Source: Deltaproteobacteria bacterium (GTDB taxonomy: Bacteria; Desulfobacterota; Binatia; Binatales; Binataceae). Taken from it: a stretch of DNA of 64,000 bases. The DNA is taken from contig JAJXYF010000010.1 in the NCBI GenBank assembly GCA_021780755.1, positions 173,238 through 237,237 of the forward strand, given 5' to 3'. The notes beneath the pieces were generated by a model that saw only the letters and a list, made by a program, of their open reading frames with translations, was not told the DNA's origin and did not search any database. The position numbers and the translations under genes were made by a program. Positions 1-64,000 of the stretch are shown here, one piece after another. The stretch's first letter is position 1, and every line of letters starts with the position of its first letter.

Positions 1-878
1 ATGAGCGGGTGGTCCAGAAGCTCAATATCTGGACCGGACAGCCCAATTTGACCAAGTGGCGCCGTTTGGTGAAGACCGCGCAGAACCCCAAGGTCACGGT
101 GAATATCGCGGTGGTCGGCAAGTACGTGAACCTGGTCGATTCGTACAAGAGCCTGCACGAAGCGATCGCGCACGGGGCGATCGCCAACGAGGCCAAGGTC
201 GAGATCGATTACGTGGACGCCGAAGAACTCGAAAAAGGCGACCCGGCCAAGCGGCTCGCCAACGCGCACGCGATCATTATTCCGGGTGGCTTCGGCGAGC
301 GCGGAATCGAGGGCAAGATCAATGCGGTGCGCTATGCGCGGGAAAGCGGCGTGCCGATTCTCGGAATTTGCCTGGGCCTGCAGGTGATGGTGATTGAGCA
401 CGCGCGCCACGTGCTGGGAATCAAGCGGGCCAATTCGCAGGAGTTCGACGCGAAGACGCCCGACCCGGTGATCCACATGATGGATCAACAAAAGGGTGTC
501 GCGAACCTGGGCGGTACGATGCGCTTGGGTGCGTATCCCTGCGCGGTGCGGCCGGGGTCGCTGGCGGCGTCGCTCTACCGGCGCAACCCGATCGCCGAGC
601 GTCATCGCCATCGCTATGAAGTGAACAATCACTACCGCGCGGCGCTCGAGAAGGCGGGCTTCAAGGCGACCGGCACCTCGCCCGACGATTCGCTGGTCGA
701 GATTATGGAGCTGCCGACGCATCCGTGGTTTCTCGGCTGCCAGTTTCATCCGGAGCTGAAGTCGCGTCCGCTGGATTGTCATCCGCTGTTTCGCGGACTG
801 ATTCGCGCGGCGGTGCATCGGCGCTCGGCGATGACGCCGGAACGGTCGAAGGTACGGGAGTTGCGATCGGTTTCATGA
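1..878 (+). CDS. pyrG: CTP synthase, C-terminal glutamine amidotransferase part (5' truncated by window edge)
   Basis: ORF 9..878 translation contains the GATase motif GICLGLQ and the conserved CTP synthase C-terminus; the frame is open to the window start. Confidence 0.9.
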
Positions 879-1717
879 AGGTGACGGCGGTGGACGCGGG
901 CGGCGTGGTCTTCGGCGGGCCACGCCTGGTCGCGATAGCGGGACCCTGCGTGATCGAGAGCGCCGAGTCGTCGCTGCGCCATGCCGAGCGGCTGGCGGCG
1001 ATTGCGCGGGCGACCGGCGTGCCGATCGTGTTCAAGTCGTCGTTCGACAAGGCCAATCGCACCAGCCACGGTTCATTTCGCGGACCTGGCCTGGAGGCCG
1101 GCCTGCGCGTGCTCGAACGGGTCAAGCGCGAAACCGGGATGGCCGTGCTGACCGATATCCACGAGCCGGATCAGGCGGCGGCGGCGGCCGAAGTCGTTGA
1201 CATCCTGCAGATCCCGGCGCTGCTCTCGCGCCAGACCGACCTGGTGTTCGCGGCGGCGCGGACTGGCCGTGTAGTCAATTTGAAGAAGGGGCAGTTCCTC
1301 GCGCCGTGGGACATGAAAGCGGTCGTCGGCAAGGCGGAGGAAGCGGGAAATCGGCGGCTGATTCTGACCGAGCGCGGCTTTTCGTTTGGTTACAACAATC
1401 TCGTCTCCGACATGCGATCGCTGGTGATCATGCGCGGGCTGGGTTACCCGGTGGTCTTCGATGCGACCCATTCGGTGCAGTTGCCAGGCGCGGGAGCGGG
1501 CGGTGAGCGATCGGGCGGCCAGCGCGAATTTGTCGCGCCGCTGGCGCGGGCGGCGGCGGCAGTCGGGATCGACGCGGTGTTCATGGAAGTACACGAAGAC
1601 CCCGACCACGCGTTGAGCGACGGACCGAACTCCTATCCGCTGGCACATTTGGCGGCGTTGCTCAGTGACTTGCGGCGAATCGACGAGTTGGCGCGCGAAA
1701 GCGTGGCGCGCGGCTGA
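875..1717 (+). CDS. kdsA: 2-dehydro-3-deoxyphosphooctonate aldolase (KDO-8-phosphate synthase)
   Basis: Internal Met ([10 protein letters not shown]...) of ORF 725..1717. The ATG overlaps the pyrG stop (ATGA). KdsA-like sequence throughout. Confidence 0.88.
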
Positions 1718-1850
1718 CGCGGCGGCCGGCGTTGTCGTAGCGTGCGCGCGGGCGTATCGTAAGAAGTCCGCGGCGGTCCCGCAGCCCATCTCACCACCGG
1801 TTTACTCTAAAAATGTCGCTTGATAGCCTTCAATCGGACGGGACACGCTG

Positions 1851-2450
1851 ATGAGCCCAAGGCGGATCGCCAAGGCGCTCGCGCTCTTCGGCAGCATCGC
1901 GCTGGGCGCGATTTTGATCGTTACTATCTGGGTCGTGAAGCACCGTACTTCGGGGCGCAAACTGGTCTCGGCCGCCGGACTGCTGCCGACTTCTCTGCTG
2001 CATGCGCGAAATTTCCATTGGACGCAGATGAAGGGAGAGACCAACCAATGGGTGTTGGCCGCCAAGGACGCGAGTTACTCCAACGACAAGACCAGCGTGA
2101 CGCTTAAGGAGGCGACGGTGTCGTTGACGACGGAGGACGGCAAGCACGTGAAGCTGACGGCGCCGCGGGCGGTGATTACGCTGGATGGAAATCACGTGAA
2201 GCGGGCGGCGCTCGATGGCGGGATCGTGGCGGTTTACGGCGATTACACCGTCACCACCGATCAGGCGGAATTTACCCCCGACGATGACCGTTTGCAGGCG
2301 CCGGGCGCGGTGAAGATAGAAGGGCAGGGGCTGACCGTCACCGGCGTTGGTTTGACCGGCCATCCAAAGACCGAAACCTTCGAATTGCTAAACGAAGTGA
2401 GCACCCAGATTGTACCGAAACCCAAAGGCGGTAACGCCAAGGTCTCCTGA
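1851..2450 (+). CDS. lptC: LPS export protein LptC (single N-terminal TM, periplasmic beta-jellyroll)
   Basis: 199-aa ORF with an N-terminal TM helix, placed directly upstream of lptA-rpoN. Size and architecture are typical of LptC. Confidence 0.7.
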   Translation: MSPRRIAKALALFGSIALGAILIVTIWVVKHRTSGRKLVSAAGLLPTSLLHARNFHWTQMKGETNQWVLAAKDASYSNDKTSVTLKEATVSLTTEDGKHVKLTAPRAVITLDGNHVKRAALDGGIVAVYGDYTVTTDQAEFTPDDDRLQAPGAVKIEGQGLTVTGVGLTGHPKTETFELLNEVSTQIVPKPKGGNAKVS

Positions 2451-2454
2451 AGCA

Positions 2455-3240
2455 ATGAAGCGCAAGGTGTTGATAGCGACGGCGGCAGTATGGGCGATAG
2501 CTGCGATTCCGCAGGTGCGCGGTGGGTGGGTGATGCCCGCGTTTGCGCAGGACGCGGCGGCAACGCGCGCCCCGGCGGTTGAGATGCCGCCGCCTTCGGG
2601 CGAGGTCCTGCCGCCCGCTCCGAGCACGATATCCTCGTCGGCACCCGCCGCCCCGATGGCCCCACCGGCCCTTTTTCCGCTCGGTAAACCGACGAGTGCG
2701 AGTCGCGTCAAAACCGCCTCGATTGGCCGCGACACCAAAGGCGCCGCCGCGGACAATGCGGCCGACAGCTCACCCTTCGGGGGCTTCGAGAACAATTCAA
2801 ATCACGGCCCGATCAACATCAAGTCCGACACCATGTCGTTCGACTACAAGAAGAGCGTGGTGATTTTCTCGGGTCACGTGCACGCCGTGCAGTCGGGCAA
2901 CGAACTGTCCTCCAACACCCTGCACGTGCAGATGAACAAGGACAGCCAGATTCAGCAAATGATCGCCGACGGCAACGTGCGCATGAGCCAGGGCCAGCGC
3001 TGGGCGACCGGCGACCACGCGGTGCTCGACCAGACCGTGCATACGCTGGTGCTGACCGGAAGCCCGGTGGTGCATGACGGTAACGATCAAATCGCGGGCA
3101 CCAAGATCACGGTCTTCCTGCAGACCAACACCAGCGAGGTAACCGATCCGAAGGCGGTGATCTTCCCTCGCGAGTCGAAAAAACCGAATAATAGCGAAGC
3201 GTCGGCGACTACGCCCGTTCCAGCGGGCGCCGGTGAGTAA
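2455..3240 (+). CDS. lptA: LPS transport periplasmic protein LptA (OstA-like)
   Basis: Starts at the internal Met MKRKVLIATAAV (signal peptide) within ORF 2410..3240. OstA/LptA-like repeated beta-strand sequence. Sits immediately 5' of rpoN. Confidence 0.72.
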   Translation: MKRKVLIATAAVWAIAAIPQVRGGWVMPAFAQDAAATRAPAVEMPPPSGEVLPPAPSTISSSAPAAPMAPPALFPLGKPTSASRVKTASIGRDTKGAAADNAADSSPFGGFENNSNHGPINIKSDTMSFDYKKSVVIFSGHVHAVQSGNELSSNTLHVQMNKDSQIQQMIADGNVRMSQGQRWATGDHAVLDQTVHTLVLTGSPVVHDGNDQIAGTKITVFLQTNTSEVTDPKAVIFPRESKKPNNSEASATTPVPAGAGE

Positions 3241-3255
3241 GCGGCGTTGGAGTAG

Positions 3256-4818
3256 ATGGCGCTCGAAGTAAAACTCGGACAGGACCTGCGGCTCCGCCAG
3301 CAACTGGTGATGACGCCGCAGTTGCAGCAGGCGATCAAGATCCTGCAACTGTCGCTGCCGGAGTTGGAGGCCGTCGTCCAGAGCGAACTCGACTCCAATC
3401 CGATGCTCGAGCCGCTTGACCAGAGCGTGGCGGAGGCGGCCGCCAACAGCGAGACCAACGAGACCTCCGAGGCCGGCGCCGAGCCCGAACCGTTGCAGCC
3501 CGAGCCCGAGGGGGACGGCGCGGGGACTATCGGCGAGAGCGACTGGGAGCCGGTGACCGAAGATCGGCCGGCCGAAATGCTCGCGACCGAGGCGCCCGAC
3601 GCCGCCGTCGAGTTGCGCGAGCTGAACAATCTGGAGAAGCTCGACTGGCGCGAATACCTCGAAAATTATTCCAACAACTGGCAGGACGGCGAGGCCCCGG
3701 ATTCCGACGACGACCGCCGCCAGACGCTCGAAAACACGCTCACCCGTAAGACCTCGCTCGAAGACCATCTGATGTGGCAGCTTAGGCTGTCGAACCTCGA
3801 CGAGACCGATCAGCGCGTCGGCGCGACGATCATCTACAACCTGAGCGACGACGGTTATCTCGAGACGCCGCTCGAAGAGCTGGCGGCGCAGCTCGAATGC
3901 GATGTGGCGCGGGTCGAGCGCGTGTTGAAGCGCGTGCAGCGGCTCGATCCGCCGGGCGTAGGCGCGCGCGACTTGCGCGAGTGTCTCTACGCGCAACTGA
4001 CCAACCTCGGGATGGAAGAGTCGCTCGCCGCGCGTATCGTGCTCAACCATCTGGGCCTGCTCGAGAAACATCGCTACAACGAAATCGCCAAAGCGCTCGG
4101 CATATCGCTCGAGATGGTGGGCGAGGCGGCGAAAGTGATCGGGCTGCTGGAGCCGAAGCCGGGGCGGGATTACGGCGGGCAGGAACCGGCCTATATCGTG
4201 CCCGACGTGTACATCCAGAAGATCGGCGACGAGTTCATGGTGACGCTGAACGAGAGCGCGGTGCCCCGTCTGCGTCTGGCAAATTACTATCAGCGGGTGC
4301 TCAACGACGCGTCGGCCGGGGCCGAGACCAAGGAGTACCTGCAGGAGCGGCTGCGCTCGGCGCGCTGGCTGGTGAAGTCTATCTTTCAGCGCCAGCAAAC
4401 CATCTTCAAGGTCGCCAATTCGATTGTGAAGTTTCAGCGCGCGTTTTTCGAGCACGGCATCGGCCAGTTGAAGCCGCTGGTCTTGAAGGACGTGGCCGAG
4501 GACATCGGCATGCACGAGTCCACCATCAGCCGTGCGACCGCGAATAAGTACGCGCACACGCCGCAGGGTATCCATGAGCTCAAGTTCTTTTTCACCTCGG
4601 GGGTCAAGGGGACCGACGGCGGGGACGTCAGCGCCGAGACCGTGAAAGAAAAGATTCGCGCACTGGTGACCGGCGAAAAGCAGGGCGATCCACTGTCCGA
4701 CCAGGCCCTCGCCGACATCCTGCGCGTCGATCAAATCGATATTGCCCGGCGCACCGTGGCCAAGTACCGGCAGGCGCTGGGGATCCTGCCTTCGGGCCGC
4801 CGCAAGCGGCTCGGCTAG
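3256..4818 (+). CDS. rpoN: RNA polymerase sigma-54 factor
   Basis: N-terminal activator-interaction region (LRLRQQLVMTPQLQQAIKILQLS), acidic linker, C-terminal RpoN box ARRTVAKYR. Confidence 0.95.
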   Translation: MALEVKLGQDLRLRQQLVMTPQLQQAIKILQLSLPELEAVVQSELDSNPMLEPLDQSVAEAAANSETNETSEAGAEPEPLQPEPEGDGAGTIGESDWEPVTEDRPAEMLATEAPDAAVELRELNNLEKLDWREYLENYSNNWQDGEAPDSDDDRRQTLENTLTRKTSLEDHLMWQLRLSNLDETDQRVGATIIYNLSDDGYLETPLEELAAQLECDVARVERVLKRVQRLDPPGVGARDLRECLYAQLTNLGMEESLAARIVLNHLGLLEKHRYNEIAKALGISLEMVGEAAKVIGLLEPKPGRDYGGQEPAYIVPDVYIQKIGDEFMVTLNESAVPRLRLANYYQRVLNDASAGAETKEYLQERLRSARWLVKSIFQRQQTIFKVANSIVKFQRAFFEHGIGQLKPLVLKDVAEDIGMHESTISRATANKYAHTPQGIHELKFFFTSGVKGTDGGDVSAETVKEKIRALVTGEKQGDPLSDQALADILRVDQIDIARRTVAKYRQALGILPSGRRKRLG

Positions 4819-4846
4819 CCTCATCTAGAGTACGGGGTGTAGGCGA

Positions 4847-5299
4847 ATGACCAAGACCAAAGTGGGAAAGAAAACGCGGGTGGCGGCGGCGAGTGCGACG
4901 TCACGGACCTTGCGCAAGGCGCAGGTTCCAACAGTGGCGGTGACCGTAACTTTTCGCCATGTCGAACCGAGCGCGGCGATCCGGACCTACGCGGAGCGGA
5001 AGTTTTCGCATCTGGCGAAATTCCTCAAGCGGGCGTGCCAGGCGCATTTGATTCTCACCATCGACAAATATCGGCAACATGGGGAAGTTACGCTAAAGTC
5101 CGGACGTCTGGCGGTCACCGCGCAGGAGGAGACCAAGGACCTCTATGCCGTCATCGATTTGCTGGCGGACAAGGTGGGACGCCAGTTGAAGAGCCAGCAG
5201 GGTAAAGCCAAAGACAAGAAGGTGCGCGCGCTGTCAACCGGAGAGGTTCTCAGCGCCGCCGAGGAACAAACGCCGAACAGCGGTACAAGCCGCGTCTGA
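4847..5299 (+). CDS. hpf: ribosome hibernation promoting factor / sigma-54 modulation protein
   Basis: 150 aa. Position directly after rpoN. RaiA/HPF-like sequence. Confidence 0.8.
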   Translation: MTKTKVGKKTRVAAASATSRTLRKAQVPTVAVTVTFRHVEPSAAIRTYAERKFSHLAKFLKRACQAHLILTIDKYRQHGEVTLKSGRLAVTAQEETKDLYAVIDLLADKVGRQLKSQQGKAKDKKVRALSTGEVLSAAEEQTPNSGTSRV

Positions 5300-5303
5300 G
5301 CCG

Positions 5304-5765
5304 ATGAAAATCACTGAAATTCTGACACCGGACCTGGTGTTGCCGGATTTGCACGGCACCACCAAGGCCGAAATTTTGCGCGAGCTGGCGCAATGTCTCG
5401 CGGCCAAGTTCAAGGATATCAATGTTGACGATCTGGCGGCGGTGCTGGCCGAACGCGAGCGGCTGGGATCGACCGCGATCGGCGACGGCATCGCGATTCC
5501 GCACGGCAAGATCCGCGGCGCGACGAAGATCGTCGGAGCGTTCGGGCGCCACACCGCGGAGGTCGATTTCGAATCCCTCGACGGGGGGCCGACGCACCTC
5601 TTTTTCGTCCTGATCGCGCCCGAGGATTCGACCAGCCTGCACTTGAAGGCGCTCGCACGGGTATCGCGCCTGCTCAAGGACGCAGCCTTCCGCGAGCGGC
5701 TGCTCGCCGCGCCCGACGCCGGCGCGATCTATGGTCTGATCGTCGAGGAGGACGGGCGCTACTGA
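5304..5765 (+). CDS. ptsN: PTS IIA-Ntr (nitrogen regulatory EIIA)
   Basis: 153 aa with the phosphorylatable His region GIAIPHGK. Conserved rpoN-operon position. Confidence 0.85.
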   Translation: MKITEILTPDLVLPDLHGTTKAEILRELAQCLAAKFKDINVDDLAAVLAERERLGSTAIGDGIAIPHGKIRGATKIVGAFGRHTAEVDFESLDGGPTHLFFVLIAPEDSTSLHLKALARVSRLLKDAAFRERLLAAPDAGAIYGLIVEEDGRY

Positions 5766-5829
5766 ACGCACGCCGCGACGGGCGGGCGCGATCGAACGGC
5801 CGTCGCGAACGGGAGGCCTAAATTCCGCG

Positions 5830-6720
5830 ATGAGTCCCGGCGCAAACCAGACGCATCACGAGCCCCGCCTGATCATCGTAACCGGGGTCTCCGGATCGGG
5901 GCGCGTTTCCGCGATGCGCGTGCTCGAGGATCTGGGCTTCTATTGCGTTGATAATCTGCCGGTCGCGCTGGCGCCGACCGTGGTCAAACTGGCGCGCGAA
6001 CGCAAACCCGCCATCGCCAACGTCGCGCTCGGCATCGACGCCCGCGAGCGCATTTTCTTTCCCCAATGGCCACAGGTGCTCGACGAGCTCGAGCGCGACG
6101 GTTTCAGCCCCGACATAATTTTTCTCGACGCCTCCGACGAAGTACTGGCGCGCCGCTACTCGGAGAGCCGCCGGCCCCATCCGATGGCCGAGAACGGAGC
6201 AAGCGTCGCCGACAGTATCCGGCTCGAGCGCCTGGCACTGGCCGAGATGCGCGAGCGGGCCACCCGCATCATCGACACCACCACACTCACGGTACACGAA
6301 CTGCGCGAAGTGATGACCGCGGCGGTGCTGCGGGCCGCAGATGGCACGCGGATGGCGATCGCGCTGGTCTCGTTCGGCTACAAATACGGACAGCCGGTAG
6401 GCCTCGATTTGGTGCTCGACGTGCGCTTCATCCCCAATCCGTTTTTCGTGGCGGAGTTGCGCCCGCTGACTGGACTCGACGCGCGCGTCGGCGAATACGT
6501 GATGGCGCAGCCGGAGGCGCGGCGCTTCATCGACGAGATTGGACGCCTCCTGGAATTCCTGCTGCCGCTCTATCGGCGAGAGGGCAAAAGCTACCTGACG
6601 ATCGGACTCGGATGCACCGGCGGACGCCATCGGTCACCGGTGCTCGCGCGCGAATTGCGCGATCGGCTGGCGCAGATCGGCTTCGAAGCGGTCGTTCGCG
6701 ACCACGACATCTCACGCTGA
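5830..6720 (+). CDS. rapZ: RNase adapter protein RapZ (P-loop NTPase, YhbJ family)
   Basis: Walker A motif GVSGSGR near the N-terminus. 296 aa. Follows ptsN as in the canonical rpoN operon. Confidence 0.85.
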   Translation: MSPGANQTHHEPRLIIVTGVSGSGRVSAMRVLEDLGFYCVDNLPVALAPTVVKLARERKPAIANVALGIDARERIFFPQWPQVLDELERDGFSPDIIFLDASDEVLARRYSESRRPHPMAENGASVADSIRLERLALAEMRERATRIIDTTTLTVHELREVMTAAVLRAADGTRMAIALVSFGYKYGQPVGLDLVLDVRFIPNPFFVAELRPLTGLDARVGEYVMAQPEARRFIDEIGRLLEFLLPLYRREGKSYLTIGLGCTGGRHRSPVLARELRDRLAQIGFEAVVRDHDISR

Positions 6721-6746
6721 ATGCGCAATCAGCACGCGCGGACCGT

Positions 6747-7529
6747 TCAGTTCATAATGCTGCCGGCGTCCACGTTGATGGTCTGTCCGGTCACCCCCGA
6801 TGACAGGTCGCTCACGAGGAAGGTCGCGACGCGCGCCACCTCGTGCTCGGTGACCATCCGCTGCAATGCGGCGGTCGAAGTGAACCCCTTCTTGATTTGA
6901 TCGTAGGGCACGCCCATCGCCTCGGCGCGCGCGCGAATCACGCGTTCGATGCGGTCGCCCTCGACCGCGCCGGGGCATATACAGTTAACGCGGATGCCGT
7001 CGCTGCCCCATTCGCCGGCGAGGGTCTGCGTCAACCCGATCATCGCCCACTTGGAGGCGGCATAGGGCGAGCGCAACGGATAGCCGCGCCGGCCCGCGCC
7101 CGACGAGATCATCAGGATGTTGCCCGCGTGCTGTTTGACCATCGAGGGGATCGCGGCGCGCGACGCGAGCCACGCGCCGGTCAGGTTGATGTCGAGGACT
7201 TCCTGCCATTCCGCCAGCGCCATCTCGGTGCTGCGCTTGGTCGGTCCCGCGATGCCCGCGTTGTTCACCAGGATATCGACGCGACCGAACGCTTTGACGG
7301 TTTCATCGACCATGCGCGCGCAATCGGCTTCCTTCGCGACGTCGGCGCGAATCGCGATGGCGCGGACGCCGAGTTTCTCGACCGCCGCGCGGGTTTCGTT
7401 GAGCGGACCTTCGGAGCGCGCCGCGAGCGCGATCTTCATTCCATGCTGGGCGTAGAGCAGGGCGATTTCCTTGCCGATTCCGTAGCCGCCGCCGGTAATT
7501 AGCGCGACCTTTTCCTTCAACTCCTGCAT
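6747..7529 (-). CDS. short-chain dehydrogenase/reductase (SDR) family oxidoreductase
   Basis: Internal Met MQELKEKVALITGGGYGIGK (TGxxxGxG Rossmann motif). NNAG and YxxxK SDR signatures. Start chosen at the conserved N-terminus. Confidence 0.8.
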   Translation of the reverse strand: MQELKEKVALITGGGYGIGKEIALLYAQHGMKIALAARSEGPLNETRAAVEKLGVRAIAIRADVAKEADCARMVDETVKAFGRVDILVNNAGIAGPTKRSTEMALAEWQEVLDINLTGAWLASRAAIPSMVKQHAGNILMISSGAGRRGYPLRSPYAASKWAMIGLTQTLAGEWGSDGIRVNCICPGAVEGDRIERVIRARAEAMGVPYDQIKKGFTSTAALQRMVTEHEVARVATFLVSDLSSGVTGQTINVDAGSIMN

Positions 7530-7775
7530 CGGGAGGTTCCTCTGTGAATTGCGACCAATGGCGCAATAGGATTCTGAGGCCGAATCTAGTCGCATTCCGC
7601 GCGCCATGACAAACGCGAAATCAGGCTCTCGCGCCGAAAACCCCATTGGCGGCTATTTCGTCCATTGAAGCCAGGTCGGCACGACGCACGGCTTAATATT
7701 CGCGCGGTTGGGTCCATTCGCGCGAAGTGCCTTGTCACAGATCTGACCGCTCCGTATCATTACACCACCGCACCA

Positions 7776-8480
7776 ATGGCCGCAGTCAAAGAAATAACCG
7801 TGCCACCGGGCAAATCGGCCGATGGCAATTCGACGCTTCTGAACCTGCTCAGGATTTCGATCCTGTTATTGCTGGTGGGCGGATCGATCTACTTGCTGGC
7901 GACCCACGCCGAATGGTTCGAAAATCCGCGCCTGGTCAAGGTCGAAGTGACTCGGTGGGGTGCGTGGGGACCGATCGCCTTCATCCTGCTCTTCGCGCTG
8001 GGGCCTTCGTTCCTGGTGCCCGGCGCGGTGATGACGATCGCGGGGGGACTCGCGTTCGGCGCGTTTTGGGGTGCGCTGTGGTCGGTTATCGGATCGGACC
8101 TGGGCGCGTTGATTGCGTTCGGCGCGGGGCGCTTTCTCGGCCGCTCTTTCGTCCAGAAATTTGTTGGTGAGCGCTTCCAGACCCTGATGGGGCGCTTGGC
8201 GCGCAATGGCTTCTACATCATTCTGTACCTGCGCATCGTTCCGGTGATTCCGTACAACGCGCTCAATCTGCTGGCCGGCGCGTCGCCGATCGAATTTCGT
8301 GATTACTTCTGGGCGAGCGCGATCGGCATCCTTCCCGGTACGATTCTATTTGCGATGCTCGGCGACGCGCTGTGGCATCCGACGCAGCCCCGCTTCTTCA
8401 TCGCGGTCGGGCTAATCCTGTGCTGCTTCGCGGCGGGCGAGATCTTCCGCCGCCGCAACAAAGTCACCGTCGCCGTGTGA
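7776..8480 (+). CDS. DedA/TVP38 family membrane protein
   Basis: Multi-TM protein carrying the DedA signature G...FLG..R.VP..R. Internal Met start MAAVKE chosen. Confidence 0.75.
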   Translation: MAAVKEITVPPGKSADGNSTLLNLLRISILLLLVGGSIYLLATHAEWFENPRLVKVEVTRWGAWGPIAFILLFALGPSFLVPGAVMTIAGGLAFGAFWGALWSVIGSDLGALIAFGAGRFLGRSFVQKFVGERFQTLMGRLARNGFYIILYLRIVPVIPYNALNLLAGASPIEFRDYFWASAIGILPGTILFAMLGDALWHPTQPRFFIAVGLILCCFAAGEIFRRRNKVTVAV

Positions 8481-8731
8481 TTTTCGGATAGCGTCGGTGG
8501 GCATTCGCGGGACTACGTCGTTTCAAAAATAATAGCGGGCGGACATCATCGATTCATAAGCCTGTCAGAGCTCACGAGCTCGTCATCGAAAGTAAATTCA
8601 TCCGCTCCCTACAGGCCCGGGTTGTGATCCGCCGGAAGAATCGGACTCGAGAGCAGCTAATCGTTCCGGCTGCTCATTACCGTAAGCTCGCACGCTCTCG
8701 CTCCAATCACAATTTTCGGTTGCCGTAATTC

Positions 8732-8760
8732 TTGACACAGTAGACTTCCTGTAATTTAAT
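8732..8760 (+). promoter_or_regulatory. near-consensus sigma70 promoter (TTGACA-N17-TTTAAT) driving the low-GC islet ORFs
   Basis: TTGACA at 8732-8737 and TTTAAT at 8755-8760 with a 17-bp spacer, about 50 bp upstream of the first islet ORF. Confidence 0.5.
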
Positions 8761-8813
8761 ATCGTCAGCGTTACGGTATTACCGAAATGGATCAAAATAA
8801 GAGAGGCCGAGCG

Positions 8814-9557
8814 ATGGCAACAGAGCCGCCGAGTGAAGAAAAACAGCCGGAGAACAAACAAGCTCCGCCCTATGTACCATATCAAACCTTTGAAGCCTTT
8901 CTGGAGAGGCTCAAAGGCACTGTGACACCTACGCGTATCGACTCGAGCGTGTTGCGACACTTGTCTGGCTCCACGCAAACTCAGCTTCTTTCGGCGCTCA
9001 AGTTTCTCGGACTGATAAAGACCGACGGCGCGGTCAACGAATCGCTTAGGCGGATGGTCATCGCCTATAAAACTCAGAAATGGAAAGAGGAGTTGACCGC
9101 GCTGATCGCGGCGCCTTATCGGCCGATAATAGGAGACCTCGACATCGCTACTGCCACCTCTGCGCAACTGAAAGAAAGGTTCCGCGAAGCAGGCGGCGTC
9201 GAAGGAGATACCGTCGAAAAATGCATCCGTTTCTACCTGATGGTACTGAAAGAAGCCGGTGTGCAATTTTCACCGCTCCTTAAAATTCGGCAGCGCATTG
9301 CTCGCGGGACAGGTTCGAAGCGGGCGAACAAGCAGCGCAGCGCCGCGCCCTCGGCTGTCTCTGAAAACGGAGATGAGGATTTCCAAGCACCCGAAGGAAC
9401 TTTCAAGATTCCCTTGGATATTCTTGGGATTGCCGCAGTCCTCTATTTGCCAACAGAAATCACACAGAAGCGCTGGGACGCAATCAGTCAATATGTCAAG
9501 ACGCTGATCGGCTTGAGAGCCACCGCTATGGGGGCTGACGAAGATGAAGGCAACTAG
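8814..9557 (+). CDS. hypothetical protein (low-GC islet gene 1, ~247 aa, no recognised family)
   Basis: Long ORF in the AT-rich islet. The ATG at 8814 has a good SD (AAGAGAGG, 7 nt spacer); the ATG at 8787 is the alternative. Soluble, charged protein. Confidence 0.5.
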   Translation: MATEPPSEEKQPENKQAPPYVPYQTFEAFLERLKGTVTPTRIDSSVLRHLSGSTQTQLLSALKFLGLIKTDGAVNESLRRMVIAYKTQKWKEELTALIAAPYRPIIGDLDIATATSAQLKERFREAGGVEGDTVEKCIRFYLMVLKEAGVQFSPLLKIRQRIARGTGSKRANKQRSAAPSAVSENGDEDFQAPEGTFKIPLDILGIAAVLYLPTEITQKRWDAISQYVKTLIGLRATAMGADEDEGN

Positions 9558-9598
9558 GACAAATCGAAAAGGGTTGGCTGCGGGAGCAGTTTGAGGCG

Positions 9599-9967
9599 AT
9601 GACCGACGATCCGTCCATTCTCGGCTCTGTAGTCGTTTACCGGCGCATACAGGCTGCATATTTGGATTTTGACATGACAGGCAAACCGGTCATTTCGGAT
9701 GGAGCCTTTCGGACGAAAGCCCTGTCAGTGTTTCGATGCGACAAGGTAACTGAGTCCGAAGTCTTGAACGGCTACCCAATGGACGGGTTGGTTCAGGTCA
9801 GCATTCAAGCTATTCGCGATGCGGGCTGCATTGTGGAATACGACGAACCGCCAACCGGACATATTTGCGTGTATAAAAAAGACGCCCCAGGTTCACGCAT
9901 CTCTAGCGGCTCGGCGGCCAGAATGGCGCGTGCAGCGACTTGGGTTAAGGTACCGATAAAGCCGTAA
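9599..9967 (+). CDS. hypothetical protein (islet gene 2, 122 aa)
   Basis: ORF 42 bp downstream of gene 1 on the same strand. No family recognised. Confidence 0.4.
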   Translation: MTDDPSILGSVVVYRRIQAAYLDFDMTGKPVISDGAFRTKALSVFRCDKVTESEVLNGYPMDGLVQVSIQAIRDAGCIVEYDEPPTGHICVYKKDAPGSRISSGSAARMARAATWVKVPIKP

Positions 9968-9975
9968 CAGTGATG

Positions 9976-10320
9976 TTAACGCCAGCGCATCCAGTTTAGG
10001 AGCGCGATTACATGCCGCTCATAATCCTCTGCAATCTCGCCCTCAGTGCTCGGTTTACCATCAATGATGGTCAAATAGGCAAGGTGTTCGCTGTCTGGCA
10101 GAATTTCCAGATCGAGTTCTCTACTTGTGCCTTTCCACTCGAACTGAACACCACCAATTTCCGTGGGAAATACGAACGGAGCGGGCGACCGTTCGCTATC
10201 AATTAAAAGTGCAATCTGACGAGCACGTTCGAGTGCTCGAGAGCACGGGGACGTGGGCGATTGTTCAAGCCCCTTGAGGGCGTCAAGCGCACTCCGTTGC
10301 GGGGTTTGCAATTCAGGCAT
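9976..10320 (-). CDS. hypothetical protein (islet gene 3, 114 aa, convergent to gene 2)
   Basis: ORF with a GGGGG SD-like motif 8 nt upstream of its ATG. No family recognised. Confidence 0.4.
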   Translation of the reverse strand: MPELQTPQRSALDALKGLEQSPTSPCSRALERARQIALLIDSERSPAPFVFPTEIGGVQFEWKGTSRELDLEILPDSEHLAYLTIIDGKPSTEGEIAEDYERHVIALLNWMRWR

Positions 10321-10636
10321 TGCTTTCTACCCCCATGGTTACAGTTTAGTCACTGTGCGCCCCGGAAGATACTGCAATATTTTGGGATCAACAAGTTTGG
10401 CTGGAGCGTTTCGCCTACCATGGTCATGCTGCTTTACTACTGCTTTTGCTGCGTTCTTCCGTGGTTCGCCGCCGTGTGGGCCTTTACGCCCTTGAGGCCT
10501 TCGAGCCGTCTTAGTGCCGCCGCACGGCCCTCTGCGGACCTCCTTTTCGCTCAAATCCAACCCGTTCGTTAGCATCAATGTAATGCGGGTGCGCCCCGTG
10601 TTTAACGATGGTGAAGGCCGGAAGCGCCGACCCGGA

Positions 10637-11911
10637 TCAGGTGCCGGTTTCCCAGCTCGTCAGATACTTCTTCTGCTCCGCCGAGAGCACGTCGATTTTG
10701 ATGCCCATCGCGGCGAGCTTCAGGCTCGCGACTTCGTCGTCGATCGCCTGCGGTACGTTGTGCACCGCTATCGGCAGCGGATCGATGGTCGCGGTCCAGC
10801 GCGCGGCGAGCGCCTGCGTCGCAAAGCTCATATCCATCACCTGCGCGGGATGACCCTCGGCGCACGCCAGATTGACCAGCCGGCCCTGGCCCAGAATGTA
10901 CAGCGTGTGCCCGTTGCCGAGCAGGTACCCGTCGACGTGATTGGTGACGTTGCGATTGATCTGCTTGGCCGAGTCGTTGAGATAGGCGATGTCGATCTCG
11001 ACGTCGAAATGGCCCGAGTTGCACAGGATCGCGCCGTCCTTCATCAGGCTGAAATGCGACGGGTTGAGCACCGAGCGGTCGCCGGTCGCAGTGATGAAGA
11101 TGTCGCCCACCTTCGCCGCCTCGACCATCGGCATCACGCGCAGCCCGTCCATCGCGGCTTCCAGCGCGCGCACCGGATCGACTTCGGTCACGATGACGTC
11201 GGCGCCGAGGCCGCGCGCGCGCGACGCGATGCCGCGTCCGCACCAGCCGTAGCCCGCGACCACCACAATCGAGCCCGCGATCAGCACGCCGGTCGCGCGG
11301 ATGACGCCGTCCATGGTGGACTGCCCGGTGCCGTAGCGGTTATCGAACAGATGCTTGGTCTGGGCGTCGTTGACCGCGACCACCGGAATCTTGAGCGCGC
11401 CGTCCTGGGACATCGCGCGCAAGCGGATCACGCCGGTGGTGGTCTCCTCCATGCTCGCGCGGACTTCGGTCGCCTGCGCGAGGAACTCGGTATGCAGCAT
11501 GCTGACGAGGTCGGCGCCGTCGTCCATCGTGATCGTCGGATGGCGCTGAATCACCGCACGCAGATGGCTGTAATAGGTGTCGCGATCCTCGTCGTGAATC
11601 GCATACGCCGGGATGTCGTACTCGGCCACCAGCGCCGCAGCCACGTCGTCCTGGGTCGAGAGCGGATTGCTCGCGCAGCAGAAGACCTCCGCGCCGCCGG
11701 CCTTGAGCGCGCGCAGCAGATTGGCGGTTTCGCAGGTGATGTGCAGGCACGCGCCGAGGCGCTGCCCCTTGAGCGGCAGTTCCTTGGCGAAGCGTTCGCG
11801 GATGATCCGCAGCACGGGCATCTGCCGGTCGGCCCATTCGATTCGTTTGCGGCCATTCTCGGCCAGCGCGAGGTCGCGAACGTCGTGCCCGTTGCCCTTG
11901 GACTTGGGCAT
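10637..11911 (-). CDS. ahcY: adenosylhomocysteinase
   Basis: 424 aa with unmistakable AhcY sequence throughout, including the NAD-binding GYGWCGRG motif. Confidence 0.95.
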
Positions 11912-12057
11912 AAGAATCCTCCTGGTGACGATAATCCTGTGTCAGTGACGAACATCCCGAACCGACAATTTTCCGCCGCGAATTGCGCGGCAGGGCTAGC
12001 CCACCTAATCGGGGGCCGGTCGGGTATTTATTCTAATCCAAGCCCCGCGTGGATCAC

Positions 12058-13245
12058 TCAGCGGCCGCCGCCCACTCCAAACGCACTTTGCAGCGCGTTA
12101 ATCATATCGACGCTCTCCCACGGGAAGAGGCCGTGACTCGCCGGACGCCCGAAATGTCCGTAGGCGGCCGTCTCCTGGTAGATCGGCCGCTTGAGATCGA
12201 GCGTCTTGATAATCCCGGCCGGGCGGAAATCGAAAAGCTCGCGCAGCGTTGACGAGAGCTTATGGTCGGGGACGACGCCGGTGTCGAAGGTGTCGATCAG
12301 GATCGAGACCGGCTCGGCGACGCCGATCGCGTAGGCGACCTGGATTTCACATTTTGCCGCGAGTCCCGCGGCGACGACATTCTTGGCCACGTGGCGCGCC
12401 ATGTAGCAAGCCGAGCGATCGACCTTGCTCGGGTCCTTGCCCGAGAACGCGCCGCCGCCATGACGGCCATAACCGCCGTAGGTGTCAACGATAATCTTGC
12501 GGCCGGTCAGTCCGCAGTCGCCATGTGGCCCGCCCACGACGAAACTGCCGGTCGGGTTGACATGGATAATCGTTGATTTGTCGAGGTACTGCTCGGGAAT
12601 GGTCTTTTTAATCAGCTCCTCGATAATCGCCTCGCGGATCGTCGCGTAACCGACGGCGGGGCTGTGCTGAGTCGAGATGACCACCGTGTTGACGCCGACC
12701 GGACGCCCATTGACGTAGCGCACGGTCACCTGGCTCTTGCCGTCAGGGCGCAGGAAGTCGAGCTTCTTTTCCTTGCGCAGGCGCGTCAGGTTTTCCATCA
12801 GGCGATGGGCCAGCGCGATCGGCAGCGGCATCAGCTCGGGCGTTTCGTCGCAGGCGAAGCCGAACATCAGACCCTGGTCGCCGGCGCCTTGCTCCTTGAA
12901 CAGGCCCTGGCCCTCGGTGACGCCCTGCGAAATGTCGGGCGATTGCGGCTCGATCGCCGTCAGTACGGCGCACATATTGCCGTTGAAGCCGACCTCGTCG
13001 TTGTCGTAGCCGATATCGGTCGCGGTCTTGCGCGCGATCTTGATGAAGTCAGGGCTGTGTTTCGAGGTAATCTCGCCCGCGAGCACGATCAGGCCGGTCT
13101 TCACCAAGGTCTCCAAGGCGACGCGCGAATGGGGATCCTCGGCGATCAACGCGTCGAGGACGGCGTCGGAAATCTGATCGCACATCTTGTCCGGATGGCC
13201 TTCGGAGACTGACTCCGAAGTAAACAGGAAATCTTTTATCGGCAT
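12058..13245 (-). CDS. metK: S-adenosylmethionine synthetase
   Basis: 395 aa. N-terminus [14 protein letters not shown] and the GGGAFSGKD motif. Confidence 0.95.
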
Positions 13246-13593
13246 GAACGGCGGCTCCTTGGAAATACGGCTTAATGCGTCGCGCCCCGACGAAACATCG
13301 CCCCGGCGCAGTGCGGTGAACTGTGAATCAAACGATATCGCGATTCGCTGGACGGTCGGTGCGCGGAGCAGTCTTGGGGCAAAGTTTCGGTTCGTCCCTA
13401 ATCGATCGCGGCTGAAATACGGATCGCACGGCTAAAGTATCGATCGCTCTGATATAACTAACCGTAATACTCTGGTCAAGATTACACTAGCCGACCTCGC
13501 CAGCCGAACTCACCAGTCAAGGCTGCGCAACCAGCAACCGGATCCGCGCGGTGCGTTAAGATTCCTGATGGCGGTTCTGCGAGTCACTATAAT

Positions 13594-13872
13594 TTATTCT
13601 TCATTAAAACGCTGTTCGAATAGTTCCTTGATGGCGCTCAGGGCGGCTTGCGCGTCCGGCCCTTCGACCTTGACCTTGAGTCGGGTGCCCTGGCCGGCGC
13701 CGAGCATGATCAAATTGGTGACGCTGCGGGCATTGACCGCATGCTTGCCGCTGCCCAGCGTTACGGTCGAGTTAAACTTCTTGACGGTGTCGGCAAGTGT
13801 CGAGGCGGCGCGCAGATGAAGTCCGAGGCGGTTCTTGATTTCGAGCGTGGCTTCCAGTGCATTCACAGCCAC
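13594..13872 (-). CDS. ptsH: phosphocarrier protein HPr
   Basis: HPr-like sequence with active-site His in GLHLRAAS and the regulatory Ser region. The GTG start at 13872 gives ~92 aa; the ORF track's upstream ATG at 13938 is the alternative. Confidence 0.6.
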   Translation of the reverse strand: MAVNALEATLEIKNRLGLHLRAASTLADTVKKFNSTVTLGSGKHAVNARSVTNLIMLGAGQGTRLKVKVEGPDAQAALSAIKELFEQRFNEE

Positions 13873-13987
13873 AACGATAAATGGAAGCGGGCGACGGGTA
13901 AACTTGCGGCGGGTGTGAGCCGCCACATCCTTCCACACTCCGAATCAACGCGGAAAGTAAGCGCCGGCGGCAAAGCTTTGATGGCGG

Positions 13988-15028
13988 CTATGTGCCATTG
14001 CGACCGGCACGCGGCTCGGCGGGTTCGTCTTCGCCGATCAGTCCGGCCGTGAAAAGTTCGCGCAGGCGCGGCTCGACGAGGTTGTCGCGCGTGCTGCCTT
14101 CGCGCAGGCGCCATGCTTTGAGTGGAATCACCGCCTTGGCCATATTGCGATGGCCGCCAGCGCTGCCGATATCGCCGAACAAACGCTTGACGGTATCGCC
14201 CGCGTTTCCGCGGCCGATGCCATGATTGCGCACCGCGATCACCAGGTTGGGGCCGAGCTTGCCGGCGACCGCGACCCATTCGACGCCCTCGAACTGCAGG
14301 CAGAAGTCGGCCATCTGCACGATCAGGTCGTCGCGTTCGACCGGCCCGAGATGCAGCGCAATGAGGCCGTCGCGCAGAACCAGCCGGCCCATCGCACGCG
14401 ACAGGATACGGGCGAAGCTCACCGGCAACTCGGGGCGATCGATCTGGCGCAGCAGATTGTAGTTGGCGAGCGGATAGAGATGGGTGAAGGCCTCGATATC
14501 GTTTTCCGTTACCCGCCGCGATAGCGCGAGCGTATCGCTGCGGATACCGTAGAGCAGGGCGGTCGCGATCCGTTCGCTGATGCGCTCGTCGGCCCCGATG
14601 AAGTACTCAGTCATAATCGTCGCGGTGGCTCCGTAGTCGACCCGCACGTCCTCGAACGGCGCCAAGCCGGCTTCGTAGCCCGGATGGTGGTCGATGACGA
14701 TATCGGCGCGGGGAATACGATCGCCGAAGTAGGGCGGCTCCACGTCAACCATCGCGATGCGTTGGAATTCCCGCAGTTCCTCGGTCGCGGCCGGCGCGAT
14801 TTCAATCTCCAGCAGATGCATCATGGTGCGGTTTTCGGGCCGCGTGACCGGCTTGAAGGCAAAGATCGGAGTGGTCAACTTGTTGCGTCCGAGCAGCGCG
14901 CGCAAGGCGATCGCGCTCGACATCGCGTCCGGGTCGGGGTCATCCTGAAGCACGATCGCGACGCGATCGCCCTCGTCAACCAACGCTCGGAGTTCGCGGA
15001 TTTTTTGCCTGGTGAAGGTTTGATCCAT
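13988..15028 (-). CDS. DHH-family phosphoesterase (NrnA-like oligoribonuclease / pAp phosphatase)
   Basis: DHH motif (IVIDHHP) and DHHA1 C-terminal region (GGGH). Start set at the internal Met MDQTF; Met MSEQV at 15079 is the alternative. The upstream 200 codons of the ORF are compositional read-through. Confidence 0.72.
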   Translation of the reverse strand: MDQTFTRQKIRELRALVDEGDRVAIVLQDDPDPDAMSSAIALRALLGRNKLTTPIFAFKPVTRPENRTMMHLLEIEIAPAATEELREFQRIAMVDVEPPYFGDRIPRADIVIDHHPGYEAGLAPFEDVRVDYGATATIMTEYFIGADERISERIATALLYGIRSDTLALSRRVTENDIEAFTHLYPLANYNLLRQIDRPELPVSFARILSRAMGRLVLRDGLIALHLGPVERDDLIVQMADFCLQFEGVEWVAVAGKLGPNLVIAVRNHGIGRGNAGDTVKRLFGDIGSAGGHRNMAKAVIPLKAWRLREGSTRDNLVEPRLRELFTAGLIGEDEPAEPRAGRNGT

Positions 15029-15269
15029 AGAATCAGCCCGCGCGGCGAGATGTTTCCACCCGCGGACTTGCTCTGACATTGCCGCTAGCGGCGGCGGCCC
15101 CGTACTTCTAAAGTAGGGCTGGCAGGACGGCGCGACGGGTGGGATGCCCGAACGCTCGGCTTTGCTCCATTGGATCGGCTTTAACATAGCGTCGGAAGTC
15201 GAAGCAATCCGGGGGTAGTCAGCCGAGGCAGACCGGCGCGGGCGCGCAAGACCGACCTCTGATGAACGA

Positions 15270-15485
15270 ATGATGAACGAAGAAAAATGCGAAATCTGCC
15301 GCCGGCCAACCACCGAATGGCTGCTCCGGATGACGGTCGAGGACCGCGCGGGCTTCGCCGAGACCGCATATATTTGCGCCAATTGCGGGATTAAGCTGCG
15401 CTTGGCCTCGGAAAAGACCCGCGACCTGCAAATCGACCCATGGGTCCGTGAGGCGGTCGCGCGCGTACTCAAGGGCAAGGAATAG
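15270..15485 (+). CDS. small zinc-ribbon protein (71 aa; CxxC...CxxC)
   Basis: High GC3, two Cys pairs (CEIC, CANC). Ends 8 bp before lysK. Confidence 0.4.
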   Translation: MMNEEKCEICRRPTTEWLLRMTVEDRAGFAETAYICANCGIKLRLASEKTRDLQIDPWVREAVARVLKGKE

Positions 15486-15492
15486 GAACCGC

Positions 15493-17088
15493 ATGGCATC
15501 GGCCCCGCAAAACTCGAACGAACTCGACCTCTGGCCTTACGAGGAGGCGCGCCGCCTGGCCGAGCGCGTCGGCGGCTATGAGCCCGCGCGCCCGGCGGTG
15601 TTCCAGAGCGGCTTCGGTCCATCAGGACTGCCGCATCTCGGAACGATGGGCGAGGTTTTGCGGCCGGCCTACGTACGCCATGCCTTTGGACTGCTATCGC
15701 CCGCGCGGCCCCAGCGCTTCGTGGTCTTTATCGACGACATGGACGGCCTGCGCAAGGTCCCCGAGAACATTCCGAATCGCGAGGCCTTCGCGCCTCATCT
15801 GGGCAAGCCGGTCTCGCGTATCCCCGACCCGTTTGGCGACTGCCACGACAGTTTCGCCTCGCACATGGTCTCGCTGCTGGGATCGTTCCTGGCCCCGGTC
15901 GAGGTTGAGTATGAACTGATGCGCTCGAGCGACGTGTACGGCAACGGGGCATTCGACGAGGCCCTCAAACTGGTGCTCGCGAAACATCAGGAGATCATTC
16001 GCATCGTCGCGCCTACGCTGCGCGAGGAAAATCGGGCCGGATGGTCGCCGGTGATGCCGCTGTGCCCGGCTTGCGGGCAGGTGAACTCGACGCTGGTGAC
16101 CGCGTACCATCCGGAGCGCGGCGCGGTCGAATTCTCCTGCGAGCGCAGTTTCGGCGGCGCCCACGGATGCGGCTTTCGCGGCGAGCAGAACATCCTGGGC
16201 GGGCGCGCCAAGGTGCAATGGAAGGTCGATTGGGCGCTGCGCTGGTACGTGCTCAAGGTCGATTACGAACTCTACGGCAAAGACCTCATCGACTCGGCGC
16301 GGCTCTCGGGCCAGATCGTAAAGCTGCTCGGCGGGCGGTCGCCGCTCGGCTTCGCCTTCGAGATGTATCTGGACGAAGAGGGCCACAAGGTCTCGAAGTC
16401 GGTCGGACGCGGGGTGGGCGTCGAACAGTGGCGGCGCTACGCGCCGATCGAGGTGCTCAAGTATTTTCTCATGCTGAATCCGCGCCGCGCGCGCAAATTG
16501 TTCCTCGAGGCGATTCCGCAATACGTCGATGAATACCTCGACGCGCTACGCGAATGGAGCACGGCCGAACCGGCGGCGCGCCGCAATTCGCCGCTCGAGT
16601 TCGTGCTGCAGCGCGACAGCGCGCGATGCTTCAATTCGTCCGTCACCTTCAGCCTGATTATGAACCTGGTGCCGGCGCTGGGCACGGCCGACCGCGACCT
16701 TATCTGGAATTATCTGGTCAATTACGATTCCGGAATTGCCGGCGACGCCCAGACCGAGGCGCTCGCACGCAACCTGATGGAATGCGCGCTGAACTTTTAT
16801 CGCGACTTTATCGAGCCGGCCAAGCAGCCCTATGCCCCGAGCGAGAGCGAACGCGCACAACTGCTAACGCTCGCAAGCTGGCTCGAGGCGAATAGCGGCG
16901 CGGCGGCCGAAGAGATCGAAAAGGCGATCTACGATATCGGTCGCGCCAATTACGACAAGCCCGGCAAGATCTTCCCGGTGATCTATCGCATGCTGATGGG
17001 ACAGGAGCGCGGCCCCCGCCTAGGCGCGTTCATCCGCCTGGCCACGCCGGGAAAGATCGCGCAAGCGCTGCAAACGTCGCTCGCCTGA
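15493..17088 (+). CDS. lysK: class I lysyl-tRNA synthetase (LysK type)
   Basis: Class I aaRS HIGH motif as HLG and KMSKS as KVSKS. Overall LysRS class I architecture. Internal Met MASAPQ with an AGGAAC RBS. Confidence 0.82.
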   Translation: MASAPQNSNELDLWPYEEARRLAERVGGYEPARPAVFQSGFGPSGLPHLGTMGEVLRPAYVRHAFGLLSPARPQRFVVFIDDMDGLRKVPENIPNREAFAPHLGKPVSRIPDPFGDCHDSFASHMVSLLGSFLAPVEVEYELMRSSDVYGNGAFDEALKLVLAKHQEIIRIVAPTLREENRAGWSPVMPLCPACGQVNSTLVTAYHPERGAVEFSCERSFGGAHGCGFRGEQNILGGRAKVQWKVDWALRWYVLKVDYELYGKDLIDSARLSGQIVKLLGGRSPLGFAFEMYLDEEGHKVSKSVGRGVGVEQWRRYAPIEVLKYFLMLNPRRARKLFLEAIPQYVDEYLDALREWSTAEPAARRNSPLEFVLQRDSARCFNSSVTFSLIMNLVPALGTADRDLIWNYLVNYDSGIAGDAQTEALARNLMECALNFYRDFIEPAKQPYAPSESERAQLLTLASWLEANSGAAAEEIEKAIYDIGRANYDKPGKIFPVIYRMLMGQERGPRLGAFIRLATPGKIAQALQTSLA

Positions 17089-17093
17089 GCGCT

Positions 17094-18242
17094 TCAGACG
17101 AATTCGGCGAAGATCGAATCGGCGAGTTCGAGGCCGCGCTCGCTCAGGCGGACGCGCCCGTCTTCACGCAGCAGCAGGCCGGCGTCGAAGAGGCTCACGG
17201 TCCGCGCCCCGAAGTGTGTGTCGAAGCTGACGCCGAACCGCAGCTCGAAATCCGATAGATCGAAACCTTCGCGCAAGCGCAGATTAAGAAAGACGAATTC
17301 CCCGGCCGCAATCTCCGCATCGACGGTTTCCGCACCCGCCTCCGCGAGACCGCCGGCGAGCGCCGCGGCGCTGTAGCGCGCGGGCATCCGCTCGTTCCAC
17401 CATCGCCGTCCGCCGGCGCCGTCGCGCGCGAAGCTGTGGGCGCCCGCACCGATACCTAGATAGCTCTGGCCGCGCCAGTAAGTCAGATTGTGGCGCGCTT
17501 CGTGGCCGGACTGCGCGTAATTCGAGATCTCGTACATCGGATAGCCGCGGCGCGGAAGTTCGTCGCGCACCAGCGCGTACATGGCGGCCTGATCGTCGTT
17601 GGGCAGCGGCATGATGCGTCCGCGCTTCATCTCGGTGAAGAACGCGGTGCCCTCCTCGAAGGTCAGGTTGTAGGCCGAGATATGGTCGGGACCGAGCGCG
17701 ATCGCCTCGGCGATATCGCCGCGCACGTCGTCGCCGGTCTGCCCGGGAACGGCGAAAATAAGGTCGAGGTTGAGGCGCTCGAAGCCCGCGCGACGGGCCT
17801 CGCGGGCCGCCTCACGAGTTTGGTCGGCGCTATGGATACGGCCGAGAAATTTCAGAATTACGGGATTGAACGACTGTGCGCCGAAGCTGATTCGGTTGAC
17901 GCCCGCCGCACGCATCCCGACCAGCTTGGAGAAATCGACCGTTCCCGGATTGCCCTCGAGCGTGATTTCGATGTCCGGCTCGAAGCCGAACCGGCGCTGC
18001 GCTGAATCAAGGATGCGGCCAATCGATCGCGGATCGAACAGCGATGGCGTGCCGCCGCCAAAGAAGATCGTGCGCAACGGATTGCCGTGCCACGTCGGTT
18101 CGGCCGCCCGCCGCTCCATCTCGGCGATCAGCGCGCGGACGTATTCATCCTCCGGCCACACCGCCGCCGCATGCGAATTGAAATCGCAGTACGGGCATTT
18201 CGAGTGGCACCACGGAATATGGATATAGAGCGAGAAACTCAT
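17094..18242 (-). CDS. hemW: radical SAM heme chaperone HemW / coproporphyrinogen III oxidase-like
   Basis: N-terminal CxxxCxxC radical-SAM motif (CHSKCPYC). HemN/HemW-like body. 382 aa. Confidence 0.85.
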   Translation of the reverse strand: MSFSLYIHIPWCHSKCPYCDFNSHAAAVWPEDEYVRALIAEMERRAAEPTWHGNPLRTIFFGGGTPSLFDPRSIGRILDSAQRRFGFEPDIEITLEGNPGTVDFSKLVGMRAAGVNRISFGAQSFNPVILKFLGRIHSADQTREAAREARRAGFERLNLDLIFAVPGQTGDDVRGDIAEAIALGPDHISAYNLTFEEGTAFFTEMKRGRIMPLPNDDQAAMYALVRDELPRRGYPMYEISNYAQSGHEARHNLTYWRGQSYLGIGAGAHSFARDGAGGRRWWNERMPARYSAAALAGGLAEAGAETVDAEIAAGEFVFLNLRLREGFDLSDFELRFGVSFDTHFGARTVSLFDAGLLLREDGRVRLSERGLELADSIFAEFV

Positions 18243-18310
18243 CGGACGGCTCAGGCAACCTGGCTAATATATCACGTCGGGCCGATCGCGCGTGCCATGC
18301 GCCGCAGGGT

Positions 18311-20032
18311 GTGGCTATAACACCCGCGGGCGTGCGGCTATACTTGCCGCGAATTTACAGAGGGGACCTTTCCAAAGTCGCTACCTATCACGAAGAGCCG
18401 CCGGTCGCGCCCGAGCCCGCGCCTGCCGCGCCGCCGGGCCGGCAGTCGGGCGCGGTTCGCTACAGCTCGAATCTTGCGGGGCTGGTGGCGGCAGGTATCC
18501 TGCTCAGCCGCATCGCGGGCCTGATCCGCGAAAGTATCTTCGCCCATTATCTTGGCAACTCCGCGGCGGCCGACGCCTTCAAGGCCGGCTTTCGCATTCC
18601 GAACATCCTGCAAAATCTGTTCGGCGAGGGCGTCCTGTCGGCCTCATTCATCCCGGTCTATAGCCGGCTGCTGGGCGAGGGCGACGAGGAGAGCGCGGAC
18701 CTGCTGGCGTGGGCGGTCGGCGCGATGCTCGCGCTGGCGATTGCGCTCTTCGTGATGCTGGGCGTGTTCGCCGCCCCGTATCTGATCGACGTAATCGCGC
18801 CGGGCTTCCATGGCGACAAGCGCGACCTGACGATCCGCCTCGTGCGGATTCTTTTTCCGGGCGCGGGCTTGCTGGTGATGTCGGCGTGGTGCCTGGGCGT
18901 GCTCAACAGCCATCATCGGTTTTTCGCGTCATATGCGGCGCCGGTCGCGTGGAACGTGGTGATGATCGGGGCATTGATCTGGTATGGGCCGCGCAGCACG
19001 CAGGACCGGCTCGCGATCCACCTCGCCTTCGCGTCGGTGGCTGGCGCGGCGCTGCAAATCGTCGTGCAATTGCCGCAGACGCTGCCGCTGCTCGGACGCC
19101 TGCGGTTGCATTTCGATCGCGTGCGCGACGCCTTGCGCACGGTCTTTCGCAACCTGTTGCCGGTGATCGTCGGACGCGGCGTTGGGCAGGTCAGCGGCTA
19201 CGTTGACAACCTGCTCGCGAGCCTGCTGCCGACCGGCGCGGTCGCGGCGATCAACTACGCGCAGATTCTCTACTTCCTGCCGGTCAGCCTCTTTGGCCTC
19301 TCGGTCGCGGCGGCGGAGCTGCCCTCGATGTCGCGCGCAACCGTCGCCACCAACGCCAGCGTCTATGAGGCGTTGCGCGCGCGGCTCAATGCGGGCCTGC
19401 GTCAGATCGCGTTTTTGGTGGTGCCGTCCTCAGTCGCATTCCTGCTCATCGGCGACGCGATCGTCACCCTGCTGTTCCAATCGGGCGCCTTCACCCATCG
19501 CGATGCTATTTACGTGTGGGCGACGGTCGCCGGCGTGTCGGTCGGGATGCTCGCGGGGACGACCGCGCGGCTCTATATTTCGGCCTTTTATGCGCTCTCC
19601 AATCCGCGCACACCGTTTCGCTTCGCGCTGGTGCGCGTCACGCTGACGCTGGTGCTGGGATATCTCTGCGCGATTCCGCTGCCGCATCTGATCGGTCTCG
19701 ATCAACGCTGGGGCGTCGTTGGCCTCACGGCGTCGGCTGGTGTTGCCGCGTGGGTCGAGTTCGTGATGTTGCGTCTGAGTCTCAACCGGCTGCTCGGATG
19801 GACCGGGATCGAGCGTCGCTATCTGATGCGGCTGTGGGCGATGGCGCTGACGGCCGCGGTTGCCGGTAACGCCCTGAAATATTCGTTACCGCATCGCGAG
19901 CCGCGGCTCGCGGCGCTCGCGGTGATCGTCGTTTATGGCGCGACCTACCTGGGACTGGCGTATGTGACCAACGAGCCGGAGCTCAAGCGTTTTGTCGATT
20001 ACGCGATGCGGCGTCTGCGGCGCCGCGGCTAG
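18311..20032 (+). CDS. murJ: lipid II flippase MurJ (MviN)
   Basis: 14-TM protein with MurJ N-terminal signatures (RIAGLIRESIFAHYLG..ADAF). The exact start is uncertain. Confidence 0.8.
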   Translation: MAITPAGVRLYLPRIYRGDLSKVATYHEEPPVAPEPAPAAPPGRQSGAVRYSSNLAGLVAAGILLSRIAGLIRESIFAHYLGNSAAADAFKAGFRIPNILQNLFGEGVLSASFIPVYSRLLGEGDEESADLLAWAVGAMLALAIALFVMLGVFAAPYLIDVIAPGFHGDKRDLTIRLVRILFPGAGLLVMSAWCLGVLNSHHRFFASYAAPVAWNVVMIGALIWYGPRSTQDRLAIHLAFASVAGAALQIVVQLPQTLPLLGRLRLHFDRVRDALRTVFRNLLPVIVGRGVGQVSGYVDNLLASLLPTGAVAAINYAQILYFLPVSLFGLSVAAAELPSMSRATVATNASVYEALRARLNAGLRQIAFLVVPSSVAFLLIGDAIVTLLFQSGAFTHRDAIYVWATVAGVSVGMLAGTTARLYISAFYALSNPRTPFRFALVRVTLTLVLGYLCAIPLPHLIGLDQRWGVVGLTASAGVAAWVEFVMLRLSLNRLLGWTGIERRYLMRLWAMALTAAVAGNALKYSLPHREPRLAALAVIVVYGATYLGLAYVTNEPELKRFVDYAMRRLRRRG

Positions 20033-21606
20033 CGCGGGCGGATCGATCTCGGCGCACGGCGCGATCGCAAATGGTTGGCCGCCGCGCCGGTATCGCGCAT
20101 CCGCGCCACGGTTGCCGTCGTGCTATGGCCTTCAAGCAATGGCGCCAGCACGACCGTTCCGCCGTAGGATTCGATGAACTTCTGGCCATCGACAACCTGC
20201 CCGCGATAATCCTCGCCCTTGACCAGGACGTCGGGACGCACGGTGCGGATCACCCGGTCCGCCCGGTTCTCGTCGAAGACCAAAACGTAATCGACCAGTT
20301 CGAGCGCCGCGAGCATCCGTGCGCGATCGCCGGCGTGATTGATCGGACGGTCGGCGCCCTTGATCGCACGCACACTGCGATCGCTGTTGAGACCGACCAC
20401 CAGCACGTCGCCCTGCGCGTGCGCGAAGCCGAGCAGTTGCAGATGGCCGGCGTGCATCAGATCGAAGCATCCGTTGGTGAAGACGATCCGCCGGCCGGCG
20501 CGCCGATCGCGATCGAGCGCAATTATCAATTCGTCGTGCGAGAGAATCTTGCGCTCGTAACCGTTGGCTGCGGGGGCGAGCGCCACCGCCATGTCCTCGC
20601 GCGAAATTATCTCGGTGCCGATACGCCCGACCTCGATCCCGGCCGCCAGATTGGCGATCGCCGCGGCCGACGAAAAAGTGAGTCCGGCCGTTGCCATCAG
20701 GCCGAAAAAGGTCAGGACGACGTCGCCCGCGCCGGTAACGTCGTAAACCTCGCGCGGCGTGGTTGGAATGTAGGTGTCGGCGCCGCCGCGTTCGGCCAGG
20801 TACATGCCGTCGCGATCGAGCGTGATCAGGCAGGCCTTGAGCTCGAGCCGCTCCACCAGGGTCTCGGCGGCCGCGCGCCACGCGGCGCGATCGCTCAGGC
20901 GTATGCCCGTCGCGGTCTCGGTCTCGAAGCGATTCGGCGTGAGCGCCGTGGCGCCGCGGTAAATCGAAAAATCATCGCTCAGGCGCGGGTCGATCACGAT
21001 TGGGATACCGCGGCGGTTCGCGCCGTCGATCAGCGCGCGTAACAGGCCGGGCGTGAGCAGTCCTTTGTTGATGTCGGAAACCAGCACGCCGTCGGCGCGT
21101 TTCAGTTCGTCGGCGATGCGCGCCTTCAACGCCCGTTCGCGGACGGGTGAGAGCGGGCGCGGGTCCTCCTCGTCCACGCGCAGCAACTGCTGCGTGGCGC
21201 GGTTGGCCGATTGCACCGAACCGAGCAAGCGTTCCTTGACGATGGTCGGGCGGTCGGGATCGATCACCAGCGAGCGCGTGCCGATGCCGAGGTCGCGGAA
21301 CATCTCGCGCAGCATCGCGCCGTTGCGGTCGGCGCCAATCACGCTGAGCGCACTGGGCCGCGCACCGAGCGCCCGCAGACTCGCCATCACGAAGCCGGCG
21401 TTGCCGGGCTTTTCCTCGCGCCGATGGACTTGCAGAATCGGTATCGGCGCCTCGGGGGAGATGCGCGCGACGTCGCCCCACAGGTAGCGGTCGAGAATGA
21501 TTTCGCCGGCGACCAGAATTCGCAGCGGCTTTAGTTCCGGGATCGCCAGATCCGCGTGCCGCGGAGTCGCCGTGGGCGCCCGTGATTTGGTCTTTCGCGC
21601 AGCCAT
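20029..21606 (-). CDS. hldE: bifunctional D-beta-D-heptose 7-phosphate kinase / D-beta-D-heptose 1-phosphate adenylyltransferase
   Basis: N-terminal PfkB-type kinase domain (GAGD) and C-terminal cytidylyltransferase domain (FTNGCFDLMHAGH). 3' end overlaps murJ convergently by 4 bp. Confidence 0.9.
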   Translation of the reverse strand: MAARKTKSRAPTATPRHADLAIPELKPLRILVAGEIILDRYLWGDVARISPEAPIPILQVHRREEKPGNAGFVMASLRALGARPSALSVIGADRNGAMLREMFRDLGIGTRSLVIDPDRPTIVKERLLGSVQSANRATQQLLRVDEEDPRPLSPVRERALKARIADELKRADGVLVSDINKGLLTPGLLRALIDGANRRGIPIVIDPRLSDDFSIYRGATALTPNRFETETATGIRLSDRAAWRAAAETLVERLELKACLITLDRDGMYLAERGGADTYIPTTPREVYDVTGAGDVVLTFFGLMATAGLTFSSAAAIANLAAGIEVGRIGTEIISREDMAVALAPAANGYERKILSHDELIIALDRDRRAGRRIVFTNGCFDLMHAGHLQLLGFAHAQGDVLVVGLNSDRSVRAIKGADRPINHAGDRARMLAALELVDYVLVFDENRADRVIRTVRPDVLVKGEDYRGQVVDGQKFIESYGGTVVLAPLLEGHSTTATVARMRDTGAAANHLRSRRAPRSIRPR

Positions 21607-21622
21607 GCCTTCGCGATGATAC

Positions 21623-22414
21623 CTAACGCACCGAGAAGCCGCCGTCGATCACCAGTTCGGCCCCGGTCATGTGATCCGAGGCGCTCGATGCCAGAAAGAC
21701 CGCCGATCCGGCCAGTTCCCGCGGCTCGCCGAAGCGTCCACGCGGTGTGCGCTGGATCATCTCCTGGAGTCCTTCCTTCCATTCGGGCCAGTTGCGAATC
21801 CAGTCGGTCATGTCGGTCGAGAACCATCCCGGTAGCAGCGAATTGACCTGGATATTGTGCGGCGCGAGTTCGATCGCTAGGCATCGCGTGAGCTGCTGTA
21901 ATCCGCCCTTGGCCACCGCGTACGACGGGAACACCGGCGATCCGAAATTCCCGGCGATGCTGCTGACGTTGATTATTTTGCCGCCCCGCTTGCCGGCCAC
22001 CATCGACCGCGCCGCGATCTGCGAGAGCAGGAAGCAGGCGTTGAGGTTCGTCGCCATCACCTGGTCCCATTCCTCAGCGGTCTGATCGAGCACGCCCTTC
22101 AGGATCGCGAAGGCCGCGTTGTTGACCAGGATATCGACCGGGCCGAGCACGCGCTCGACCTCGTCCATCGCGGGCTTCAAGCCGGCGCGCGCCATCAGAT
22201 CGACCTTGAGCGCGAGCGCAGGGCCGCCGACCGCGCGCAAATCGGCCAGCGCCTCGCGATTCTTCGCCTCGTCGCGCGCCATGATCGCGACCGCCGCCCC
22301 GGCCTGCGCCAGCGCGATCGCGATCGCGTGGCCGAGTCCCCGATTGCCCCCGGTAACCACCGCCACCCGGCCGTTCAGATCGAAAAGTTTTCGCGTTGCC
22401 TCACCTATCGCCAT
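21623..22414 (-). CDS. SDR family oxidoreductase
   Basis: TGGNRGLG Rossmann motif, NNAA and YxxxK. 263 aa. Confidence 0.8.
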   Translation of the reverse strand: MAIGEATRKLFDLNGRVAVVTGGNRGLGHAIAIALAQAGAAVAIMARDEAKNREALADLRAVGGPALALKVDLMARAGLKPAMDEVERVLGPVDILVNNAAFAILKGVLDQTAEEWDQVMATNLNACFLLSQIAARSMVAGKRGGKIINVSSIAGNFGSPVFPSYAVAKGGLQQLTRCLAIELAPHNIQVNSLLPGWFSTDMTDWIRNWPEWKEGLQEMIQRTPRGRFGEPRELAGSAVFLASSASDHMTGAELVIDGGFSVR

Positions 22415-22623
22415 TTCGATGTCTCCCCGGTTCGTTCGCGCAATTATGCGGGATCGCGGGCACGGTTGGACAGCGCCTGCCGCCGCCTTCTATATTGACG
22501 TGCCGGGCTCAGCCCGGCCGACTCACTGGATCGCGCGAGCGACCGTTGCGTGGGCTCGGGCACGCGCCGCGCCGCAATCATAGCGGGGCGAATTCGCAAG
22601 ACCAAAGACCAGAGGAAACCAAG

Positions 22624-24054
22624 ATGGGACTCAGGACGCCGGAACAATACAAGCAAGCGATGCGCGATGGCCGCGCGGTCTATTTCCGCGGCGAGAAGGT
22701 GGAGGATGTTACCACGCATCCGGTGATCGGCATCGCCGTCGAGCACGCCTGCATCGACTATCGCATGGCCGAGGATCCCAAGTATCGCGACCTCGCCGTC
22801 ATCAACGAGGGCGGCCAGCCCTACAGCCGCTACTTCCATCTGCCGCGCAACGGTGCCGACCTGCTCAAGCGCAGCGAACTGATCGCGGCCTCCACGCGCG
22901 AAGGGGCGACACTGGTCGTGCTGATCAAGGAGATCGGCAGTGACGCGCTGATCGCGCTCCATCTGATCGGCGAGAAACTCGCGGCGGCGGGCAAGCCGCA
23001 ATATCGCGAGCGCATTCAGAAGTACCATCGCCATTGCCGCGATCACGATCTCGCCGTCGCGGTCGCGCAGACCGACGTCAAGGGCGACCGCTCGCTTGGA
23101 CCCACCGCCCAGGACCATCCGGACTACTACGTGCGCGTGGTCGAGGAGCGTCCCGACGGCATCGTCGTGCGCGGCGCGAAAGTCCACACTTCGGTTTCGA
23201 CCAACACCGACGAGGTCATCGTGCTGCCGACGCGCGCGATGCGCGCCGAGGACAAGGCCTACGCGGTGGCCTTCGCGTTGCCGATCAATACGCCGGGCTT
23301 GAAACTCATTGCGAGTCCGCACGGCAGTAGCAAGAAAGATCCCTACGAACATCCCATCAGCGCGCGCCACAAGATGATGGAAACGCTGACCGTCTTCGAC
23401 GATGTCTTCGTGCCCAACGAGCGCATCTTCCTGAACGGGGAAATCGAGTTCGCCGGCCTGCTCGCGCTGACCTTCGTGCGCTACCATCGCTTCACCGCGG
23501 TCTCGTACAAGCTGCCGCTGCTCGAACTGATGGCGGGGGCGGCCTTCGCCGTCGCCGAGGCCAACGGGGTCAGCAAGGCGGCGCACGTGCGCGACAAACT
23601 CACCCATCTGGCGGCCTATCACACCACCGTGCGTGGATTGATCGAGCATGCGGCGGCGACCTGCACTATCGAGGAAGGCTACGCCGTGCCCAATACTCTG
23701 ATCACCAACGTCGCCAAATATCACTTCGCGCACAACTATCATCAGGCCGTGCAGATCGTTCAGGACCTCGCCGGCGGATTGCTCGTTACCGCGCCGGCGG
23801 CCGAGGACATGACCAGTGAGGCGACGCGCGCCTACGTGATGAAGTACATGGGCGGCGCCAAGGGTTTTGACGCCGACAAGCGCCTGCGACTGATCAATCT
23901 GGTGGGCGATCTGACGTCATCGGACTTCGGCGGCTACCAGGAAGTGCTGGCCGTGCACGCCGAGGGCGGCTTCGAAGCGGAGAAATTGCAGGCATACCGC
24001 GAGTACGACTTTAAGTCGGTCGCGGCCTATGCGCGCAAGCTCGCCGGCGTCTGA
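22624..24054 (+). CDS. HpaB/4-hydroxybutyryl-CoA dehydratase family flavin-dependent oxygenase component
   Basis: ~476 aa from the internal Met MGLRTPEQYK, preceded by an AGAGGAAACC RBS. Family call is by sequence resemblance to 4-hydroxyphenylacetate 3-hydroxylase-like proteins. No CxxxC Fe-S motif. Confidence 0.65.
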   Translation: MGLRTPEQYKQAMRDGRAVYFRGEKVEDVTTHPVIGIAVEHACIDYRMAEDPKYRDLAVINEGGQPYSRYFHLPRNGADLLKRSELIAASTREGATLVVLIKEIGSDALIALHLIGEKLAAAGKPQYRERIQKYHRHCRDHDLAVAVAQTDVKGDRSLGPTAQDHPDYYVRVVEERPDGIVVRGAKVHTSVSTNTDEVIVLPTRAMRAEDKAYAVAFALPINTPGLKLIASPHGSSKKDPYEHPISARHKMMETLTVFDDVFVPNERIFLNGEIEFAGLLALTFVRYHRFTAVSYKLPLLELMAGAAFAVAEANGVSKAAHVRDKLTHLAAYHTTVRGLIEHAAATCTIEEGYAVPNTLITNVAKYHFAHNYHQAVQIVQDLAGGLLVTAPAAEDMTSEATRAYVMKYMGGAKGFDADKRLRLINLVGDLTSSDFGGYQEVLAVHAEGGFEAEKLQAYREYDFKSVAAYARKLAGV

Positions 24055-24260
24055 AAAAATTTGCGGGCGGCGCCGAACGAGCCTTTTGGCCGTGTCCCGC
24101 GCCGCCCGCAGATCCACGCGAGTGTGTATAGTCCGCGCAAGGTGCAGCAATCAGCCCGCCCGTTATCGATGCGAGCTAGAGCCCGTGCGGTTTACAATGT
24201 TGGCAGTACGATATAGGTTCGCCGGTTTCGTTCGCTGTCGATGTTGCTGCTCCGATCGTA

Positions 24261-24291
24261 GAAAACGGCCCGTGCCACCGGCCGTTCCTTT
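24261..24291. terminator. candidate bidirectional intrinsic terminator between convergent genes
   Basis: AACGGCC-cgtgccacc-GGCCGTT hairpin flanked by AAAA on one side and CCTTTT on the other. Confidence 0.45.
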
Positions 24292-24403
24292 TCGAAGCGC
24301 CGGAATGGGTGCCCGTACCTTGGTTGCAATGGGGACAGTCTGATCGATGGATTCGGGCCTTCTTCACCGTCCAGTTCTGGTAAACGTAGTAACTCATTTC
24401 GAA

Positions 24404-25531
24404 TCAGGATCGGATGACCGGCGCGTCCAGCTCCAGCAAGCTCGCAAGCTCGTCGGCGCCCAGATGATTATCGCGCTCGAGCGCCGCGCGATCGTGACCG
24501 AGATACTCTAGGTAACGCTCGCCGAGCCTTCGTGCGTGAGCGAATGCTGCCTCCAGCCGCACTCGAGCGTTGGCGTCGAGCGGCACGATTTCCTGGATGA
24601 TGCGTGCGATCTCGGCGCGCGCCGCTTCCACCTTCGCGCAATTGCCGCCGCCCGCTACCGCGTCGTCGAGCGCGTCGCGAATCCGCGCCGCGTCGCTGTT
24701 GAGCTTCTCGATATCGATCGACGCGCGATCGGCGTCGGCCGTCGGCCATACCAGATCGAGAATCTTCTTGCTGGTCACGCCGAGCGCGACCGCCACGCCC
24801 AGACCCGTCACCATCGCGGCGCCCGCCGGCAGCACGAACCCGCCGCCGAGCGCGACCAGTCCGGTCGTGATGCCCTCGACCGACAGTCCGATCGTCCCGA
24901 GCGGAAAGATCACCGCCGCGGGAATGCCGATCGACGCGACCGCCTTCTTGAAAATTTCGAGCTTGCGATCATCAAGCCGCACCAGGTGGCCGCGCTTTCC
25001 GAGCGAGGACGCCACGCGATTTTCCAGGTCCGTCAGCGATTCAAAAAATTGCACCCAGTGGTTCCCGTCGTCCCCCTTCACTCCTAGATGAATGTGCAGG
25101 CGCGCCAGATATTCCTTCGCCTCCCGGGCCGGCGACTTGCCCGCCATCGCGACCGCTTCGGTCAGCAGCGATCGCCGCACCTCGCGATTTTCAAAGTAAG
25201 GCAGCTCGCGTGGTTCCAGCCGCAGCCTGGTATGCAATGCCGCGATCGCTTCGAGCCGGCCCGCTGGTGCCAGTTCGAGGAACGCAAACAACTGATAGAG
25301 GCGGCGCAGGCGGCGCCTATCGATCGTGCGGCCGGTGCGCATCAGGGGCAGCAGCGCATCGATGTATGACTGGCGCTCCGCGGCGGTCAGCACCGCGAGT
25401 GCCTGCTCGGGCACCGAACGCCACGCGGCAACCGGCTCCGGCGTATCGCGCTTGCGTAGCACGCGCGCCAGCAGCCGTTTGCCGCTTTCAAAATCGGGCA
25501 GGCCAGTCGGAACAATGGCGAGAACGCTCAC
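24404..25531 (-). CDS. hypothetical membrane-anchored protein (Gly-zipper 2-TM hairpin between two soluble helical domains)
   Basis: Long high-GC3 ORF. Start put at the GTG with an AGGGAG SD (VSVLAIV...) because the first 26 codons of the ORF have low GC3. Central GxxxG-rich TM pair. Confidence 0.55.
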   Translation of the reverse strand: MSVLAIVPTGLPDFESGKRLLARVLRKRDTPEPVAAWRSVPEQALAVLTAAERQSYIDALLPLMRTGRTIDRRRLRRLYQLFAFLELAPAGRLEAIAALHTRLRLEPRELPYFENREVRRSLLTEAVAMAGKSPAREAKEYLARLHIHLGVKGDDGNHWVQFFESLTDLENRVASSLGKRGHLVRLDDRKLEIFKKAVASIGIPAAVIFPLGTIGLSVEGITTGLVALGGGFVLPAGAAMVTGLGVAVALGVTSKKILDLVWPTADADRASIDIEKLNSDAARIRDALDDAVAGGGNCAKVEAARAEIARIIQEIVPLDANARVRLEAAFAHARRLGERYLEYLGHDRAALERDNHLGADELASLLELDAPVIRS

Positions 25532-25699
25532 GGGCAACCACTCCCTGACAGGCGCGCATCTTAGCGGTTCCGCAGCGCCCATCTGACTAACTATAAGCAT
25601 TATTGTCACGGGCGTGCGCCTGAGTAGTCAACGCACCAGACGAAAATGGCGAATAATTGGCGAGAAGGTGGCTGGACCGCGCGGAATCAACTGAGATTC

Positions 25700-26041
25700 T
25701 CAGATGATGCCGACCATGGTCGAAATCCAGATGAGCTTGCACACCAGATGGAAGAACTGGTCGGTATTGAACCCGTAAAAATGTTCGCATTTGCCGAAAT
25801 CGATTAGCCAGTGCACCACGAATTCGGCCACGCCGAGCCCGGCGGATCCGGTTATCAAGCCAACCACGCCGCCATGCATCAGCGCGTGAGAGGTCAGCCA
25901 GTAGTACCACGGCGGCTCGCCGGGCGCGCCCTGATGATGGCGGCTCTTGCCGATCGCCATCGCGCCCGATTGAAGCACGAAGTCGGCCAGGGCGTGGCCT
26001 ACGATTAGCCACCAGAGCAGATGAAGGGCGGCGTGCATCAT
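25700..26041 (-). CDS. DUF3307-like small membrane protein (~113 aa)
   Basis: Internal Met MMHAALHLLWW. 3-4 TM helices. Directly downstream of the DUF35 gene (9-bp gap). Confidence 0.55.
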   Translation of the reverse strand: MMHAALHLLWWLIVGHALADFVLQSGAMAIGKSRHHQGAPGEPPWYYWLTSHALMHGGVVGLITGSAGLGVAEFVVHWLIDFGKCEHFYGFNTDQFFHLVCKLIWISTMVGII

Positions 26042-26049
26042 GACGCCGG

Positions 26050-26523
26050 CTACTCGGTGAACCTCCAGGCGTTGGCGGCTGTACCATTGATCTTCCAGCG
26101 CGGCATCACGATTTTGGGGTCGTTGGTCTCCTCGTAAACGACCTCGCAAGGCAGTCCGATCGCGACTTCGGATTCCTCGTCGAGCATCACTCCGGCGACG
26201 CGCGTGACGGTGCCGTCGGCCTCCTTGCAATCGTCGAGTTCGATAATCGCGACGACGTATGGGACCGCGCCGATAAACGCACCGACGATCGGCTGCACCA
26301 CTACCACATAGCTATAGACTTTGCCCTTGCCGCTCGCTTCGAACCACGCCACGTCCAGCGAGGCGCATTTGGCGCACGCTGGGAAAATCGGCGGAAACCA
26401 TTTGTGACCACAGGCCTTGCATTGCCGCACCAGGTACTTGCGCGCCTTGGTCCCCGCCCACCATTCGGCGGTATCGAAGTCCGGCAGGATGCGCAGCTTG
26501 CTATAGTCAATCGGTCCGGGCAT
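26050..26523 (-). CDS. Zn-ribbon + OB-fold protein (DUF35 family; thiolase partner)
   Basis: CKACGHKW...CAKC zinc ribbon followed by an OB-fold. Typical partner of SCP2-type thiolases. Confidence 0.75.
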   Translation of the reverse strand: MPGPIDYSKLRILPDFDTAEWWAGTKARKYLVRQCKACGHKWFPPIFPACAKCASLDVAWFEASGKGKVYSYVVVVQPIVGAFIGAVPYVVAIIELDDCKEADGTVTRVAGVMLDEESEVAIGLPCEVVYEETNDPKIVMPRWKINGTAANAWRFTE

Positions 26524-26584
26524 CTGAGTATTCCTCGAATAGTAATACGCGCGCGCTCGGCGCGTTATTCCGGCTCATGCGACC

Positions 26585-27814
26585 CTAGGCCGCCATCCCG
26601 CGCAGGATCAGGCAGCTCGCCATGTTTTCCCAGCCCCAGCCCATGCCGCAGCACAGATCGGCCTTGCGCAACTGGCGGCATCCGGCCTTGCGGTCGTAGG
26701 TATGTTTCCCTTCGGCCCATCCGGGACAGGCGTCGTCCGCGCGATGTCGCAGTTGGCGTATGTTTTCGATTACCATCTGCACGCCGTGCGTATAGCCTTC
26801 CGAGAGATGGCCGCCCGACAGGTTGCTCGGCAGCTCATGGTCAATTTGCAGCCGTCCGCCCTTGACGAATTCGCCCGCTTCACCCCGGCCGCAGAAGCCG
26901 TTGGCTTCAAGCTGGATCAGCGTCGTGAAAGTGAAGGCGTCATAGCATGAGACGAAATCGACATCCTTGTGAGTAATGCCCGCCATGCCGAAGGCGCGCT
27001 TCCAGCCATAGTTACCCGCCACGTAATGGAGACTTTCGCGCGAATAGTTCCACTGCGGACTGTCGGTCAACGTGCGCGCGTATCCGCCCATGATAAATAC
27101 CGGCGGATGCCGCAGGTCATAAGCCCGCTCGCGGGAAGTGACTATTATCGCGACTGAGACATCGGTCTCCTGGCAACAATCGAGCAGGCGAAACGGCTTG
27201 ACGATCCAGCGTGAGCGCTGATGGTCCTCGATCGTAATCGGACTCCGATGGATCGCCTTGGGATTTAGTGTCGCGTGGTAGCGATGCGCCACCGCGATTT
27301 CCGCGAACGCCTTGGTAGTGCACCCGGTATCGTGCAGGTAGCGCATCGCGCTCATGCCGAAGCGCTGCGCCGGCGTCGTCCAGCCCCAGCCCATGTTGAA
27401 TTGCGCGTCGCCTTCGGCATTTGCCACCGGAACCGGGCCGCCCGGGGTCTGTCCGCCCATGCGACGTCCCGAGCGCCCGTTCATCGAGCGGAAAATCACC
27501 ATGGTCTTGCAGTAGCCCGCCTCGATTAGCCCGATCGCGTGAGCGACCAGGGCCTCGCCGCTGGAACCGCCACCGAGGATATCGACCGCGTAATTGAGTC
27601 GCATTCCGAGTGCGGTCGCGACGTGCGGCGAGGTGGTCGAGTCGCCGGCCTGATAGCTGGTCATGCCGTCAACGTCGCCGGGTTTCAGGCCCGCATCGGC
27701 GAGCGCTTTGGTGACCGCCTCGCAAGCCATCGACAGCGTGGTGCGGTTGGACGGCCGCATGTGCGGGGTCTCGCCGACGCCGACGATACAGTACTTGTCC
27801 GTGAGCGCTCCCAT
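26585..27814 (-). CDS. thiolase-like protein (SCP2/lipid-transfer-protein type)
   Basis: 409-aa thiolase-fold protein (GETPHM..., active-site Cys region, C-terminal GWGW). Forms an operon with the DUF35 gene. Confidence 0.8.
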   Translation of the reverse strand: MGALTDKYCIVGVGETPHMRPSNRTTLSMACEAVTKALADAGLKPGDVDGMTSYQAGDSTTSPHVATALGMRLNYAVDILGGGSSGEALVAHAIGLIEAGYCKTMVIFRSMNGRSGRRMGGQTPGGPVPVANAEGDAQFNMGWGWTTPAQRFGMSAMRYLHDTGCTTKAFAEIAVAHRYHATLNPKAIHRSPITIEDHQRSRWIVKPFRLLDCCQETDVSVAIIVTSRERAYDLRHPPVFIMGGYARTLTDSPQWNYSRESLHYVAGNYGWKRAFGMAGITHKDVDFVSCYDAFTFTTLIQLEANGFCGRGEAGEFVKGGRLQIDHELPSNLSGGHLSEGYTHGVQMVIENIRQLRHRADDACPGWAEGKHTYDRKAGCRQLRKADLCCGMGWGWENMASCLILRGMAA

Positions 27815-27955
27815 CGGTTCCTCCAGGCTCGGGGCGTCGCGCGGCAGACGCGGGACGCAAAGACAAAACCAAAAGTTACGCGCACAGCCTTAGCCCGCCA
27901 TCTATGAAACGGTCAAGGATTGCGCGCTATTGATGGAACGCAGGAAGCGAATCGC

Positions 27956-29653
27956 CTACTCGCGCGCGCGTTCGAGCAGCTCGCGCGCTGCCCGCACGAA
28001 TTTGTCGCTGGTCTCGGCGCCACCCAGCATCCGCGCGATCTCGGCGGGCCGATCGGGGTCGCTCAAGGCGGCTGCGCTGCTGCGGGTGGCGCCGCGCCGC
28101 TCTTCCTTCTCGACCGCGAAGTGGCGATCGGCGAATGCCGCGATCTGGGCGAGATGCGTGACGCAGAGTATCTGATGGAACCGCGCGAGCTGCTTGAGCT
28201 TGCGCCCGACGATCTCGCCGACCGCACCTCCGATGCCGGCGTCAACTTCGTCGAAGATGATCGTGGCGACACCGCGCTGTTGAGCCTCGAGACGCTTCAG
28301 CGCGAGCATCACGCGCGAGAGCTCGCCGCCCGAGGCGACCTTGGCCAACGGCAACGGTGGCTGCCCGAGGTTGGGCGAGAGGTAGAACTCGACCGCATCG
28401 AAGCCGGCCGCACTCAGCGCGATGCCGTCGTGCACCAACGCGGCGCCGTCGGCCGCGATCGCGGTGAGCCGCGCCTCGAAAATCGCACTACGCATGCCGA
28501 GCGTCTTGAGCTCGGCCTCCATGCGGCGCTTGAGCACGGCCGCGTCATGCGCGCGCTTCTGATGGAGCACGCGCGCCCGCGCCAGCAGGTCGCCCAACGC
28601 GCGGGCCAACTCAGCCTCGGCGGCGGCGCGGCTTTCGGCGACGCCTTCGAGCTCGGCGATTTCGCGCCGCGATCGATCGAGCGTTTCGAGCGCGGACTCG
28701 ATCGAGCCGCCGTATTTGCGCTTCAGCCGGGTCAATTCCTGCAGGCGGTTCTCGACCTCTTCGAGGCGCTTGGGGTCGGCCTCGATTCGCGCGGCATAGG
28801 CGGCCAGCTCACGCGCGGCCTCTTCCAGGTCGGCGCGCGCGCTCGCGATCAATTCGAGCGCTCCGTTGAGCTTGGGATCGATCGCGACGGCGTCGGTCAG
28901 GCGCGCGCTGGCCCGCGCAATCGCGTCGATCGCCGCACCGTCGCCGCCGTATAGCGATTGCTCGGCTTCACCGGCGGCCTCGGCCAATCGTGTCGCGTTG
29001 GCCAACACCGCGCGGTTCGCGGCGAGTTCGTCGTCCTCGCCCGCGACCAGCGCCGCGCGCTCGAGTTCGGCGGCGCGAAAGCGCGCAATCTCCAGCAGTT
29101 CCGTCCGTTCGCGTTCGCGCCGTTCAAGATCGGCGATGCGTGCGCGGATTGCGCGCGCCTGTTCGTAATTCGCCAGGTACGCTGCCAGTTCCGCCGCGAG
29201 CGCGGCGTGGCGATCGAGAATCTGCTGATGGTTCTCGCGCAGGGCCAGCGACTGCTGCTCGTGTTGGCCGTAAATCTGAACCAGGGCCGCGCCGATCCGC
29301 GCGAGGCTGTTCACCGTCGCCAGCGAATCGTTAATCGTGACGCGCGATCGTCCGCCCTCCGCGATCACCCGGCGAATCAGCAGTTCGCGCGGATTCTCCT
29401 CGCTGAGCCATTCCGCGGCCTCCGGCAACGACGCTTCGCCCTCGAGTTCGAAGACGCCCTCGATCACCGCCTCCTTCGCGCCGGCGCGGATCACGTCGGG
29501 CGACGCGCGGCCGCCCAGCAGCAGCCCGAGCGCGCTCATCACGATCGTCTTGCCCGCGCCGGTCTCGCCGGTCAGCACGTTGAGGCCCGCCCCGAACGAG
29601 AGCGCGGCCTCTTCGATCACGGCGAAGTTGCGGATGCGCAGTTCGGTGAGCAT
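27956..29653 (-). CDS. recN: DNA repair protein RecN
   Basis: N-terminal Walker A GETGAGKT, long coiled coil, C-terminal ABC signature. 565 aa. Confidence 0.95.
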   Translation of the reverse strand: MLTELRIRNFAVIEEAALSFGAGLNVLTGETGAGKTIVMSALGLLLGGRASPDVIRAGAKEAVIEGVFELEGEASLPEAAEWLSEENPRELLIRRVIAEGGRSRVTINDSLATVNSLARIGAALVQIYGQHEQQSLALRENHQQILDRHAALAAELAAYLANYEQARAIRARIADLERRERERTELLEIARFRAAELERAALVAGEDDELAANRAVLANATRLAEAAGEAEQSLYGGDGAAIDAIARASARLTDAVAIDPKLNGALELIASARADLEEAARELAAYAARIEADPKRLEEVENRLQELTRLKRKYGGSIESALETLDRSRREIAELEGVAESRAAAEAELARALGDLLARARVLHQKRAHDAAVLKRRMEAELKTLGMRSAIFEARLTAIAADGAALVHDGIALSAAGFDAVEFYLSPNLGQPPLPLAKVASGGELSRVMLALKRLEAQQRGVATIIFDEVDAGIGGAVGEIVGRKLKQLARFHQILCVTHLAQIAAFADRHFAVEKEERRGATRSSAAALSDPDRPAEIARMLGGAETSDKFVRAARELLERARE

Positions 29654-29668
29654 CCTGCCAGTCGCCCG

Positions 29669-30535
29669 TTAGCCCCAGTGGAGCTTGTCGCGCCAGATCT
29701 CGAATGAGGGATGGGTGGAACGAATCAGCCGGACGGTAAATTTGCCGCGCGTGATCAGAATCGTGTCGGTCGGTCCGAGCGCCGCGGATTCCTGGCCGTC
29801 GCACGTCAGCATCGCGCCCTGGTCGTCGGCCTTCACGCGAATCTTGAGCTCGAAGGAATCGGGCAGCAGGACGGGCCGGTTGCTGAGCGTATGCGGACAG
29901 ATGGGCGCGAGCACGATCACGCGCAGGCTGGGATAGACGATCGGGCCGCCGGCACTCAGCGCGTAGGCGGTGGACCCGGTCGGCGTCGCGACGATCAGCC
30001 CGTCGGCGCGATAAGTGCAAAACGGGATGTGGTTGGCGATGACGGCGAGTTCGAGCATGCGGCCCACCGTGCGCTTGACGATCACCACGTCGTTGAGCGC
30101 GGAGAATTCCTCGACCGCGCCGGTGCCGTCGCGATGCACCGCGGCGTGGAGCATGATCCGCCCGTCAACCGCGTAATCGCCCTCGACGATTCGTGCCAGC
30201 ATCGGCAGCGCCTCGTCGATGCTGACTTCGGTCAAAAAGCCCAGCCCACCGAGGTTAATGCCGAGGATCGGTTTTTCCAGCTCGCCGATTTCGCGCGCGA
30301 CGCCGAGCAGCGTGCCGTCGCCGCCCAGCACCACCATCAGATCGGCGCGCCGCGGCAGGTCCTCACGGGACACCGGGTCGGCGCCGATCGCCAAGGCGAT
30401 CTCAGCGGCGGCGATCGGCGCGAGTGCATGGCCGCGCATCCATGCGCATAGCTGCACCGCAAGCGCCATTGCCTTGGCGGGGCGGTCCTGCCTGACCACC
30501 ATCCCGATCGTCTTTATAGGTTCGTTCGCCGCCAC
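29669..30535 (-). CDS. nadK: NAD+ kinase
   Basis: GGDGT motif, NxGxLGFL. Conserved nadK-recN gene pair. Confidence 0.9.
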   Translation of the reverse strand: MAANEPIKTIGMVVRQDRPAKAMALAVQLCAWMRGHALAPIAAAEIALAIGADPVSREDLPRRADLMVVLGGDGTLLGVAREIGELEKPILGINLGGLGFLTEVSIDEALPMLARIVEGDYAVDGRIMLHAAVHRDGTGAVEEFSALNDVVIVKRTVGRMLELAVIANHIPFCTYRADGLIVATPTGSTAYALSAGGPIVYPSLRVIVLAPICPHTLSNRPVLLPDSFELKIRVKADDQGAMLTCDGQESAALGPTDTILITRGKFTVRLIRSTHPSFEIWRDKLHWG

Positions 30536-30619
30536 CGCGCTTCCGGATTATCACGCGCCATGGCGGCGGGCAACGCACCGTCCGCTGGGCTTCGGGACAG
30601 AAGCGTAAGCACGGCGAAA

Positions 30620-30637
30620 ATGTTTCACGTGAAACAT
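30620..30637. promoter_or_regulatory. perfect 18-bp palindrome ATGTTTCACGTGAAACAT upstream of nadK-recN (candidate LexA/SOS operator; could alternatively be a terminator hairpin for the upstream gene)
   Basis: Perfect inverted repeat in an AT-rich stretch ~85 bp upstream of the nadK start. A further TGAAAC copy lies 13 bp downstream. Confidence 0.4.
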
Positions 30638-30692
30638 CTTTGCTGAAACTTCGTGGTAAATTCCTGCCTCGCGGAAAGCCACCGCGAGTTCT

Positions 30693-31496
30693 TTAAGAGG
30701 TCATTCCAGGGCGGTCGGCGAGGCCGCCGGCGAGCGCGATTGAAAGCCAGGCGCGAGTCACGGGCGCGGCGAACCCTTTCAAATCAGTTGCCGATGGGGG
30801 CGGCTTTTGAGTCGCTAATCGATCGCCGAACAGTTCGGCAATGAGGCGGCGCAGGGACGCCGCGTCATCCACGTCGTACCAGGTCGCCATCGGCGCGACT
30901 TCCACGCCGAGTTCGGCCGCCCGCTCAAGCGTCTGTGCGAAGACGGCGGCGGTGCTCCACGCGATGTCCTCGAAGATTCGCCAATGCGGATGCTTGAGGC
31001 CGATGAGGCAGTAGCCGCCGTCGTCGGCGCCGGCGATCGCGATCCGGTCACCCGGCCGCACGAGACTGGTCACGGCGCCGGCGAGGATCGACGCGGGAAT
31101 CGTCGGGCTGTCGGAGTTCATCAGCGAGACCGATTCGTAACCGGCTTTGAAGAGGTCGTCCGCGACATTGATCAGCCGCTCGGTGAGGCCGTCGCCACGC
31201 TGCGCGATCAAATTGAATGACGCGGGCAGCAGGCCGTCGAAGCTCGCTTCCATTCCGAGCGGCGCATACGCGACCAGGCCGGCCACGCGCGCGTCCGATT
31301 CGGCCGCGACGATCGCCACGGCGGCCTTGATTGATGCGCATACGTCGCGAATAAAGCATCGGTTCAACTCGGCCGCCTCCGCGTGCGTGAGCGGTGGGAC
31401 CAGTCGGCTCTTGACTGCGCCGGCCACCGGCGCCTTCGCCATGATGACGAGCGCGTGGGAGCGAGGCGGCCTCAGCGGTGCGTTACGGGGTCGCAT
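30693..31496 (-). CDS. DUF2064 / TIGR04282 family GT-A-like glycosyltransferase
   Basis: Characteristic N-terminus LVIMAKAPVAGAVKSRL. 267 aa. Confidence 0.7.
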   Translation of the reverse strand: MRPRNAPLRPPRSHALVIMAKAPVAGAVKSRLVPPLTHAEAAELNRCFIRDVCASIKAAVAIVAAESDARVAGLVAYAPLGMEASFDGLLPASFNLIAQRGDGLTERLINVADDLFKAGYESVSLMNSDSPTIPASILAGAVTSLVRPGDRIAIAGADDGGYCLIGLKHPHWRIFEDIAWSTAAVFAQTLERAAELGVEVAPMATWYDVDDAASLRRLIAELFGDRLATQKPPPSATDLKGFAAPVTRAWLSIALAGGLADRPGMTS

Positions 31497-32820
31497 CGAT
31501 GGATGGCGCTGGCGTCACGGTCGGGGCCGTTGCGGGCGATGGGTTCGCGGTCGGCGTCGTTGACGGCGCCGGAGTGGCGGAGGGTATGGCGACGGTTTGT
31601 GACGAGCCGCCCGTTGCCGCAGCGGCTGGCGCCGGAGAACTTTCCGGCGGGCCGACGGAATCGGGAGCCTCGTTGGTATCCGAAACGTCTTCAGGGACGA
31701 CCTTGAAAAGCGACAAGGGTATCGCACGCGCGCCCGCATCGCCCCTCAATGATGCCGATGGGCTTGCGGTTGGAGTTGCGCTCGCGATCGGCGAAGGCGT
31801 CGCGGCGACGGTCGGCGTCGGCGTTTCCTCTGGTGACGATTCTTCGGCGGGCGAAGACGGTGTCTCGGACGCTGTCGGACTCGCGATCGGCGATGGAATT
31901 TCCACCGGCGTCGGCGCCGGGGTTGGCATCGCCGTAGCGGTTGGCGACGGCGATGGAGTCGCGGACGGAAGCGGCGCTGGCGTTGGCGACTCCGTCGCGG
32001 TTGGAGTTGGACCAGGCGATGCAGTTTCCGATGGTGTCGCGGTCTGCGAAGGCGTTGAAGTTGCCGTCGGCGCGGCTGTAGGCGTCGGCGCGGGACGCGC
32101 GCTCGGAGTCGCGTTCGCAATGGGCGCCGGCGTGGCTGAAAGCAGAGCGGCGGGCGCCGCGGATGGAGCGGCTGCCGGGGTTGGCGAAGGTGCCTCGGCC
32201 GGACCGATCTGTTGCTCGGTCATCGGTGCGGAGGCGGAGCCTGGTTGTGAGGAATCGGGACTCGACGACGACTCATCGGCGGGGGCCGGCGGCAGTGACT
32301 GCGCTTGCGGGGGTTGCGCCATCGGGCGGCGCGAGTCATCTTCGGAAGCGCCGTTGTCGGTCGAGGCGGAGGATGCCTGCGCGGCGCGGGTCGCGAGATT
32401 GCTCGCGTAAGCGATTGCGGTGACCTCGAGCGGGGCGCCGCGGGAGTTCGTGGAGCTGAGGACGATTGCGTCCGCACCCATCGCGCAGGCGTTCTGATCG
32501 ATCATCAAGCGGGTGTCGTGACGATTCAAATCTCCGCCGGGAACCTGGATCGCGCCGAGTTCGCGACAGAGTTGCGACGGCATCGCGGTGAGCGTTTCGA
32601 TCGCGCAATCGGAAGGCCGCGGCGGAATATTCTCGGAGATCACGCGGGAGACGTTCACCGGCGTTGTGATGGGAATCTGCGGCGCGGCGGGCGCGCACGA
32701 TGCGGCAAGGGCGGCGCACGCGATCAGCACCGACGATTGGATAATTCCCACGTGCAACGAATACCGGCGCGTCAGCGCCCCCGCAAGCACAGGGGTGAGG
32801 CGGAGCGGGGCCGCTCGCAT
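31483..32820 (-). CDS. secreted protein: signal peptide + ~150-aa domain + ~300-aa Pro/Thr/Ser/Ala-rich low-complexity tail
   Basis: Start at MRAAPLRLTPVLAGAL (signal/lipobox-like ...AASC). Long PT-rich C-terminus (TPSPSPTATAMPTPAPTP...). 3' end overlaps the DUF2064 gene by 14 bp. Confidence 0.6.
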   Translation of the reverse strand: MRAAPLRLTPVLAGALTRRYSLHVGIIQSSVLIACAALAASCAPAAPQIPITTPVNVSRVISENIPPRPSDCAIETLTAMPSQLCRELGAIQVPGGDLNRHDTRLMIDQNACAMGADAIVLSSTNSRGAPLEVTAIAYASNLATRAAQASSASTDNGASEDDSRRPMAQPPQAQSLPPAPADESSSSPDSSQPGSASAPMTEQQIGPAEAPSPTPAAAPSAAPAALLSATPAPIANATPSARPAPTPTAAPTATSTPSQTATPSETASPGPTPTATESPTPAPLPSATPSPSPTATAMPTPAPTPVEIPSPIASPTASETPSSPAEESSPEETPTPTVAATPSPIASATPTASPSASLRGDAGARAIPLSLFKVVPEDVSDTNEAPDSVGPPESSPAPAAAATGGSSQTVAIPSATPAPSTTPTANPSPATAPTVTPAPSIDATP

Positions 32821-32933
32821 TGCACGGCCTTTCGTATAAAATTGCAATCGGCCAAAAAAGCGACGGCGGTAATCATCCGATGGCATCGAAAGTTGAAGCG
32901 AAAGCCGCGGCGGGCGCGACCCGCGCGGCGGGT

Positions 32934-34798
<1,865 letters not shown>

Positions 34799-34841
34799 CC
34801 GATGGCGCCAACCTCAGCCGCTGGACTACAATGGAAGAGCC

Positions 34842-35294
34842 ATGGCGCTCAAAGGCACATACGAGACCATCAAGCAGGCCTTCCAGGATATCATCGCGCC
34901 GCAGTTGGAACGGATAAACGGGGAAATCGCCGGGCTCAAGACTCAGATACATTCGCTGGAAAGACGCACTGACGAGGGGTTCGTTTCCATTCGCAATGAG
35001 ATGGGCTCCTTAGAAAAGCGGATGGATGCAGGGTTTGCGTCCGTCCGCAGCGAGGTGGGCTCGCTGGAGAAGCGGATGGAGGAAGGGTTCGCCTCGGTTC
35101 GCAACGAGATGGACTCGCTACGTGGAGAGATGGGATCCTTACGCGGTGAGATGGGCTCGCTGCGCAACGAAATGGATTCGCTGCGCGGTGAGATGCGCCA
35201 GGGATTCGCCTACTCCAACAAGCGTGTGGACGAAGTCCTCGAGATTCGCGAGCGCCTCGCGGTGTTGGAAGCGAAGCTGGCCACTCGGAATTAA
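34842..35294 (+). CDS. coiled-coil tandem-repeat protein (degenerate 11/18-residue repeats, e.g. SLEKRMDAGFASVRSEVG, EMGSLRG)
   Basis: 150-aa ORF with internal peptide repeats visible directly in the translation. Confidence 0.55.
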   Translation: MALKGTYETIKQAFQDIIAPQLERINGEIAGLKTQIHSLERRTDEGFVSIRNEMGSLEKRMDAGFASVRSEVGSLEKRMEEGFASVRNEMDSLRGEMGSLRGEMGSLRNEMDSLRGEMRQGFAYSNKRVDEVLEIRERLAVLEAKLATRN

Positions 35295-35300
35295 CCCCCC

Positions 35301-36764
35301 TCAATAAGCTTTCGCGAACAGCGCGCGCTCGGACGCCGGCTCGCCGCAGACGACGCATTTGCCCGGCGGATGGGATTGGTTGAGCGGAATCGCGCGGCAG
35401 GTCGCGCGCGTCTCCTCGCGTATCTTCGTCTCGCAGACCGGATTGCCGCACCAGTAAACGTCGGCGAAACCGCCGCCACCTTCACCTTCCATCTGGGTCC
35501 GCAATTGATCGTAGCTCATCACCGGATGCGTGTTGGCGTCCATCGCGGCGCGCGCCTGCACGAGCATGTTCTTCTGGATTTCGCTGAGTAGTGCGGTCGC
35601 ACGTACCGCAACTTCGTTCATTGCCGCCTTCGATTTTCCCGCCGGTCCCGGAATATCCCGGCGCGCGAGCACGACCTCTCCCGAAGCGACGTCGCGCGGG
35701 CCGATCTCGACGCGCAGCGGCACACCGCGCATCTCCCAATCGTTGAACTTGAAGCCGGGGGTGACGCCGTCGCGTTCGTCGAGTCGCGCGCGGATGCCCG
35801 CGTTCTCGAGTGCGAGCAGGATCGATCGCGCGGCCGTCACCACGCGCTCGCCCTCGTCGGCCTTGCGCCAGATCGGCACGATCACCACCTGCGTTGACGC
35901 GACCGCCGGCGGCAGCCGCAAGCCCTGGTCGTCGCCGTGGGTCATGATGATCGCGCCGAGCAGCCGCGTCGAGACGCCCCAACTCGTCTGCCACGGATGC
36001 ACCAGTTCGTTTTTCTCGTCGAGAAAACGAATCTCGAAGGCGCGCGCGAAGTTCTGCCCAAGGAAATGCGACGTGCCGCATTGTAGCGCGCGTCCATCGC
36101 CCATCAGCCCCTCGATCGTGTAGGTCTCCTCGGCGCCGGGGAAGCGCTCGGCGGCGCTTTTGCGTCCCGCGACGATCGGTATCGCGAGGATTTCCTCGGC
36201 GAACTTGCGATAGACCTCGAGCATCGTCAGCGTCTCGGCCTCCGCCTCGGCCCGCATGGCATGCGCGGTATGGCCCTCCTGCCATAGGAACTCCGTCGTG
36301 CGCAAAAAGATTCGCGTGCGCATTTCCCAGCGCACCACGTTGCACCACTGGTTGATCATCAGCGGCAGGTCGCGATGCGAATGAATCCACTGCGCGAACA
36401 TATGATTGATGATGGTCTCGGAGGTCGGCCGCACGATCAGCGGCTCTTCGAGTTCCTTGCCGCCCCCATGCGTCACGACCGCGACCTCGGGCGCAAAGCC
36501 CTCGACGTGCTGCGCCTCCTTGTGCAGGAAGCTCTGCGGGATGAAGAGCGGAAAGTACGCGTTGCGCGCTCCGGTCTTCTTGATGCGCCGGTCGAGTTCG
36601 TCGCGCAGCGCCTCCCAGATGGCGAAGCCGTCGGGCCGAAACACGATACATCCGCGCACCGGCGAATAGTCGGCGAGTTCGGCGCGAAGGATCAGATCGT
36701 TGTACCAGGCGGCGAAGTCCTGGCTGCGCGGGGTGACTTTTTTCTCGTCGGGCTTGTCGGTCAT
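35301..36764 (-). CDS. proS: prolyl-tRNA synthetase, archaeal/eukaryotic-like type (with C-terminal Zn-binding ProRS-C1 domain)
   Basis: Class II motifs, no INS editing domain, C-terminal CxxC...CxxC ending in Y. Start at the internal Met MTDKPDEKK, computed from the ORF frame. Confidence 0.9.
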   Translation of the reverse strand: MTDKPDEKKVTPRSQDFAAWYNDLILRAELADYSPVRGCIVFRPDGFAIWEALRDELDRRIKKTGARNAYFPLFIPQSFLHKEAQHVEGFAPEVAVVTHGGGKELEEPLIVRPTSETIINHMFAQWIHSHRDLPLMINQWCNVVRWEMRTRIFLRTTEFLWQEGHTAHAMRAEAEAETLTMLEVYRKFAEEILAIPIVAGRKSAAERFPGAEETYTIEGLMGDGRALQCGTSHFLGQNFARAFEIRFLDEKNELVHPWQTSWGVSTRLLGAIIMTHGDDQGLRLPPAVASTQVVIVPIWRKADEGERVVTAARSILLALENAGIRARLDERDGVTPGFKFNDWEMRGVPLRVEIGPRDVASGEVVLARRDIPGPAGKSKAAMNEVAVRATALLSEIQKNMLVQARAAMDANTHPVMSYDQLRTQMEGEGGGGFADVYWCGNPVCETKIREETRATCRAIPLNQSHPPGKCVVCGEPASERALFAKAY

Positions 36765-36983
36765 GCGAGCGGCTTTTCCAAGTGAGTTTTGCGAATCGAA
36801 AATCAAATCATATACGGGCGTGCGCCGGGACGCATCGGCCGGGCTCCTTGACGCGCCGCGTAGCGCCCGGTTCAATCATCTGAATGCGCGGTTGCGCGCC
36901 CAGAGCTTAAGCGCCGGAGCCGGCGCATATCAACACTACGTATGCGGCTTGGCGGTCAGCGGGCGGGGATCAGGAGATTGTCG

Positions 36984-37697
36984 ATGAGATCAGCAATCGC
37001 AGCCTTCGCGCTGCTAACGATCGCATTCGCTATGCCGACGGGCGCCGTGGCCGAGAGCGGGGCGAGCGCGAATCAGCGCACGATGCAGGTGGCGGGCAAC
37101 GGCGAAGCGCACGCGGCGCCCGACCTTGCGGTGCTAAGCCTCGCGATCGAAACCCATGCGTCCACCGCGGCCGACGCGGCCGGTCGCAACGGCGCTCTCG
37201 CGCAGAAGGTCAGCGAGGCGCTCAAAGCCAAGCTCGGCGACAAGGGTAAGACGTGGACCGGCGGTTATTCGCTCTATCCCGAATATGAGAATGAGTCCCG
37301 CCCCAACGCGAAACCGGTCATCACGGGGTATCAGGCGCAGAATACGATCACGGTGCAGACCGGCGCACTCGACCTGGTTGGTCCGCTGATCGACGCGGCG
37401 ATCGCGGCCGGCGCCAATCGCGTAAACTCGCTCGACTTCAACCTGCGCGACGACACCCACGCGCGTAACGAGGCGATCACGATGGCGGCGAAGGACGCGC
37501 AGGCCCAGGCACAGGCGCTCGCCGCCGCGCTCGGCCTCAAGCTCGGGCCGATCATCAACGCGACCACCGTGAGCAACGTCGGTCCGCAGCCGGTCATGTT
37601 CCGGGCCTCCGCGATGAGCGTGAATAGCGCAACCCCGGTATCGCCGGCCGAGGTCTCGGTGCCGGCCACGGTTTCACTGACCTATCAGATTGAGTAG
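36984..37697 (+). CDS. SIMPL-domain (DUF541) periplasmic protein
   Basis: Signal peptide from MRSAIAAFALL. SIMPL-like body. 237 aa. Confidence 0.7.
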   Translation: MRSAIAAFALLTIAFAMPTGAVAESGASANQRTMQVAGNGEAHAAPDLAVLSLAIETHASTAADAAGRNGALAQKVSEALKAKLGDKGKTWTGGYSLYPEYENESRPNAKPVITGYQAQNTITVQTGALDLVGPLIDAAIAAGANRVNSLDFNLRDDTHARNEAITMAAKDAQAQAQALAAALGLKLGPIINATTVSNVGPQPVMFRASAMSVNSATPVSPAEVSVPATVSLTYQIE

Positions 37698-37793
37698 CCA
37701 ACGCGCATGACCCGAGATCCATTGATAGCGTGGCATGACTTCGATTGAGCGCGTAGCCTGTTAGCGATTGATACTCATGACACGGACCGAAAA

Positions 37794-38321
37794 ATGCTGA
37801 AGCCAGGTGATCCCGCGCCGCCGTTCGACTTGCCGTGCGCGCTCGACGACAAGCTGACCCATCTCAGCCTCGCGAGCATCCGCTCCGAGATCGTGGTGCT
37901 GTTCTTTTACCCGCGCGACTTCTCGTTCATCTGCCCGACCGAGGTCATCGGCTTTCACAAGGCGCAGGCCGCCTTCAAGGCCGAGCAGACCAGCATCGTT
38001 GGAATCAGCGTTGACGACGCCGAGACTCATCGGCGCTGGGCGCGTGAACTCGGCGGCATCGGCTACCCGCTGCTCGCCGACGAGGGCGGCAAGGTCGCGC
38101 GCACCTTCGGCATCTTCGACGAAAAGCAAAATGTGGCGTTGCGGGCGAGCTTCATCCTTGACGCAAAGCGCACCATTCTTTACGCGGTCGTGAGTCCGAC
38201 CAACGTCGGCCGCAGCGTCAGCGAAACCCTGCGCGTGGTGTGCGCGCTCCGCTCGGGCAAACTGTGCCCCGCGGATTGGGAACCGGGCAATGATTTCGGC
38301 CCCACTGACGCGAAGTATTAA
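37794..38321 (+). CDS. peroxiredoxin (AhpC/TSA family)
   Basis: FFYPRDFSFICPTE peroxidatic-Cys motif. 175 aa. Confidence 0.85.
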   Translation: MLKPGDPAPPFDLPCALDDKLTHLSLASIRSEIVVLFFYPRDFSFICPTEVIGFHKAQAAFKAEQTSIVGISVDDAETHRRWARELGGIGYPLLADEGGKVARTFGIFDEKQNVALRASFILDAKRTILYAVVSPTNVGRSVSETLRVVCALRSGKLCPADWEPGNDFGPTDAKY

Positions 38322-38327
38322 ACTGCC

Positions 38328-39059
38328 TTGGCCGCTCCTAACCCGGAAGAAAATCGGCGCACCTTCGATCGGCTCGCCAACATCCGCGAGATCGTGTTCG
38401 GGGTCCAGGACGGCGTGCTGACTACCGCCGGGGTACTTGCCGGCTTGAGCGGCGCGGTCTCCGTCCGCTCCCAGGTGATTCTGGCCGCGCTCGCCTCGAC
38501 CGTCGCCGGCGCGCTCTCGATGGGCGCCGGGGCATATCTCGGCAGGCATGCCGAATCCGCCGTCTTGCGCAGCGAACTCGACCGCGTGCGCCGCGAATCC
38601 GCCGACCAGCCCTACGTCGTCCAGGAGAGCCTGCTTGACGCGCTGGCCAAGGAGGGCCTCAGCCGCGAGACCGGCTACCGCGTGGTTAAGTTGTTGAGCT
38701 CGTCGCCCAACTCACTGTATTCGACCGCGGAAGAAAAAATTTACGGAATGACCGCCACGACCTTTGGCAATGCGATAGTTGAAGGCCTGCTGATGGGCGT
38801 GGCGTTCCTCGTCGGCGCGCTGGTGCCGCTGCTGCCGTTCGTCCTCATCGCCTCAGTGCGCACCGGACTCATCGCGGGTTTGGCCACCACCGCCATTACG
38901 CTGTTCGCCGTCGGCTATATCTTCGAAGGCCACTTGAGCGGCGCGCGCCAACCGTCGCTGGCCGGTCTGCGCTTCCTCGCGATCGCGCTCAGCGCCGCAA
39001 CTATCGGCTACGTGATTGGTCTTCTCATCGCCCCGATCGGCACGGTGCCCGCCGGATGA
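38328..39059 (+). CDS. VIT1/CCC1 family Fe/Mn transporter
   Basis: IVFGVQDGVLTTAGV motif and C-terminal TM bundle. 243 aa. Confidence 0.75.
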   Translation: MAAPNPEENRRTFDRLANIREIVFGVQDGVLTTAGVLAGLSGAVSVRSQVILAALASTVAGALSMGAGAYLGRHAESAVLRSELDRVRRESADQPYVVQESLLDALAKEGLSRETGYRVVKLLSSSPNSLYSTAEEKIYGMTATTFGNAIVEGLLMGVAFLVGALVPLLPFVLIASVRTGLIAGLATTAITLFAVGYIFEGHLSGARQPSLAGLRFLAIALSAATIGYVIGLLIAPIGTVPAG

Positions 39060-39358
39060 AGTTGCGCACCTACTCCTCGCTCGCTGCCTTCATGGCGCAT
39101 TATTCCGCGGTGCGTTACGCGCCGGCCGATCGTGCCGGCGCCGCGCGCGCGGATGCATCCGCCCCTGATGACGCCGCGACGCTGAATGAAATGGAACGCC
39201 TGCTCGGCGATCTGAGCGCTGCCGATCGCGACGCGCTTCATGACGATGCGGTGTCGAACGCGAACGCGCCCTCCACCGGCGCGGCCCAACGCCATCGTGC
39301 CCGCGCCGAAATGCATCTGCGCCGCCTGCTTGCCGCGCGCGGCCTCCTCGCCGGCTAG
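39056..39358 (+). CDS. hypothetical small protein (100 aa, Ala/Asp-rich)
   Basis: High GC3. The ATG overlaps the VIT gene stop (ATGA). No family recognised. Confidence 0.35.
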   Translation: MKLRTYSSLAAFMAHYSAVRYAPADRAGAARADASAPDDAATLNEMERLLGDLSAADRDALHDDAVSNANAPSTGAAQRHRARAEMHLRRLLAARGLLAG

Positions 39359-39373
39359 CCGACGCGCCCCACG

Positions 39374-40303
39374 ATGCTCGCCTATGTCATCCGCCGCATC
39401 GTCTTCGGCGCCGCCGTGCTGCTCGGCACCTCGCTCATCACCTTCGTCATCGCCTTCGTGATTCCCGCGGATCCTGCCGTCGCGATGGCCGGCGCCAAGG
39501 CCGATCCCGCCACGCTCGCCGCGATTCGCACCGAACTCGGTCTCGACCAGCCGATTTATATTCAATACGCGCGCTATGTCGATCGCGCGTTACACGGCGA
39601 CCTCGGCCGCTCCTACATCCGCCGCGAGGAGGTCGCCGGCCTCATCATCAGCCGCTTCCCCGCAACCGCGATTCTCGCGCTCGCCGCGATGGCCCTGTCG
39701 CTCGCCCTCGGCATCCCGATGGGCATGCTCGCCGCCGCCCATCGCGAACGCGCCCTCGATAACCTCCTCCTGGTGCTCTCGCTCGGCCTCGTTTCGATTC
39801 CGGTCTTCTGGCTCGGCACCATCCTGCTGATCGTCGGCGGTCTCTACCTCCATTGGTTTCCGCTCGGCGGCTTCGACGGCCCGAAGAGTCTCGTCCTGCC
39901 CGCGATTACGCTCGCGCTCGGCAGCGCCGGCTACTACTCGCGCATCCTGCAGACCAACCTGGCCGACGCGATGGATCAGGAATACGTCCGCACCGCGCGC
40001 GGCAAGGGTCTCTCCCTGCGCGCCGCGATGTTCAAGCATGCGATGGCCAATGCGATGCTGCCGCTGGTCACACTCGCTGGTCTCGACTTCGCCGGTCTGC
40101 TCTCCGGCGTCGTGCTCACCGAGACGGTCTTCGACTGGCCGGGTCTCGGCCGGCTCGCCTTCGAAGCGGTCTTCAATCTCGACATCCCGCTCGTCATGGG
40201 CACCGTGCTGTTCGCCGCCGCGCTCGTCGTAATCGCTAATCTCGTCGTTGACCTGCTCTACGCATGGCTCGATCCGCGCATCCGGCTCGGCCAACAGTTG
40301 TGA
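39374..40303 (+). CDS. ABC transporter permease (DppB/OppB type)
   Basis: 6-TM permease with EAA-type loop. 309 aa. Confidence 0.85.
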   Translation: MLAYVIRRIVFGAAVLLGTSLITFVIAFVIPADPAVAMAGAKADPATLAAIRTELGLDQPIYIQYARYVDRALHGDLGRSYIRREEVAGLIISRFPATAILALAAMALSLALGIPMGMLAAAHRERALDNLLLVLSLGLVSIPVFWLGTILLIVGGLYLHWFPLGGFDGPKSLVLPAITLALGSAGYYSRILQTNLADAMDQEYVRTARGKGLSLRAAMFKHAMANAMLPLVTLAGLDFAGLLSGVVLTETVFDWPGLGRLAFEAVFNLDIPLVMGTVLFAAALVVIANLVVDLLYAWLDPRIRLGQQL

Positions 40304-40338
40304 CGGATCAAATGTGACCCGATGAGGCTGCGCGCGCG

Positions 40339-41163
40339 ATGAAGTTCCGGCCCAACGCGATGGAGGCCGTCGGCGCCCTGATGGTGCTGAGCCTCGTCCT
40401 CGTCGCGATCCTCGCGCCGTGGCTCGCGCCCTATGATCCAACCCGCGCCGTCGCCAATACCTTCGGCGATCCCGCGGCGCCCTCACGGATGTATCCGCTG
40501 GGCACCGATCAACTCGGCCGCGACGTGCTTTCGCGCATCATCTTTGGCGCGCGCATCTCGTTGACGGTCGGCGTCGCCGCGATGGCCGTCACGATGACGA
40601 TCGGCGTGACTATCGGCCTCACCGCCGGCTTCTTCGGCGGCGCTCTCGACTTCGCCCTGATGCGCTTTACCGACGTGATGCTCACGCTGCCCGCGCTGCT
40701 GCTCGCGATGGCCTTCGTCGCGGTGCTGCAACCGAGCATCCTCAGCATCCTGCTCGTGATCGGACTGGTCTCGTGGACGCAGATCGCACGCGTTGTCCGC
40801 GCCGAGGCGCTCTCGATGACCCAGCGGGACTTCGTCGTCGCGGCGTGCGCGCTCGGCGCCCCGTCCGCGCGTCTCATCGTGCGCCATGTGATGCCGAACG
40901 TGATGCCGATAATCGTCGTGATGGCAGTGCTCGGTACCTCCGGCACGCTGCTGCTCGACGCTGGTCTCTCCTTCCTCACGCTCGGCGTGCCGCCGCCGAC
41001 GCCAAGCTGGGGCCGCATGATCGAGGAGGCGACCACCTACTTCCGCGTCGCGCCGTGGCTCGCAATCTTTCCCGGCCTGGCGATCTTTTACGCGGTGCTC
41101 GGCTTCAACCTCCTCGGCTACGGCTTTCTGCGCCGCCGCGCCCGCGCCGCCAGTGCTCTATGA
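40339..41163 (+). CDS. ABC transporter permease (DppC/OppC type)
   Basis: 274 aa, typical OppC-like N-terminus. Confidence 0.85.
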   Translation: MKFRPNAMEAVGALMVLSLVLVAILAPWLAPYDPTRAVANTFGDPAAPSRMYPLGTDQLGRDVLSRIIFGARISLTVGVAAMAVTMTIGVTIGLTAGFFGGALDFALMRFTDVMLTLPALLLAMAFVAVLQPSILSILLVIGLVSWTQIARVVRAEALSMTQRDFVVAACALGAPSARLIVRHVMPNVMPIIVVMAVLGTSGTLLLDAGLSFLTLGVPPPTPSWGRMIEEATTYFRVAPWLAIFPGLAIFYAVLGFNLLGYGFLRRRARAASAL

Positions 41164-42827
41164 ATATGCATCCGCGGCGCCACACACGCTCCGCCAAGGG
41201 TCGCGCAATCAGTACTCGTGCCGCGGCGATACGTCGCTGCCGATTCGCGCTTGCGCTCATCGCCGCACTCATCGCACTCCCCGGATGCCGCTCCGGCGCG
41301 CCGCCGCCCCAGTTTCCGCCCGGTGCGATGGTCCTCAAGCTCGCGGCGATTTCCGATGTTCCCACCCTCGATCCCGCTGCCGGCTACGATGTCGATTCCT
41401 GGATGTTCGAGCAGATGATCTTCGACACACTGATCCGCTACAGCGATGCCGGCGTCGATCTCGTGCCCGATCTCGCGACCGCCTGGGAATCTTCGCCGGA
41501 CTCGACCGTCTTCACGTTCCATCTGCGCCGCGATGCGCGCTTTACCAACGGACGCATCGTCACCAGCGCCGACTTCAAGTACGCGATCGAGCGCGTGCTC
41601 GATCCCGCGACGCGCTCCAAGGGCATGGAATACTACCGCGCGATCGCCGGCGCCGAGGACTTTGCCGCGCATCGCGCGAAGTCCGTCGCCGGTATCGAAA
41701 CTCCCGATGCGTGGACGATGGTGTTTCATCTTATCGTGCCCGATCCGATCTTCCTGCAAAAGCTCGCGATGCCGTTTGCGGCTGCCGTCCCGCGCGAGGC
41801 GGTCGAAAAATGGGGTGACGATTTCTCGCGTCACGTCGTCGGCAGCGGCCCCTTCATGCTCAAGGAGTGGATCGGCGGCCAGCGTATCGTCCTCGTCAAA
41901 AACCCCGGCTACTTCGTCAAGGGCAGCCCGCACCTCGACGCCGTGGTCGAAGCGATCGGCGTCAGCGAGGACCTCCAATGGTTCAAATTTGAGGCCGGCG
42001 AAATCGACGTCTCGAATATACCGCCCGCCGTATTTCCGTACGTGATGAAGACCCCGCGCCTGCGCGATTTGACGCTCAGGATCGTCACCGTCACCACGCG
42101 CTACATGGGCATGAACTGCCAGATGCCGCCATTTACCGACGAACGCGTCCGCCGCGCGCTTAACTACGCGGTCAACAAGCCCAAGCTGATCGCTGTGCTC
42201 AACGGCCGCGGCATCGTCGCCAACGGGGTGATGCCGCCGGGGCTGCCCGGCTACGCTCCCGGCCTTTCCGGCTATCCGTATGATCCGGCGCGTGCGCGCG
42301 AATTGCTCGAGCAGGCCGGTCTCGGTCACGGCTTCGCGGCGACGCTCTGGATGCCCGCCGATCAGACCATGATGATCCTCGGCCAATCGATTCAGCAGGA
42401 CCTCGACCTCGTCGGCGTTCGTCTCCGCTTGAAGGCGGTCGCCTTCGCTCCGTTCCTCGAAGCGGTTCGTCAACCCAGGACCGTGCCGCTCTTTTTTATG
42501 GGATGGGAGGCGGATTTTCCCGACCCGGCCAACTTCCTCGACGTGCTGCTGTCACGCCATCAATGGGGCGCCAACAACGATACCTTCTTCAGCGATCCGC
42601 GCGTCGATGCGTTGCTCGCCGAGGCCGCTCCGCTGAGCGATCTCGCCCGGCGTTACGCGCTCTATCGCGAGGCCGAACGAATTATTGTTGCCGATGCGCC
42701 GTGGGTCTTTCTCTACTATCCGATTACCTATGAAATTCAGCAGCCGTGGGTGCACGGCTACGTGCTCAATCCGATGCGCCCCGCGCGCCTCGAAAAGGTC
42801 TGGCTCTCACCCCATCCCGCCAGCTAA
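41160..42827 (+). CDS. ABC transporter substrate-binding protein, family 5 (peptide/nickel type)
   Basis: Internal Met MNMHPRR with signal/lipobox (LPGC). SBP_bac_5-like sequence. The ATG overlaps the stop of the preceding permease. Confidence 0.82.
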   Translation: MNMHPRRHTRSAKGRAISTRAAAIRRCRFALALIAALIALPGCRSGAPPPQFPPGAMVLKLAAISDVPTLDPAAGYDVDSWMFEQMIFDTLIRYSDAGVDLVPDLATAWESSPDSTVFTFHLRRDARFTNGRIVTSADFKYAIERVLDPATRSKGMEYYRAIAGAEDFAAHRAKSVAGIETPDAWTMVFHLIVPDPIFLQKLAMPFAAAVPREAVEKWGDDFSRHVVGSGPFMLKEWIGGQRIVLVKNPGYFVKGSPHLDAVVEAIGVSEDLQWFKFEAGEIDVSNIPPAVFPYVMKTPRLRDLTLRIVTVTTRYMGMNCQMPPFTDERVRRALNYAVNKPKLIAVLNGRGIVANGVMPPGLPGYAPGLSGYPYDPARARELLEQAGLGHGFAATLWMPADQTMMILGQSIQQDLDLVGVRLRLKAVAFAPFLEAVRQPRTVPLFFMGWEADFPDPANFLDVLLSRHQWGANNDTFFSDPRVDALLAEAAPLSDLARRYALYREAERIIVADAPWVFLYYPITYEIQQPWVHGYVLNPMRPARLEKVWLSPHPAS

Positions 42828-42848
42828 TAGTTACGGTCGGCCAACCTC

Positions 42849-43634
42849 ATGCCCAATGTAGCTCCGCCCTATGCCAACGATGCCGTCGCGCATCTCAAAC
42901 GCGTCGATCCGGTTCTCGGCGACGTTATCGATCGCGTTGGCCCCTATCTGATCCCGCGCCGCCCCGAACGCTTTCCGGCGCTGGTGCGCGCGATCATCTT
43001 TCAGCAACTCGCGGGCCGCGCCGCCCAGGCCATCCACGATCGTTTCGTCAAGGCGGTCGGCGGCAACCGTTTCCCGACGCCCGCGCTCGTCCTCGCCGCT
43101 TCCGACGAAACGCTCCGCGCGGCCGGACTCTCCCGCGGCAAAATGGCCTACATCCGCGACCTCGCCGGCCACGTCCGCGATCGCACGCTTAATTTCCATC
43201 GCTTCTCAGGCATGGACGACGACGCCATCATCGCCGACCTCACCCGCGTGCGCGGCATCGGGCGCTGGACTGCCGAAATGTTCCTGATGTTCAATCTCCA
43301 TCGCCCCGACGTTTTCCCGGTGGACGACCTTGGCGTGCGCAACGCCGTCGCCCGCCTCTATGCGATGAGCGCGCCGCCGCCCCCCAGAGAACTCCGCGAA
43401 TTCGGCGAGCGCTGGCGCCCCTACCGTTCGGTCGCGGCCTGGTATCTCTGGCAGAGCATGACCCTCGTCACCCCGGGCGACTCCGCCGAAACCGCCGCGG
43501 CCAAAGCGAAGTCCAAGGTCACGGCGAAGCCACGCAAGAATTCCGCGACGAAGGCCGGCGCGCGCAAAACCGCCGCGTTGGCGCCGCCCGCAAAATCCGC
43601 GGCGTCTCACCGATCGTCCCGCAAAAATTCCTGA
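42849..43634 (+). CDS. HhH-GPD superfamily DNA glycosylase (AlkA-like 3-methyladenine glycosylase) with Lys/Ala-rich basic C-terminal tail
   Basis: HhH-GPD core with catalytic Asp region (VDDLGVRNAV). C-terminal ~50 aa AKAKSKVTAKPRK. Confidence 0.72.
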   Translation: MPNVAPPYANDAVAHLKRVDPVLGDVIDRVGPYLIPRRPERFPALVRAIIFQQLAGRAAQAIHDRFVKAVGGNRFPTPALVLAASDETLRAAGLSRGKMAYIRDLAGHVRDRTLNFHRFSGMDDDAIIADLTRVRGIGRWTAEMFLMFNLHRPDVFPVDDLGVRNAVARLYAMSAPPPPRELREFGERWRPYRSVAAWYLWQSMTLVTPGDSAETAAAKAKSKVTAKPRKNSATKAGARKTAALAPPAKSAASHRSSRKNS

Positions 43635-43688
43635 AATCCGCGCGCGGGCTTGGAGTCCGCACCGCCGAATGTGCGATCATTACCCCCG

Positions 43689-44564
43689 ATGGATTTCGTC
43701 GAACGCCTGATCGCAGCGCAACGGTTGAAACATACGGTCGCCATTCTCGGGGTCGATCCGCAACTCGATTCCAAAACCGCACCCGGCGTCCCGCCCGGTT
43801 ATACGCTCGCGCGCTTTTGCTGCGAGATCGTCGAGGCCTGCGCGCCCCATATCGGCGCGATCAAGCCGCAACTCGCCTTCTTCGAGGCCCGCGGCCTTGA
43901 CGGGATGCGCGCGCTGGTCGACGTCCTCAAACTCGCCCGCTCGCTCGGCCTGGTCACGATTGCCGACGCCAAGCGCGGCGATATCGGCACCACCTCCGCC
44001 GCATACGCCGAGGCCTTTCTCGGTGACGGCGACTTCGCTTGCGACGCGATCACGGTCAATCCGTACCTCGGCAGCGACGCCCTCGCGCCGTTCGTCGCCC
44101 GCGTGCGCACTGGCCGCGGCCTGTTCGTACTGGTCAAGACCTCGAATCCCTCGTCAGGCGAATTCCAGGACCTCGAGGCGCCGCACCGTCCGCTCTGGGA
44201 GGCAGTCGCCGAACGCGTCCACGGATGGGGCAGTGATTTCATTGGCGCCGAGGGCTTCACGCCGGTCGGCGCCGTGGTCGGCGCGACGTATCCCGAACAT
44301 GCGCGGCGCGCGCGTGAACTGATGCCCGACTCGTTGATCCTGGTGCCCGGCTACGGCGCGCAAGGGGCCAGCGCCGAGGACTCGATTATCACCGCGCGCG
44401 CCGACGGACTCGGCACCATCGTCAACGCCAGCCGCAGCCTCATGTACGCCTATCTCAAAGGTTCCGACTCGACGCCCGGAGTCGCGGCCGCGGCCGCCGC
44501 CGCGACGATGCGCCGCGCGCTCAACGACGCGCTGACCGCCGCCGGCAAAACCCCGCCCGCCTAA
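43689..44564 (+). CDS. pyrF: orotidine 5'-phosphate decarboxylase (type 2, long form)
   Basis: Internal Met MDFVERLIA. Catalytic motif DAKRGDIGTT. ~290 aa. Confidence 0.85.
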   Translation: MDFVERLIAAQRLKHTVAILGVDPQLDSKTAPGVPPGYTLARFCCEIVEACAPHIGAIKPQLAFFEARGLDGMRALVDVLKLARSLGLVTIADAKRGDIGTTSAAYAEAFLGDGDFACDAITVNPYLGSDALAPFVARVRTGRGLFVLVKTSNPSSGEFQDLEAPHRPLWEAVAERVHGWGSDFIGAEGFTPVGAVVGATYPEHARRARELMPDSLILVPGYGAQGASAEDSIITARADGLGTIVNASRSLMYAYLKGSDSTPGVAAAAAAATMRRALNDALTAAGKTPPA

Positions 44565-44620
44565 AGTATCAGCGGCGAGGTTTTCTTCGTACAACCGCGA
44601 CCGCATGGACTCGAGTACGG

Positions 44621-44663
44621 CAAAAAATAAAAAAGCCGCGCGCCACCTCGAGTGACGCGCGGC
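44621..44663 (-). terminator. intrinsic terminator of the ferritin-like gene
   Basis: GCCGCGCG-13 nt loop-CGCGCGGC perfect 8-bp stem, followed on the minus strand by TTTTTTATTTTTT. Confidence 0.6.
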
Positions 44664-44710
44664 CAATTCAGCCACAAGTTATCTTGCAATGAGGTTCTGC
44701 TTGCGCGTTC

Positions 44711-45322
44711 CTATGCGCGCAGCAGTGCCGCCTCGTCCTGCGCGAGCGTCGCGTAAACCTCGCGATCGATCTCGCGATAGCGCTTCAGGATTTCGTCCGC
44801 CTTGCCTTCGCTCCCTTCCTCGCGCGCGATTTCCCGCATCTTCTTCTCGATCCACGACAGATGCCAGGTCTCGTCTTCGGTCACGGCCTTGAGCACCTCG
44901 AGCGTGGCTTCATCGACGTTCGGCAGCGCCGCATGCGCCATGTACCGGCTCTGCGCGCGCTCCTCGACCACCACCGTCAACCCCAGCACTTCGACGATTC
45001 CCCGCGGCACTCCGATGCGCATTCCCAGCCGCCGCTGGTAGCCGTCGTTCACGAACACCGGCGACCCGCCCAGGTCGGCGATTCGACGGGTCCACAGCCA
45101 TGCGTGGCGTGTCTCGTCCGACAGGTGCTTGGTCATTTTCAACTGGGAATCGCCGTCTTTGAGATGGCCGATGATATTGAAGAGCAAACGGGCGCCGCGC
45201 AGTTCCGCGTCGCGATAGAAGCTGAAGATCAAGATCTGCTTTTCGGTCGCAGACATCCTGCTCATATCTATCGCACTACGATCCCCACCACCCACTATGG
45301 ATTCGTTGGTCAGGTCCATCAT
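44711..45322 (-). CDS. ferritin-like diiron-carboxylate domain protein
   Basis: Two ExxH motifs (DETRHAW, EDETWHLSW) in a four-helix layout. 203 aa. Confidence 0.6.
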   Translation of the reverse strand: MMDLTNESIVGGGDRSAIDMSRMSATEKQILIFSFYRDAELRGARLLFNIIGHLKDGDSQLKMTKHLSDETRHAWLWTRRIADLGGSPVFVNDGYQRRLGMRIGVPRGIVEVLGLTVVVEERAQSRYMAHAALPNVDEATLEVLKAVTEDETWHLSWIEKKMREIAREEGSEGKADEILKRYREIDREVYATLAQDEAALLRA

Positions 45323-45510
45323 CCTCTATTTATTGAGTTCCAAGAGATTGACTAGCCGCTTGGCCCGATCAGGCAGTTTCGTTTTAAGTATGCGAATCGA
45401 ACCTGCCGGTCAAGATTAGCACGATTTGCTTTCGCGAGCGTGCCGTGCGTGCGCCGTCCACAACTTATTGCGCAAACACGCCAGTTCCCGTCCACCGATG
45501 CTATCGTGAC

Positions 45511-45534
45511 CATGATATAGCCCATGATATAACC
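45511..45534. repeat. tandem direct repeat CATGATATAGCC / CATGATATAACC in the divergent ferritin-like/dprA promoter region
   Basis: Two adjacent 12-bp copies seen directly in the sequence. Confidence 0.35.
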
Positions 45535-45601
45535 CGTCTTAAGACGAACGCAGCGGCCCGGCGTTTCGGGCCGGCGCTCGCCCGGACCCTCGCATTCAAC
45601 G

Positions 45602-46741
45602 ATGGCACCCACTCCCGACGCATATTGGCTGGCTTTGAGACGCGCGCGCGGTGTCGGCCCGCGCATTGCCCGTCTCTTGCTCGAACGCTTCCAGTCGCCC
45701 GAGCGCATCTTCGGCGCCTCTGAAAACGAACTCGTGCAGACCGGCATCCCCCGGCCGACCGCGCACAATATCGTCACCTTTGCCGATTTCGATCCGCTCG
45801 AAAAGGAACTTTGCGAATTGCCGCGCCTCGGTGCACGCCTCGTTCGCTGGAGCGACCCGGACTACCCGATCAATCTGCGCCATATCGCCGATCCTCCGCC
45901 TTATTTCTTTATCCGTGGCGCCCTCAAGCCCGCCGACTCCCATTGCATCGCCGTGGTCGGTGCCCGCGCGGCCAGCGAAATGGGCCGTCGGATGGCCCAG
46001 CGCCTCGGCCTCGAACTCGCCGCCAAGGGCTTCACCGTTGTCAGCGGCCTCGCGCGCGGCATCGACTCCGAAGCGCATCAGGGGGCGCTCGACGGCCGCG
46101 GCCATACGGTGGCCGTAATGGGCTGCGGCATCGACGTCACCTACCCGTCCGAAAATCGCAAACTGGCCTCGGCGATTATCGACGGCGGCGGGGCGATCAT
46201 CTCGGAGTTGCCGGTCGGTACGCCACCGATCGCCGAGAACTTTCCGACCCGCAACCGCCTTATTTCCGGCCTGTGCCTCGGCGTCGTTATCGTCGAGGCC
46301 GCCGAGAAAAGCGGCTCGTTGATCACCGCCCGCATGGCGCTCGAACAGGATCGCCAGGTCTTCGCCGTCCCCGGCAGTCCCTTGACCGGACGTACCCGCG
46401 GCAGCAATCGTCTTCTGAAGGAGGGCGCACGGCTGGTGGACTGTGTGGAAGACGTGCTAGAGGAACTGGCCCCACAACTGGGGCAGGTGTCTGCCCATCA
46501 TCGGCCCGAGCCGCCCGCGGAGGCCGATATGGAGGAAAAAGACGCTACGGATTCAGCAATTCCCGCGCCAAATGAACTTAATATCGTCTTAAACCAGCTA
46601 AAAGGCTCCGAAAAGCTCCACGTTGATTCAATCATCGAAGGATCGGGACTCAACGTACAAACAGTGCTTAAATTACTGCTGGAGCTTGAACTCACCGGCG
46701 CCATCACTCAACATCCCGGCAAGCTCTTTTCGTTGATCTAG
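45602..46741 (+). CDS. dprA: DNA processing protein DprA (Smf)
   Basis: Rossmann-like DprA core (VVSGLARGIDSEAH, GSLITA) plus C-terminal winged-helix. Conserved position upstream of topA. Confidence 0.9.
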   Translation: MAPTPDAYWLALRRARGVGPRIARLLLERFQSPERIFGASENELVQTGIPRPTAHNIVTFADFDPLEKELCELPRLGARLVRWSDPDYPINLRHIADPPPYFFIRGALKPADSHCIAVVGARAASEMGRRMAQRLGLELAAKGFTVVSGLARGIDSEAHQGALDGRGHTVAVMGCGIDVTYPSENRKLASAIIDGGGAIISELPVGTPPIAENFPTRNRLISGLCLGVVIVEAAEKSGSLITARMALEQDRQVFAVPGSPLTGRTRGSNRLLKEGARLVDCVEDVLEELAPQLGQVSAHHRPEPPAEADMEEKDATDSAIPAPNELNIVLNQLKGSEKLHVDSIIEGSGLNVQTVLKLLLELELTGAITQHPGKLFSLI

Positions 46742-46784
46742 AAACGGAGGACGACCCGCACGGTTTGAGCAAAGGGGCTGAAGA

Positions 46785-49154
46785 TTGGCAAAAAACCTGA
46801 TCATCGTCGAATCGCCTGCCAAGGCGAAGACTATCAAGCGCTACCTCGGGGCGGATTTCATCGTAACGCCCTCGGTCGGCCATGTGGTCGATCTGCCGAA
46901 AAGCAAACTCGGCGTCGACGTCAAGGACGATTTCAAACCCGAATACCATGTAATCGCCGGCAAGGCGAAAGTCATCGAGGGTATCAAGGCGGCCGCCAAG
47001 AACAAGAAAAACATCTATCTCGCGACCGACCCCGACCGTGAGGGTGAGGCGATCGCGTGGCACATCGCCGACCGCCTCGGCAAGACCGGCGCCGCCGTCC
47101 ATCGGGTGCTTCTGCACGAGATCACCGAAAAGGCGATCAAGGCCGCGATCGCCAATCCGAGCGACTTGAACCACGACCTCTTCGACGCCCAGCAGGCGCG
47201 CCGCGTACTCGACCGCCTGGTCGGCTACAAGGTCAGCCCGCTACTGTGGGAGAAGGTCAAGCGCGGTATCAGTGCGGGGCGCGTGCAGTCGGTGGCGCTC
47301 AGAATCATCGTCGAGCGCGAAAAGGAGCGCGAGGCCTTCCGTCCCGAGGAATACTGGACGCTCGATGCCAATCTTGCGGCCAAAAATCCGCCGCCCTTCA
47401 AGGCCCGGATCTACAGCTTCAAGGACCATCGGATCGACAATAAGGCTTACAAGCTGCCTGAGTCCGAGGCGCGCGAGATTGTTGCCGAGTGCGAGAGCAA
47501 GCCCTTCGTCGTCCGCAAGATCGAGCGCAAGGAGGTCCGCCGCAGCGCCGCGCCCCCGTTCATCACCTCGCGCCTGCAGCAGGAGGCCTCGCGCAAGCTC
47601 TACTTCCAGCCCTCGCGCACGATGAAGGTCGCGCAGCGCCTCTACGAAGGTATGGAACTGGGCGAGGAGGGCGCCACCGGTCTCATCACATATATGCGGA
47701 CCGATTCGCCACGGGTCTCCGACGACGCGCTGGCGGAGGTGCGCGGCCATATCGCTGACCGTTACGGCAAGCAATACGTGCCCGACCGCCCCAACTTCTA
47801 TCGCTCCGGCAAGTCCGCGCAGGACGCCCATGAGGCGATTCGCCCGACCTCGGTCGCGCGCGACCCCGAGTCCCTCGCCCGCTACCTCGCCAAGGACGAA
47901 CTCGCCCTTTACACCCTGATTTACAACCGCTTCGTCTCGAGCCAGATGAACCCCGCGGTTTACGACCGCACCACCGTTGACATCGAGTCTGGCGCCGCGC
48001 TCTTTCGCGCCAGTGGCCAGGTGATGAAGTTCGACGGCTTCATGCGCGTCTATCTCGAAGGTCAGGACGAGGCTGCCGACGATGACGACGTCGCGACGCT
48101 CCCCGCCATGACCGAGGGCGAGCGCCTCACGCTGGTCAAGCCGTTGGCGCCGACCAAGACCGATCCGCAAGCCATCGGGTTCGACCTCGAACAGCACTTC
48201 ACGCAGCCGCCGCCGCGCTTTACCCAGGCGACCCTGATCAAGGAACTCGAAGACAAAGGCATCGGCCGCCCCTCGACCTACGCCTCGATCATGGCGAGCA
48301 TCCTCAATCGCGAATACGTCGAGGAGGACGAGAGCAAGCGCATCCGCCCGACCTCGCTCGGCCGCGTGGTCTGCGACCTCCTGGTCACCGCGTTCCCCGA
48401 CATCCTGGAGGTCGGCTTCACCGCCGGGCTCGAGCTTGAACTCGACGGCGTCGAAGAGGGGCGCGAGAACTGGGTCAAAACCCTCAAGCGCTTCTACGGC
48501 CCGTTCGAGAAACGCCTCGGCGCGGCCAAAAAGCTGATGCCCGAGGTCAAGCGCAAGGGCCTCGAAACCGACCTCAAGTGCGAACTCGACGGCGGTACGA
48601 TGGTCATCAAATGGGGCCGCAACGGCGAATTCCTCGCCTGCTCCAACTACCCCAAGTGCACCAACACCAGCGAGTTCAAACGCGACGATCAGGGCAAGGT
48701 GATACCGCAGGAATCCACCGCGCCCGCCGCCACCGACGAGGTCTGCGAAAAGTGCGGCAAGCCGATGGTGCGGCGACGCTCGCGCTTCGGTGAATTTCTC
48801 GGATGCTCCGGCTATCCCGATTGCGACGGCATCAAGCGCACCCGCGCCGAGCCGGTCAGCACTGGCGTCGCCTGTCCGGATTGCAAGGAGGGCGTAATCC
48901 TCGAACGGCGCAGCCGCCGCGGCAAGATCTTCTTCGGCTGCGGCCGCTATCCCAAGTGCAAGTTCGCGAGCTGGGATCGTGTCGTCCTCCACCCATGTCC
49001 CGATTGCGGCTCGACCTACCTGGTCGAAAAGACCACCAAGCGCGACGGCACTCGATGGCAATGCCCGAACAAGGAATGCGGTTATCAGCAGCCGCCCGCG
49101 GACGCGCCCGCGCCGGCCGCGATTCACGAGCCCCCGGCCCCCACGATCGCGTAG
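46785..49154 (+). CDS. topA: DNA topoisomerase I
   Basis: TOPRIM N-terminus (LIIVESPAKAKTI), catalytic Tyr region, multiple C-terminal Cys4 zinc ribbons. TTG start with an AAAGGGG SD. Confidence 0.95.
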   Translation: MAKNLIIVESPAKAKTIKRYLGADFIVTPSVGHVVDLPKSKLGVDVKDDFKPEYHVIAGKAKVIEGIKAAAKNKKNIYLATDPDREGEAIAWHIADRLGKTGAAVHRVLLHEITEKAIKAAIANPSDLNHDLFDAQQARRVLDRLVGYKVSPLLWEKVKRGISAGRVQSVALRIIVEREKEREAFRPEEYWTLDANLAAKNPPPFKARIYSFKDHRIDNKAYKLPESEAREIVAECESKPFVVRKIERKEVRRSAAPPFITSRLQQEASRKLYFQPSRTMKVAQRLYEGMELGEEGATGLITYMRTDSPRVSDDALAEVRGHIADRYGKQYVPDRPNFYRSGKSAQDAHEAIRPTSVARDPESLARYLAKDELALYTLIYNRFVSSQMNPAVYDRTTVDIESGAALFRASGQVMKFDGFMRVYLEGQDEAADDDDVATLPAMTEGERLTLVKPLAPTKTDPQAIGFDLEQHFTQPPPRFTQATLIKELEDKGIGRPSTYASIMASILNREYVEEDESKRIRPTSLGRVVCDLLVTAFPDILEVGFTAGLELELDGVEEGRENWVKTLKRFYGPFEKRLGAAKKLMPEVKRKGLETDLKCELDGGTMVIKWGRNGEFLACSNYPKCTNTSEFKRDDQGKVIPQESTAPAATDEVCEKCGKPMVRRRSRFGEFLGCSGYPDCDGIKRTRAEPVSTGVACPDCKEGVILERRSRRGKIFFGCGRYPKCKFASWDRVVLHPCPDCGSTYLVEKTTKRDGTRWQCPNKECGYQQPPADAPAPAAIHEPPAPTIA

Positions 49155-49271
49155 CCTCCTGGCTGCGGAGTTAATGGAGGTCGCGATTGAATCCCCTCGA
49201 CTCGTACGAGGACAAATTTATTCACCGTGGGAAGCTCAGTCCAAAAAATCAGGTCAGGTCTGTTGGGCCGC

Positions 49272-49294
49272 TTGAAACCTTTCAAAGGTTTCAA
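49272..49294. terminator. AT-rich perfect inverted repeat TTGAAACCTTT-C-AAAGGTTTCAA between convergent topA and sigma-factor genes
   Basis: 11-bp arms seen in the sequence, followed by a pyrimidine tract. Role as terminator versus binding site is unresolved. Confidence 0.35.
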
Positions 49295-49319
49295 CCCGTT
49301 CCTTCTCCCCTTTCCGTTC

Positions 49320-50567
49320 TCAGTGTTGACTGACCTCGGCCAATCGCCGCCGCAGAAAGCGCTGTTGCGGTTCGTCGGTGATCAACGCGAGCGCATGCTC
49401 GTAGGCTTCCCGCGCCTCACGCCAGCGGCCGAGGCGTCGCAGCAGGTCGGCCCGCGCCGACCACAGGAGATGGTAGTCGCGTAATTCGCCCTGCGCCTCG
49501 ATCGCGTTGATCAGGCCGAGCCCATACTCCGGCCCTTCCGCCATCGCGACCGCGACCGCCCGATTCAGTTCGACCACCGGCGACGGCTGGATCCGGGTGA
49601 GTACCGTGTAGAGCGCGGCGATCTCGCGCCAATCGGTATTCCCCGCCACCGCCGACCGTGCGTGCGCCGCCGCGATCGCGCACTGGATCGTATATGGGCC
49701 CGGTATCGCCGAACTCAGTGCGGAGGTCGCCAGCGCCAGACCCTCGCGAATCTGCGCCGGGTTCCAGAGCGCACGGTCCTGCTCCTCGAGCAGCACCAGG
49801 TCGCCGTCGGCGTTGAGCCGTGCGGCGCGCCGCGCGTCATGCAGCAGCATCAGTGCCAGCAGCCCGCGCGCTTCCGAATTTTCCGCAATCAGTTCGCATA
49901 AAATGCGTCCCAGGCGAATCGCCTCGGTGCACAAATCGCCCCGCACCAGCGCCGCCCCGGAGGTCGCCGAGTAGCCCTCGTTGAAAATCAGGTAGATGAC
50001 CGCCATCACGGCCTCGAGCCGGTCGGGCAGCAACTCGTCGGGCGGTACTTCGTATGGGATGCACGCCGCCCGAATCTTGCGCTTGGCGCGCACCAGCCGT
50101 TGCGCCATGGTCGCGGCCGGTACGATAAAAGCGCGCGCGATCTCCTCGGTCGTCAGGCCGCACAACGTGCGCAAGGACAGCGCCACCTGGGCCTCGAGCG
50201 CGAGCGCCGGATGGCAGCAGGTGAAGATCAACCGCAGGCGATCGTCGGGCACCGGGTCGGCGGCAGCGTCATCGCCGGTTCTTTCGCCGAGGTCCTCCGG
50301 CGACGACAACGCCGAAATTTCGCGAAGTTTATCGTCGAGGCGGCCGCGCCGGCGGAGGCGATCGATCGCCTTGTGGCGGGCGGCGCCGATAATCCACGCG
50401 CGCGGATTTGCCGGGACGCCCTCGCGCGGCCACTGTTCGAGCGCCGCGGCAAAGGCGTCGTGTATCGACTCCTCGGCGAGGTCGAAGTCGCCCACCAGCC
50501 GAATTACCGCCGCGACGATGCGGCCGTAATCCTCGCGATAAAGTTGTTCGAGTGCCGCGTTGCCCAT
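49320..50567 (-). CDS. ECF-type sigma-70 family factor with long C-terminal extension (YciI-partner type)
   Basis: Sigma-70 region 2 and 4 signatures in the N-terminal ~180 aa, then a ~230-aa helical extension. Adjacent yciI-like gene. Confidence 0.78.
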
Positions 50568-50626
50568 CGCAAGCCGCCCGGGGTTAAGCTACTCCACCGG
50601 GCGGCCGCGATTCCATCAGTGCCCTG

Positions 50627-50968
50627 TCACATCTTCATCACGGGCCGTACTTCGATCGAACCGAACCGGGCGCCCGGAATCCGCGCCGCGATCGCCACCG
50701 CCTGGTCCAGGTTCTCCGCCTCCACCAGGTAGTAGCCGCCCAGATGTTCCTTGGTCTCCGCGAACGGGCCGTCAACCGTTAACGTCTTGCCGTCGCGTAC
50801 GCGCACCGTCGTCGCGGTGCTGGTCGGTTGCAGCGGGGCGCCGGCCTGGAAATTGCCCGACTTGATAATGCCCTGGGTGAACGCGCCGTATTCCGCGAAC
50901 ATTTTGTTCCTTTCCTCGGCCGGCATCTGGGCGTTCTCGTTGGTGTAAATCAAAAGCATGTACTGCAT
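50627..50968 (-). CDS. YciI-like (DGPF) domain protein
   Basis: 113 aa, MQYMLLIY N-terminus typical of the YciI family. GGAGG RBS. Confidence 0.72.
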   Translation of the reverse strand: MQYMLLIYTNENAQMPAEERNKMFAEYGAFTQGIIKSGNFQAGAPLQPTSTATTVRVRDGKTLTVDGPFAETKEHLGGYYLVEAENLDQAVAIAARIPGARFGSIEVRPVMKM

Positions 50969-51180
50969 TGGAGCCTCCTTCGAGCGTCGATTTCTCGCTT
51001 ACATCTCTTAGTCGAACGGCCCGATCCCGGATCGACATCCGCCAATAATTTATTTTGTGGTCCGGTTGCCGGCTTAATTCGCGGCGCGCCGAAATCGTAC
51101 CAATGCGGACGCGGTTTACACCGCCGCGCAAACCCGTCACGATTTAGATCCGCCGCGGCGTGAGCGTGCGGCGTTCATAA

Positions 51181-52539
51181 ATGAACCAGGCCCTGATCAA
51201 CGTAATCGGCGCCGGCTTGGCCGGCAGCGAAGCCGCATGGCAAATCGCCCGCCGTGGCGTGCGCGTGCGGCTCCATGAGATGCGTCCGGTGCGGATGACC
51301 GAGGCGCATCAGACCGGCATGTTCGGCGAGTTGGTCTGTTCCAATTCGCTGCGTAACGATTCGATGGAGACCGCGGTCGGCGTTCTGAAAGAGGAGATGC
51401 GGCGGCTGGGCTCGCTGATTATCGCGACCGCCGATTCTGTTCGTGTGCCCGCCGGGTCGGCGCTGGCGGTGGACCGCGAGGAATTCGCGCGCATCCTCAC
51501 AGAGACTCTAGCCGCCCATCCGCTGGTCGAGATCGTCCGCGCCGAGGCCACCGCGATGCCGGCGGAGCCAACCATCGTCGCGACCGGCCCGCTCACCAGT
51601 CCCGCGTTCGGCGCCGCCCTCAATCAGATCGTCGGCGAGCGCAATCTCTATTTCTACGACGCCATCGCACCGATTGTTGCCGCCGCCTCGATCGATATGA
51701 ACGTCGCGTTCATGGCCTCGCGCTGGGGCAAGGGCGGCGAGGACTACATCAATTGTCCGCTCGATGAGGCCCGCTACACCGCCTTCGTCGCCGCGCTGAT
51801 GGCGGCTGAAAAAGTCGCGGCCCATTCCTTTGAGAAGCAGATTTATTTCGAGGGCTGCATGCCGATCGAGGAGATCGCGCGCCGTGGTCCGATGACGCTC
51901 GCGTTCGGCCCGATGCGCCCGGTCGGGCTGGCCCATCCGCGCACCGGCGAGCGGCCGTTCGCAGTGGTGCAATTACGTCAGGACGACGGTGCCGGCCGCC
52001 TGTTCAACATGGTCGGCTTCCAGACCAAGATGACCTATCCCGAGCAGCGCCGCGTGCTGCGCATGATCCCCGGCCTCGAGCGGGCCGAGTTCGTGCGACT
52101 CGGCTCGCTGCATCGCAATACCTTTATAGATGCGCCGCGGCTGCTGCGCCCGACCCTCCAGTTTCGCGGGCGCGATGACCTCTTTCTGGCCGGCCAGATG
52201 ATCGGCGTCGAAGGCTACGTCGAGTCGGCCGCCGCCGGCATGCTCGCCGCCATCAACGCCGCGCGGATGGTGACCGGGGCCGAATTGGTGGTGCCGCCGC
52301 CCGAGACGGCACTCGGCTCGCTGGTCGCCTACGTCACCGACGCCGGCCGCCGGGATTTTCAACCGATGAACGCGAATTACGGCTTGATGCCCGACCTCAA
52401 GAGCCGTGCGCGCGGACGCGAAAAGAAAATCGAAATGGGCGCGCGCGCAATCGCCGCGTTCGACCATTGGATCGTTCGCAACGGACTCGATACGTCCGCC
52501 TCCGCTAACGCCGCTGCCGCCGTGGACGCGCCCGCATAG
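51181..52539 (+). CDS. trmFO: methylenetetrahydrofolate--tRNA-(uracil54-C5)-methyltransferase
   Basis: FAD-binding [13 protein letters not shown]-terminus. Gid/TrmFO-like throughout. 452 aa. Confidence 0.9.
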
Positions 52540-52560
52540 GCTTCCCGTACTGGTGAATTC

Positions 52561-53493
52561 GTGAAACTGGCGACACTCGACGTCGGCACCAACACCGTAC
52601 TGATGCTGATCGCGGAGCGCGAAGCGAGCGGCGCCGTTCACGTCATCGCGGACCTCGCGCGGATCACGCGGCTCGGCCGCGGAGTCGATTCCAGCGGACA
52701 GCTTGATCACGAATCGGCGGCGCAAACGCTCGCGGCGATCACGGAATTCGCGCAAAGAGCGCGCGCGCTCGGCGTCGAGAAAATCGTCGGTGTCGCTACC
52801 GCCGCGTTGCGCGACGCTAAGGACGGTGCGGACTTTCTCGCCCAGGCCAAGGAGCGCGCCGGTGTCGATCTCGAGATCATCACGGGGGAAACCGAAGCCC
52901 AGCTTTCCTATCTCGCGGTCGTCAAAGGGCTCGCGCTCGACCCTACCGCCAAAATCCTCATCGTGGATATCGGCGGCGGCTCGACCGAACTGATTCGCGC
53001 GGAGCCGGGTCGCAAGCTCGAACTGGTAAGCCTGCGACTCGGCTCGGTGCGCCTGACCGAGCGCATCGTACACAACGATCCTCCGACCGCCCGCGAAGCC
53101 GCCGACCTCCGCCTCGTCGTCAACGACGCGCTGCAGGAACTCGCCTGGGATTTCACGCCCGACGTGATGGTCGGAATCGCGGGAACCGTCACGACCGTCT
53201 GTGCCGTGGCGCTCGGGCTCGCCACCTATGACGCGAAAATCGTTCACGGCCATCACCTCTCGCATGGCGATGTGCTCGCCGCCCTCGCGAAGTTTGGCGC
53301 GATGGCGCTGGCCGATCGCAAGCACGTGCCTGGCCTCGAAGCCGCGCGCGCCGACGTCATCTTCGCCGGCGCCGCCATCCTCGAGCGCATCATGGGCCAT
53401 TTCCATCTCTCCGAGGTTGTGGTGAGCGACCAGGGTGTCCGTTGGGGCCTGCTCTGGCGCATCCTCGAACAATCTCCGGCCCCCGCGACTTGA
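52561..53493 (+). CDS. Ppx/GppA family exopolyphosphatase / guanosine pentaphosphate phosphohydrolase
   Basis: GTG start. ASKHA-fold motifs (LDVGTNT, DIGGGSTE). 310 aa. Confidence 0.85.
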   Translation: MKLATLDVGTNTVLMLIAEREASGAVHVIADLARITRLGRGVDSSGQLDHESAAQTLAAITEFAQRARALGVEKIVGVATAALRDAKDGADFLAQAKERAGVDLEIITGETEAQLSYLAVVKGLALDPTAKILIVDIGGGSTELIRAEPGRKLELVSLRLGSVRLTERIVHNDPPTAREAADLRLVVNDALQELAWDFTPDVMVGIAGTVTTVCAVALGLATYDAKIVHGHHLSHGDVLAALAKFGAMALADRKHVPGLEAARADVIFAGAAILERIMGHFHLSEVVVSDQGVRWGLLWRILEQSPAPAT

Positions 53494-53585
53494 GCCCGCG
53501 GTGTGGCGCGTCGCGTGCGTCTGGCCCAATGCTTGCGCTGGTCGGCATGCCCTTGTACCCGGATTCCAGATGGAGGGCCCGCAAG

Positions 53586-53855
53586 ATGACCAAGGCGGAG
53601 TTGATCGAAGTGCTCGCTCGCGCCACGCGCCAGCAGAAAAAGATCGTCGCGACGACCGTCGAAATGACCTTCGATCAAATTGCCCGCGCGATTCGCAAGG
53701 ACAAGCGCTTCTGGATGCCCGGCTTCGGCACCTTCTCCGTCCGCCGCCGCAAGCCGCGCGCCGGATTCAATCCGCGCACCAAAACCGCGATGACGATTCC
53801 GGCCGCTCGCACGGTCGGCTTTCGCCCCGCGCCGAAGCTGAAAAAAAGTCTGTGA
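53586..53855 (+). CDS. HU/IHF family DNA-binding protein
   Basis: MTKAELIEVLA... with the conserved beta-arm GFGTFSVRRRKPRAGFNPRT. 89 aa. Confidence 0.8.
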   Translation: MTKAELIEVLARATRQQKKIVATTVEMTFDQIARAIRKDKRFWMPGFGTFSVRRRKPRAGFNPRTKTAMTIPAARTVGFRPAPKLKKSL

Positions 53856-55378
53856 ACGCTGGCCCGAGTCACGCTCCGGCCCCGCCGGAAATCTCCGCCG
53901 ATTCGCGCCGCGATTCCCGCGAATTTCCGACTCCCGGCTGCGGCACCCTTGCGATACTGGCCCTCGCGCTCCTCATCGGCGGCGGTCTGCGCTTCGCCGA
54001 TCTCGGCCGACGCGAAATGTCCGCCGACGAAGGCGCCTCCTGGGCGGCCGCCTCCGCCCCGACCGTTCACGCCGTCCTCCTCGCCCAAAGCACCCTCAAT
54101 CCCGGCAAGGCCGGACTCCATGACCTCGCATTGCATCTCTGGATTCGTGCGTTCGGCGACCGCCTCGCCACGATGCGGATGCTCTCCGCGGCCCTCGGCA
54201 CGCTCGCGATTGTGCTGGTCTTCGGCACCGCGCGGGAACTTTTCGCCGCAGGCATCAATTCCGCCGTCGGCACACGCCCCGATGCGCATCGGCATGATGA
54301 AGCCGCCGCGATCGCCGCACTCATCTTCGCGGTCAACCTCGTCACCATCAAATATTCGCGCGAAGTGCGGATGTACCCAATCGTCATTGCGGCCGTCGTT
54401 GCGCAGACCTGGTGCTTTTTCCGCGCGCTGCGGCGTGGACGTTTCGCCGCTTACGCCGGGGTCGCGATCTTCACCGCGGTCGCGCTTGCCGCGCATGTGA
54501 TGGCGGCGCTGGCCTTCACCGGCGAGGGGCTATGGCTGGCCGGCGTACTCGCGCGCGATCGCTTCGACTTCGCCGCGATGCGCGCGCGGCGCGCGCTTGC
54601 CCTCGTGCTCGCCCTCGGCGCGGGGGCCGCGATGCTAGCGCCACTTGCCCCCGCCATCATTTCCGGTGCCGCCCACGCCGCCGATATCGGCGCCATCGAT
54701 TGGATCAAGCGCCCGCCGCCATGGGCGCCCTTTGCGTTGTTCAACAAGGCCACCGGCAGCGTCGCGTTCCCCGTAATGGCCGCGCTCGCGATATGGGCTG
54801 TGGTCCGCGGATGGCCCCGCTGGCGCGACGCGATCGTCTTCGCGCTCCTTTGGATGTGGACACCGCCGATCGTCCTGATGTTCGTCTCCTACGCGATTCG
54901 CCCGGCCTTCGTCGAGCGTTACCTGATCTCATGCTTCGTCCCATTCTTCATCCTGATTGCGATCGGCGTCGCCGAACTCCGCACGCGTTCCGTCCGCCTC
55001 GCCGCGATCGGTTTGACGGTGGCCCTCGCACTTGGTCACGTCGTCGCATGGGATCGCAAACCGCATGACGCGCAATGGCGCGAGGCCGCGCGCGCCGCCG
55101 CAACTTCATTCACTTCGACAACTTCCAGTTCTTCGAGCTTAAACAACGCCACGCTGGCCGTCGCTCCCGGCTATGCCGTCAACGTCGTTCGCTATTACTT
55201 GCAAGCGGATTCCGCGACACCAACGGCCCATCCCGCCGCCGCGATCGGCCCCGATCCTGCACCCGTGGTTCTGATCGGCGACCAGGGTGTCGCACCCTCG
55301 ATGGCCGCCACGCTCGATCGCGAATACCCGCGTCCGCTGGCTAATCTGCGCGGGGTCATGGTACGGGGACGTTACTAG
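53852..55378 (+). CDS. GT-C fold glycosyltransferase, family 39/83-like (PMT/ArnT-type, polyprenyl-phosphate-sugar dependent)
   Basis: Multi-TM protein with an N-terminal LRF.DLGRREMSADEGASW motif resembling the DE-containing first loop of PMT/ArnT enzymes. GTG start overlaps the HU stop; start is uncertain. Confidence 0.6.
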   Translation: MNAGPSHAPAPPEISADSRRDSREFPTPGCGTLAILALALLIGGGLRFADLGRREMSADEGASWAAASAPTVHAVLLAQSTLNPGKAGLHDLALHLWIRAFGDRLATMRMLSAALGTLAIVLVFGTARELFAAGINSAVGTRPDAHRHDEAAAIAALIFAVNLVTIKYSREVRMYPIVIAAVVAQTWCFFRALRRGRFAAYAGVAIFTAVALAAHVMAALAFTGEGLWLAGVLARDRFDFAAMRARRALALVLALGAGAAMLAPLAPAIISGAAHAADIGAIDWIKRPPPWAPFALFNKATGSVAFPVMAALAIWAVVRGWPRWRDAIVFALLWMWTPPIVLMFVSYAIRPAFVERYLISCFVPFFILIAIGVAELRTRSVRLAAIGLTVALALGHVVAWDRKPHDAQWREAARAAATSFTSTTSSSSSLNNATLAVAPGYAVNVVRYYLQADSATPTAHPAAAIGPDPAPVVLIGDQGVAPSMAATLDREYPRPLANLRGVMVRGRY

Positions 55379-55413
55379 ATGCGCGAATTTCGCCAAGCAA
55401 TACAGGTGCCCGG

Positions 55414-56274
55414 ATGAGCGAGAATACAATTGACCCGCAACAGTTGAAGGACGAACAGCGCCGCGACTGGGACGCCGCCGCGGCCGGTTGGAAAAAATGG
55501 TGGCCCGTGTTCGAGCGTTCCGCGCAGCACGTCAGCGATCGCCTCGTCGAATTGGCCGCCGTCAAAGCCGGCTCCCGCGTCCTTGACGTCGCGACCGGCA
55601 ACGGCGAGCCCGCGCTCACCGCCGCGCGTAGCGCCGGAGCCACCGGCCGCGTCATCGCGACCGATCAGTCCGCCGGCATGCTCGCCATCGCGCGCGAGCG
55701 CGCCGCCGCACTCGGCGTCGCCAACGTTGAATTTCGCCAAACCGACGGCGAAGCCCTCGCCATCGACGATCGCGACTTCGACGCGATCGTCTGCCGCTGG
55801 GGCCTCATGTTCATGCCCGACGTCAAGGGCGCGTTGCGTGCGATGCATGATCGCCTGCGTATCGGCGGCCGCCTCGCGACCTCAGTTTGGGCCGCCGCCG
55901 ACAAGGTTCCCATGATCAGCATCGGCGCCGAAGCGGTGCGGCGCATCGCCAATCTTCCGCCGCCGCCCGCCGACGCGCTCGGCCCGCTGCGCCTCGCCGA
56001 TGAATCGATCATGCGTGCCGCGCTCGCCGCGGCCGGTTTCAAAGACGTTTCCGTCGAGCGTATTCCGGTTACGTTCGAGATGGATTCAGCCGCCGATTTC
56101 GTGCAATTCCGCTGCGACGTCTCGGCCCAGTTCCGCATGTTGCTCGATCACCAGCCGGCCGACGTCCGGGCGAAAATTATCGCGGCGGTCGCGGACGGCG
56201 CGCGTGCCTATGCCGACGCGAGCGGACGCGTCCGCACCGTCAACGAAACCATCTGCTTCGCCGCCACGCGCTGA
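55414..56274 (+). CDS. class I SAM-dependent methyltransferase
   Basis: Motif I VLDVATGNGEP, and motif post-I/II. 286 aa. Confidence 0.85.
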   Translation: MSENTIDPQQLKDEQRRDWDAAAAGWKKWWPVFERSAQHVSDRLVELAAVKAGSRVLDVATGNGEPALTAARSAGATGRVIATDQSAGMLAIARERAAALGVANVEFRQTDGEALAIDDRDFDAIVCRWGLMFMPDVKGALRAMHDRLRIGGRLATSVWAAADKVPMISIGAEAVRRIANLPPPPADALGPLRLADESIMRAALAAAGFKDVSVERIPVTFEMDSAADFVQFRCDVSAQFRMLLDHQPADVRAKIIAAVADGARAYADASGRVRTVNETICFAATR

Positions 56275-56369
56275 TTCGCGCCGCGTCCTGCGCTCATCGC
56301 ACGCCCCCCCCCAACGTGCTGCCATAGCGATGACATCTTGGTATCGTGGGCGCGGAGGGGAGGTGCGCG

Positions 56370-56408
56370 ATGGTCCTGGTGGAGATCGAGATTCCCGGTC
56401 GCGTCTGA
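56370..56408 (+). other. 12-codon upstream ORF (MVLVEIEIPGRV) with strong SD, in frame with and 2 codons before the TTG start of paralog 1
   Basis: GGAGGGGAGG at 56355-56364, 5 nt before the ATG at 56370. TGA at 56406-56408. TTG at 56415 is in the same frame. Confidence 0.3.
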
Positions 56409-56414
56409 ATCCGT

Positions 56415-58067
56415 TTGACGATTCCGGCTTACCACACGCCTGCGGCCGCGACGCCTGATGGCGCGCCCGATACCGCGGCGGCGCCGCGCCGCTCGCTGCT
56501 CCGCCACGCGCCCGCGATCGTGATCCTGCTGATCGTGGTTGCCGACGCCGCGCAGTTTCCGGACCCCGACCTGTGGGGCCATCTGCGCTTTGGGCAGGCC
56601 GCGCTCGCCAGCGGTCACGTGATCGTCCGTGACACATATTCCTACAGCGTGGCGGGCGGCGTCTGGCGCAATCACGAATGGCTCACCGAAATAGTCATGG
56701 CGCTCGCCTACAACAGTCTCGGCGTCTTCGGGCTCAAGTTATGGAAGTTCGCCTGCGTCGCCGCGACCATCTTGCTGATGGCGCTCGCACTCGCGGAGAC
56801 CGGCGCTTCCCCCGCGATTCAGATGAATACGCTCGGACTCGCCGCACTCGCGATGGTTCCGCAAAACCAGTTCCGCCCGCAGCTCTTCACCTTCATGCTC
56901 CTTGCCGCGACGCTCGCGTTGCTGACGCGGGACAATTATCGCGGTCGCGCACCGCTCTGGTTGATGGTTCCGATCATGGCGCTGTGGGGCAATCTGCACG
57001 GCGGCTTCATCATCGGTATCGCGACCCTCGCGACCTACGCCGGCGTCGTCGCCGTGCGGGATTGGCTCGCCGGGCGCGGCCTCGGCCGCGCGCTCCGCCT
57101 CGGCCTGATCGCGCTCGCCGGAACCCTGGCGACGCTGATCTCGCCATATGGCATCAACGCATGGCTCGTCGTGCTGAACGCGCTCAAGCATTCCGCAACC
57201 CAACCCGTCATCGCCGACTGGCAGCCCCTGCTCTCCGCGATCGCCCTGGGATGGAGCACGCATCCGGCCGACACCATCTTCTTTATCTGCGGGGCGCTCG
57301 TGATGTTCGCGTTCGCGCTGGTCTTCATCCGCACACCGCAGGCGGGCGACCTTCCGCTCGTTGCCATCGCGGCGATCTTGAGCGTTGCCGCCTTCATAGC
57401 GGTACGGAACATGCCGCTCGCGATGATCGCGTGCGCGGCGCCGCTCGCCCGTCACGTGGAGTTGCTCTTTGCGCGCCGGCGCGATCGCCAACTCGCGCAA
57501 GGTCTCGCCGGCCCCCCGGCGACCGGCGCCGACGACGCTGTCGCGGCGGCTGTGTCTGCCGACGATCGACCGGGCTCCAACCCATGGCTGGTCGCCTCTA
57601 TCGCGATCGTCCTTGCGCTCGTCAGCGGGATCTTCTCCACCCACATTTCCGTCGGCGCCGAATCTCCCGTCGGCGCTGCTGCCTTCATGCGCCGGCACGA
57701 CCTCCGTGGCAACATCCTCAGCGCCTTCGGCAACGGCGAATATCTGATTTGGCACCTCGCGCCCGCCTCCCGCGTCTTCATCGACGGGCGCTATGATACC
57801 GTCTATCCGCAACGGGTCGTCGATCAATACCTCGACTTCATCAACGCGCGACCCGACGCGCTGGCCGTCCTGCAAGCCTATCCTCACGACTTCGTGCTGG
57901 TGTCGGCCAACGGTCCCGCGCTCGGCGTTATGCGCCATGCGCCCGATTGGACGCTCATCTACCGCGATCCGCACTGGGTCCTTTTCGCGCGGGCGGATTC
58001 GGCCGCGGCGAAAATGCCCGGCGTCCCCTTCACGGGAAATCCGCCGCCCATCAGTAATTTTCCATGA
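56415..58067 (+). CDS. large integral membrane protein, paralog 1 of 3 (putative GT-C-like glycosyltransferase; family not assigned)
   Basis: 550 aa, ~10 TM helices. Shares conserved blocks with paralogs 2 and 3 (DxDLWGH.RFGQ, HEWL.E, LKLWKFAC, RPQLFTF, LWxNLHGGF, C-terminal FIDGRYDTVYP). TTG start. Confidence 0.8.
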   Translation: MTIPAYHTPAAATPDGAPDTAAAPRRSLLRHAPAIVILLIVVADAAQFPDPDLWGHLRFGQAALASGHVIVRDTYSYSVAGGVWRNHEWLTEIVMALAYNSLGVFGLKLWKFACVAATILLMALALAETGASPAIQMNTLGLAALAMVPQNQFRPQLFTFMLLAATLALLTRDNYRGRAPLWLMVPIMALWGNLHGGFIIGIATLATYAGVVAVRDWLAGRGLGRALRLGLIALAGTLATLISPYGINAWLVVLNALKHSATQPVIADWQPLLSAIALGWSTHPADTIFFICGALVMFAFALVFIRTPQAGDLPLVAIAAILSVAAFIAVRNMPLAMIACAAPLARHVELLFARRRDRQLAQGLAGPPATGADDAVAAAVSADDRPGSNPWLVASIAIVLALVSGIFSTHISVGAESPVGAAAFMRRHDLRGNILSAFGNGEYLIWHLAPASRVFIDGRYDTVYPQRVVDQYLDFINARPDALAVLQAYPHDFVLVSANGPALGVMRHAPDWTLIYRDPHWVLFARADSAAAKMPGVPFTGNPPPISNFP

Positions 58068-59644
58068 CCGCCGCCGTCAATTCGCGCTCGCTCCCGCCCG
58101 CGGCCTCGCTCCTGCGCTACGCGCCCGGCCTCGTCGCACTCATCATCGTCATCGCCGACTCCGGTCAAACCACCGATACCGATCTGTGGGGTCACATTCG
58201 CTTCGGCCAGGCCGTCATCGCCCTACACCATCTCGTACTTAAAGACCCATATTCCTACACTATGTATGGTAGCCCGTGGAGCAACCACGAATGGCTCACC
58301 GAGGTCGTGATGGCAGCCGCCTACAACGCCTTCGGCGTGGTCGGTCTCAAACTGTGGAAGTTCGCCTGTGCCGCCGCCACCATGCTGCTGGTCGTGACCG
58401 GCCTCGCCGAAACCCGCGCCACCCCCGCCGCGCAGCTCAACACGCTCACCGTTGTCGCGATCGCGATGATGCCGCAGATGGAGTTTCGCCCCCAGCTCTT
58501 CACGTTCATGCTCTTCGCCGCGATGATCGCGCTGCTCGCCCGCGATAATTATCGCGGCCATGCGCCGCTGTGGCTGGTCATCCCGATGATGGCGCTCTGG
58601 GCCAATCTCCACGGCGGCTTCATCATGGGCATCGCCGCGCTTGCGCTCTACGCCGGTGTCGTCGCAATCGGCGATCTGGCCGGCGGCGCCGGTCTCGCTC
58701 GCACCTTGCGCCTTGCCGCCCTGGCCGTTGCCGCGCTCATCGCCACCATGGCCACGCCCTATGGCCTCGAAACCTGGAGCCCCGTCCTCCACGCCCTGCG
58801 CAATCCGATGACCCGCATCGCCGTTACCGACTGGCAGCCGCTGCTCTTCGCGATGCTCCGGCAGTGGCGCGCGCAGCCCGCCGGCGTCATCTATATGCTC
58901 TGCGCCGTCGCCCTGATGTTCGCCTTCGTCTCGACCGTCGGCCTCGAACGCCGCGGCGGCGATTCGCCACTCATCGCCATCGCCGTCGTCATGTGCGTCG
59001 CCGCCTTCGTCGCCGTGCGCAATCTGCCGCTCGCGATCATCGCGTGCGCGCTGCCGGTCGCGCGCCACTCGTCGCTGCTGTTCGCCCATCTGCGCGAGCG
59101 CGCCGAGGCCGCCACCGGCGAGAAATTTGACGCCCCGTCCGCGCGTTCTTCCACCAGCCCGTGGCTTGCCGGTGGCATCGCGGCCGCACTCGCCGTCTAT
59201 AGCGGCATCTTCTCGCCGCGCCTACGGATGGATAAACCGTATCCGTCGGGCGCCGTCGCCTTTATGCGGGCGCATGATTTGCACGGTAACCTCCTCGCCG
59301 ATTTCGGCTGGGGCGAATATATGATCTGGCACACCGCCCCCGCCTCGAAGGTCTTCATCGACGGCCGCTACGACACCGTCTATCCATACACGCTGATCGA
59401 TCGCTATATCGATTTCTACTTCGACCGTCCCGGCGCAGCGGCCGTCCTGACCGCATACCCGCACGACTTGGTCCTTATTCCTCCCACCTCCCGCGCCTAT
59501 AATCTGATGTCGCGGCAGGCCGATTGGAAAATGATCTACCGCGACGCCGGCAGCGCGCTCTTCGCGCGCACTGCTTCGCCCGGCGCGCATATCGCCGGCG
59601 TTCCCGTCGCCGGCAACGCGCCCGAGGTCGCCTACTTCCCATGA
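58064..59644 (+). CDS. large integral membrane protein, paralog 2 of 3
   Basis: 526 aa. The ATG overlaps the paralog 1 stop (ATGA). About 60% identical to paralog 1 by eye over the N-terminal half. Confidence 0.85.
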   Translation: MTAAVNSRSLPPAASLLRYAPGLVALIIVIADSGQTTDTDLWGHIRFGQAVIALHHLVLKDPYSYTMYGSPWSNHEWLTEVVMAAAYNAFGVVGLKLWKFACAAATMLLVVTGLAETRATPAAQLNTLTVVAIAMMPQMEFRPQLFTFMLFAAMIALLARDNYRGHAPLWLVIPMMALWANLHGGFIMGIAALALYAGVVAIGDLAGGAGLARTLRLAALAVAALIATMATPYGLETWSPVLHALRNPMTRIAVTDWQPLLFAMLRQWRAQPAGVIYMLCAVALMFAFVSTVGLERRGGDSPLIAIAVVMCVAAFVAVRNLPLAIIACALPVARHSSLLFAHLRERAEAATGEKFDAPSARSSTSPWLAGGIAAALAVYSGIFSPRLRMDKPYPSGAVAFMRAHDLHGNLLADFGWGEYMIWHTAPASKVFIDGRYDTVYPYTLIDRYIDFYFDRPGAAAVLTAYPHDLVLIPPTSRAYNLMSRQADWKMIYRDAGSALFARTASPGAHIAGVPVAGNAPEVAYFP

Positions 59645-59678
59645 CGCGCGCATCGGCTCCACGTGCGAGCGTTCGAGC

Positions 59679-61277
59679 ATGCGTCCGATGAAACCGATCG
59701 CCGCACCGTCCCTGCTGCGCTACGCGCCCGCCTTCGTGTTTCTCGCGGTCGCGATCGCCGACGCCGGCCGCGTCGCTGACACCGACCTCTGGGGACACAT
59801 CGCGTTCGGCCGGCTCTTTCTCCGTGTCGGGCCAGTCAGCCACGACCCCTACAACTATTCGGTGCCTGGGCATGCATGGGCGGTTCACGAATGGCTCGCC
59901 GAAGTGATCATGGCGCGAACCTACGACACTTGCGGAATCCTTGGCCTGAAATTGTGGAAGTTCGCCTGCACCGCACTGACCATCATCATGCTCGCGATGG
60001 CCGCGGCCGAGACCGGCGCCGCACCGCCCCTTCAGGCCGCCGTGCTGGTCACCGCAGCCGTCGCGTTGATGCCGTTGATGCAATTCCGCCCTCAGCTCTA
60101 TACCTACATCTTCCTTGCCGCCCTCATGGCGTTGCTGGCACGTGATAATTACCGCCGCCGCGCACCACTCTGGCTCGTTGTTCCGGTCTTCGCGCTCTGG
60201 GCCAATCTGCACGGTGGTTTCGTCATCGGCGTTGCCGTGCTGGCGCTCTATGCCACTATCGTGTCGGCCGAGGACCTGATCGGCAGGCGCGGATTTCGCC
60301 GCGGCACCCGTCTGTTCGGCGTCACCCTCGCGGGCGCGGTCGCTACGCTGGCGAATCCCTACGGCGTCTATGCGTGGTCGCACGTTCTTGGCGCGCTCAA
60401 CGATCCGCTCACACGCAAGGCCATGGTCGATTGGCAGCCGTTGATCGTTGTCCTCGCGAATTCGCACGGGCTCCATTCGGGCGTCATCTTCTTCGCGCTG
60501 GTGGTCGCGATTCTTGTCGTCCTCGCACTGGCCGTTATCATCACTGCGCGCGGCGGCGATCTCCCGCTGATTGCGATCGCGGCCCTGATGGGCGCCGCCG
60601 CCTTCGACGTCGTGCGCAATATGCCGCTGGCGGTCATCGCCGCGGTCGCACCGCTCGCACGTCATCTGCATCTGATCGGCATCAAAATGCGCGCCGCCTC
60701 CGCACCCGCTTCAGCTATCGCAGAACCTGGACCCGCCGCGGTCACCCCCGCCCCTGCCGCCACCGAACCCGGCCATTTCAACCGCGCCGGCCAAATCGTG
60801 ATCGTCGCGGGCGCGCTGGTGTTGACGCTGGGCAAAGGCGGTCTGCTGTCGCCACGACTACCGGCGGCGATGAATTACCCGGTTGGCGCCATCGCATTCA
60901 TGCGCTCGCACCAACTGGGCGGCAACCTGTTGGCGCGCTTCGAATGGGGCCAGTATGCGATCTTTCACCTCACGCCCTCCTCGCGAATCTTCGTTGACGG
61001 TCGCGTTGATCTCGTTTATCCGCCGCAGGTGATCGACCAGTATGTGGATTTCTTCGCCGGGGCGCCCGGCGGCGCCCGCCTGCTCGACCGCTATCCACAC
61101 GACTACGTCTTGATGCCGTCCGGTTCGCCGGCCGACCGCACCGTCTCCGCGCGACCCGACTGGCGGCTGATCTACCGCGACCCGGTCGCGGTGCTCTTCG
61201 CCCGCGCGGGCGCGCCCGCCGCCCGCCTGCCCGGCGTGCCGTTCAAGGCGGCCGCCCCGACTTCCGATTTTCCCTGA
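59679..61277 (+). CDS. large integral membrane protein, paralog 3 of 3
   Basis: 532 aa with the same conserved blocks. Carries an extra Ala/Pro-rich linker (ASAPASAIAEPGPAAVTPAPAATEP). Confidence 0.85.
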   Translation: MRPMKPIAAPSLLRYAPAFVFLAVAIADAGRVADTDLWGHIAFGRLFLRVGPVSHDPYNYSVPGHAWAVHEWLAEVIMARTYDTCGILGLKLWKFACTALTIIMLAMAAAETGAAPPLQAAVLVTAAVALMPLMQFRPQLYTYIFLAALMALLARDNYRRRAPLWLVVPVFALWANLHGGFVIGVAVLALYATIVSAEDLIGRRGFRRGTRLFGVTLAGAVATLANPYGVYAWSHVLGALNDPLTRKAMVDWQPLIVVLANSHGLHSGVIFFALVVAILVVLALAVIITARGGDLPLIAIAALMGAAAFDVVRNMPLAVIAAVAPLARHLHLIGIKMRAASAPASAIAEPGPAAVTPAPAATEPGHFNRAGQIVIVAGALVLTLGKGGLLSPRLPAAMNYPVGAIAFMRSHQLGGNLLARFEWGQYAIFHLTPSSRIFVDGRVDLVYPPQVIDQYVDFFAGAPGGARLLDRYPHDYVLMPSGSPADRTVSARPDWRLIYRDPVAVLFARAGAPAARLPGVPFKAAAPTSDFP

Positions 61278-61397
61278 GATTACATCGGGTTACGCCACCG
61301 ACGCGGGCTGCATTCGCGACGATGTCATCGATGAACGGCTGCGATGGGACCTTCTGGCGGACGCGCGCGCCCAAATGGCATACTGGCCGCTCGCCGC

Positions 61398-61489
61398 GGA
61401 GAGGTGGCAGAGCCCGGTTTAACGCGCACGCCTGGAACGCGTGTAGACTCGAAAGGGTCTCGGGGGTTCGAATCCCCCCCTCTCCGCCA
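61398..61489 (+). tRNA. tRNA-Ser (anticodon GGA), with encoded CCA
   Basis: 7-bp acceptor stem GGAGAGG/CCTCTCC, anticodon loop CCUGGAAC, long variable arm, T-loop GGTTCGAATCC, 3' GCCA. Confidence 0.8.
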
Positions 61490-61707
61490 CCGAGTCCCTA
61501 TCTCTGGCGACACTCCACTCGAATCACCGAAAAGCCCGCCCCAGCGGCGTCATTTGCAAATGTGTGGTCGCGGAGAAAACCACTTTCGAGCGGGTGACAC
61601 GCAATCCACGGCGAGAATCTCTGTTGGCAAATTCGGAGCGACCGTTTGGGCCGGGGGCGGAATGGAATTGAGGCGGAAGAAGCGGTGAGAAAGCCGGCAA
61701 GCGCTGA

Positions 61708-63429
61708 TTAGTTGATTCCGAGCGCCCGTTCCTGCTCGCTCCAAAGGAGCGGCAATTCGATCCGTTCAGTGAGAGCCTTCGCAGTAAGCTCCGGCGGCTG
61801 GTGACCCCCGACGATGGCCTCGACAATCCTCGGCGACAGGAACGCCAGCCGAGTCAGACGGCGGACGTAGTTCGGGAGCACCCCTTCACGCCTGGCGAGC
61901 GCTGCGACCGATTCCACTTGACCGCTCAGCAAATCGTCAGCCCATTGGCGTCCCCGCGCGATCGCTTTGATGAGCGCGAGATCGGCCAGTGGAGCTGGCG
62001 CGCGACTGCCCTGGAGAACCAGTCGCATTTCGAAGCCGCGCCGCCTGATCTGCATCGGGAAGACGCGCGTGATCGTGAGCGCAGTGGGGTTCGCACCGAG
62101 CTGCTTTTCCGAGATGGAAGTTGGCAGTTTGAGGGACACGCGAATACCTGTGTTGATGAGGTCGACACGATCGACCAGTGCATTCAGGGCGGGACCAACT
62201 TCAACCTCCGATTGCAGGCGCTTCATCCATGCCGCCGCGAGTGAGAACAGGGATGGCAGTTGGTGCTCGGCAAGATCGATTGCAACCGCTGCGTCTGCGA
62301 TCGCGGCTTCATCACCAAGCATCGTGGAGACCGCCGCCGCGGCGGCGCGTTCGATCTCAGGTGCTGGCAAGCGCCAACTGCTCCGCCGTGAATCCGATGT
62401 TCCGTTGATCAGATTGCGCGAGACGTAATAGCGATATCTCCGCTCGCCTTTGACCGCGTGACTGGGCGTCAGGCTCTGGCCGCTATGGTCGAACAGCTTA
62501 CCGGTCAGCGGACTTGGGGCTGATTTCCTTGCTCGTGGCGCATGTGTCGCCGCGTGGCTTCGCAGCATCAGCTGCGTACTGTCCCATAGATCGCGATCCA
62601 CGATCGGCTCATGGAGCCCCGGGTGGCGGACGCCCTTGTGGCGAATCTCGCCGATGTAAATGGGATTGGAGAGTGTCCCATAGAGCGCTCCTCGGAAGAA
62701 CGGGTTCCCGCCTGACTTGCGGCCATTGCTTGCGACCCGGGCTTTGGATCGGATGCAGCGGCGATTCAGATCCTCCATCAGGAGCCGGACCGACCCGAGT
62801 TCCAGGTAGCACCGGAAGATCTCACGCACCGTCTCGGCTTCCGCTTGATTCACGACAAGACGCCGGTCAATCGCGTCGTAACCGATCGGCACCACACCGC
62901 CCATCCACATACCCTTCTGCTTGGAGGCTGCGATCTTGTCGCGAATTCTTTCGCCCGTTACCTCGCGCTCGAACTGGGCGAACGACAGCAGTACATTGAG
63001 CGTCAGGCGTCCCATCGAGGTCGTCGTATTGAACTGCTGGGTGACGGCCACGAATGAGACACCGCGCGCGTCGAACACTTCGACCATCTTGGCAAAGTCG
63101 GTGAGCGAGCGGGTCAGGCGGTCGACCTTGTAGACCACCACGACATCGATCAGCCCTTGACTGATATCAGCGAGCAGACGCTGGAGCGCCGGTCGTTCCA
63201 TCGTCCCGCCTGACAGACCGCCGTCGTCGTAAGCAGTTTTGACCAGGCGCCATCCTTCACCGGCCTGGCTCTTGATGAACGCTTCGCAGGCCTCGCGCTG
63301 CGCATGTAGCGAGTTAAAATCCTGTTCCAGTCCTTCCTCGGAAGATTTGCGCGTGTAGATCGCGCAGCGGCGAACCGGTGTCTTACCTTGCTGCATGGTT
63401 GTTCTCCATAACCTGCGATCGTAGTCCAA
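61708..63429 (-). CDS. large serine recombinase (resolvase/invertase catalytic domain + recombinase + zinc-ribbon/coiled-coil domains)
   Basis: N-terminal CAIYTRKSSEE...DGGLSG catalytic serine motif, then the recombinase domain. 573 aa. Oriented toward the tRNA. Confidence 0.9.
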   Translation of the reverse strand: MDYDRRLWRTTMQQGKTPVRRCAIYTRKSSEEGLEQDFNSLHAQREACEAFIKSQAGEGWRLVKTAYDDGGLSGGTMERPALQRLLADISQGLIDVVVVYKVDRLTRSLTDFAKMVEVFDARGVSFVAVTQQFNTTTSMGRLTLNVLLSFAQFEREVTGERIRDKIAASKQKGMWMGGVVPIGYDAIDRRLVVNQAEAETVREIFRCYLELGSVRLLMEDLNRRCIRSKARVASNGRKSGGNPFFRGALYGTLSNPIYIGEIRHKGVRHPGLHEPIVDRDLWDSTQLMLRSHAATHAPRARKSAPSPLTGKLFDHSGQSLTPSHAVKGERRYRYYVSRNLINGTSDSRRSSWRLPAPEIERAAAAAVSTMLGDEAAIADAAVAIDLAEHQLPSLFSLAAAWMKRLQSEVEVGPALNALVDRVDLINTGIRVSLKLPTSISEKQLGANPTALTITRVFPMQIRRRGFEMRLVLQGSRAPAPLADLALIKAIARGRQWADDLLSGQVESVAALARREGVLPNYVRRLTRLAFLSPRIVEAIVGGHQPPELTAKALTERIELPLLWSEQERALGIN

Positions 63430-63862
63430 AGAAACGCGGCCCGGACCATCGAGTGCCGGTGATCTCGCGCGCGACTTCGGAGAGCGAACGGTAACGCTTC
63501 CCCTTGAAGGACACGCCGTCGTCGAGCATCGTCACCCGGTGAGCGGTACCATGCCATTCGCGGATCAGGATGGTTCCCGTTTGCGCCATTCGCGTCTGGG
63601 GCCTCTTCGATGATCCAGTCGCTCTCTCTTCTGCCGCCCGGGCGAGCAGGCGGGAGGTCGGGGGCTTGATTCCGCCGTAAGCCCGCTCCTGCAGATGGCA
63701 GGCGATTGCTCGGGTCAGAAAGGAGCGGCCGGTTTCTCGGGAAGGCGCCTTTCCGCAAATGGCTTTCCAGCGCTCCCGGAGTTCATCGATATCGAGTTTC
63801 GCGAGGCTCGCAATTTCCGCGGCAAGCGTCTCACCGCCAAGAGCAGGCGACCGCCGCTTCAT
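63383..63862 (-). CDS. DUF2924-like protein (commonly paired upstream of serine recombinases in integrative elements)
   Basis: 159-aa ORF overlapping the recombinase start by 47 bp. Assignment by resemblance only. Confidence 0.5.
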   Translation of the reverse strand: MKRRSPALGGETLAAEIASLAKLDIDELRERWKAICGKAPSRETGRSFLTRAIACHLQERAYGGIKPPTSRLLARAAEERATGSSKRPQTRMAQTGTILIREWHGTAHRVTMLDDGVSFKGKRYRSLSEVAREITGTRWSGPRFFGLRSQVMENNHAAR

Positions 63863-64000
63863 AAGGGGTCCTCCGCGTATCTTGGCGCACTCAGGTCAGC
63901 TGCAAGGTCCATGTGTGGTCCTCCGTTGGAGCGGAAATCCGATCGCTCCATTGACACACACATTGCTCGATTCGCGCAGCACAGCCAGTCCTTCGGACGT

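Follow-up and report, generated by a model that had tools for sequence, protein, structure and literature searches.

A putative ART-like toxin–immunity gene pair related to the candidate system PDC-M32 on horizontally acquired DNA of Candidatus Binataceae

The PADLOC candidate PDC-M32 and the toxin–immunity pair TreTu–TriTu are the described systems closest to the locus presented here. PDC-M32 comprises PDC-M32A (~375 aa) and PDC-M32B (~130 aa), for example on the Rhodococcus qingshengii plasmid pN9T4-2 (NZ_AP026693; our locus L037); it is a purely computational candidate without published function, and in the literature a single paper names it, merely among the PADLOC matches of Sinorhizobium prophages. 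TreTu is the C-terminal ART toxin of a Salmonella Rhs-main protein, and its immunity protein TriTu neutralises it by capping the NAD+ pocket (PDB 7zhl/7zhm; PMC9825190). In the 64-kb window analysed here (the whole stretch of DNA, 64,000 nucleotides), a low-GC islet carries three genes, which we call A, B and C. By homology the pair B–C is a stripped-down relative of PDC-M32, and we consider it rather likely to be an uncharacterised ART-like toxin–antitoxin or immunity module on acquired DNA.

The relationship to PDC-M32 extends to both genes of the pair. C (114 aa; 9976..10320, minus strand) matches PDC-M32A at positions 276-336 of 375 only (E 1.2e-9), against positions 1-371 for the genuine member in L037 (E 1.7e-168); it is a homolog of the C-terminal ~60-80 aa, with the common motif P-x-(V/I)-(F/Y)-P-(T/S)-x-x-GG-(V/I)-Q-(F/L)-E-W, whereas the ~270-aa N-terminal region is absent from it. 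The family profile of B (122 aa; 9599..9967, plus strand) aligns with genuine PDC-M32B (hhalign 95.5%, E 1.5e-8; HMMER 5.4e-5); the PADLOC PDC-M32B models gave no hmmscan match for the window's own B and E 0.031 for its homolog in L001. The A->B order of PDC-M32, with its tiny or overlapping junction, is that of the co-directional C->B loci L001, L015 and L052, whereas B and C are convergent in the window. PDC-M32, which has no Pfam domains, structure or published mechanism, gains from this kinship a testable hypothesis, namely an ART-fold toxin with a lid-type immunity domain.

TreTu–TriTu resembles B–C, as modelled, in combining an ART-fold toxin of ~115-120 aa and unorthodox triad with an alpha/beta immunity protein of ~90-115 aa, and the pocket capping by TriTu is the mechanism that we propose for C. 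However, no sequence similarity to B or C is detectable, and TreTu forms the C-terminal tip of an Rhs protein delivered by the T6SS, its immunity gene lying downstream. B stands alone as a cytoplasmic protein, and Rhs/T6SS carrier genes are absent near the B–C loci. The target of TreTu, EF-Tu D21, should not be taken for granted in B. Tse2–Tsi2, the H1-T6SS toxin–immunity pair of Pseudomonas aeruginosa (PDB 5ako), differs too: Tsi2 is an all-helical dimer, unlike C, which is modelled as a TriTu-like alpha/beta protein, and Tse2 is T6SS-exported, with no sequence-level match. DarT–DarG, ParT–ParS, RES–Xre and MbcT–MbcA are co-directional operons with macrodomain, Xre-HTH or DUF2384 antitoxins, and their toxins of 150-220 aa exceed the 122 aa of B and do not have its conserved residues (R, S, H). 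As in type II toxin–antitoxin systems, B and C are two small, adjacent, co-inherited genes; their convergence in the window is atypical for the co-directional bicistronic operons of that type, and C does not conform to an autoregulating antitoxin with a DNA-binding domain.

B is a minimal ADP-ribosyltransferase-fold protein, its structure model containing the split beta-sheet of the ART fold. ART triads, on strands 1, 2 and 5, are of the types H-Y-[EDQ], H-H-h and R-[ST]-E. S43 and H88 do not vary across 53 B-family members, in which R15, F37 and R73 reach at least 90% conservation; placed by secondary-structure order, not by superposition, R15 lies on strand 1, S43 on strand 2 and H88 at the start of strand 5, giving R-S-H. 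Residue E83 is conserved among close homologs only. Since the third triad position has His where R-S-E ARTs have their catalytic Glu, the chemistry of B could differ or be absent. The window's B matched nothing in Pfam, NCBIfam, PHROGs or PADLOC; none of the 53 family members matched Pfam, permissive thresholds included, RES and DarT being absent, and PDB sequence and profile searches gave chance matches only. Judging from the modelled fold, B is most likely a NAD-using, growth-arresting enzyme of ART type, and the ART toxins of bacterial conflict would gain with it a family of free-standing proteins whose R-S-H constellation is atypical.

C, separated from B by 8 nt between the stop codons, is the putative immunity protein or antitoxin. 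Its model comprises two helices, a five-stranded sheet and a C-terminal helix, and its best structural match is a toxin immunity protein of TriTu type; the fold is a common one, with Med17, MotA, frataxin and T3SS chaperones also scoring 6-9, and Foldseek with the model returned nothing at E < 0.05. Searches against Pfam, NCBIfam and PDB sequences revealed no HTH, RHH or AbrB match, the PDB sequence search matching nothing at all. On this modelling, C most likely belongs with the small alpha/beta immunity proteins exemplified by TriTu, and the two folds suggest that it neutralises B. Gene callers left C uncalled in the public copies of the contig; one of the two genes of the pair has thus been overlooked by automated gene calling. 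The conserved 5' region of C (10321..10398, minus strand) holds the SD GGGGGTAG (10334-10327) and a candidate promoter, TTGTTG (10394-10389)-N17-TATCTT (10371-10366). This block is kept in the window, L007, L008, L009 and L010, and nothing is conserved upstream of B.

The functional core of the islet is the tightly linked pair B + C. Searches of 5.8e9 proteins yielded only ~16 close homologs for each of the two families, on shared contigs, and C adjoins B in every locus with enough sequence, in at least eight genomic contexts and two orientations. The genes converge in the window, as they do in the clade of at least 60% identity, with junctions from a gap of 10 nt to an 11-nt overlap, and are co-directional (C->B) in more distant loci (L001-4, L014/15, L052, L037), with gaps of 7-24 nt among the co-directional pairs; in L052, a B relative at 29% identity follows a protein resembling C (hhalign 97.7%, E 1.5e-12). 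One B–C locus lies on an integrase-bearing element; phage, plasmid and IMG/VR collections contained no relatives of A, B or C, except a PDC-M32A domain match on two Rhodococcus plasmids. Neither A nor A', a protein taking its position elsewhere, is present in most B–C loci (L008, L009-13, L039-40, L044-47, L001-4, L014-15), and flanking A' and the small gene p83 decay while B–C stay intact. Decay of toxin type is seen in L049-51, B being frameshifted and C intact in L051. All three genes are intact in the window, their SD and start codons are conserved, and dN/dS values (0.12-0.18; ~0.1-0.2 for each of A, B and C) indicate purifying selection. The initial annotation had proposed a two-gene A–B unit with a separate convergent gene; the convergence of B and C was seen, but the functional unit is B + C and A is facultative. 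Because B has an ART-like and C an immunity-like fold and the two always occur together, they most likely form an uncharacterised toxin–antitoxin or phage-defence module, and the earlier suggestion of a compact defence or toxin–antitoxin-like system thereby acquires fold and neighbourhood evidence.

Gene A (247 aa; 8814..9557, plus strand) ends 41 nt before B and is a facultative companion of the pair. It is probably a divergent DUF5343 protein (PF17278): aligned to positions 1-134 of the 140 in the model, it scores 25.9-26.0 bits, just under the gathering threshold of 27 bits; the domain is matched by 12/12 A homologs (best E 8.2e-9), one close homolog being named by NCBI a DUF5343 domain-containing protein. 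The earlier statement that none of the proteins belongs to a nameable family thus holds for sequence-family searches with the window's B and not for A or C. In A, a charged low-complexity linker joins a conserved N-domain to a C-terminal segment of ~45 aa that is likewise conserved; pN is 0.30-0.35 against a pS of ~0.75, with dS near saturation. A 256-aa version starting at 8787 is supported neither by homologs nor by the SD. A PDB sequence search with A returned no matches, PADLOC gave a weak match to PDC-M34A, and literature searches for DUF5343, PF17278 and PDC-M34 found no paper.

Upstream of A lies a promoter-like site, TTGACA (8732-8737)-N17-TTTAAT (8755-8760), on the plus strand (8732..8760). 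The initial annotation had called it near-perfect; the motif is present, but its strength was overstated, and a consensus scan misses it because there is no A at position 2 of the -10 element. The -35/-10 positions are kept upstream of A homologs in L017 (TTGACT-N18-TATAAT), L020 and L038. Between the -10 and the SD, an imperfect palindrome, GTTACGGTATTACCGAAATGG (8770..8790, plus strand), is a candidate operator; the same position is occupied by a perfect inverted repeat, TACGGCAT/ATGCCGTA, in L017 and by TACGGCA/TGCCGTA in L038. In other loci A' (a DNA-binding protein, HARE-HTH-like + HTH_7) stands at the position of A; remote homology between A and A' was ruled out (hhalign 0.4%). A probably regulates its own expression and serves the pair as an accessory or regulatory partner. 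In type II R-M systems of convergent layout that encode a controller (C) protein, PvuII and EcoRV among them, the toxic and protective genes face each other under separate promoters, and a small DNA-binding regulator with a palindromic operator precedes the toxic gene and is co-transcribed with it. The arrangement of the islet is reminiscent of these systems, which are likewise found as low-GC cargo in such hot spots; their biochemistry is entirely different, however, DNA binding by A is putative, and most B–C loci have no upstream regulator.

The islet (~2.0 kb; approximate edges 8554..10572) is horizontally acquired DNA; in this Candidatus Binataceae genome it occupies the spacer, equipped with a terminator, that separates the convergent core genes dedA and ahcY. 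The flanks were correctly named in the initial annotation, dedA by its VTT domain. GC is 0.50-0.56 in 300-nt windows across 8450-10400, against ~0.64 elsewhere, and this is the deepest dip in the 64 kb. The islet has a GC of 0.530, other 2019-nt windows averaging 0.645 (sd 0.019, minimum 0.596; z = -6.1); the drop first given as 67% to 50% is real and significant, its size being slightly overstated (64% to 53%). GC3 is low as well, at 0.585 in A, 0.569 in B and 0.504 in C against 0.79-0.89 in SDR, dedA, ahcY and metK. Twelve related Binataceae MAGs have SDR-dedA-ahcY-metK in common and none contains A, B or C, which speaks for the accessory cassette first suggested and not for syntenic core genes. 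In 9/12 the dedA–ahcY spacer is essentially empty (70-340 nt) and in 3/12 it holds other low-GC cargo; in L023 an R-M system occupies this very site. The spacer is a cargo hot spot in this lineage, and in Binatota a terminator spacer flanked by core genes repeatedly captures differing small conflict cassettes (the B–C pair, the R-M system, others). The source organism is an uncultured soil bacterium of the phylum Binatota. Similarity to the related MAGs stops at ~8496 on the left and returns at ~10624 on the right. The left insertion edge is marked by the left arm and half-loop, AGCGGGCGGACATCATCGAT (8534..8553), of a bidirectional dedA/ahcY terminator hairpin; L022 and L032 have the whole hairpin, AGCGGGCGGGCATCATCGATGATGCCCGCCCGC, and the empty sites L024-L033 have equivalents of it; the window keeps the left half only. 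A degenerate copy of the right half begins near 10572, from which the right edge is deduced. A repeat search around the islet found no terminal direct or inverted repeats, short chance matches only, and its ORF list contains no integrase or transposase gene.

Several other explanations of the islet have to be weighed against a toxin–immunity pair. It could be a three-gene system in which A, as putative sensor or controller of toxin transcription like the C-protein of convergent R-M systems, is integral and B–C alone incomplete. The trio does recur in two diverged loci (the P0035 contig, beside ispF, and L041), A and B lie close together behind one candidate promoter with none conserved before B, the promoter and palindrome of A are conserved, the unrelated DNA-binding A' takes the same position in other loci, and the resemblance to PDC-M34A points the same way. 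Both A and A' are nevertheless absent from most B–C loci, A homologs exist without B–C (L017-21, L038), and A and A' are unrelated, so that we hold an integral role of A to be unlikely on this comparison. That the islet is an inert remnant of past insertions with unused genes, as the frameshifted small ORF upstream of C, the absence of recombinase and terminal repeats and the uncalled gene C might suggest, is hardly credible given three intact genes under strong purifying selection with conserved SD and start codons.

Other doubts concern the role of B. It may be a benign NAD+-dependent or RNA-modifying enzyme (a Tpt1/KptA-like 2'-phosphotransferase, or one for RNA-end ADP-ribosylation or repair), with C as its regulatory or substrate-presenting partner. 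In Tpt1, the N-terminal RNA-binding lobe carries most of the catalytic tetrad, and B is without this lobe; patchy distribution, low GC, variable hot spots, the integrase-bearing element, the toxin-type decay, the immunity-protein match of C and the homology to the defence-island candidate PDC-M32 likewise make a benign function improbable. We regard it as very improbable that B is a secreted effector for which C serves as chaperone or immunity protein, whether as a T3SS pair in the manner of AvrPphF ORF2/ORF1 or as an orphan polymorphic-toxin tip (T6SS/CDI) and the cognate immunity gene. Of 86 B-family representatives (E<=1e-3), almost all are stand-alone (~65-190 aa) and none is fused to Rhs, PAAR or CdiA, and no secretion-system genes lie beside B–C in the neighbourhoods examined. 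B moreover has a conserved start codon and N-terminus of its own, and an N-terminal secretion region has no room, as the ART fold starts at ~residue 10.

For the toxin–immunity pair, the mechanism that we propose is that B would use NAD+ to modify an essential protein or nucleic-acid target and thereby arrest growth, and that C would bind B 1:1, covering the NAD+/substrate cleft. The two would act as a type II-like toxin–antitoxin module, in addiction or abortive infection; C would be expressed from its own conserved promoter region, and B, which has none, would be transcribed from the promoter-like site upstream of A. The analysis shows the insertion, the hot spot, the linkage of B and C, their folds, the homology to PDC-M32 and the purifying selection; that B uses NAD+ and is toxic, that C neutralises it, the part played by A and any anti-phage function are what we infer. 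More tentatively, B may represent an undescribed clade of miniature (~120 aa) R-S-H ART-fold enzymes and the C domain a portable 'lid' immunity module, free or fused to the ~270-aa sensor domain of PDC-M32A; the Binataceae pair would then have been re-wired to a convergent R-M-like layout, in which C has its own promoter and expression of the toxin is driven by A or A', a DNA-binding controller encoded upstream. If so, the R-S-H site could point to unusual chemistry or to an unusual target, such as nucleic-acid ends (the case in Tpt1) in place of protein side chains, and PDC-M32 would be a sensor-gated ART abortive-infection system of which the window's pair is the minimal addictive core. This two-domain core, at ~0.7 kb, is open to direct synthesis and assay.

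ORFs of ~247, 122 and 114 aa, together with a 79-codon basic ORF, were found where the initial annotation had placed them. An Rfam search of 8300-10800 (E<=1) matched no RNA family, so that 10321-10636 is not a known sRNA or riboswitch, and a promoter and terminator scan gave 0 consensus promoters (1.2 expected by chance) and terminators at chance level only. The 79-codon ORF (10339..10578, minus strand), once taken as a possible gene, was ruled out as a real basic protein because, compared with the small ORF conserved in relatives, its 3' half reads in a different frame. It is a decayed relic of p83 (...GGKKGGPARAAKLT..RESASKAARARWAKR), the small basic gene upstream of C in relatives, which is intact in L007 and L043 only and truncated or stop-interrupted in L008-L013, L039, L040 and L051; the window's copy carries a 2-nt deletion and stop codons in the ancestral frame.

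The islet between dedA and ahcY (8554-10572) is inserted DNA, and the spacer that holds it is an insertion hot spot. The islet has a GC content of 0.530, against a mean of 0.645 in the other 2019-nt windows (sd 0.019, minimum 0.596; z = -6.1), so that the dip between housekeeping genes described in the initial annotation is real; 300-nt windows lie at 0.50-0.56 from 8450 to 10400, with ~0.64 for the whole window, and GC3 is 0.50-0.59 in the three islet genes versus 0.79-0.89 in SDR, dedA, ahcY and metK. The reading frames proposed there were all recovered in an ORF listing, namely gene A (8814..9557, + strand, 247 aa), gene B (9599..9967, +, 122 aa), gene C (9976..10320, -, 114 aa) and a 79-codon ORF (10339..10578, -), and the flanking genes do encode a VTT/DedA protein and an S-adenosylhomocysteine hydrolase. 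No Rfam family matches the islet region, and a repeat search found no repeats flanking it. A DedA-protein scan with one genome per species returned 13 relatives, several titled Candidatus Binataceae and the rest labelled as delta-proteobacterial or unclassified MAGs. The order SDR-dedA-ahcY-metK is kept in 12 of the 13, and A, B and C are absent from all 12; these are clearly not syntenic core genes, and their proposed accessory status stands.

Nine of these 12 relatives have 70-340 nt between dedA and ahcY, and the other three have 657, 1483 and 1657 nt, compared with 2156 nt in the window. The three long spacers carry different cargo, with a GC content of 0.52-0.55: a type II restriction-modification system made up of a MutH/Sau3AI-like endonuclease and an N6/N4 DNA methyltransferase (locus L023, 8766-10262), a 290-aa and a 66-aa protein of no family (L022, 8793-9898), and a DUF6968 protein (L032, 8735-9310). 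At empty sites, the convergent dedA and ahcY are separated by a GC-rich hairpin, which is their shared bidirectional terminator and corresponds to AGCGGGCGGGCATCATCGATGATGCCCGCCCGC in L022 and L032. The window retains just AGCGGGCGGACATCATCGAT of this hairpin, at 8534-8553, and the islet therefore starts in the hairpin loop; the hairpin is intact in L022 and L032, with the cargo on its other side, and is gone in L023. Because the insertion points differ relative to the hairpin, the insertions are independent of one another and hit a single spacer at slightly different positions. The three MAGs with long spacers are also the closest to the window.

A search of 5.8 billion clustered proteins yielded 16 homologs of B, 17 of C and 12 of A, all from metagenomes or MAGs. 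B and C are under purifying selection, with pairwise dN/dS between the window and its homologs of 0.12-0.18 and ~0.12, respectively; for A, pN is 0.30-0.35 and pS ~0.75, dS being near saturation. A, B and C are all real genes. At every locus with a long enough contig, both those from the protein look-up and 13 further metagenome loci, B adjoins C. The neighbours of the pair vary: they are dedA and ahcY in the window, a CoA-transferase gene in L007, EF-P in L008 and a PDZ protein gene in L009-13, L039 and L040; on the P0035 contig the pair lies by ispF, L042 and L043 have an IS1-like transposase gene beside it, and in L001 and L002 it is surrounded by an integrase/DnaB/HTH_17 element. In close relatives, where B is 60% identical or more, the order is convergent, with anything from a +10 nt gap to an 11-nt overlap, and the more distant loci L001-4, L014/15 and L052 have a co-directional C->B order with gaps of 7-24 nt. 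Identity falls to 47% for the B partner in L001 (E 1e-31) and to 29% for the B relative in L052, which is preceded by a 157-aa protein whose 80 C-terminal residues resemble C (hhalign 97.7%, E 1.5e-12). Since the linkage outlasts both inversion and divergence to 29% identity, there is strong evidence that B and C are a functional pair. When loci are compared, conservation of the DNA begins exactly at the ATG of B, with none upstream of it, and on the other side extends through C and ~200 nt further, a stretch that contains a conserved Shine-Dalgarno sequence and a candidate promoter for C (10366-10394). In L009 and L040, the 3' end of A', an unrelated protein found in the position of A at some loci, remains as a remnant upstream of B. 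Decay of the flanking genes (A' and a small basic ORF upstream of C) around an intact B-C is the pattern expected of an addictive pair.

Protein B matches nothing in Pfam, NCBIfam, PHROGs or PADLOC and has no PDB sequence match. It has an ART fold, its fold-comparison list including KptA/Tpt1 (7.3 and 6.3), AvrPphF ORF2 (6.9), Tse2 (5.8; 23% identity), TreTu and NarE (4.9 each), a RES toxin (4.8) and DarT (4.7); domains of diphtheria and pertussis toxins, C3 and PARP are listed too. When 1.84 billion representatives were searched exhaustively with a profile, 86 family members emerged at E<=1e-3, nearly all of them stand-alone proteins of ~65-190 aa (mostly 120-145 aa); Pfam domains were found in none of the 53 members scanned. 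Two residues, S43 and H88, never vary across the family, and three more (R15, F37 and R73) show conservation of 90% or above. R15 lies at the end of strand 1, S43 in strand 2 and H88 at the start of strand 5, and this secondary-structure order suggests that the three residues occupy the canonical ART triad positions, with His replacing the usual Glu.

The model of C (pLDDT 87.8) consists of two helices, a five-stranded meander and a C-terminal helix, and the protein carries the motif PFVFPTEIGGVQFEW. Foldseek returned nothing significant for this model; the CdiI, TriTu and TriX immunity proteins are among its few high-probability matches, which is suggestive but not decisive. TriTu is known to neutralise TreTu by closing its catalytic site like a lid (PMC9825190). 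C also matches positions 276-336 of the 375 of PADLOC model PDC-M32A (E 1.2e-9), and a tblastn search of plasmids with C led to a 377-aa hypothetical protein of Rhodococcus qingshengii pN9T4-2, whose gene is followed by an overlapping 143-aa gene. PADLOC assigns this plasmid pair to PDC-M32A (E 1.7e-168) and PDC-M32B (E 2.1e-41), the two components of a computational defence candidate. The B-family profile matches the plasmid PDC-M32B (probability 95.5%, E 1.5e-8; HMMER 5e-5) and the C profile matches its PDC-M32A (1.7e-7). By eye, B shares LWR..P, SxAFR, LS and GH with PDC-M32B, and C shares P-x-(I/V)-(Y/F)-P-x-x-x-GG-(I/V)-Q-(L/F)-E-W with PDC-M32A. These homologies make the window pair a minimal relative of PDC-M32, one that keeps just the C-terminal immunity-like domain of PDC-M32A. 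L052 looks like an intermediate, its B-like gene coming third, behind a 274-aa gene and the 157-aa C-like gene. PDC-M32A and PDC-M32B have no Pfam domains, and a single paper in the literature names PDC-M32, listing it for Sinorhizobium prophages as a hypothetical hit of PADLOC.

A scores 26 bits against DUF5343 (cutoff 27), all 12 of its homologs match the family (best 8e-9) and a close homolog in Ca. Binataceae is named a DUF5343 protein by NCBI; A can be classed from sequence as a divergent member. It has weak similarity to PADLOC PDC-M34A, and a literature search found nothing on DUF5343 or PDC-M34. The promoter-like motif TTGACA-N17-TTTAAT is present at 8732-8760, but its earlier description as near-perfect has to be tempered, the -10 lacking A at position 2 and a consensus scan making no call. 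The -35 and -10 positions are conserved upstream of A homologs elsewhere and are followed by a palindrome, perfect in L017 and degenerate in the window (8770-8790). Conserved promoter-like hexamers with a palindrome suggest that A is autoregulated, and A may have a regulatory role. A' is a 255-aa protein unrelated to A (L007, 1709-2476, -; L042, 1694-2392; L043, 1250-1840), with a resolvase-type HTH_7 and a resemblance to the RNA polymerase delta N-domain (E 0.0024), which we take to be a HARE-HTH domain; it adjoins the IS1-like transposase gene in L042 and L043.

The most likely reading, favoured here as a whole over its rivals with some reserve, takes B for an ART-fold toxin that uses NAD+, and C for an antitoxin or immunity protein occluding its active cleft. 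The pair would act as an addictive or abortive-infection module, with a role in defence, and would spread by hitch-hiking, both into intergenic hot spots and onto integrative elements. In the clade of the window, C would be expressed from its own conserved candidate promoter, and B would rely for its expression on whatever lies upstream, which here is the A promoter. Terminators do not fit into the 8-nt tail-to-tail junction, and the convergent transcripts therefore probably overlap; one may speculate that this adds antisense or interference control. ART-fold toxins with a cognate neutraliser are already known from DarTG, ParST, RES-Xre, MbcTA, Tse2-Tsi2 and TreTu-TriTu. Compared with these toxins, the B family has not been curated, is smaller than any of them (~120 aa) and shows an R-S-H constellation; compared with their neutralisers, C is TriTu-like, with a domain also found fused in PDC-M32A; and the B-C clade differs in being convergently arranged and without a published function.

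Other explanations have been weighed against this toxin-neutraliser pair. A stands before B-C in the window, next to ispF in the P0035 contig, and in L041, as would be expected if the three genes formed one obligatory system under the control of A; A homologs occur without B-C in L017-21 and L038, most B-C pairs lack A, and the association is facultative, leaving such a system rather unlikely. B could be a benign Tpt1-like RNA or NAD enzyme, which we consider quite improbable. To a further reading, in which B is a secreted effector and C its chaperone or immunity protein, we give very little weight. That the islet is an inert remnant is the least credible of all, with decay in its small basic ORF on one side and purifying selection on B and C on the other.

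This 79-codon ORF is ruled out as a component of the system. It overlaps DNA homologous to a small, very basic gene upstream of C in relatives, with the C-terminal motif GGKKGGPARAAKLT..RESASKAARARWAKR and no Pfam or PADLOC family, which is intact only in L007 (629-880, 83 aa) and L043 (2596-2856, 86 aa). In the window copy (~10400-10560, -), a 2-nt deletion shifts the frame and stop codons interrupt the ancestral one; the gene is likewise truncated or interrupted in L008-L013, L039, L040 and L051, and the ORF is thus a frameshifted relic of a gene decayed in most loci.

In three metagenome contigs (L051, 1440-1809; L049, 815-1149; L050, 733-1067) B is frameshifted, which may reflect toxin inactivation or assembly error; L051 keeps an intact C, and L049 and L050 keep part of it. 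In L001 and L002 (~400-20000), the C->B pair lies within an element that has a tyrosine integrase, a DnaB-type helicase, HTH_17 excisionase-like genes and many ORFans, and that adjoins glutathione synthetase; the module seems to be carried there by an integrative or prophage-like element. After the A homolog of L017 and L018, a convergent pair (L017, 6662-7460; L018, 7157-7462), made up of a 79-aa XRE-type HTH gene and a 194-aa gene of no family, forms another TA-like module beside a DUF5343 gene. Automated gene calling missed C in public copies of the contig (L005, 3377-3718; L006), where its place is taken by a called 64-aa ORF of the other strand; the exact C sequence is absent from a collection of 15 billion proteins, and C homologs in other metagenomes were called. 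Beyond the islet, ahcY (10637-11911, -) and metK (12058-13245, -) stand in tandem with no SAM/SAH riboswitch at Rfam gathering thresholds, and a 114-aa ORF at 13594-13938 (-) is presumably HPr-like, judged from its sequence by eye. The sole RNA gene within the window is a tRNA-Ser(GGA) at 61398-61489 (+).

Follow-up and report, generated by a model that had tools for sequence, protein, structure and literature searches.

Enzymes of the GT-C type act in O-antigen serotype conversion, in lipid A modification and polymyxin resistance, in the synthesis of mycobacterial arabinan and in protein glycosylation. Among the closest described systems are the Gtr system (GtrA, GtrB and GtrC) and the pathway formed by ArnC, ArnD, ArnE/F and ArnT, in which the lipid-linked sugar is modified by ArnD prior to flipping. 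In the mycobacterial embC-embA-embB system (GT53), the labour on one cell-envelope polymer is divided among the enzymes and a heterodimer is formed; EmbA-EmbB and Pmt1-Pmt2 are precedents for hetero-oligomers among GT-C enzymes. GT136 (ORF12 of Citrobacter youngae O1) is the GT-C of a pentofuranose three-component system and, at its discovery, was without similarity to existing GT families (PMC11127046), as is the family described here.

The locus analysed belongs to a 64-kb stretch of Binataceae DNA, the whole of which is referred to as the window, and contains three consecutive genes (P1, P2 and P3) for members of an unannotated family of membrane proteins. We read these paralogues as a new family within the known GT-C fold, the comparison with GT136 being by description only.

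Organization of the locus and its conservation in Binataceae

The locus comprises six genes on the + strand, for all of which the initial annotation had given correct coordinates. The first (53586..53855) encodes an 89 aa HU/IHF-like DNA-binding protein, a call that was backed by the Pfam model Bac_DNA_binding (E 4.4e-25), and the NCBIfam IHF/HU equivalogs all scored below their cut-offs. The second (GTup, 53852..55378, ~508 aa) encodes a predicted PMT/ArnT-like GT-C glycosyltransferase, the most likely start of which is the GTG at 53852, overlapping the HU stop as GTGA, and the third (55414..56274, 286 aa) a class I SAM-dependent methyltransferase. The array itself is formed by P1 (56415..58067, 550 aa, with a TTG start), P2 (58064..59644, 526 aa) and P3 (59679..61277, 532 aa). 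The translational coupling claimed for P1 and P2 is real, with the start of P2 and the stop of P1 overlapping in an ATGA. The lengths of the three proteins, including the 550 aa of P1, were identical in the public gene calls, which correspond to identical contigs. The genes upstream of the cluster are housekeeping genes; a scan for promoters and terminators gave results at chance level, and the sole match in an Rfam scan was a tRNA.

The synteny check proposed earlier was run on related genomes, and the order TrmFO-Ppx-HU-[GTup]-methyltransferase-array was found in Binataceae. In 18 loci of Binataceae, HU immediately preceded the cluster; by position alone, it is a conserved upstream neighbour of glycosylation genes. 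All 18 syntenic loci contained a homologue of the methyltransferase (46-76% identity), located directly upstream of the array in most of them; two of the loci are rearranged. The PMT-like gene was absent from five of these 18 loci and, therefore, GTup is not an obligate partner. An SDR gene found between the methyltransferase and the array in one locus (L001) was rejected as a conserved partner, being present only there and in L021. No GT2 or GtrA gene was detected in the window by tblastn with the GT2 and GtrA proteins of the plasmid cassettes described below, nor was any present in the syntenic Binataceae loci.

The paralogy of the three genes, already noticed in the initial annotation, extends from end to end (56% identity for P1/P2 and 48% for P2/P3). 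Identities among the three are 48-56% over ~520 aa, with a mean column identity of 69%, and at the sequence level this paralogy is far beyond chance. The motifs D-x-D-LWGH (just after TM1), HEWL, LKLWKFAC and LW(A/G)NLHGGF were found as quoted in all three copies, and the C-terminal block reads FIDGRYDTVYP in P1 and P2 and FVDGRVDLVYP in P3. Arrays with three or four tandem copies were encountered in Binataceae only, and two plasmids had two copies.

In L001 and L021, where the array has four copies, the second one is the orthologue of P1 (clade bootstrap 97%), and the last array copy in L001, L005 and L021 is that of P3 (100%), so that position-matched orthologue clades are recovered with bootstrap values of 97-100%. 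P1-P3 of the window were monophyletic in none of 200 bootstrap replicates, and a recent lineage-specific duplication was rejected; on this sequence evidence, the three copies are anciently diverged.

Predicted fold and sequence relationships of the paralogues

P2 was the copy used for modelling, and an AF2 model with a pLDDT of 89 and a pTM of 0.89 was obtained. In Foldseek searches with this model, matches 1-26 were all GT-C, and its polytopic membrane core superimposed on solved GT-C enzymes. P1-P3 are GT-C(A)-fold integral membrane proteins, the fold being assigned from the predicted model. The initial annotation had described a core of ~10 TM helices plus a C-terminal periplasmic domain; this architecture was borne out, but not the helix count, as the model shows 11. 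The predicted topology starts with a cytoplasmic N-terminus, and the acidic first external loop (EL1) carries the motifs D-x-D-L-W-G-H and H-E-W. EL1 and EL4 are the long external loops of the model, and the turn between TM9 and TM10 has ~3 residues. The periplasmic C-terminal alpha/beta domain comprises ~145 aa and includes the invariant residues N409, D433-G-R435 and Y440, and other invariant residues (R142, W179-x-N-x-H-G, W257 and R319) are located at periplasmic helix ends.

In 33 diverse members of the family, the density of K+R was 0.17 in predicted cytoplasmic loops versus 0.06 in predicted periplasmic loops, and EL1 was net acidic. From this loop charge, the conserved Asp pair is predicted to be in a periplasmic loop, where it had been placed earlier. 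D40 is invariant and D38 nearly invariant across members sharing ~28% identity. Altogether, 22 positions are invariant at ~28-30% identity across family members, and 20 of them lie, in the model, in the C-terminal periplasmic domain, in loops on the periplasmic side or where the membrane borders the periplasm. All 22 are kept in P1, P2 and P3 and, therefore, no copy looks like a pseudo-enzyme; judged from these residues, the three paralogues appear to be catalytically intact.

That no named GT family fits the paralogues was also upheld, as sequence searches of Pfam, NCBIfam and the PDB were all empty. With Pfam at E<=1, P1-P3 gave only spurious matches (TMEM215, E 0.46), distant members gave spurious matches to EpsG (E 0.087) and DUF6358 (E 0.08), and the 33 diverse members matched no GT model, with a spurious match to DUF7134 (E 0.0022). 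The models PMT (PF02366) and PMT_2 (PF13231) were unmatched by the paralogues and by the 33 diverse members. P1-P3 had no match in NCBIfam, and a three-sequence profile had none in the PDB; a 33-sequence profile retrieved no GT-C from the PDB, its match to a short NPxG..W stretch in designed beta-propellers being judged spurious. No relative of the family was present in the viral contigs scanned, and literature searches found no description of the cassette or the family. The product name was "hypothetical" in every source record examined. The family comprises 29,622 clusters at 50% identity when E<=1e-3 is used and 4,731 at E<=1e-30, and it is spread over more than ten phyla. A family of tens of thousands of clusters without a Pfam or NCBIfam model represents a large blind spot in the annotation of envelope glycobiology.

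The fold of GTup is closest to PMT/ArnT among GT-C proteins, with a D-E pair after TM1 (S-A-D59-E60) and a small C-terminal alpha/beta domain. It differs from the PMT, PMT_2 and ArnT enzymes (CAZy GT39/GT83) in that its score against Pfam PMT_2 (15.4 bits, E 0.023) is under the gathering threshold of 26.1 bits and its model is without a MIR domain. Several of its homologues (47-52% identity) bear PF13231 and/or PF11028 in precomputed annotation. The profile of the paralogue family was unrelated to the PMT_2-like profile of GTup (hhalign probability 0.7%). The methyltransferase was recognised as such by Pfam Ubie_methyltran (E 5.8e-20) and Methyltransf_25 (E 4.1e-19), in line with its earlier assignment, and gave only generic sub-threshold matches in NCBIfam; as it has no TM segment, it is taken as cytoplasmic.

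According to its description (PMC11127046), GT136 resembles the family in having 11 TM helices, a catalytic Asp close to TM1 and two periplasmic domains, of which one, small and alpha-helical, follows TM1 and the other TM11. In contrast, GT136 has 652 aa with a beta-rich CBM at 503-652 and works with a phosphoribosyl synthase of the UbiA type and a flippase of the MATE/SMR type (PMC11127046). By description, these features set it apart from the family, the partners of which are a GT2 and GtrA. GT136 has an EpsG-family match in CDD. The plasmid NZ_CP032687.1 of Rhizobium sp. CCGE531, which is listed with a GT136-type system (PMC11127046), gave no match when searched by tblastn with P2.

Gene neighbourhoods outside Binataceae and proposed function

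On plasmids of Phyllobacterium, Sulfuricystis, Pararhizobium and Azospira, one or more family members were found in a cassette with the order GtrB-like GT2, class I SAM methyltransferase, GtrA and family member(s). On these four proteobacterial plasmids, the family member is the last gene of the cassette and occupies the position of GtrC or ArnT, after GtrA and a GT2 that has a pair of TM helices at its C-terminus, as GtrB and ArnC typically do. The protein of the Phyllobacterium cassette is a full-length family member (hhalign probability 100%, E 6e-41), and the Sulfuricystis cassette has two copies. A candidate for membership is AMIS_70420 of Actinoplanes missouriensis, a protein with 11 TM helices and no predicted domain that is encoded in the GtrA-dependent gsf cluster, the deletion of which has a sporangium phenotype (PMC13390465); if it belongs to the family, this would be a first link to biology. 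The family resembles GtrC and ArnT also in its GT-C fold and in the acidic motif just after TM1. At the sequence level, it is not similar to any annotated GtrC, ArnT or PMT_2 model. It further differs from the Gtr system in that the window itself is without GtrA and GtrB, the transferase of Binataceae is multiplied three- to four-fold, and a SAM methyltransferase recurs as a fourth component in the family cassettes. Placed between synthase and flippase, this additional enzyme parallels ArnD. Methyltransferases encoded next to family members fall into different subfamilies, and that of the window matches the plasmid enzymes only at E ~1e-5; their co-occurrence with the family could therefore be a coincidence, or the chemistry could differ.

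It seems fairly likely that P1-P3 are periplasmic transferases that use polyprenyl-phosphate sugar donors and work step by step on an envelope glycoconjugate, the sugars of which may be methylated. Each enzyme would transfer a sugar from the polyprenyl-phosphate carrier, at the periplasmic face, to an envelope acceptor, a role equivalent to that of GtrC, ArnT or the Emb proteins, and one of the aspartates of EL1 could, by its position, be the base or a metal ligand. The paralogues may differ in donor, acceptor or linkage specificity and may work one after another, or in hetero-oligomers, on a single periplasmic glycoconjugate. By analogy with ArnD, the lipid-linked sugar would be the substrate of the methyltransferase and would be modified prior to flipping. 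Because the window has no GT2 or GtrA gene, the genes that make the donor are presumably elsewhere in the genome. For the locus as a whole, we infer a pathway of glycosylation plus methylation, as the initial annotation did; this gains support from the strict synteny of methyltransferase and array in Binataceae and from the cassettes present in unrelated bacteria.

The best structural match of the family model, including its TM core and C-terminal periplasmic domain, is with the oligosaccharyltransferases STT3, PglB and AglB (GT66), which share with the family a D-x-D located in the first external loop. P1-P3 could be enzymes of this type, with periplasmic proteins receiving a preassembled glycan en bloc from a polyprenyl-diphosphate carrier and the copies differing in glycan or sequon preference, but we regard this as quite improbable. 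Sequence identity with these enzymes is 9-14%, and their motifs WWDYG, DK/MI and TIXE/SVSE of EL5 are absent from the family; WWDYG is found in none of the three paralogues, and the nearest string in them and in the family consensus is F-x-W-G-E-Y-x-I-W. The family proteins have ~525 aa and 11 TM helices in the model, without a long EL5 carrying a catalytic Glu, whereas STT3, PglB and AglB have 700 aa or more and 13 TM helices. The STT3 profile (Pfam, E<=1) and the sequences of solved OSTs (PDB) were not matched by the paralogues, and the partner genes of the family point to single-sugar monophosphate donors instead. It is even harder to believe that P1-P3 are transporters or GT-C-fold proteins without transferase activity, which would bind or scaffold a lipid carrier like PIG-U/GAB1. 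A transporter had been named in the initial annotation as what might refute the GT-C assignment; in Foldseek, where the top matches were GT-C, the MFS, ABC and rhodopsin folds appeared only at chance level (probability <0.15, TM-score ~0.1), and this candidate was rejected.

The comparison with embC-embA-embB, which likewise are three adjacent and anciently diverged GT-C paralogues with periplasmic C-terminal domains, brings in the explanation that P1-P3 are subunits of one hetero-oligomeric enzyme, in the manner of EmbA-EmbB or Pmt1-Pmt2, some copies being perhaps mainly structural or regulatory. The genes are tightly packed, with the ATGA overlap coupling P1 and P2, different genomes have kept the paralogues together and in a fixed order, and both precedents are in the structural hit list. 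However, none of the three copies is pseudo-enzyme-like in its invariant residues. Moreover, Binataceae carry anywhere from 1 to 4 copies, and the 41 genome loci scanned outside Binataceae have just one each, so that function evidently requires no more than a single copy. The paralogues are not closely similar to EmbA/B/C (GT53) in structure and sequence. Subunits of a single enzyme are an unlikely explanation, and stepwise periplasmic transferases are preferred.

A wider proposal, possible though rather doubtful, is that the new GT-C family, among the largest unnamed ones, would be the terminal enzyme of a distinct four-component pathway of periplasmic glycosylation. Besides the GT-C, this would comprise a GtrB-like GT2, a GtrA flippase and a SAM methyltransferase whose substrate is the lipid-linked sugar, and its products would be envelope glycans, or Flp/Tad pilins in some lineages, bearing O-methylated sugars. 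The terminal enzyme of Binataceae would have radiated into three or four specialised copies that jointly build a lineage-specific periplasmic glycan. In these uncultured bacteria, the conservation of a locus with four GT-C enzymes next to core housekeeping genes suggests an envelope glycoconjugate that defines the lineage. The cassette of GT2, methyltransferase, GtrA and GT-C is compact, recurrent and present on plasmids of culturable proteobacteria; its characterization would probably yield a new CAZy family and would show whether lipid-linked sugars can be methylated before flipping.

Most of the 41 non-Binataceae loci had no glycosylation-related neighbour, and no universal conserved neighbour was found outside Binataceae, the neighbour clusters being lineage-specific. 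A small GT2 adjoins family members in four loci (L039, L045, L066 and L069), in the first of which it is fused to a methyltransferase domain, and in Desulfatibacillum the genes flanking the family member encode a GT-C of the PMT_2 type and a GT2.

Gene cluster and predicted fold of the paralogues

The initial annotation had reported genes for HU, a membrane protein, a SAM methyltransferase and three tandem membrane proteins, all of which were located on the + strand at the positions claimed. The HU gene (53586-53855; Pfam Bac_DNA_binding, E 4e-25) was followed by that of a polytopic, PMT-like GT-C (start most likely GTG 53852, end 55378), by a class I SAM methyltransferase gene (55414-56274), its assignment confirmed by Pfam Ubie_methyltran and Methyltransf_25 (E ~1e-19 to 1e-20), and by the paralogues P1 (56415-58067, 550 aa), P2 (58064-59644, 526 aa) and P3 (59679-61277, 532 aa), whose lengths were identical in gene calls on identical public contigs. 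The paralogues aligned end to end, with 56% identity for P1/P2 and 48% for P2/P3, and each shared motif quoted for them was present in the alignment; the ATGA overlap between the P1 and P2 genes, cited for their translational coupling, was also seen. No GT2 or GtrA gene was found in the window, and the region upstream of the cluster held only housekeeping genes, namely dprA, a large ORF (at the position held by topoisomerase I in L001, a four-copy Binataceae array), an ECF-type sigma factor, YCII, trmFO and ppx.

As had been anticipated, no named glycosyltransferase family fitted the paralogues: Pfam and NCBIfam contained no family for P1-P3, 33 diverse family members gave no Pfam match, and no sequence relative was found in the PDB with either a 3-sequence or a 33-sequence profile. 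P2 was examined as an AlphaFold2 model, built from 35 homologues (pLDDT 89, pTM 0.89). Foldseek searches with this model gave a clear answer, a predicted GT-C fold, as ranks 1-26 were all GT-C proteins with STT3 at the top (E 2e-6); transporter-type folds (MFS, ABC, rhodopsin), the alternative placement, appeared only at probabilities below 0.15. The OST catalytic subunits were the closest in fold, but the paralogues do not qualify as OSTs, as they lack WWDYG, have 11 TM helices and match no OST profile. Their architecture also resembles that of the recently founded GT136, a likeness drawn from its published description. On the Pfam, NCBIfam and PDB searches, and for GT136 on description only, the paralogues were classified as a new family within the known GT-C kind.

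Of the proposed architecture, a core of about 10 TM helices plus a C-terminal periplasmic domain, the domain was present in the model (alpha/beta, residues 380-526), but the helix count was 11. The model also contained a helical first external loop (EL1, 33-84), a second long external loop (228-271) and a variable cytoplasmic loop (341-365). Across 33 members only ~28-30% identical to P2, 22 positions were invariant (P2 numbering): D40, G43, W72, H75, E76, G91, R142, W179, N181, H183, G184, G189, P232, G234, W257, R319, P394, N409, D433, R435 and Y440, with D38, kept in all but a few members, counted among them. When loop sides were assigned assuming a cytoplasmic N-terminus, as in all GT-Cs, 20 of the 22 mapped to the C-terminal domain, the external loops or the membrane-periplasm boundaries, and the remaining two, G91 and G189, lay inside TM helices. 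The K+R density was 0.17 in predicted cytoplasmic loops versus 0.06 in external ones, and EL1 was net acidic; therefore, the conserved Asp residues of this loop were taken as periplasmic, as first proposed. P1, P2 and P3 each keep all 22 residues. Their sequences differ most in the cytoplasmic loop, TM11, the external loop EL4 and TM8-9.

The Binataceae locus and the age of the array

Synteny was found in 18 Binataceae loci, with the common order TrmFO, Ppx, HU, PMT-like GT-C, methyltransferase and array. A methyltransferase homologue was present in all 18 (two of them, L004 and L006, rearranged) and in most lay immediately before the array; the PMT-like gene was missing from five, in which the methyltransferase directly followed HU; in L004 the HU and methyltransferase matches overlapped by ~10 nt. 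Copy number ranged from 1 to 4 in Binataceae, whereas the non-Binataceae genome loci had one copy in 41/41. In a neighbour-joining tree, each window copy grouped with the position-matched copies of L001, L005 and L021 (bootstrap 97%, 99.5% and 100%), and the window copies were monophyletic in 0/200 replicates. Therefore, the three window copies correspond to copies 2, 3 and 4 of an ancestral array of four; the duplications are old, and the intact copies have stayed distinct and linked to the methyltransferase. This gene organisation mirrors that of embCAB. In the two four-copy arrays, an additional gene, for a short-chain dehydrogenase/reductase of 236 aa (L001, 7631-8341; L021, 4033-4740), separates the methyltransferase from the first paralogue; neither the window nor any of the other loci has it.

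The upstream gene, annotated as GT39/ArnT-like, is a GT-C of the PMT/ArnT kind: its own match to Pfam PMT_2 was sub-threshold (E 0.023), some homologues carry PF13231 or PF11028 or are named "ArnT-like glycosyltransferase" or "mannosyltransferase" by JGI, and an invariant D59-E60 pair follows TM1. It showed no sequence relationship to the paralogues. Its sole plausible start upstream of TM1, GTG 53852, overlaps the HU stop as GTGA; if this start is right, a gene for a nucleoid protein and one for an envelope glycosyltransferase would be translationally coupled. The linkage of HU to the cluster is tight.

A tRNA-Ser(GGA) (61398-61489) lies 120 nt past P3, followed by a minus-strand large serine recombinase of 573 aa (61708-63429; Resolvase and Recombinase domains), and GC drops to 0.61 across 62-64 kb; the region 61398-63429 resembles a mobile element that used the tRNA gene as its integration site. 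The L001 array is followed by called genes, not a tRNA. GC is also low (0.55 versus ~0.64) in an island at 8500-10450, whose small ORFs (256, 122 and 114 aa) do not pass the GC3 test for native genes and which may be a short insert of foreign DNA. A membrane protein gene lies on one side of it, and on the other a 424-aa ORF (10637-11911) that, by eye, looks like an S-adenosylhomocysteine hydrolase.

Distribution and cassettes in other phyla

At E<=1e-3, a full HMM search returned 29,622 representative clusters (50% identity), of which 4,731 remained at E<=1e-30; no relative was detected in the viral contigs scanned. The closest relatives were in Candidatus Binataceae MAGs, and distant members (27-36% identity) in Chloroflexus, Terriglobia, Bryobacterales, Gemmatimonadota, Planctomycetota, Nitrospinota, Anaerolineae and Desulfatibacillum alkenivorans DSM 16219. 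Further members are carried by plasmids of cultured Phyllobacterium, Pararhizobium, Methylobacterium, Sulfuricystis, Azospira, Granulicella and Alicyclobacillus. In all records inspected for the family, the source name was "hypothetical protein". Both the fold class and the general mechanism are of a known type; the notable features, all open to direct testing, are how large this unannotated family is, the recurrence of a cassette with a methyltransferase, and the Binataceae array of three or four copies with its ancient origin.

The key functional clue came from plasmids of Phyllobacterium zundukense, Pararhizobium qamdonense, Sulfuricystis multivorans and Azospira sp. I09, where a tight same-strand cassette encodes a GT2, a class I SAM methyltransferase, GtrA and, last, a member (two in tandem in Sulfuricystis and Azospira). 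By hhalign, the Phyllobacterium protein is a member over its full length (probability 100%, E 6e-41, 447 columns), and the others align over ~490 residues. The cassette GT2s have two C-terminal TM helices, as in GtrB/ArnC-type polyprenyl-phosphate glycosyltransferases. By gene content, the cassette corresponds to the Gtr-type three-component periplasmic glycosylation architecture (PMC11127046, PMC13390465) plus a methyltransferase, linking the family to predicted lipid-sugar synthase and flippase genes. Literature searches yielded no description of the family or of this four-gene cassette.

Orthologous small GT2s adjoin members in Binataceae (L039), Smithellaceae (L045) and Desulfatibacillum (L069), and a more distant GT2 adjoins a Chloroflexi member (L066). 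Methyltransferases like that of Sulfuricystis lie near members in L003 and L028. Directly downstream of the member in L039, a secondary Binataceae locus, a 524-aa protein (9505-11076) combines a GT2 domain (residues 33-206) with a class I methyltransferase domain (303-441) resembling the Sulfuricystis enzyme, a fusion that supports a putative functional link between sugar-lipid synthesis and methylation. The methyltransferases beside members elsewhere are not orthologous to the window enzyme; the association is recurrent and not monophyletic.

The cassettes of Sulfuricystis pSTJ1 (L082, 3618-8956) and Azospira pAZI09 (L088, 3708-9041) are nearly the same (86% protein identity for the first member) and lie between a PRTRC-system gene and traG on betaproteobacterial plasmids, one conjugative and one mobilisable, which suggests a horizontally mobile surface modification. 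Between gtrA and the first of the two tandem members, both have a conserved ORF of 47-56 aa with the shared sequence DPxASFWLKEAL...TRDPVDALNDAE.

In the gsf cluster of Actinoplanes missouriensis, AMIS_70420 is reported to have 11 TM helices and no predicted domain, and its neighbours encode GtrA, a GT2 with 2 TM helices and a SAM methyltransferase. That study noted that no GT-C had been identified in the cluster, whose deletion resulted in smaller sporangia (PMC13390465). AMIS_70420 could be a member of the paralogue family.

Proposed mechanism and candidate acceptors

The interpretation in the initial annotation was supported overall, its catalytic pathway being one that we infer. By analogy with GtrC and ArnT, each paralogue would transfer a polyprenyl-phosphate-carried sugar to an envelope acceptor at the periplasmic face; the paralogues would differ in specificity and would work with the PMT-like enzyme, either one after another or in a complex. 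In the Arn pathway, ArnD modifies the lipid-linked sugar before flipping, and the cytoplasmic methyltransferase would do likewise.

Two leads to the acceptor came from other lineages and do not apply directly to the window. LPS is a candidate because a GT9 heptosyltransferase lies next to the Desulfatibacillum genes, in which a PMT/PMT_2 GT-C and a GT2 stand on either side of the member. For some lineages, Flp/Tad pilins are a possible acceptor, since two Flp-family type IVb pilin genes lie immediately upstream of the Phyllobacterium zundukense cassette (NZ_CP104971.1; L080, 5777-10389), and several loci of Gemmatimonadota and one of Caldilinea (L047, L050, L051, L065) have TadE-like and RcpC/CpaB genes within 1-3 kb of the member.

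Follow-up and report, generated by a model that had tools for sequence, protein, structure and literature searches.

The stretch from position 61398 to 64000 of the window (the whole 64,000 nucleotides analyzed here) likely spans, in our judgment, the left edge of an integrative genomic island of ~15.05 kb, where it meets a tRNA gene of a Binataceae-like bacterium. With its tRNA site and its large serine recombinase (LSR), the island is an ordinary kind of element whose integrase is of a type uncommon at tRNA genes. The evidence comprises the anatomy of the locus, the conservation of a recombinase module, the association of that module with tRNA 3' ends, a compositional break, and the variability of the site among relatives. 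The initial annotation had proposed the boundary of an integrated element with its cargo to the right of the window, and a step in GC content, the end of synteny with related genomes, and a candidate right end all agree with that proposal.

Anatomy of the junction

The sole tRNA that ARAGORN finds in the window is tRNA-Ser(GGA), at 61398 to 61489 on the plus strand, which scores 48.8 bits in the Rfam tRNA model against a gathering score of 29. The gene is intact and ends in ...CTCTCCGCCA, so that CCA is encoded, as had been noted from the outset, and the same tRNA is present in 10 relatives. It is probably the integration target of the island, and its last nucleotides are probably element derived. 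A recombinase gene convergent with the tRNA ends 218 nt from the tRNA 3' end, the gap (61490 to 61707) and the opposite strand being those originally described. An intact tRNA thus stands at one end with an integrase gene adjacent to it.

The recombinase reading frame, at 61708 to 63429 on the minus strand, encodes 573 amino acids from a TTG start, the length first assigned. Pfam finds Resolvase (PF00239; 2.2e-39) at residues 23 to 175 of this 573-residue frame and Recombinase (PF07508; 7.7e-13), and the protein therefore has both the resolvase-type catalytic domain and the following Recombinase domain of an LSR. The assignment to the LSRs stands; the length probably does not. A product of 562 residues, encoded at 61708 to 63396, is more likely, because ATG 63396 is the start both in the public gene call and when relatives are aligned and because the 562-residue form is on record, exactly, in five public contigs; an exact look-up of the 573-residue TTG-start product in public assemblies came back empty. 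The serine-nucleophile motif YTRKSS can be read directly in the sequence. Sequence matches in the PDB to the TP901-1, A118, phiC31, and SPbeta integrases are confined to residues 9 to 277, with 1.9e-22 for the TP901-1 catalytic domain and 2e-3 for the structure of the A118 integrase C-terminal domain (residues 171 to 277). A zinc ribbon gave no Pfam match at E <= 0.01, no PDB sequence match extends beyond residue ~290, and no coiled-coil region is detectable by sequence; the stretch LTGKLFDHSGQSL..RYRYYVS is devoid of cysteines. Serine integrases join attP to attB at short sites with a 2-bp crossover, and excision requires a directionality factor. None was identified for this recombinase. No other integrase-like gene occurs within ~19 kb rightward of the tRNA, and this candidate integrase most likely inserted the island.

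Upstream of the recombinase gene, on the same strand, lies a frame of 159 residues (63383 to 63862) that matches DUF2924 (PF11149) at 1.2e-44, with 152.3 bits against a curated cut-off of 31.2 and model positions 2 to 135 of 135 covered. The stop of this gene and the recombinase ATG overlap by 14 nt, which bears out the DUF2924-like gene overlapping the recombinase start in the initial annotation, and the two genes are probably translationally coupled through this overlap. In an AF2 model (pLDDT 64.7), the N-terminal domain is helical and the C-terminal domain small and rich in beta structure. The model yielded no significant PDB fold match; we presume the protein to be a DNA-binding accessory factor of the recombinase. 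A link of DUF2924 to the RAMA domain has been described (PMC11342252). The module begins with a conserved 5' leader or promoter region at 63863 to 63992 (minus strand), the inner end of what blastn shows to be shared with relatives. The cargo region starts at 63993, fills the window to 64000, and continues past it to window-equivalent ~76542 in contigs L004 and L180.

Conservation of the module and placement of the crossover

We compared the module across 160 related loci. The DUF2924 gene lies directly upstream of the recombinase gene in 146 of 147 scorable copies, a convergent tRNA follows within 700 nt of the recombinase stop in 23 of 105, and a T-arm motif occurs within the same distance in 32 of 105, compared with 3.5% of control 700-nt tiles. 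About one-third of the copies have a convergent tRNA (Ser, Gln, Met, Asp, or Val) or a tRNA 3' fragment 160 to 280 nt past the recombinase stop. Judged by these frequencies in sequence data, the layout of tRNA, recombinase, and DUF2924 gene is not a chance juxtaposition. By blastn, similarity to P0011-type elements (86 to 90% identity) runs from 61466/61483 to 63992 of the window and then gives way to different cargo. What close relatives share with the window is this 2.5-kb module only, next to cargo of their own, so that module and cargo may have reached this site separately.

The initial annotation expected the attachment-site core inside the 218-bp spacer, and this expectation fails. In alignments with relatives and in an nhmmer profile, the spacer (61490 to 61707, minus strand) is not host DNA but conserved, element-borne DNA that follows the recombinase gene in ~30 related loci of other contexts. 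Orphan remnants of it, found with the same profile, adjoin the tRNA in loci L016, L008, and L010. A terminator scan places a terminator-like hairpin at 61593 to 61580 on the minus strand. A structured RNA in the spacer was considered and rejected, as no Rfam family matched, RNAalifold energies were no better than -7 and -4.5 kcal/mol for the two strands, and the single-sequence fold was no better than that of shuffles (z = +0.99).

Junction comparison puts the likely crossover zone, or attL core, at 61483 to 61496, covering the last ~7 nt of the tRNA (TCCGCCA) and the first trailer nucleotides (CCGAGTC). When the window is set against modules of 86 to 90% identity in three independent non-tRNA contexts, similarity ends after GGTGGCGGA(G), 7 to 8 nt inside the tRNA 3' end, and for this reason the crossover probably falls within the last 7 to 8 nt of the tRNA or at the tRNA-proximal edge of the spacer. 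Even where no tRNA adjoins it, the module bears a copy of the tRNA terminus, and the motif GACT-N3-TGG recurs across the recombinase-module family. At attP-like or tandem-array junctions the order is recombinase, spacer, partial tRNA, and a conserved far-end motif. The crossover had at first been placed in the T loop, since attP-like junctions have a T-stem mismatch and in view of where tRNA likeness stops at the right end, and was moved because the 86 to 90% identical modules diverge already 7 to 8 nt from the tRNA 3' end. It may yet lie in the T loop, as the identity block leaves the exact point unfixed by sequence comparison. Apart from the T-arm hairpin, a scan for dyad symmetry recovered nothing, and it gave no center.

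Extent and composition of the island

A compositional boundary coincides with the junction. Over the 10 kb to the left of the tRNA, GC content is 0.66 to 0.69; the module has 0.61 and the cargo 0.555, and GC content falls at the tRNA in most of the related genomes too. In 10 related Binataceae genomes, a membrane-protein gene array followed by tRNA-Ser(gga) is kept on the left, and synteny stops exactly at the tRNA; to its right, no gene is common to these genomes among themselves or with the window. The locus therefore combines absence at the same site in relatives with a difference in composition, as expected of an island. The comparison with relatives suggested at the start was thus rewarded in part, the right side of the tRNA being variable and an empty site with a conserved right flank being found in none, as all carry different DNA there. 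In the same metagenomes, every contig recovered by an exact look-up of the left-flank protein broke off within the tRNA or where it ends, and these contigs are therefore uninformative. Neither the relatives nor the metagenomes having shown such an empty site, insertion is deduced rather than seen directly.

Two metagenome contigs, L004 and L180, are 99.96 to 100% identical to the window and extend it rightward; both end at a Mu-like transposase gene (window-equivalent ~80.9 kb), short of the host right flank. Transposase fragments (rve and Mu type) lie further right of the island. A candidate right end is found ~15.05 kb from the left edge, where a far-end motif stands beside a tRNA-3'-like fragment. 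The far-end profile matches L180 at 14417 to 14374 in the expected orientation, although weakly (E = 0.011 in 1.6 Mb), and 30 nt away is the fragment GTTCAAATCCCTTTTGCTCCACCA (L180 14448 to 14471, window-equivalent 76519 to 76542). The rightward search for a repeat of the tRNA end, proposed with the initial annotation, therefore recovered a fragment ~15 kb off and not an exact repeat: 17 of 25 positions agree with the host tRNA 3' end, most differences are transitions, and neither the tRNA nor the spacer has a copy in the first 10 kb to the right. The inexact displaced fragment may have decayed, or its junction may have been imported with the element. A weak spacer-like remnant (E = 0.009) adjoins the fragment in the expected order and orientation, and the remnant region past the right end is 67% identical to the region downstream of the recombinase in another element type (L183). 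The remnants past the candidate right end would belong to an older element. At another locus (L036), a complete element of ~5.9 kb lies between a partial and a full tRNA-Ser.

Cargo

The cargo is an eight-gene operon (L180 2421 to 13520) whose products are a small membrane protein; a divergent FtsZ/tubulin-like protein; proteins of 1124, 299, and 473 residues; a ZorA-like protein; a ZorB-like protein; and a PLD-family nuclease. The ZorB-like OmpA/MotB protein matches the PADLOC ZorB1 model at 3.5e-11. Matches of the ZorA-like protein to ZorA models are weak (2e-4 to 5e-4) and accompanied by long coiled-coil matches, and it scores 25.8 bits against Pfam MotA_ExbB, with a cut-off of 22.9. The last gene matches PLD/DrmC-type models at 3e-15, and a 489-residue protein of the operon has a tubulin/FtsZ fold in its predicted model. 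Five cargo genes have no match in Pfam, NCBIfam, or PADLOC, and PDB sequence searches with the 1124- and 473-residue proteins were empty. PADLOC found no ZorC, ZorD, ZorE, ZorF, or ZorG among the eight genes, and the operon accordingly lacks the effector that defines a Zorya type. The PLD gene and an IS fragment both precede the far-end match. The gene order recurs in a relative of 56% identity, inside a defense-rich neighborhood. The operon is most likely an anti-phage system.

Discussion

The mechanism that we propose begins with an integration module made up of the leader, the DUF2924 gene, the LSR gene, and the conserved ~220-nt spacer, which would abut the 3' end of tRNA-Ser(GGA). The recombinase, probably aided by the DUF2924 protein as a DNA-binding factor, would have joined a circular element to the chromosome. 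Three parts would make up the site on the element, namely the end of the spacer (GACT-N3), a duplicate of the tRNA 3' terminus, and, at the far end, a degenerate T-arm mimic, with a predicted attP junction of ...CATGGGGTCGCCAGTTCAAATCCCTTTTG joined to CTCCGCCACCGAGTCCCTATCTCTGGCG... and a predicted attB of tRNA ...GGTTCGAATCCCCCCCTCTCCGCCA joined to TTCAGTCCGCCGCTTTTCG.... With the crossover at the extreme tRNA 3' end, either among its last ~7 nt or where the trailer begins, the element would now supply the last nucleotides of the tRNA together with its trailer, and the earlier trailer would have been displaced by ~15 kb. This displaced trailer may itself have belonged to an older, decayed element of the same kind.

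Other accounts of the locus have to be weighed against integration of the whole island by this recombinase. The sharing of the module alone by relatives of 86 to 90% identity, from 61466/61483 to 63992 with different cargo beyond, is what one would expect if a self-contained mobile unit of ~2.6 kb, consisting of the DUF2924 gene, the recombinase gene, and the spacer, had landed at the tRNA alone and the ZorAB-like operon belonged to one or more older islands; the window would then end at the border of a mini-element instead of the 15-kb island. The same account would fit IMG/VR contigs with tandem units in which the next DUF2924 gene follows a partial tRNA with hardly any cargo in between, as well as the step in GC from module to cargo. 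We nonetheless consider it unlikely: between the DUF2924 gene and the cargo there is neither a far-end motif nor a tRNA fragment, L180 1791 to 14300 has none either, the sole far-end-like match sits past the PLD gene and the IS fragment, and the L036 and L100 elements carry cargo between the far end and the DUF2924 gene. A different enzyme, a tyrosine integrase or a transposase at the far end, might instead have integrated the island, with the recombinase a passenger resolvase or invertase. The contigs do end before the host right flank, the transposase fragments lie further right, and in L016 the module adjoins the same tRNA in the opposite orientation. Even so, this is quite improbable, given that ~19 kb contain no tyrosine integrase, that the module keeps a fixed distance and orientation to tRNA 3' ends in many lineages and at several tRNA species, and that it bears the copied tRNA terminus away from tRNAs.

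That the closest annotated relatives of the recombinase come from the temperate phages AcaML1 and Wolbachia WO, and that many related contigs are filed in IMG/VR, could suggest that a prophage ends here. Rightward of the tRNA, however, the ~19 kb hold membrane, MotAB-like, PLD, and transposase-related genes, and no phage structural or replication domain was found among them, which makes a prophage very improbable. We give next to no credence to the remaining idea, that the recombinase and DUF2924 genes are resident core genes, for instance a chromosomal invertase system, lying beside the tRNA by accident. The initial annotation had named conservation of the recombinase as a core gene as grounds for abandoning its own reading, and the opposite was found. 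Of 11 related genomes, no more than 3 have an intact recombinase and a fourth has a remnant; in most of them the pair is absent, decayed, or rearranged at this site, which already refutes the idea. The compositional break speaks against it too, as do the >4,400 homologues of DUF2924 and the hundreds of recombinase homologues in unrelated contexts.

Under the preferred reading, a serine-recombinase element at a tRNA, this locus and its ~150 relatives present a coherent anatomy for a serine-recombinase module that uses tRNA and tmRNA 3' ends: the geometry is fixed, the spacer is conserved, the module brings its own copy of the tRNA terminus, and tandem arrays occur. It is conceivable, and we put it forward tentatively, that recombinases coupled to DUF2924 constitute a large serine-integrase clade, abundant in the environment and specialized for the very 3' terminus of tRNA and tmRNA genes, with DUF2924 as an obligatory DNA-binding partner and an attP composed of a conserved ~220-nt spacer ending in GACT-N3, a terminus copy, and a degenerate T-arm mimic. 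Were this so, there would be a second independent route, besides that of tyrosine integrases, into tRNA genes without destroying them, and the tandem stacking of islands at one tRNA would be accounted for. Experimental confirmation would provide serine integrases with universally conserved genes as natural landing sites, of use in genome engineering.

The cargo resembles known systems in part. As in Zorya, a putative ZorA, MotA/ExbB-like and with a long coiled-coil tail, is followed by an OmpA/MotB-like protein; unlike Zorya, the operon has five extra genes without a family match and a PLD nuclease in place of the known effectors. A divergent FtsZ/tubulin-like protein and an OmpA-family protein in one operon recall the FtsZl1-vWA-OmpA operons of Makarova and Koonin (2010; PMC2875224), although Pfam finds no vWA domain in the cargo. 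In joining ZorAB-like motor proteins, a tubulin-like protein, and a PLD nuclease, the operon is a candidate for an undescribed anti-phage system.

Integration into tRNA genes is textbook behavior of tyrosine integrases. The junction had been called a classic attL-side layout; the element boundary holds, whereas the word classic befits tyrosine integrases and not LSRs. Serine integrases rarely use tRNA genes; in 2020 such use was still considered unreported and to require proof, with 14 of 297 computational calls (PMC7192596). Tandem accretion at a single tRNA and a break in composition are features that our element shares with Islander-type islands, whose integrases are tyrosine enzymes. Like them, it has an intact tRNA at one end with a convergent integrase gene beside it, probably brings a substitute for the tRNA 3' end, and has a candidate displaced 3' fragment at its far end. 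It differs in that the enzyme family is unrelated, in that the identity block is apparently a minimum of 7 to 10 nt at the extreme 3' end rather than a stretch from the anticodon or T loop to the 3' end, and in that the far end is a degenerate T-arm mimic that never joins the tRNA.

Studied LSRs (phiC31, Bxb1, TP901-1, A118, SPbeta SprA, and SCCmec CcrAB) resemble our recombinase in the YxRxS catalytic resolvase domain, the Recombinase domain, a length of >500 residues, and a gene at the element end beside the attachment site. They target protein-coding genes or intergenic sites and not tRNA genes (PMC7192596). They also possess a Cys-rich zinc ribbon and a coiled coil, where the protein here has nothing recognizable beyond residue ~290 and a cysteine-free stretch, and, Wolbachia WO excepted, they are not paired with DUF2924. 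The Wolbachia WO system, the only one for which the papers searched mention DUF2924, has the same two-gene order (gp30-gp31), with a recombinase 35% identical over its full length and a DUF2924 protein 30% identical. Its sequences are much more distant, WO is a prophage, ARAGORN detects no tRNA in the stretch of the WO record examined, and that record calls the boundary between phage and host unclear.

The closest parallel in layout comes from the Acidithiobacillus phage AcaML1, for which attachment-site information was taken from PMC3826726 and the GenBank record. Differences exist: AcaML1 is a 59-kb inducible prophage, whereas our element is without phage genes; its target is tmRNA rather than tRNA-Ser; its record annotates the C-terminal part of the recombinase as separate open reading frames; and our spacer profile gives no match in it. 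The AcaML1 recombinase is nevertheless 48.8% identical over residues 9 to 423, with a DUF2924 homologue directly upstream as here (Gp4, next to Gp3/Gp2, a "site specific recombinase large/small subunit"), and its module lies a few hundred nucleotides from the element end, like that of our island. AcaML1 is integrated at the tmRNA 3' end, where a 10-bp repeat, CCACCATTTA, comprises the last 6 nt of the gene and 4 nt of trailer, and its far end runs on into T-arm-like sequence.

A serine recombinase module at tRNA-Ser(GGA)

Between 61398 and 64000 runs the tRNA-proximal edge of an integrated island, and the island's cargo lies outside the window, as the initial annotation, made from sequence alone, had proposed. 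The features on which it drew were all found in place by ARAGORN, Rfam, and Pfam. A tRNA-Ser(gga) gene (61398-61489, + strand), the sole tRNA (ARAGORN) and the sole Rfam family (48.8 bits) in the 64-kb window, encodes its CCA and terminates in CTCTCCGCCA. Across a 218-bp spacer (61490-61707) lies the stop codon of an opposite-strand recombinase gene (61708-63429, - strand; Pfam Resolvase, 2.2e-39; Recombinase, 7.7e-13), overlapped at its start by a 159-aa DUF2924 ORF (63383-63862, - strand; 1.2e-44). The recombinase had been described as 573 aa long, and such an ORF does exist from a TTG codon, but a length of 562 aa appears more likely, because public assemblies contain only that product, with its ATG start at 63396, and the N-termini of relatives are consistent with it. 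From this ATG, the overlap with the DUF2924 stop is 14 nt.

This layout recurs widely. Eighty metagenomic and 80 IMG/VR loci were fetched with the recombinase (40 to 88% identity), and in 146 of 147 scorable recombinase copies a DUF2924 gene immediately precedes the recombinase on its strand. Sequence extends 330 nt or more past the recombinase stop in 105 copies. A complete convergent tRNA, for Ser (anticodons gga, gct, cga, and tga), Gln, Met, Asp, or Val, occurs within 700 nt of that stop in 23 of these, and a T-arm motif occurs within the same distance in 32, versus 3.5% of control tiles. The distance from recombinase stop to tRNA end clusters at 163 to 276 nt, with 218 nt in the window. 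Because DUF2924 pairing, tRNA association, and a fixed distance recur across the family, the layout is a property of the recombinase clade and not an accident of one genome, and it provides evidence for a whole clade of DUF2924-coupled serine recombinases using tRNA 3' ends. Many family loci carry two modules in tandem. In five IMG/VR loci (L116, L118, L120, L121, and L153; L numbers denote related loci or contigs), DUF2924, recombinase, spacer, and partial tRNA repeat as tandem units, and a further DUF2924 gene begins only ~300 nt past the partial tRNA; these units are near-cargo-free mini-elements.

The tRNA-Ser site in related Binataceae

Left of the tRNA are three tandem paralogous genes for polytopic membrane proteins of ~530 to 550 aa (56415-58067, 58064-59644, and 59679-61277, all + strand), 45 to 55% identical to one another; the paralogue tested has no Pfam family. 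With the last of them as query against genome collections, 14 loci were recovered, labeled Candidatus Binataceae or "uncultured delta proteobacterium." The array comprises two to five copies in related Binataceae and always terminates at tRNA-Ser(gga). A comparison with relatives, proposed initially as a search for an empty site, showed the left flank and the same tRNA kept in 10 of the 14 loci, while the right sides all differ: none of the ten loci shares a gene to the right with another or with the window, save recombinase-related pieces. GC content falls 4 to 10 points at the tRNA in most of the ten, and the genes beyond it have assorted accessory functions. From these unshared right sides, GC drops, and accessory genes, it follows that the tRNA-Ser(gga) site acts as a general foreign-DNA hotspot and that the recombinase, across eleven genomes, is not a core gene. 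In the window, too, composition changes at the tRNA, from a GC content of 0.66 to 0.69 over 10 kb on the left to 0.60 to 0.62 between the tRNA and the window end.

Recombinase-related sequence is present at this site in 4 of the 11 genomes, intact in the window, intact with an extra 3' fragment in L008, intact in the opposite orientation in L016, and in L007 reduced to decayed fragments that keep the window's orientation. In L016 the inverted DUF2924-recombinase pair adjoins the tRNA (16380-18966), with an orphan spacer remnant between pair and tRNA (16458-16631), which suggests rearrangement or inversion at the hotspot. L008 carries a 150-bp direct repeat of 97% identity (16934-17083 and 19623-19772), corresponding to the last 49 recombinase codons, whose copies flank a gene for a 769-aa membrane protein. 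The tRNA-proximal copy retains a spacer and the full-length recombinase gene has none, an arrangement unexplained by simple tandem integration.

Spacer, element ends, and proposed crossover

The spacer was initially expected to contain the attachment-site core, which did not hold: it is conserved as element DNA, and at most its last few nucleotides are part of the core. It belongs to the element, because the whole ~220 nt from recombinase stop to tRNA aligns among relatives, even those lacking a tRNA there, because its profile matches after the recombinase in ~30 loci, and because in L016, in L008, and weakly in L010 an orphan remnant immediately follows the tRNA. Conserved blocks include AACAGAGA, TTCTCCG, and GACT-N3-TGG, and there is a terminator-like hairpin; Rfam, alignment folding, and single-sequence folding gave no structured-RNA signal. 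Its conservation reaches down to ~55% recombinase identity, and it contains repeated CRGAGA-like motifs. Sites bound by the recombinase or by DUF2924 may lie within the spacer.

Several relatives have just a piece of a tRNA after the spacer, beginning with the CCA, covering the T arm, and in some cases reaching the variable arm or anticodon loop; it leads into a conserved sequence, GGGGCGGAATTCGGCCCGAGTTTGGCGCACTATTCGG..., marking the far end of the element. An attP site, or the junction of two tandem elements, would be expected to show this order. A complete element of ~5.9 kb is present in L036, bounded by partial tRNA and far end on one side and a full tRNA-Ser(cga) on the other, beyond which lies a second element's spacer.

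Modules close to that of the window, reached through DUF2924 homologues at 92% identity, are 86 to 90% identical to it from 63992 to 61483 or 61466. In three independent contexts that are not tRNA genes (L185/L188; L183/L187/L190/L192; and L100), similarity ends right after GGTGGCGGA(G), a point 7 to 8 nt into the tRNA from its 3' end, with a loose T-arm mimic and no tRNA past the break. We infer, since similarity stops there in all three, that the crossover lies no deeper than ~7 nt into the tRNA; the T loop, where an earlier hypothesis had placed it, is now the less probable position. Crossover probably occurs within TCCGCCA or at the trailer boundary, because candidate virgin trailers (L006 and L014) are without the GACT motif; inside this identity block the exact point is unreadable from sequence. 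Left-flank contigs from other assemblies of the same population (L198 to L201) stop inside or at the tRNA 3' end (window-equivalent 61403-61487), and the tRNA 3' segment is an assembly break point, through a repeat or population heterogeneity.

The candidate right end and the cargo operon

Exact look-ups of the recombinase and DUF2924, together with a homologue search with a downstream protein, retrieved metagenome contigs 99.96 to 100% identical to the window and reaching ~16.9 kb further; position x of one, L180, corresponds to window position 62071 + x. A far-end profile matches L180 at 14417-14374 in the expected orientation (E = 0.011 in 1.6 Mb searched). Thirty nucleotides beyond is a tRNA-3'-like fragment, GTTCAAATCCCTTTTGCTCCACCA (14448-14471; window-equivalent 76519-76542), followed by TTCAGTCC and a weak spacer-like remnant (E = 0.009), in a region 67% identical to that downstream of the recombinase in another element type in L183. 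The rightward search for a repeat of the tRNA 3' end thus yielded a candidate ~15 kb away, although not an exact one, 17/25 positions being identical with mostly transitions as differences. Two weak profile matches plus the fragment, each placed and oriented as a right junction would require, provide moderate evidence for the right end. In the simplest reading, an older element of the same kind would first have occupied tRNA-Ser, and the present element would then have integrated, pushing the older junction away by 15,053 bp. Right of the candidate end, L180 14447-18814 (window-equivalent 76518-80885) holds putative older-element remnants, comprising spacer-like sequence, an HTH gene, an RNase H-like fragment, and a Mu-type transposase. 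A repeat is suggested there by two independent assemblies that break off at an identical base.

The cargo, predicted to lie right of the window, is a tightly packed, codirectional eight-gene operon beyond DUF2924 (L180 2421-13520; window-equivalent 64492-75591). It encodes, in order, proteins of 143 aa, 489 aa (tubulin/FtsZ-like), 1124, 299, and 473 aa, a MotA/ExbB protein of 674 aa that has a long coiled coil and weak ZorA matches, a 224-aa OmpA/MotB protein (ZorB1 model, 3.5e-11), and a 255-aa PLD-family nuclease (L180 12753-13520; DrmC models, 3e-15). The nuclease C terminus (aa 211-252) matches the NCBIfam "sunset" domain above cutoff (7.6e-8), a domain elsewhere listed in variant ribosomal proteins. 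An rve fragment, the HTH gene, and the Mu-type transposase gene follow before both long contigs stop; GC content is 0.555 in the cargo versus 0.627 past it. The extended sequence right of the tRNA has no tyrosine integrase or phage structural gene.

The ZorA-like protein and the 489-aa protein both belong to rare families, with 9 matches for the former and 21 for the latter. In L196, a 56%-identical relative lies within the seven-gene order seen here, a PLD gene is close by, and the neighborhood is rich in defense-type genes. The 489-aa protein has a GGTAGGTGPG signature, and its model (pLDDT 79, pTM 0.84) matches structures exclusively of the tubulin/FtsZ superfamily, CetZ2 being best (probability 1.00, E = 1.7e-3, TM-scores 0.30/0.43).

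Comparison with known systems

The operon is reminiscent of Zorya, although it falls outside the definition of Zorya types I to III, and of the FtsZl1-vWA-OmpA operons described in 2010 (PMC2875224). It is a candidate for a new anti-phage system akin to both.

Sequence comparison places the first ~290 residues of the recombinase among the large serine recombinases, with matches to the integrases of TP901-1, A118, phiC31, and SPbeta. Its best NCBIfam matches, CcrB and XisF, are far below cutoffs; the C-terminal ~270 residues had no match in sequence comparison, with the usual cysteines absent and neither a zinc ribbon nor a coiled coil recognizable by sequence. An AlphaFold model of DUF2924 (pLDDT 64.7), with a helical N-terminal and a small beta-rich C-terminal part, has no significant PDB match. 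Three papers were found to mention DUF2924, all of them concerning Wolbachia, and in one a portion of the protein is equated with the DNA-binding RAMA domain (PMC11342252).

The literature calls serine integrases "not known for targeting tRNA genes," and a survey listing 14 computational tRNA cases among 297 called for experimental proof (PMC7192596). The closest annotated recombinase relatives sit in temperate phages, with 48.8% identity in Acidithiobacillus phage AcaML1 and 35% in Wolbachia WO, and both likewise have DUF2924 directly upstream. AcaML1 is reported integrated at a tmRNA gene with 10-bp repeats (PMC3826726); in its record TAAATGGTGG stands at both ends. The repeat comprises the last 6 nt of tmRNA and the first 4 nt of trailer, and past the far end the sequence resembles a T arm. 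The geometry proposed for the present element agrees with this precedent. Genomic islands at tRNA genes, serine integrase modules, and a phage precedent at tmRNA are known already; of moderate interest are the apparent use of tRNA 3' ends by a whole DUF2924-coupled serine recombinase clade and the uncharacterized ZorAB/tubulin-like/PLD operon that the present island carries as cargo.
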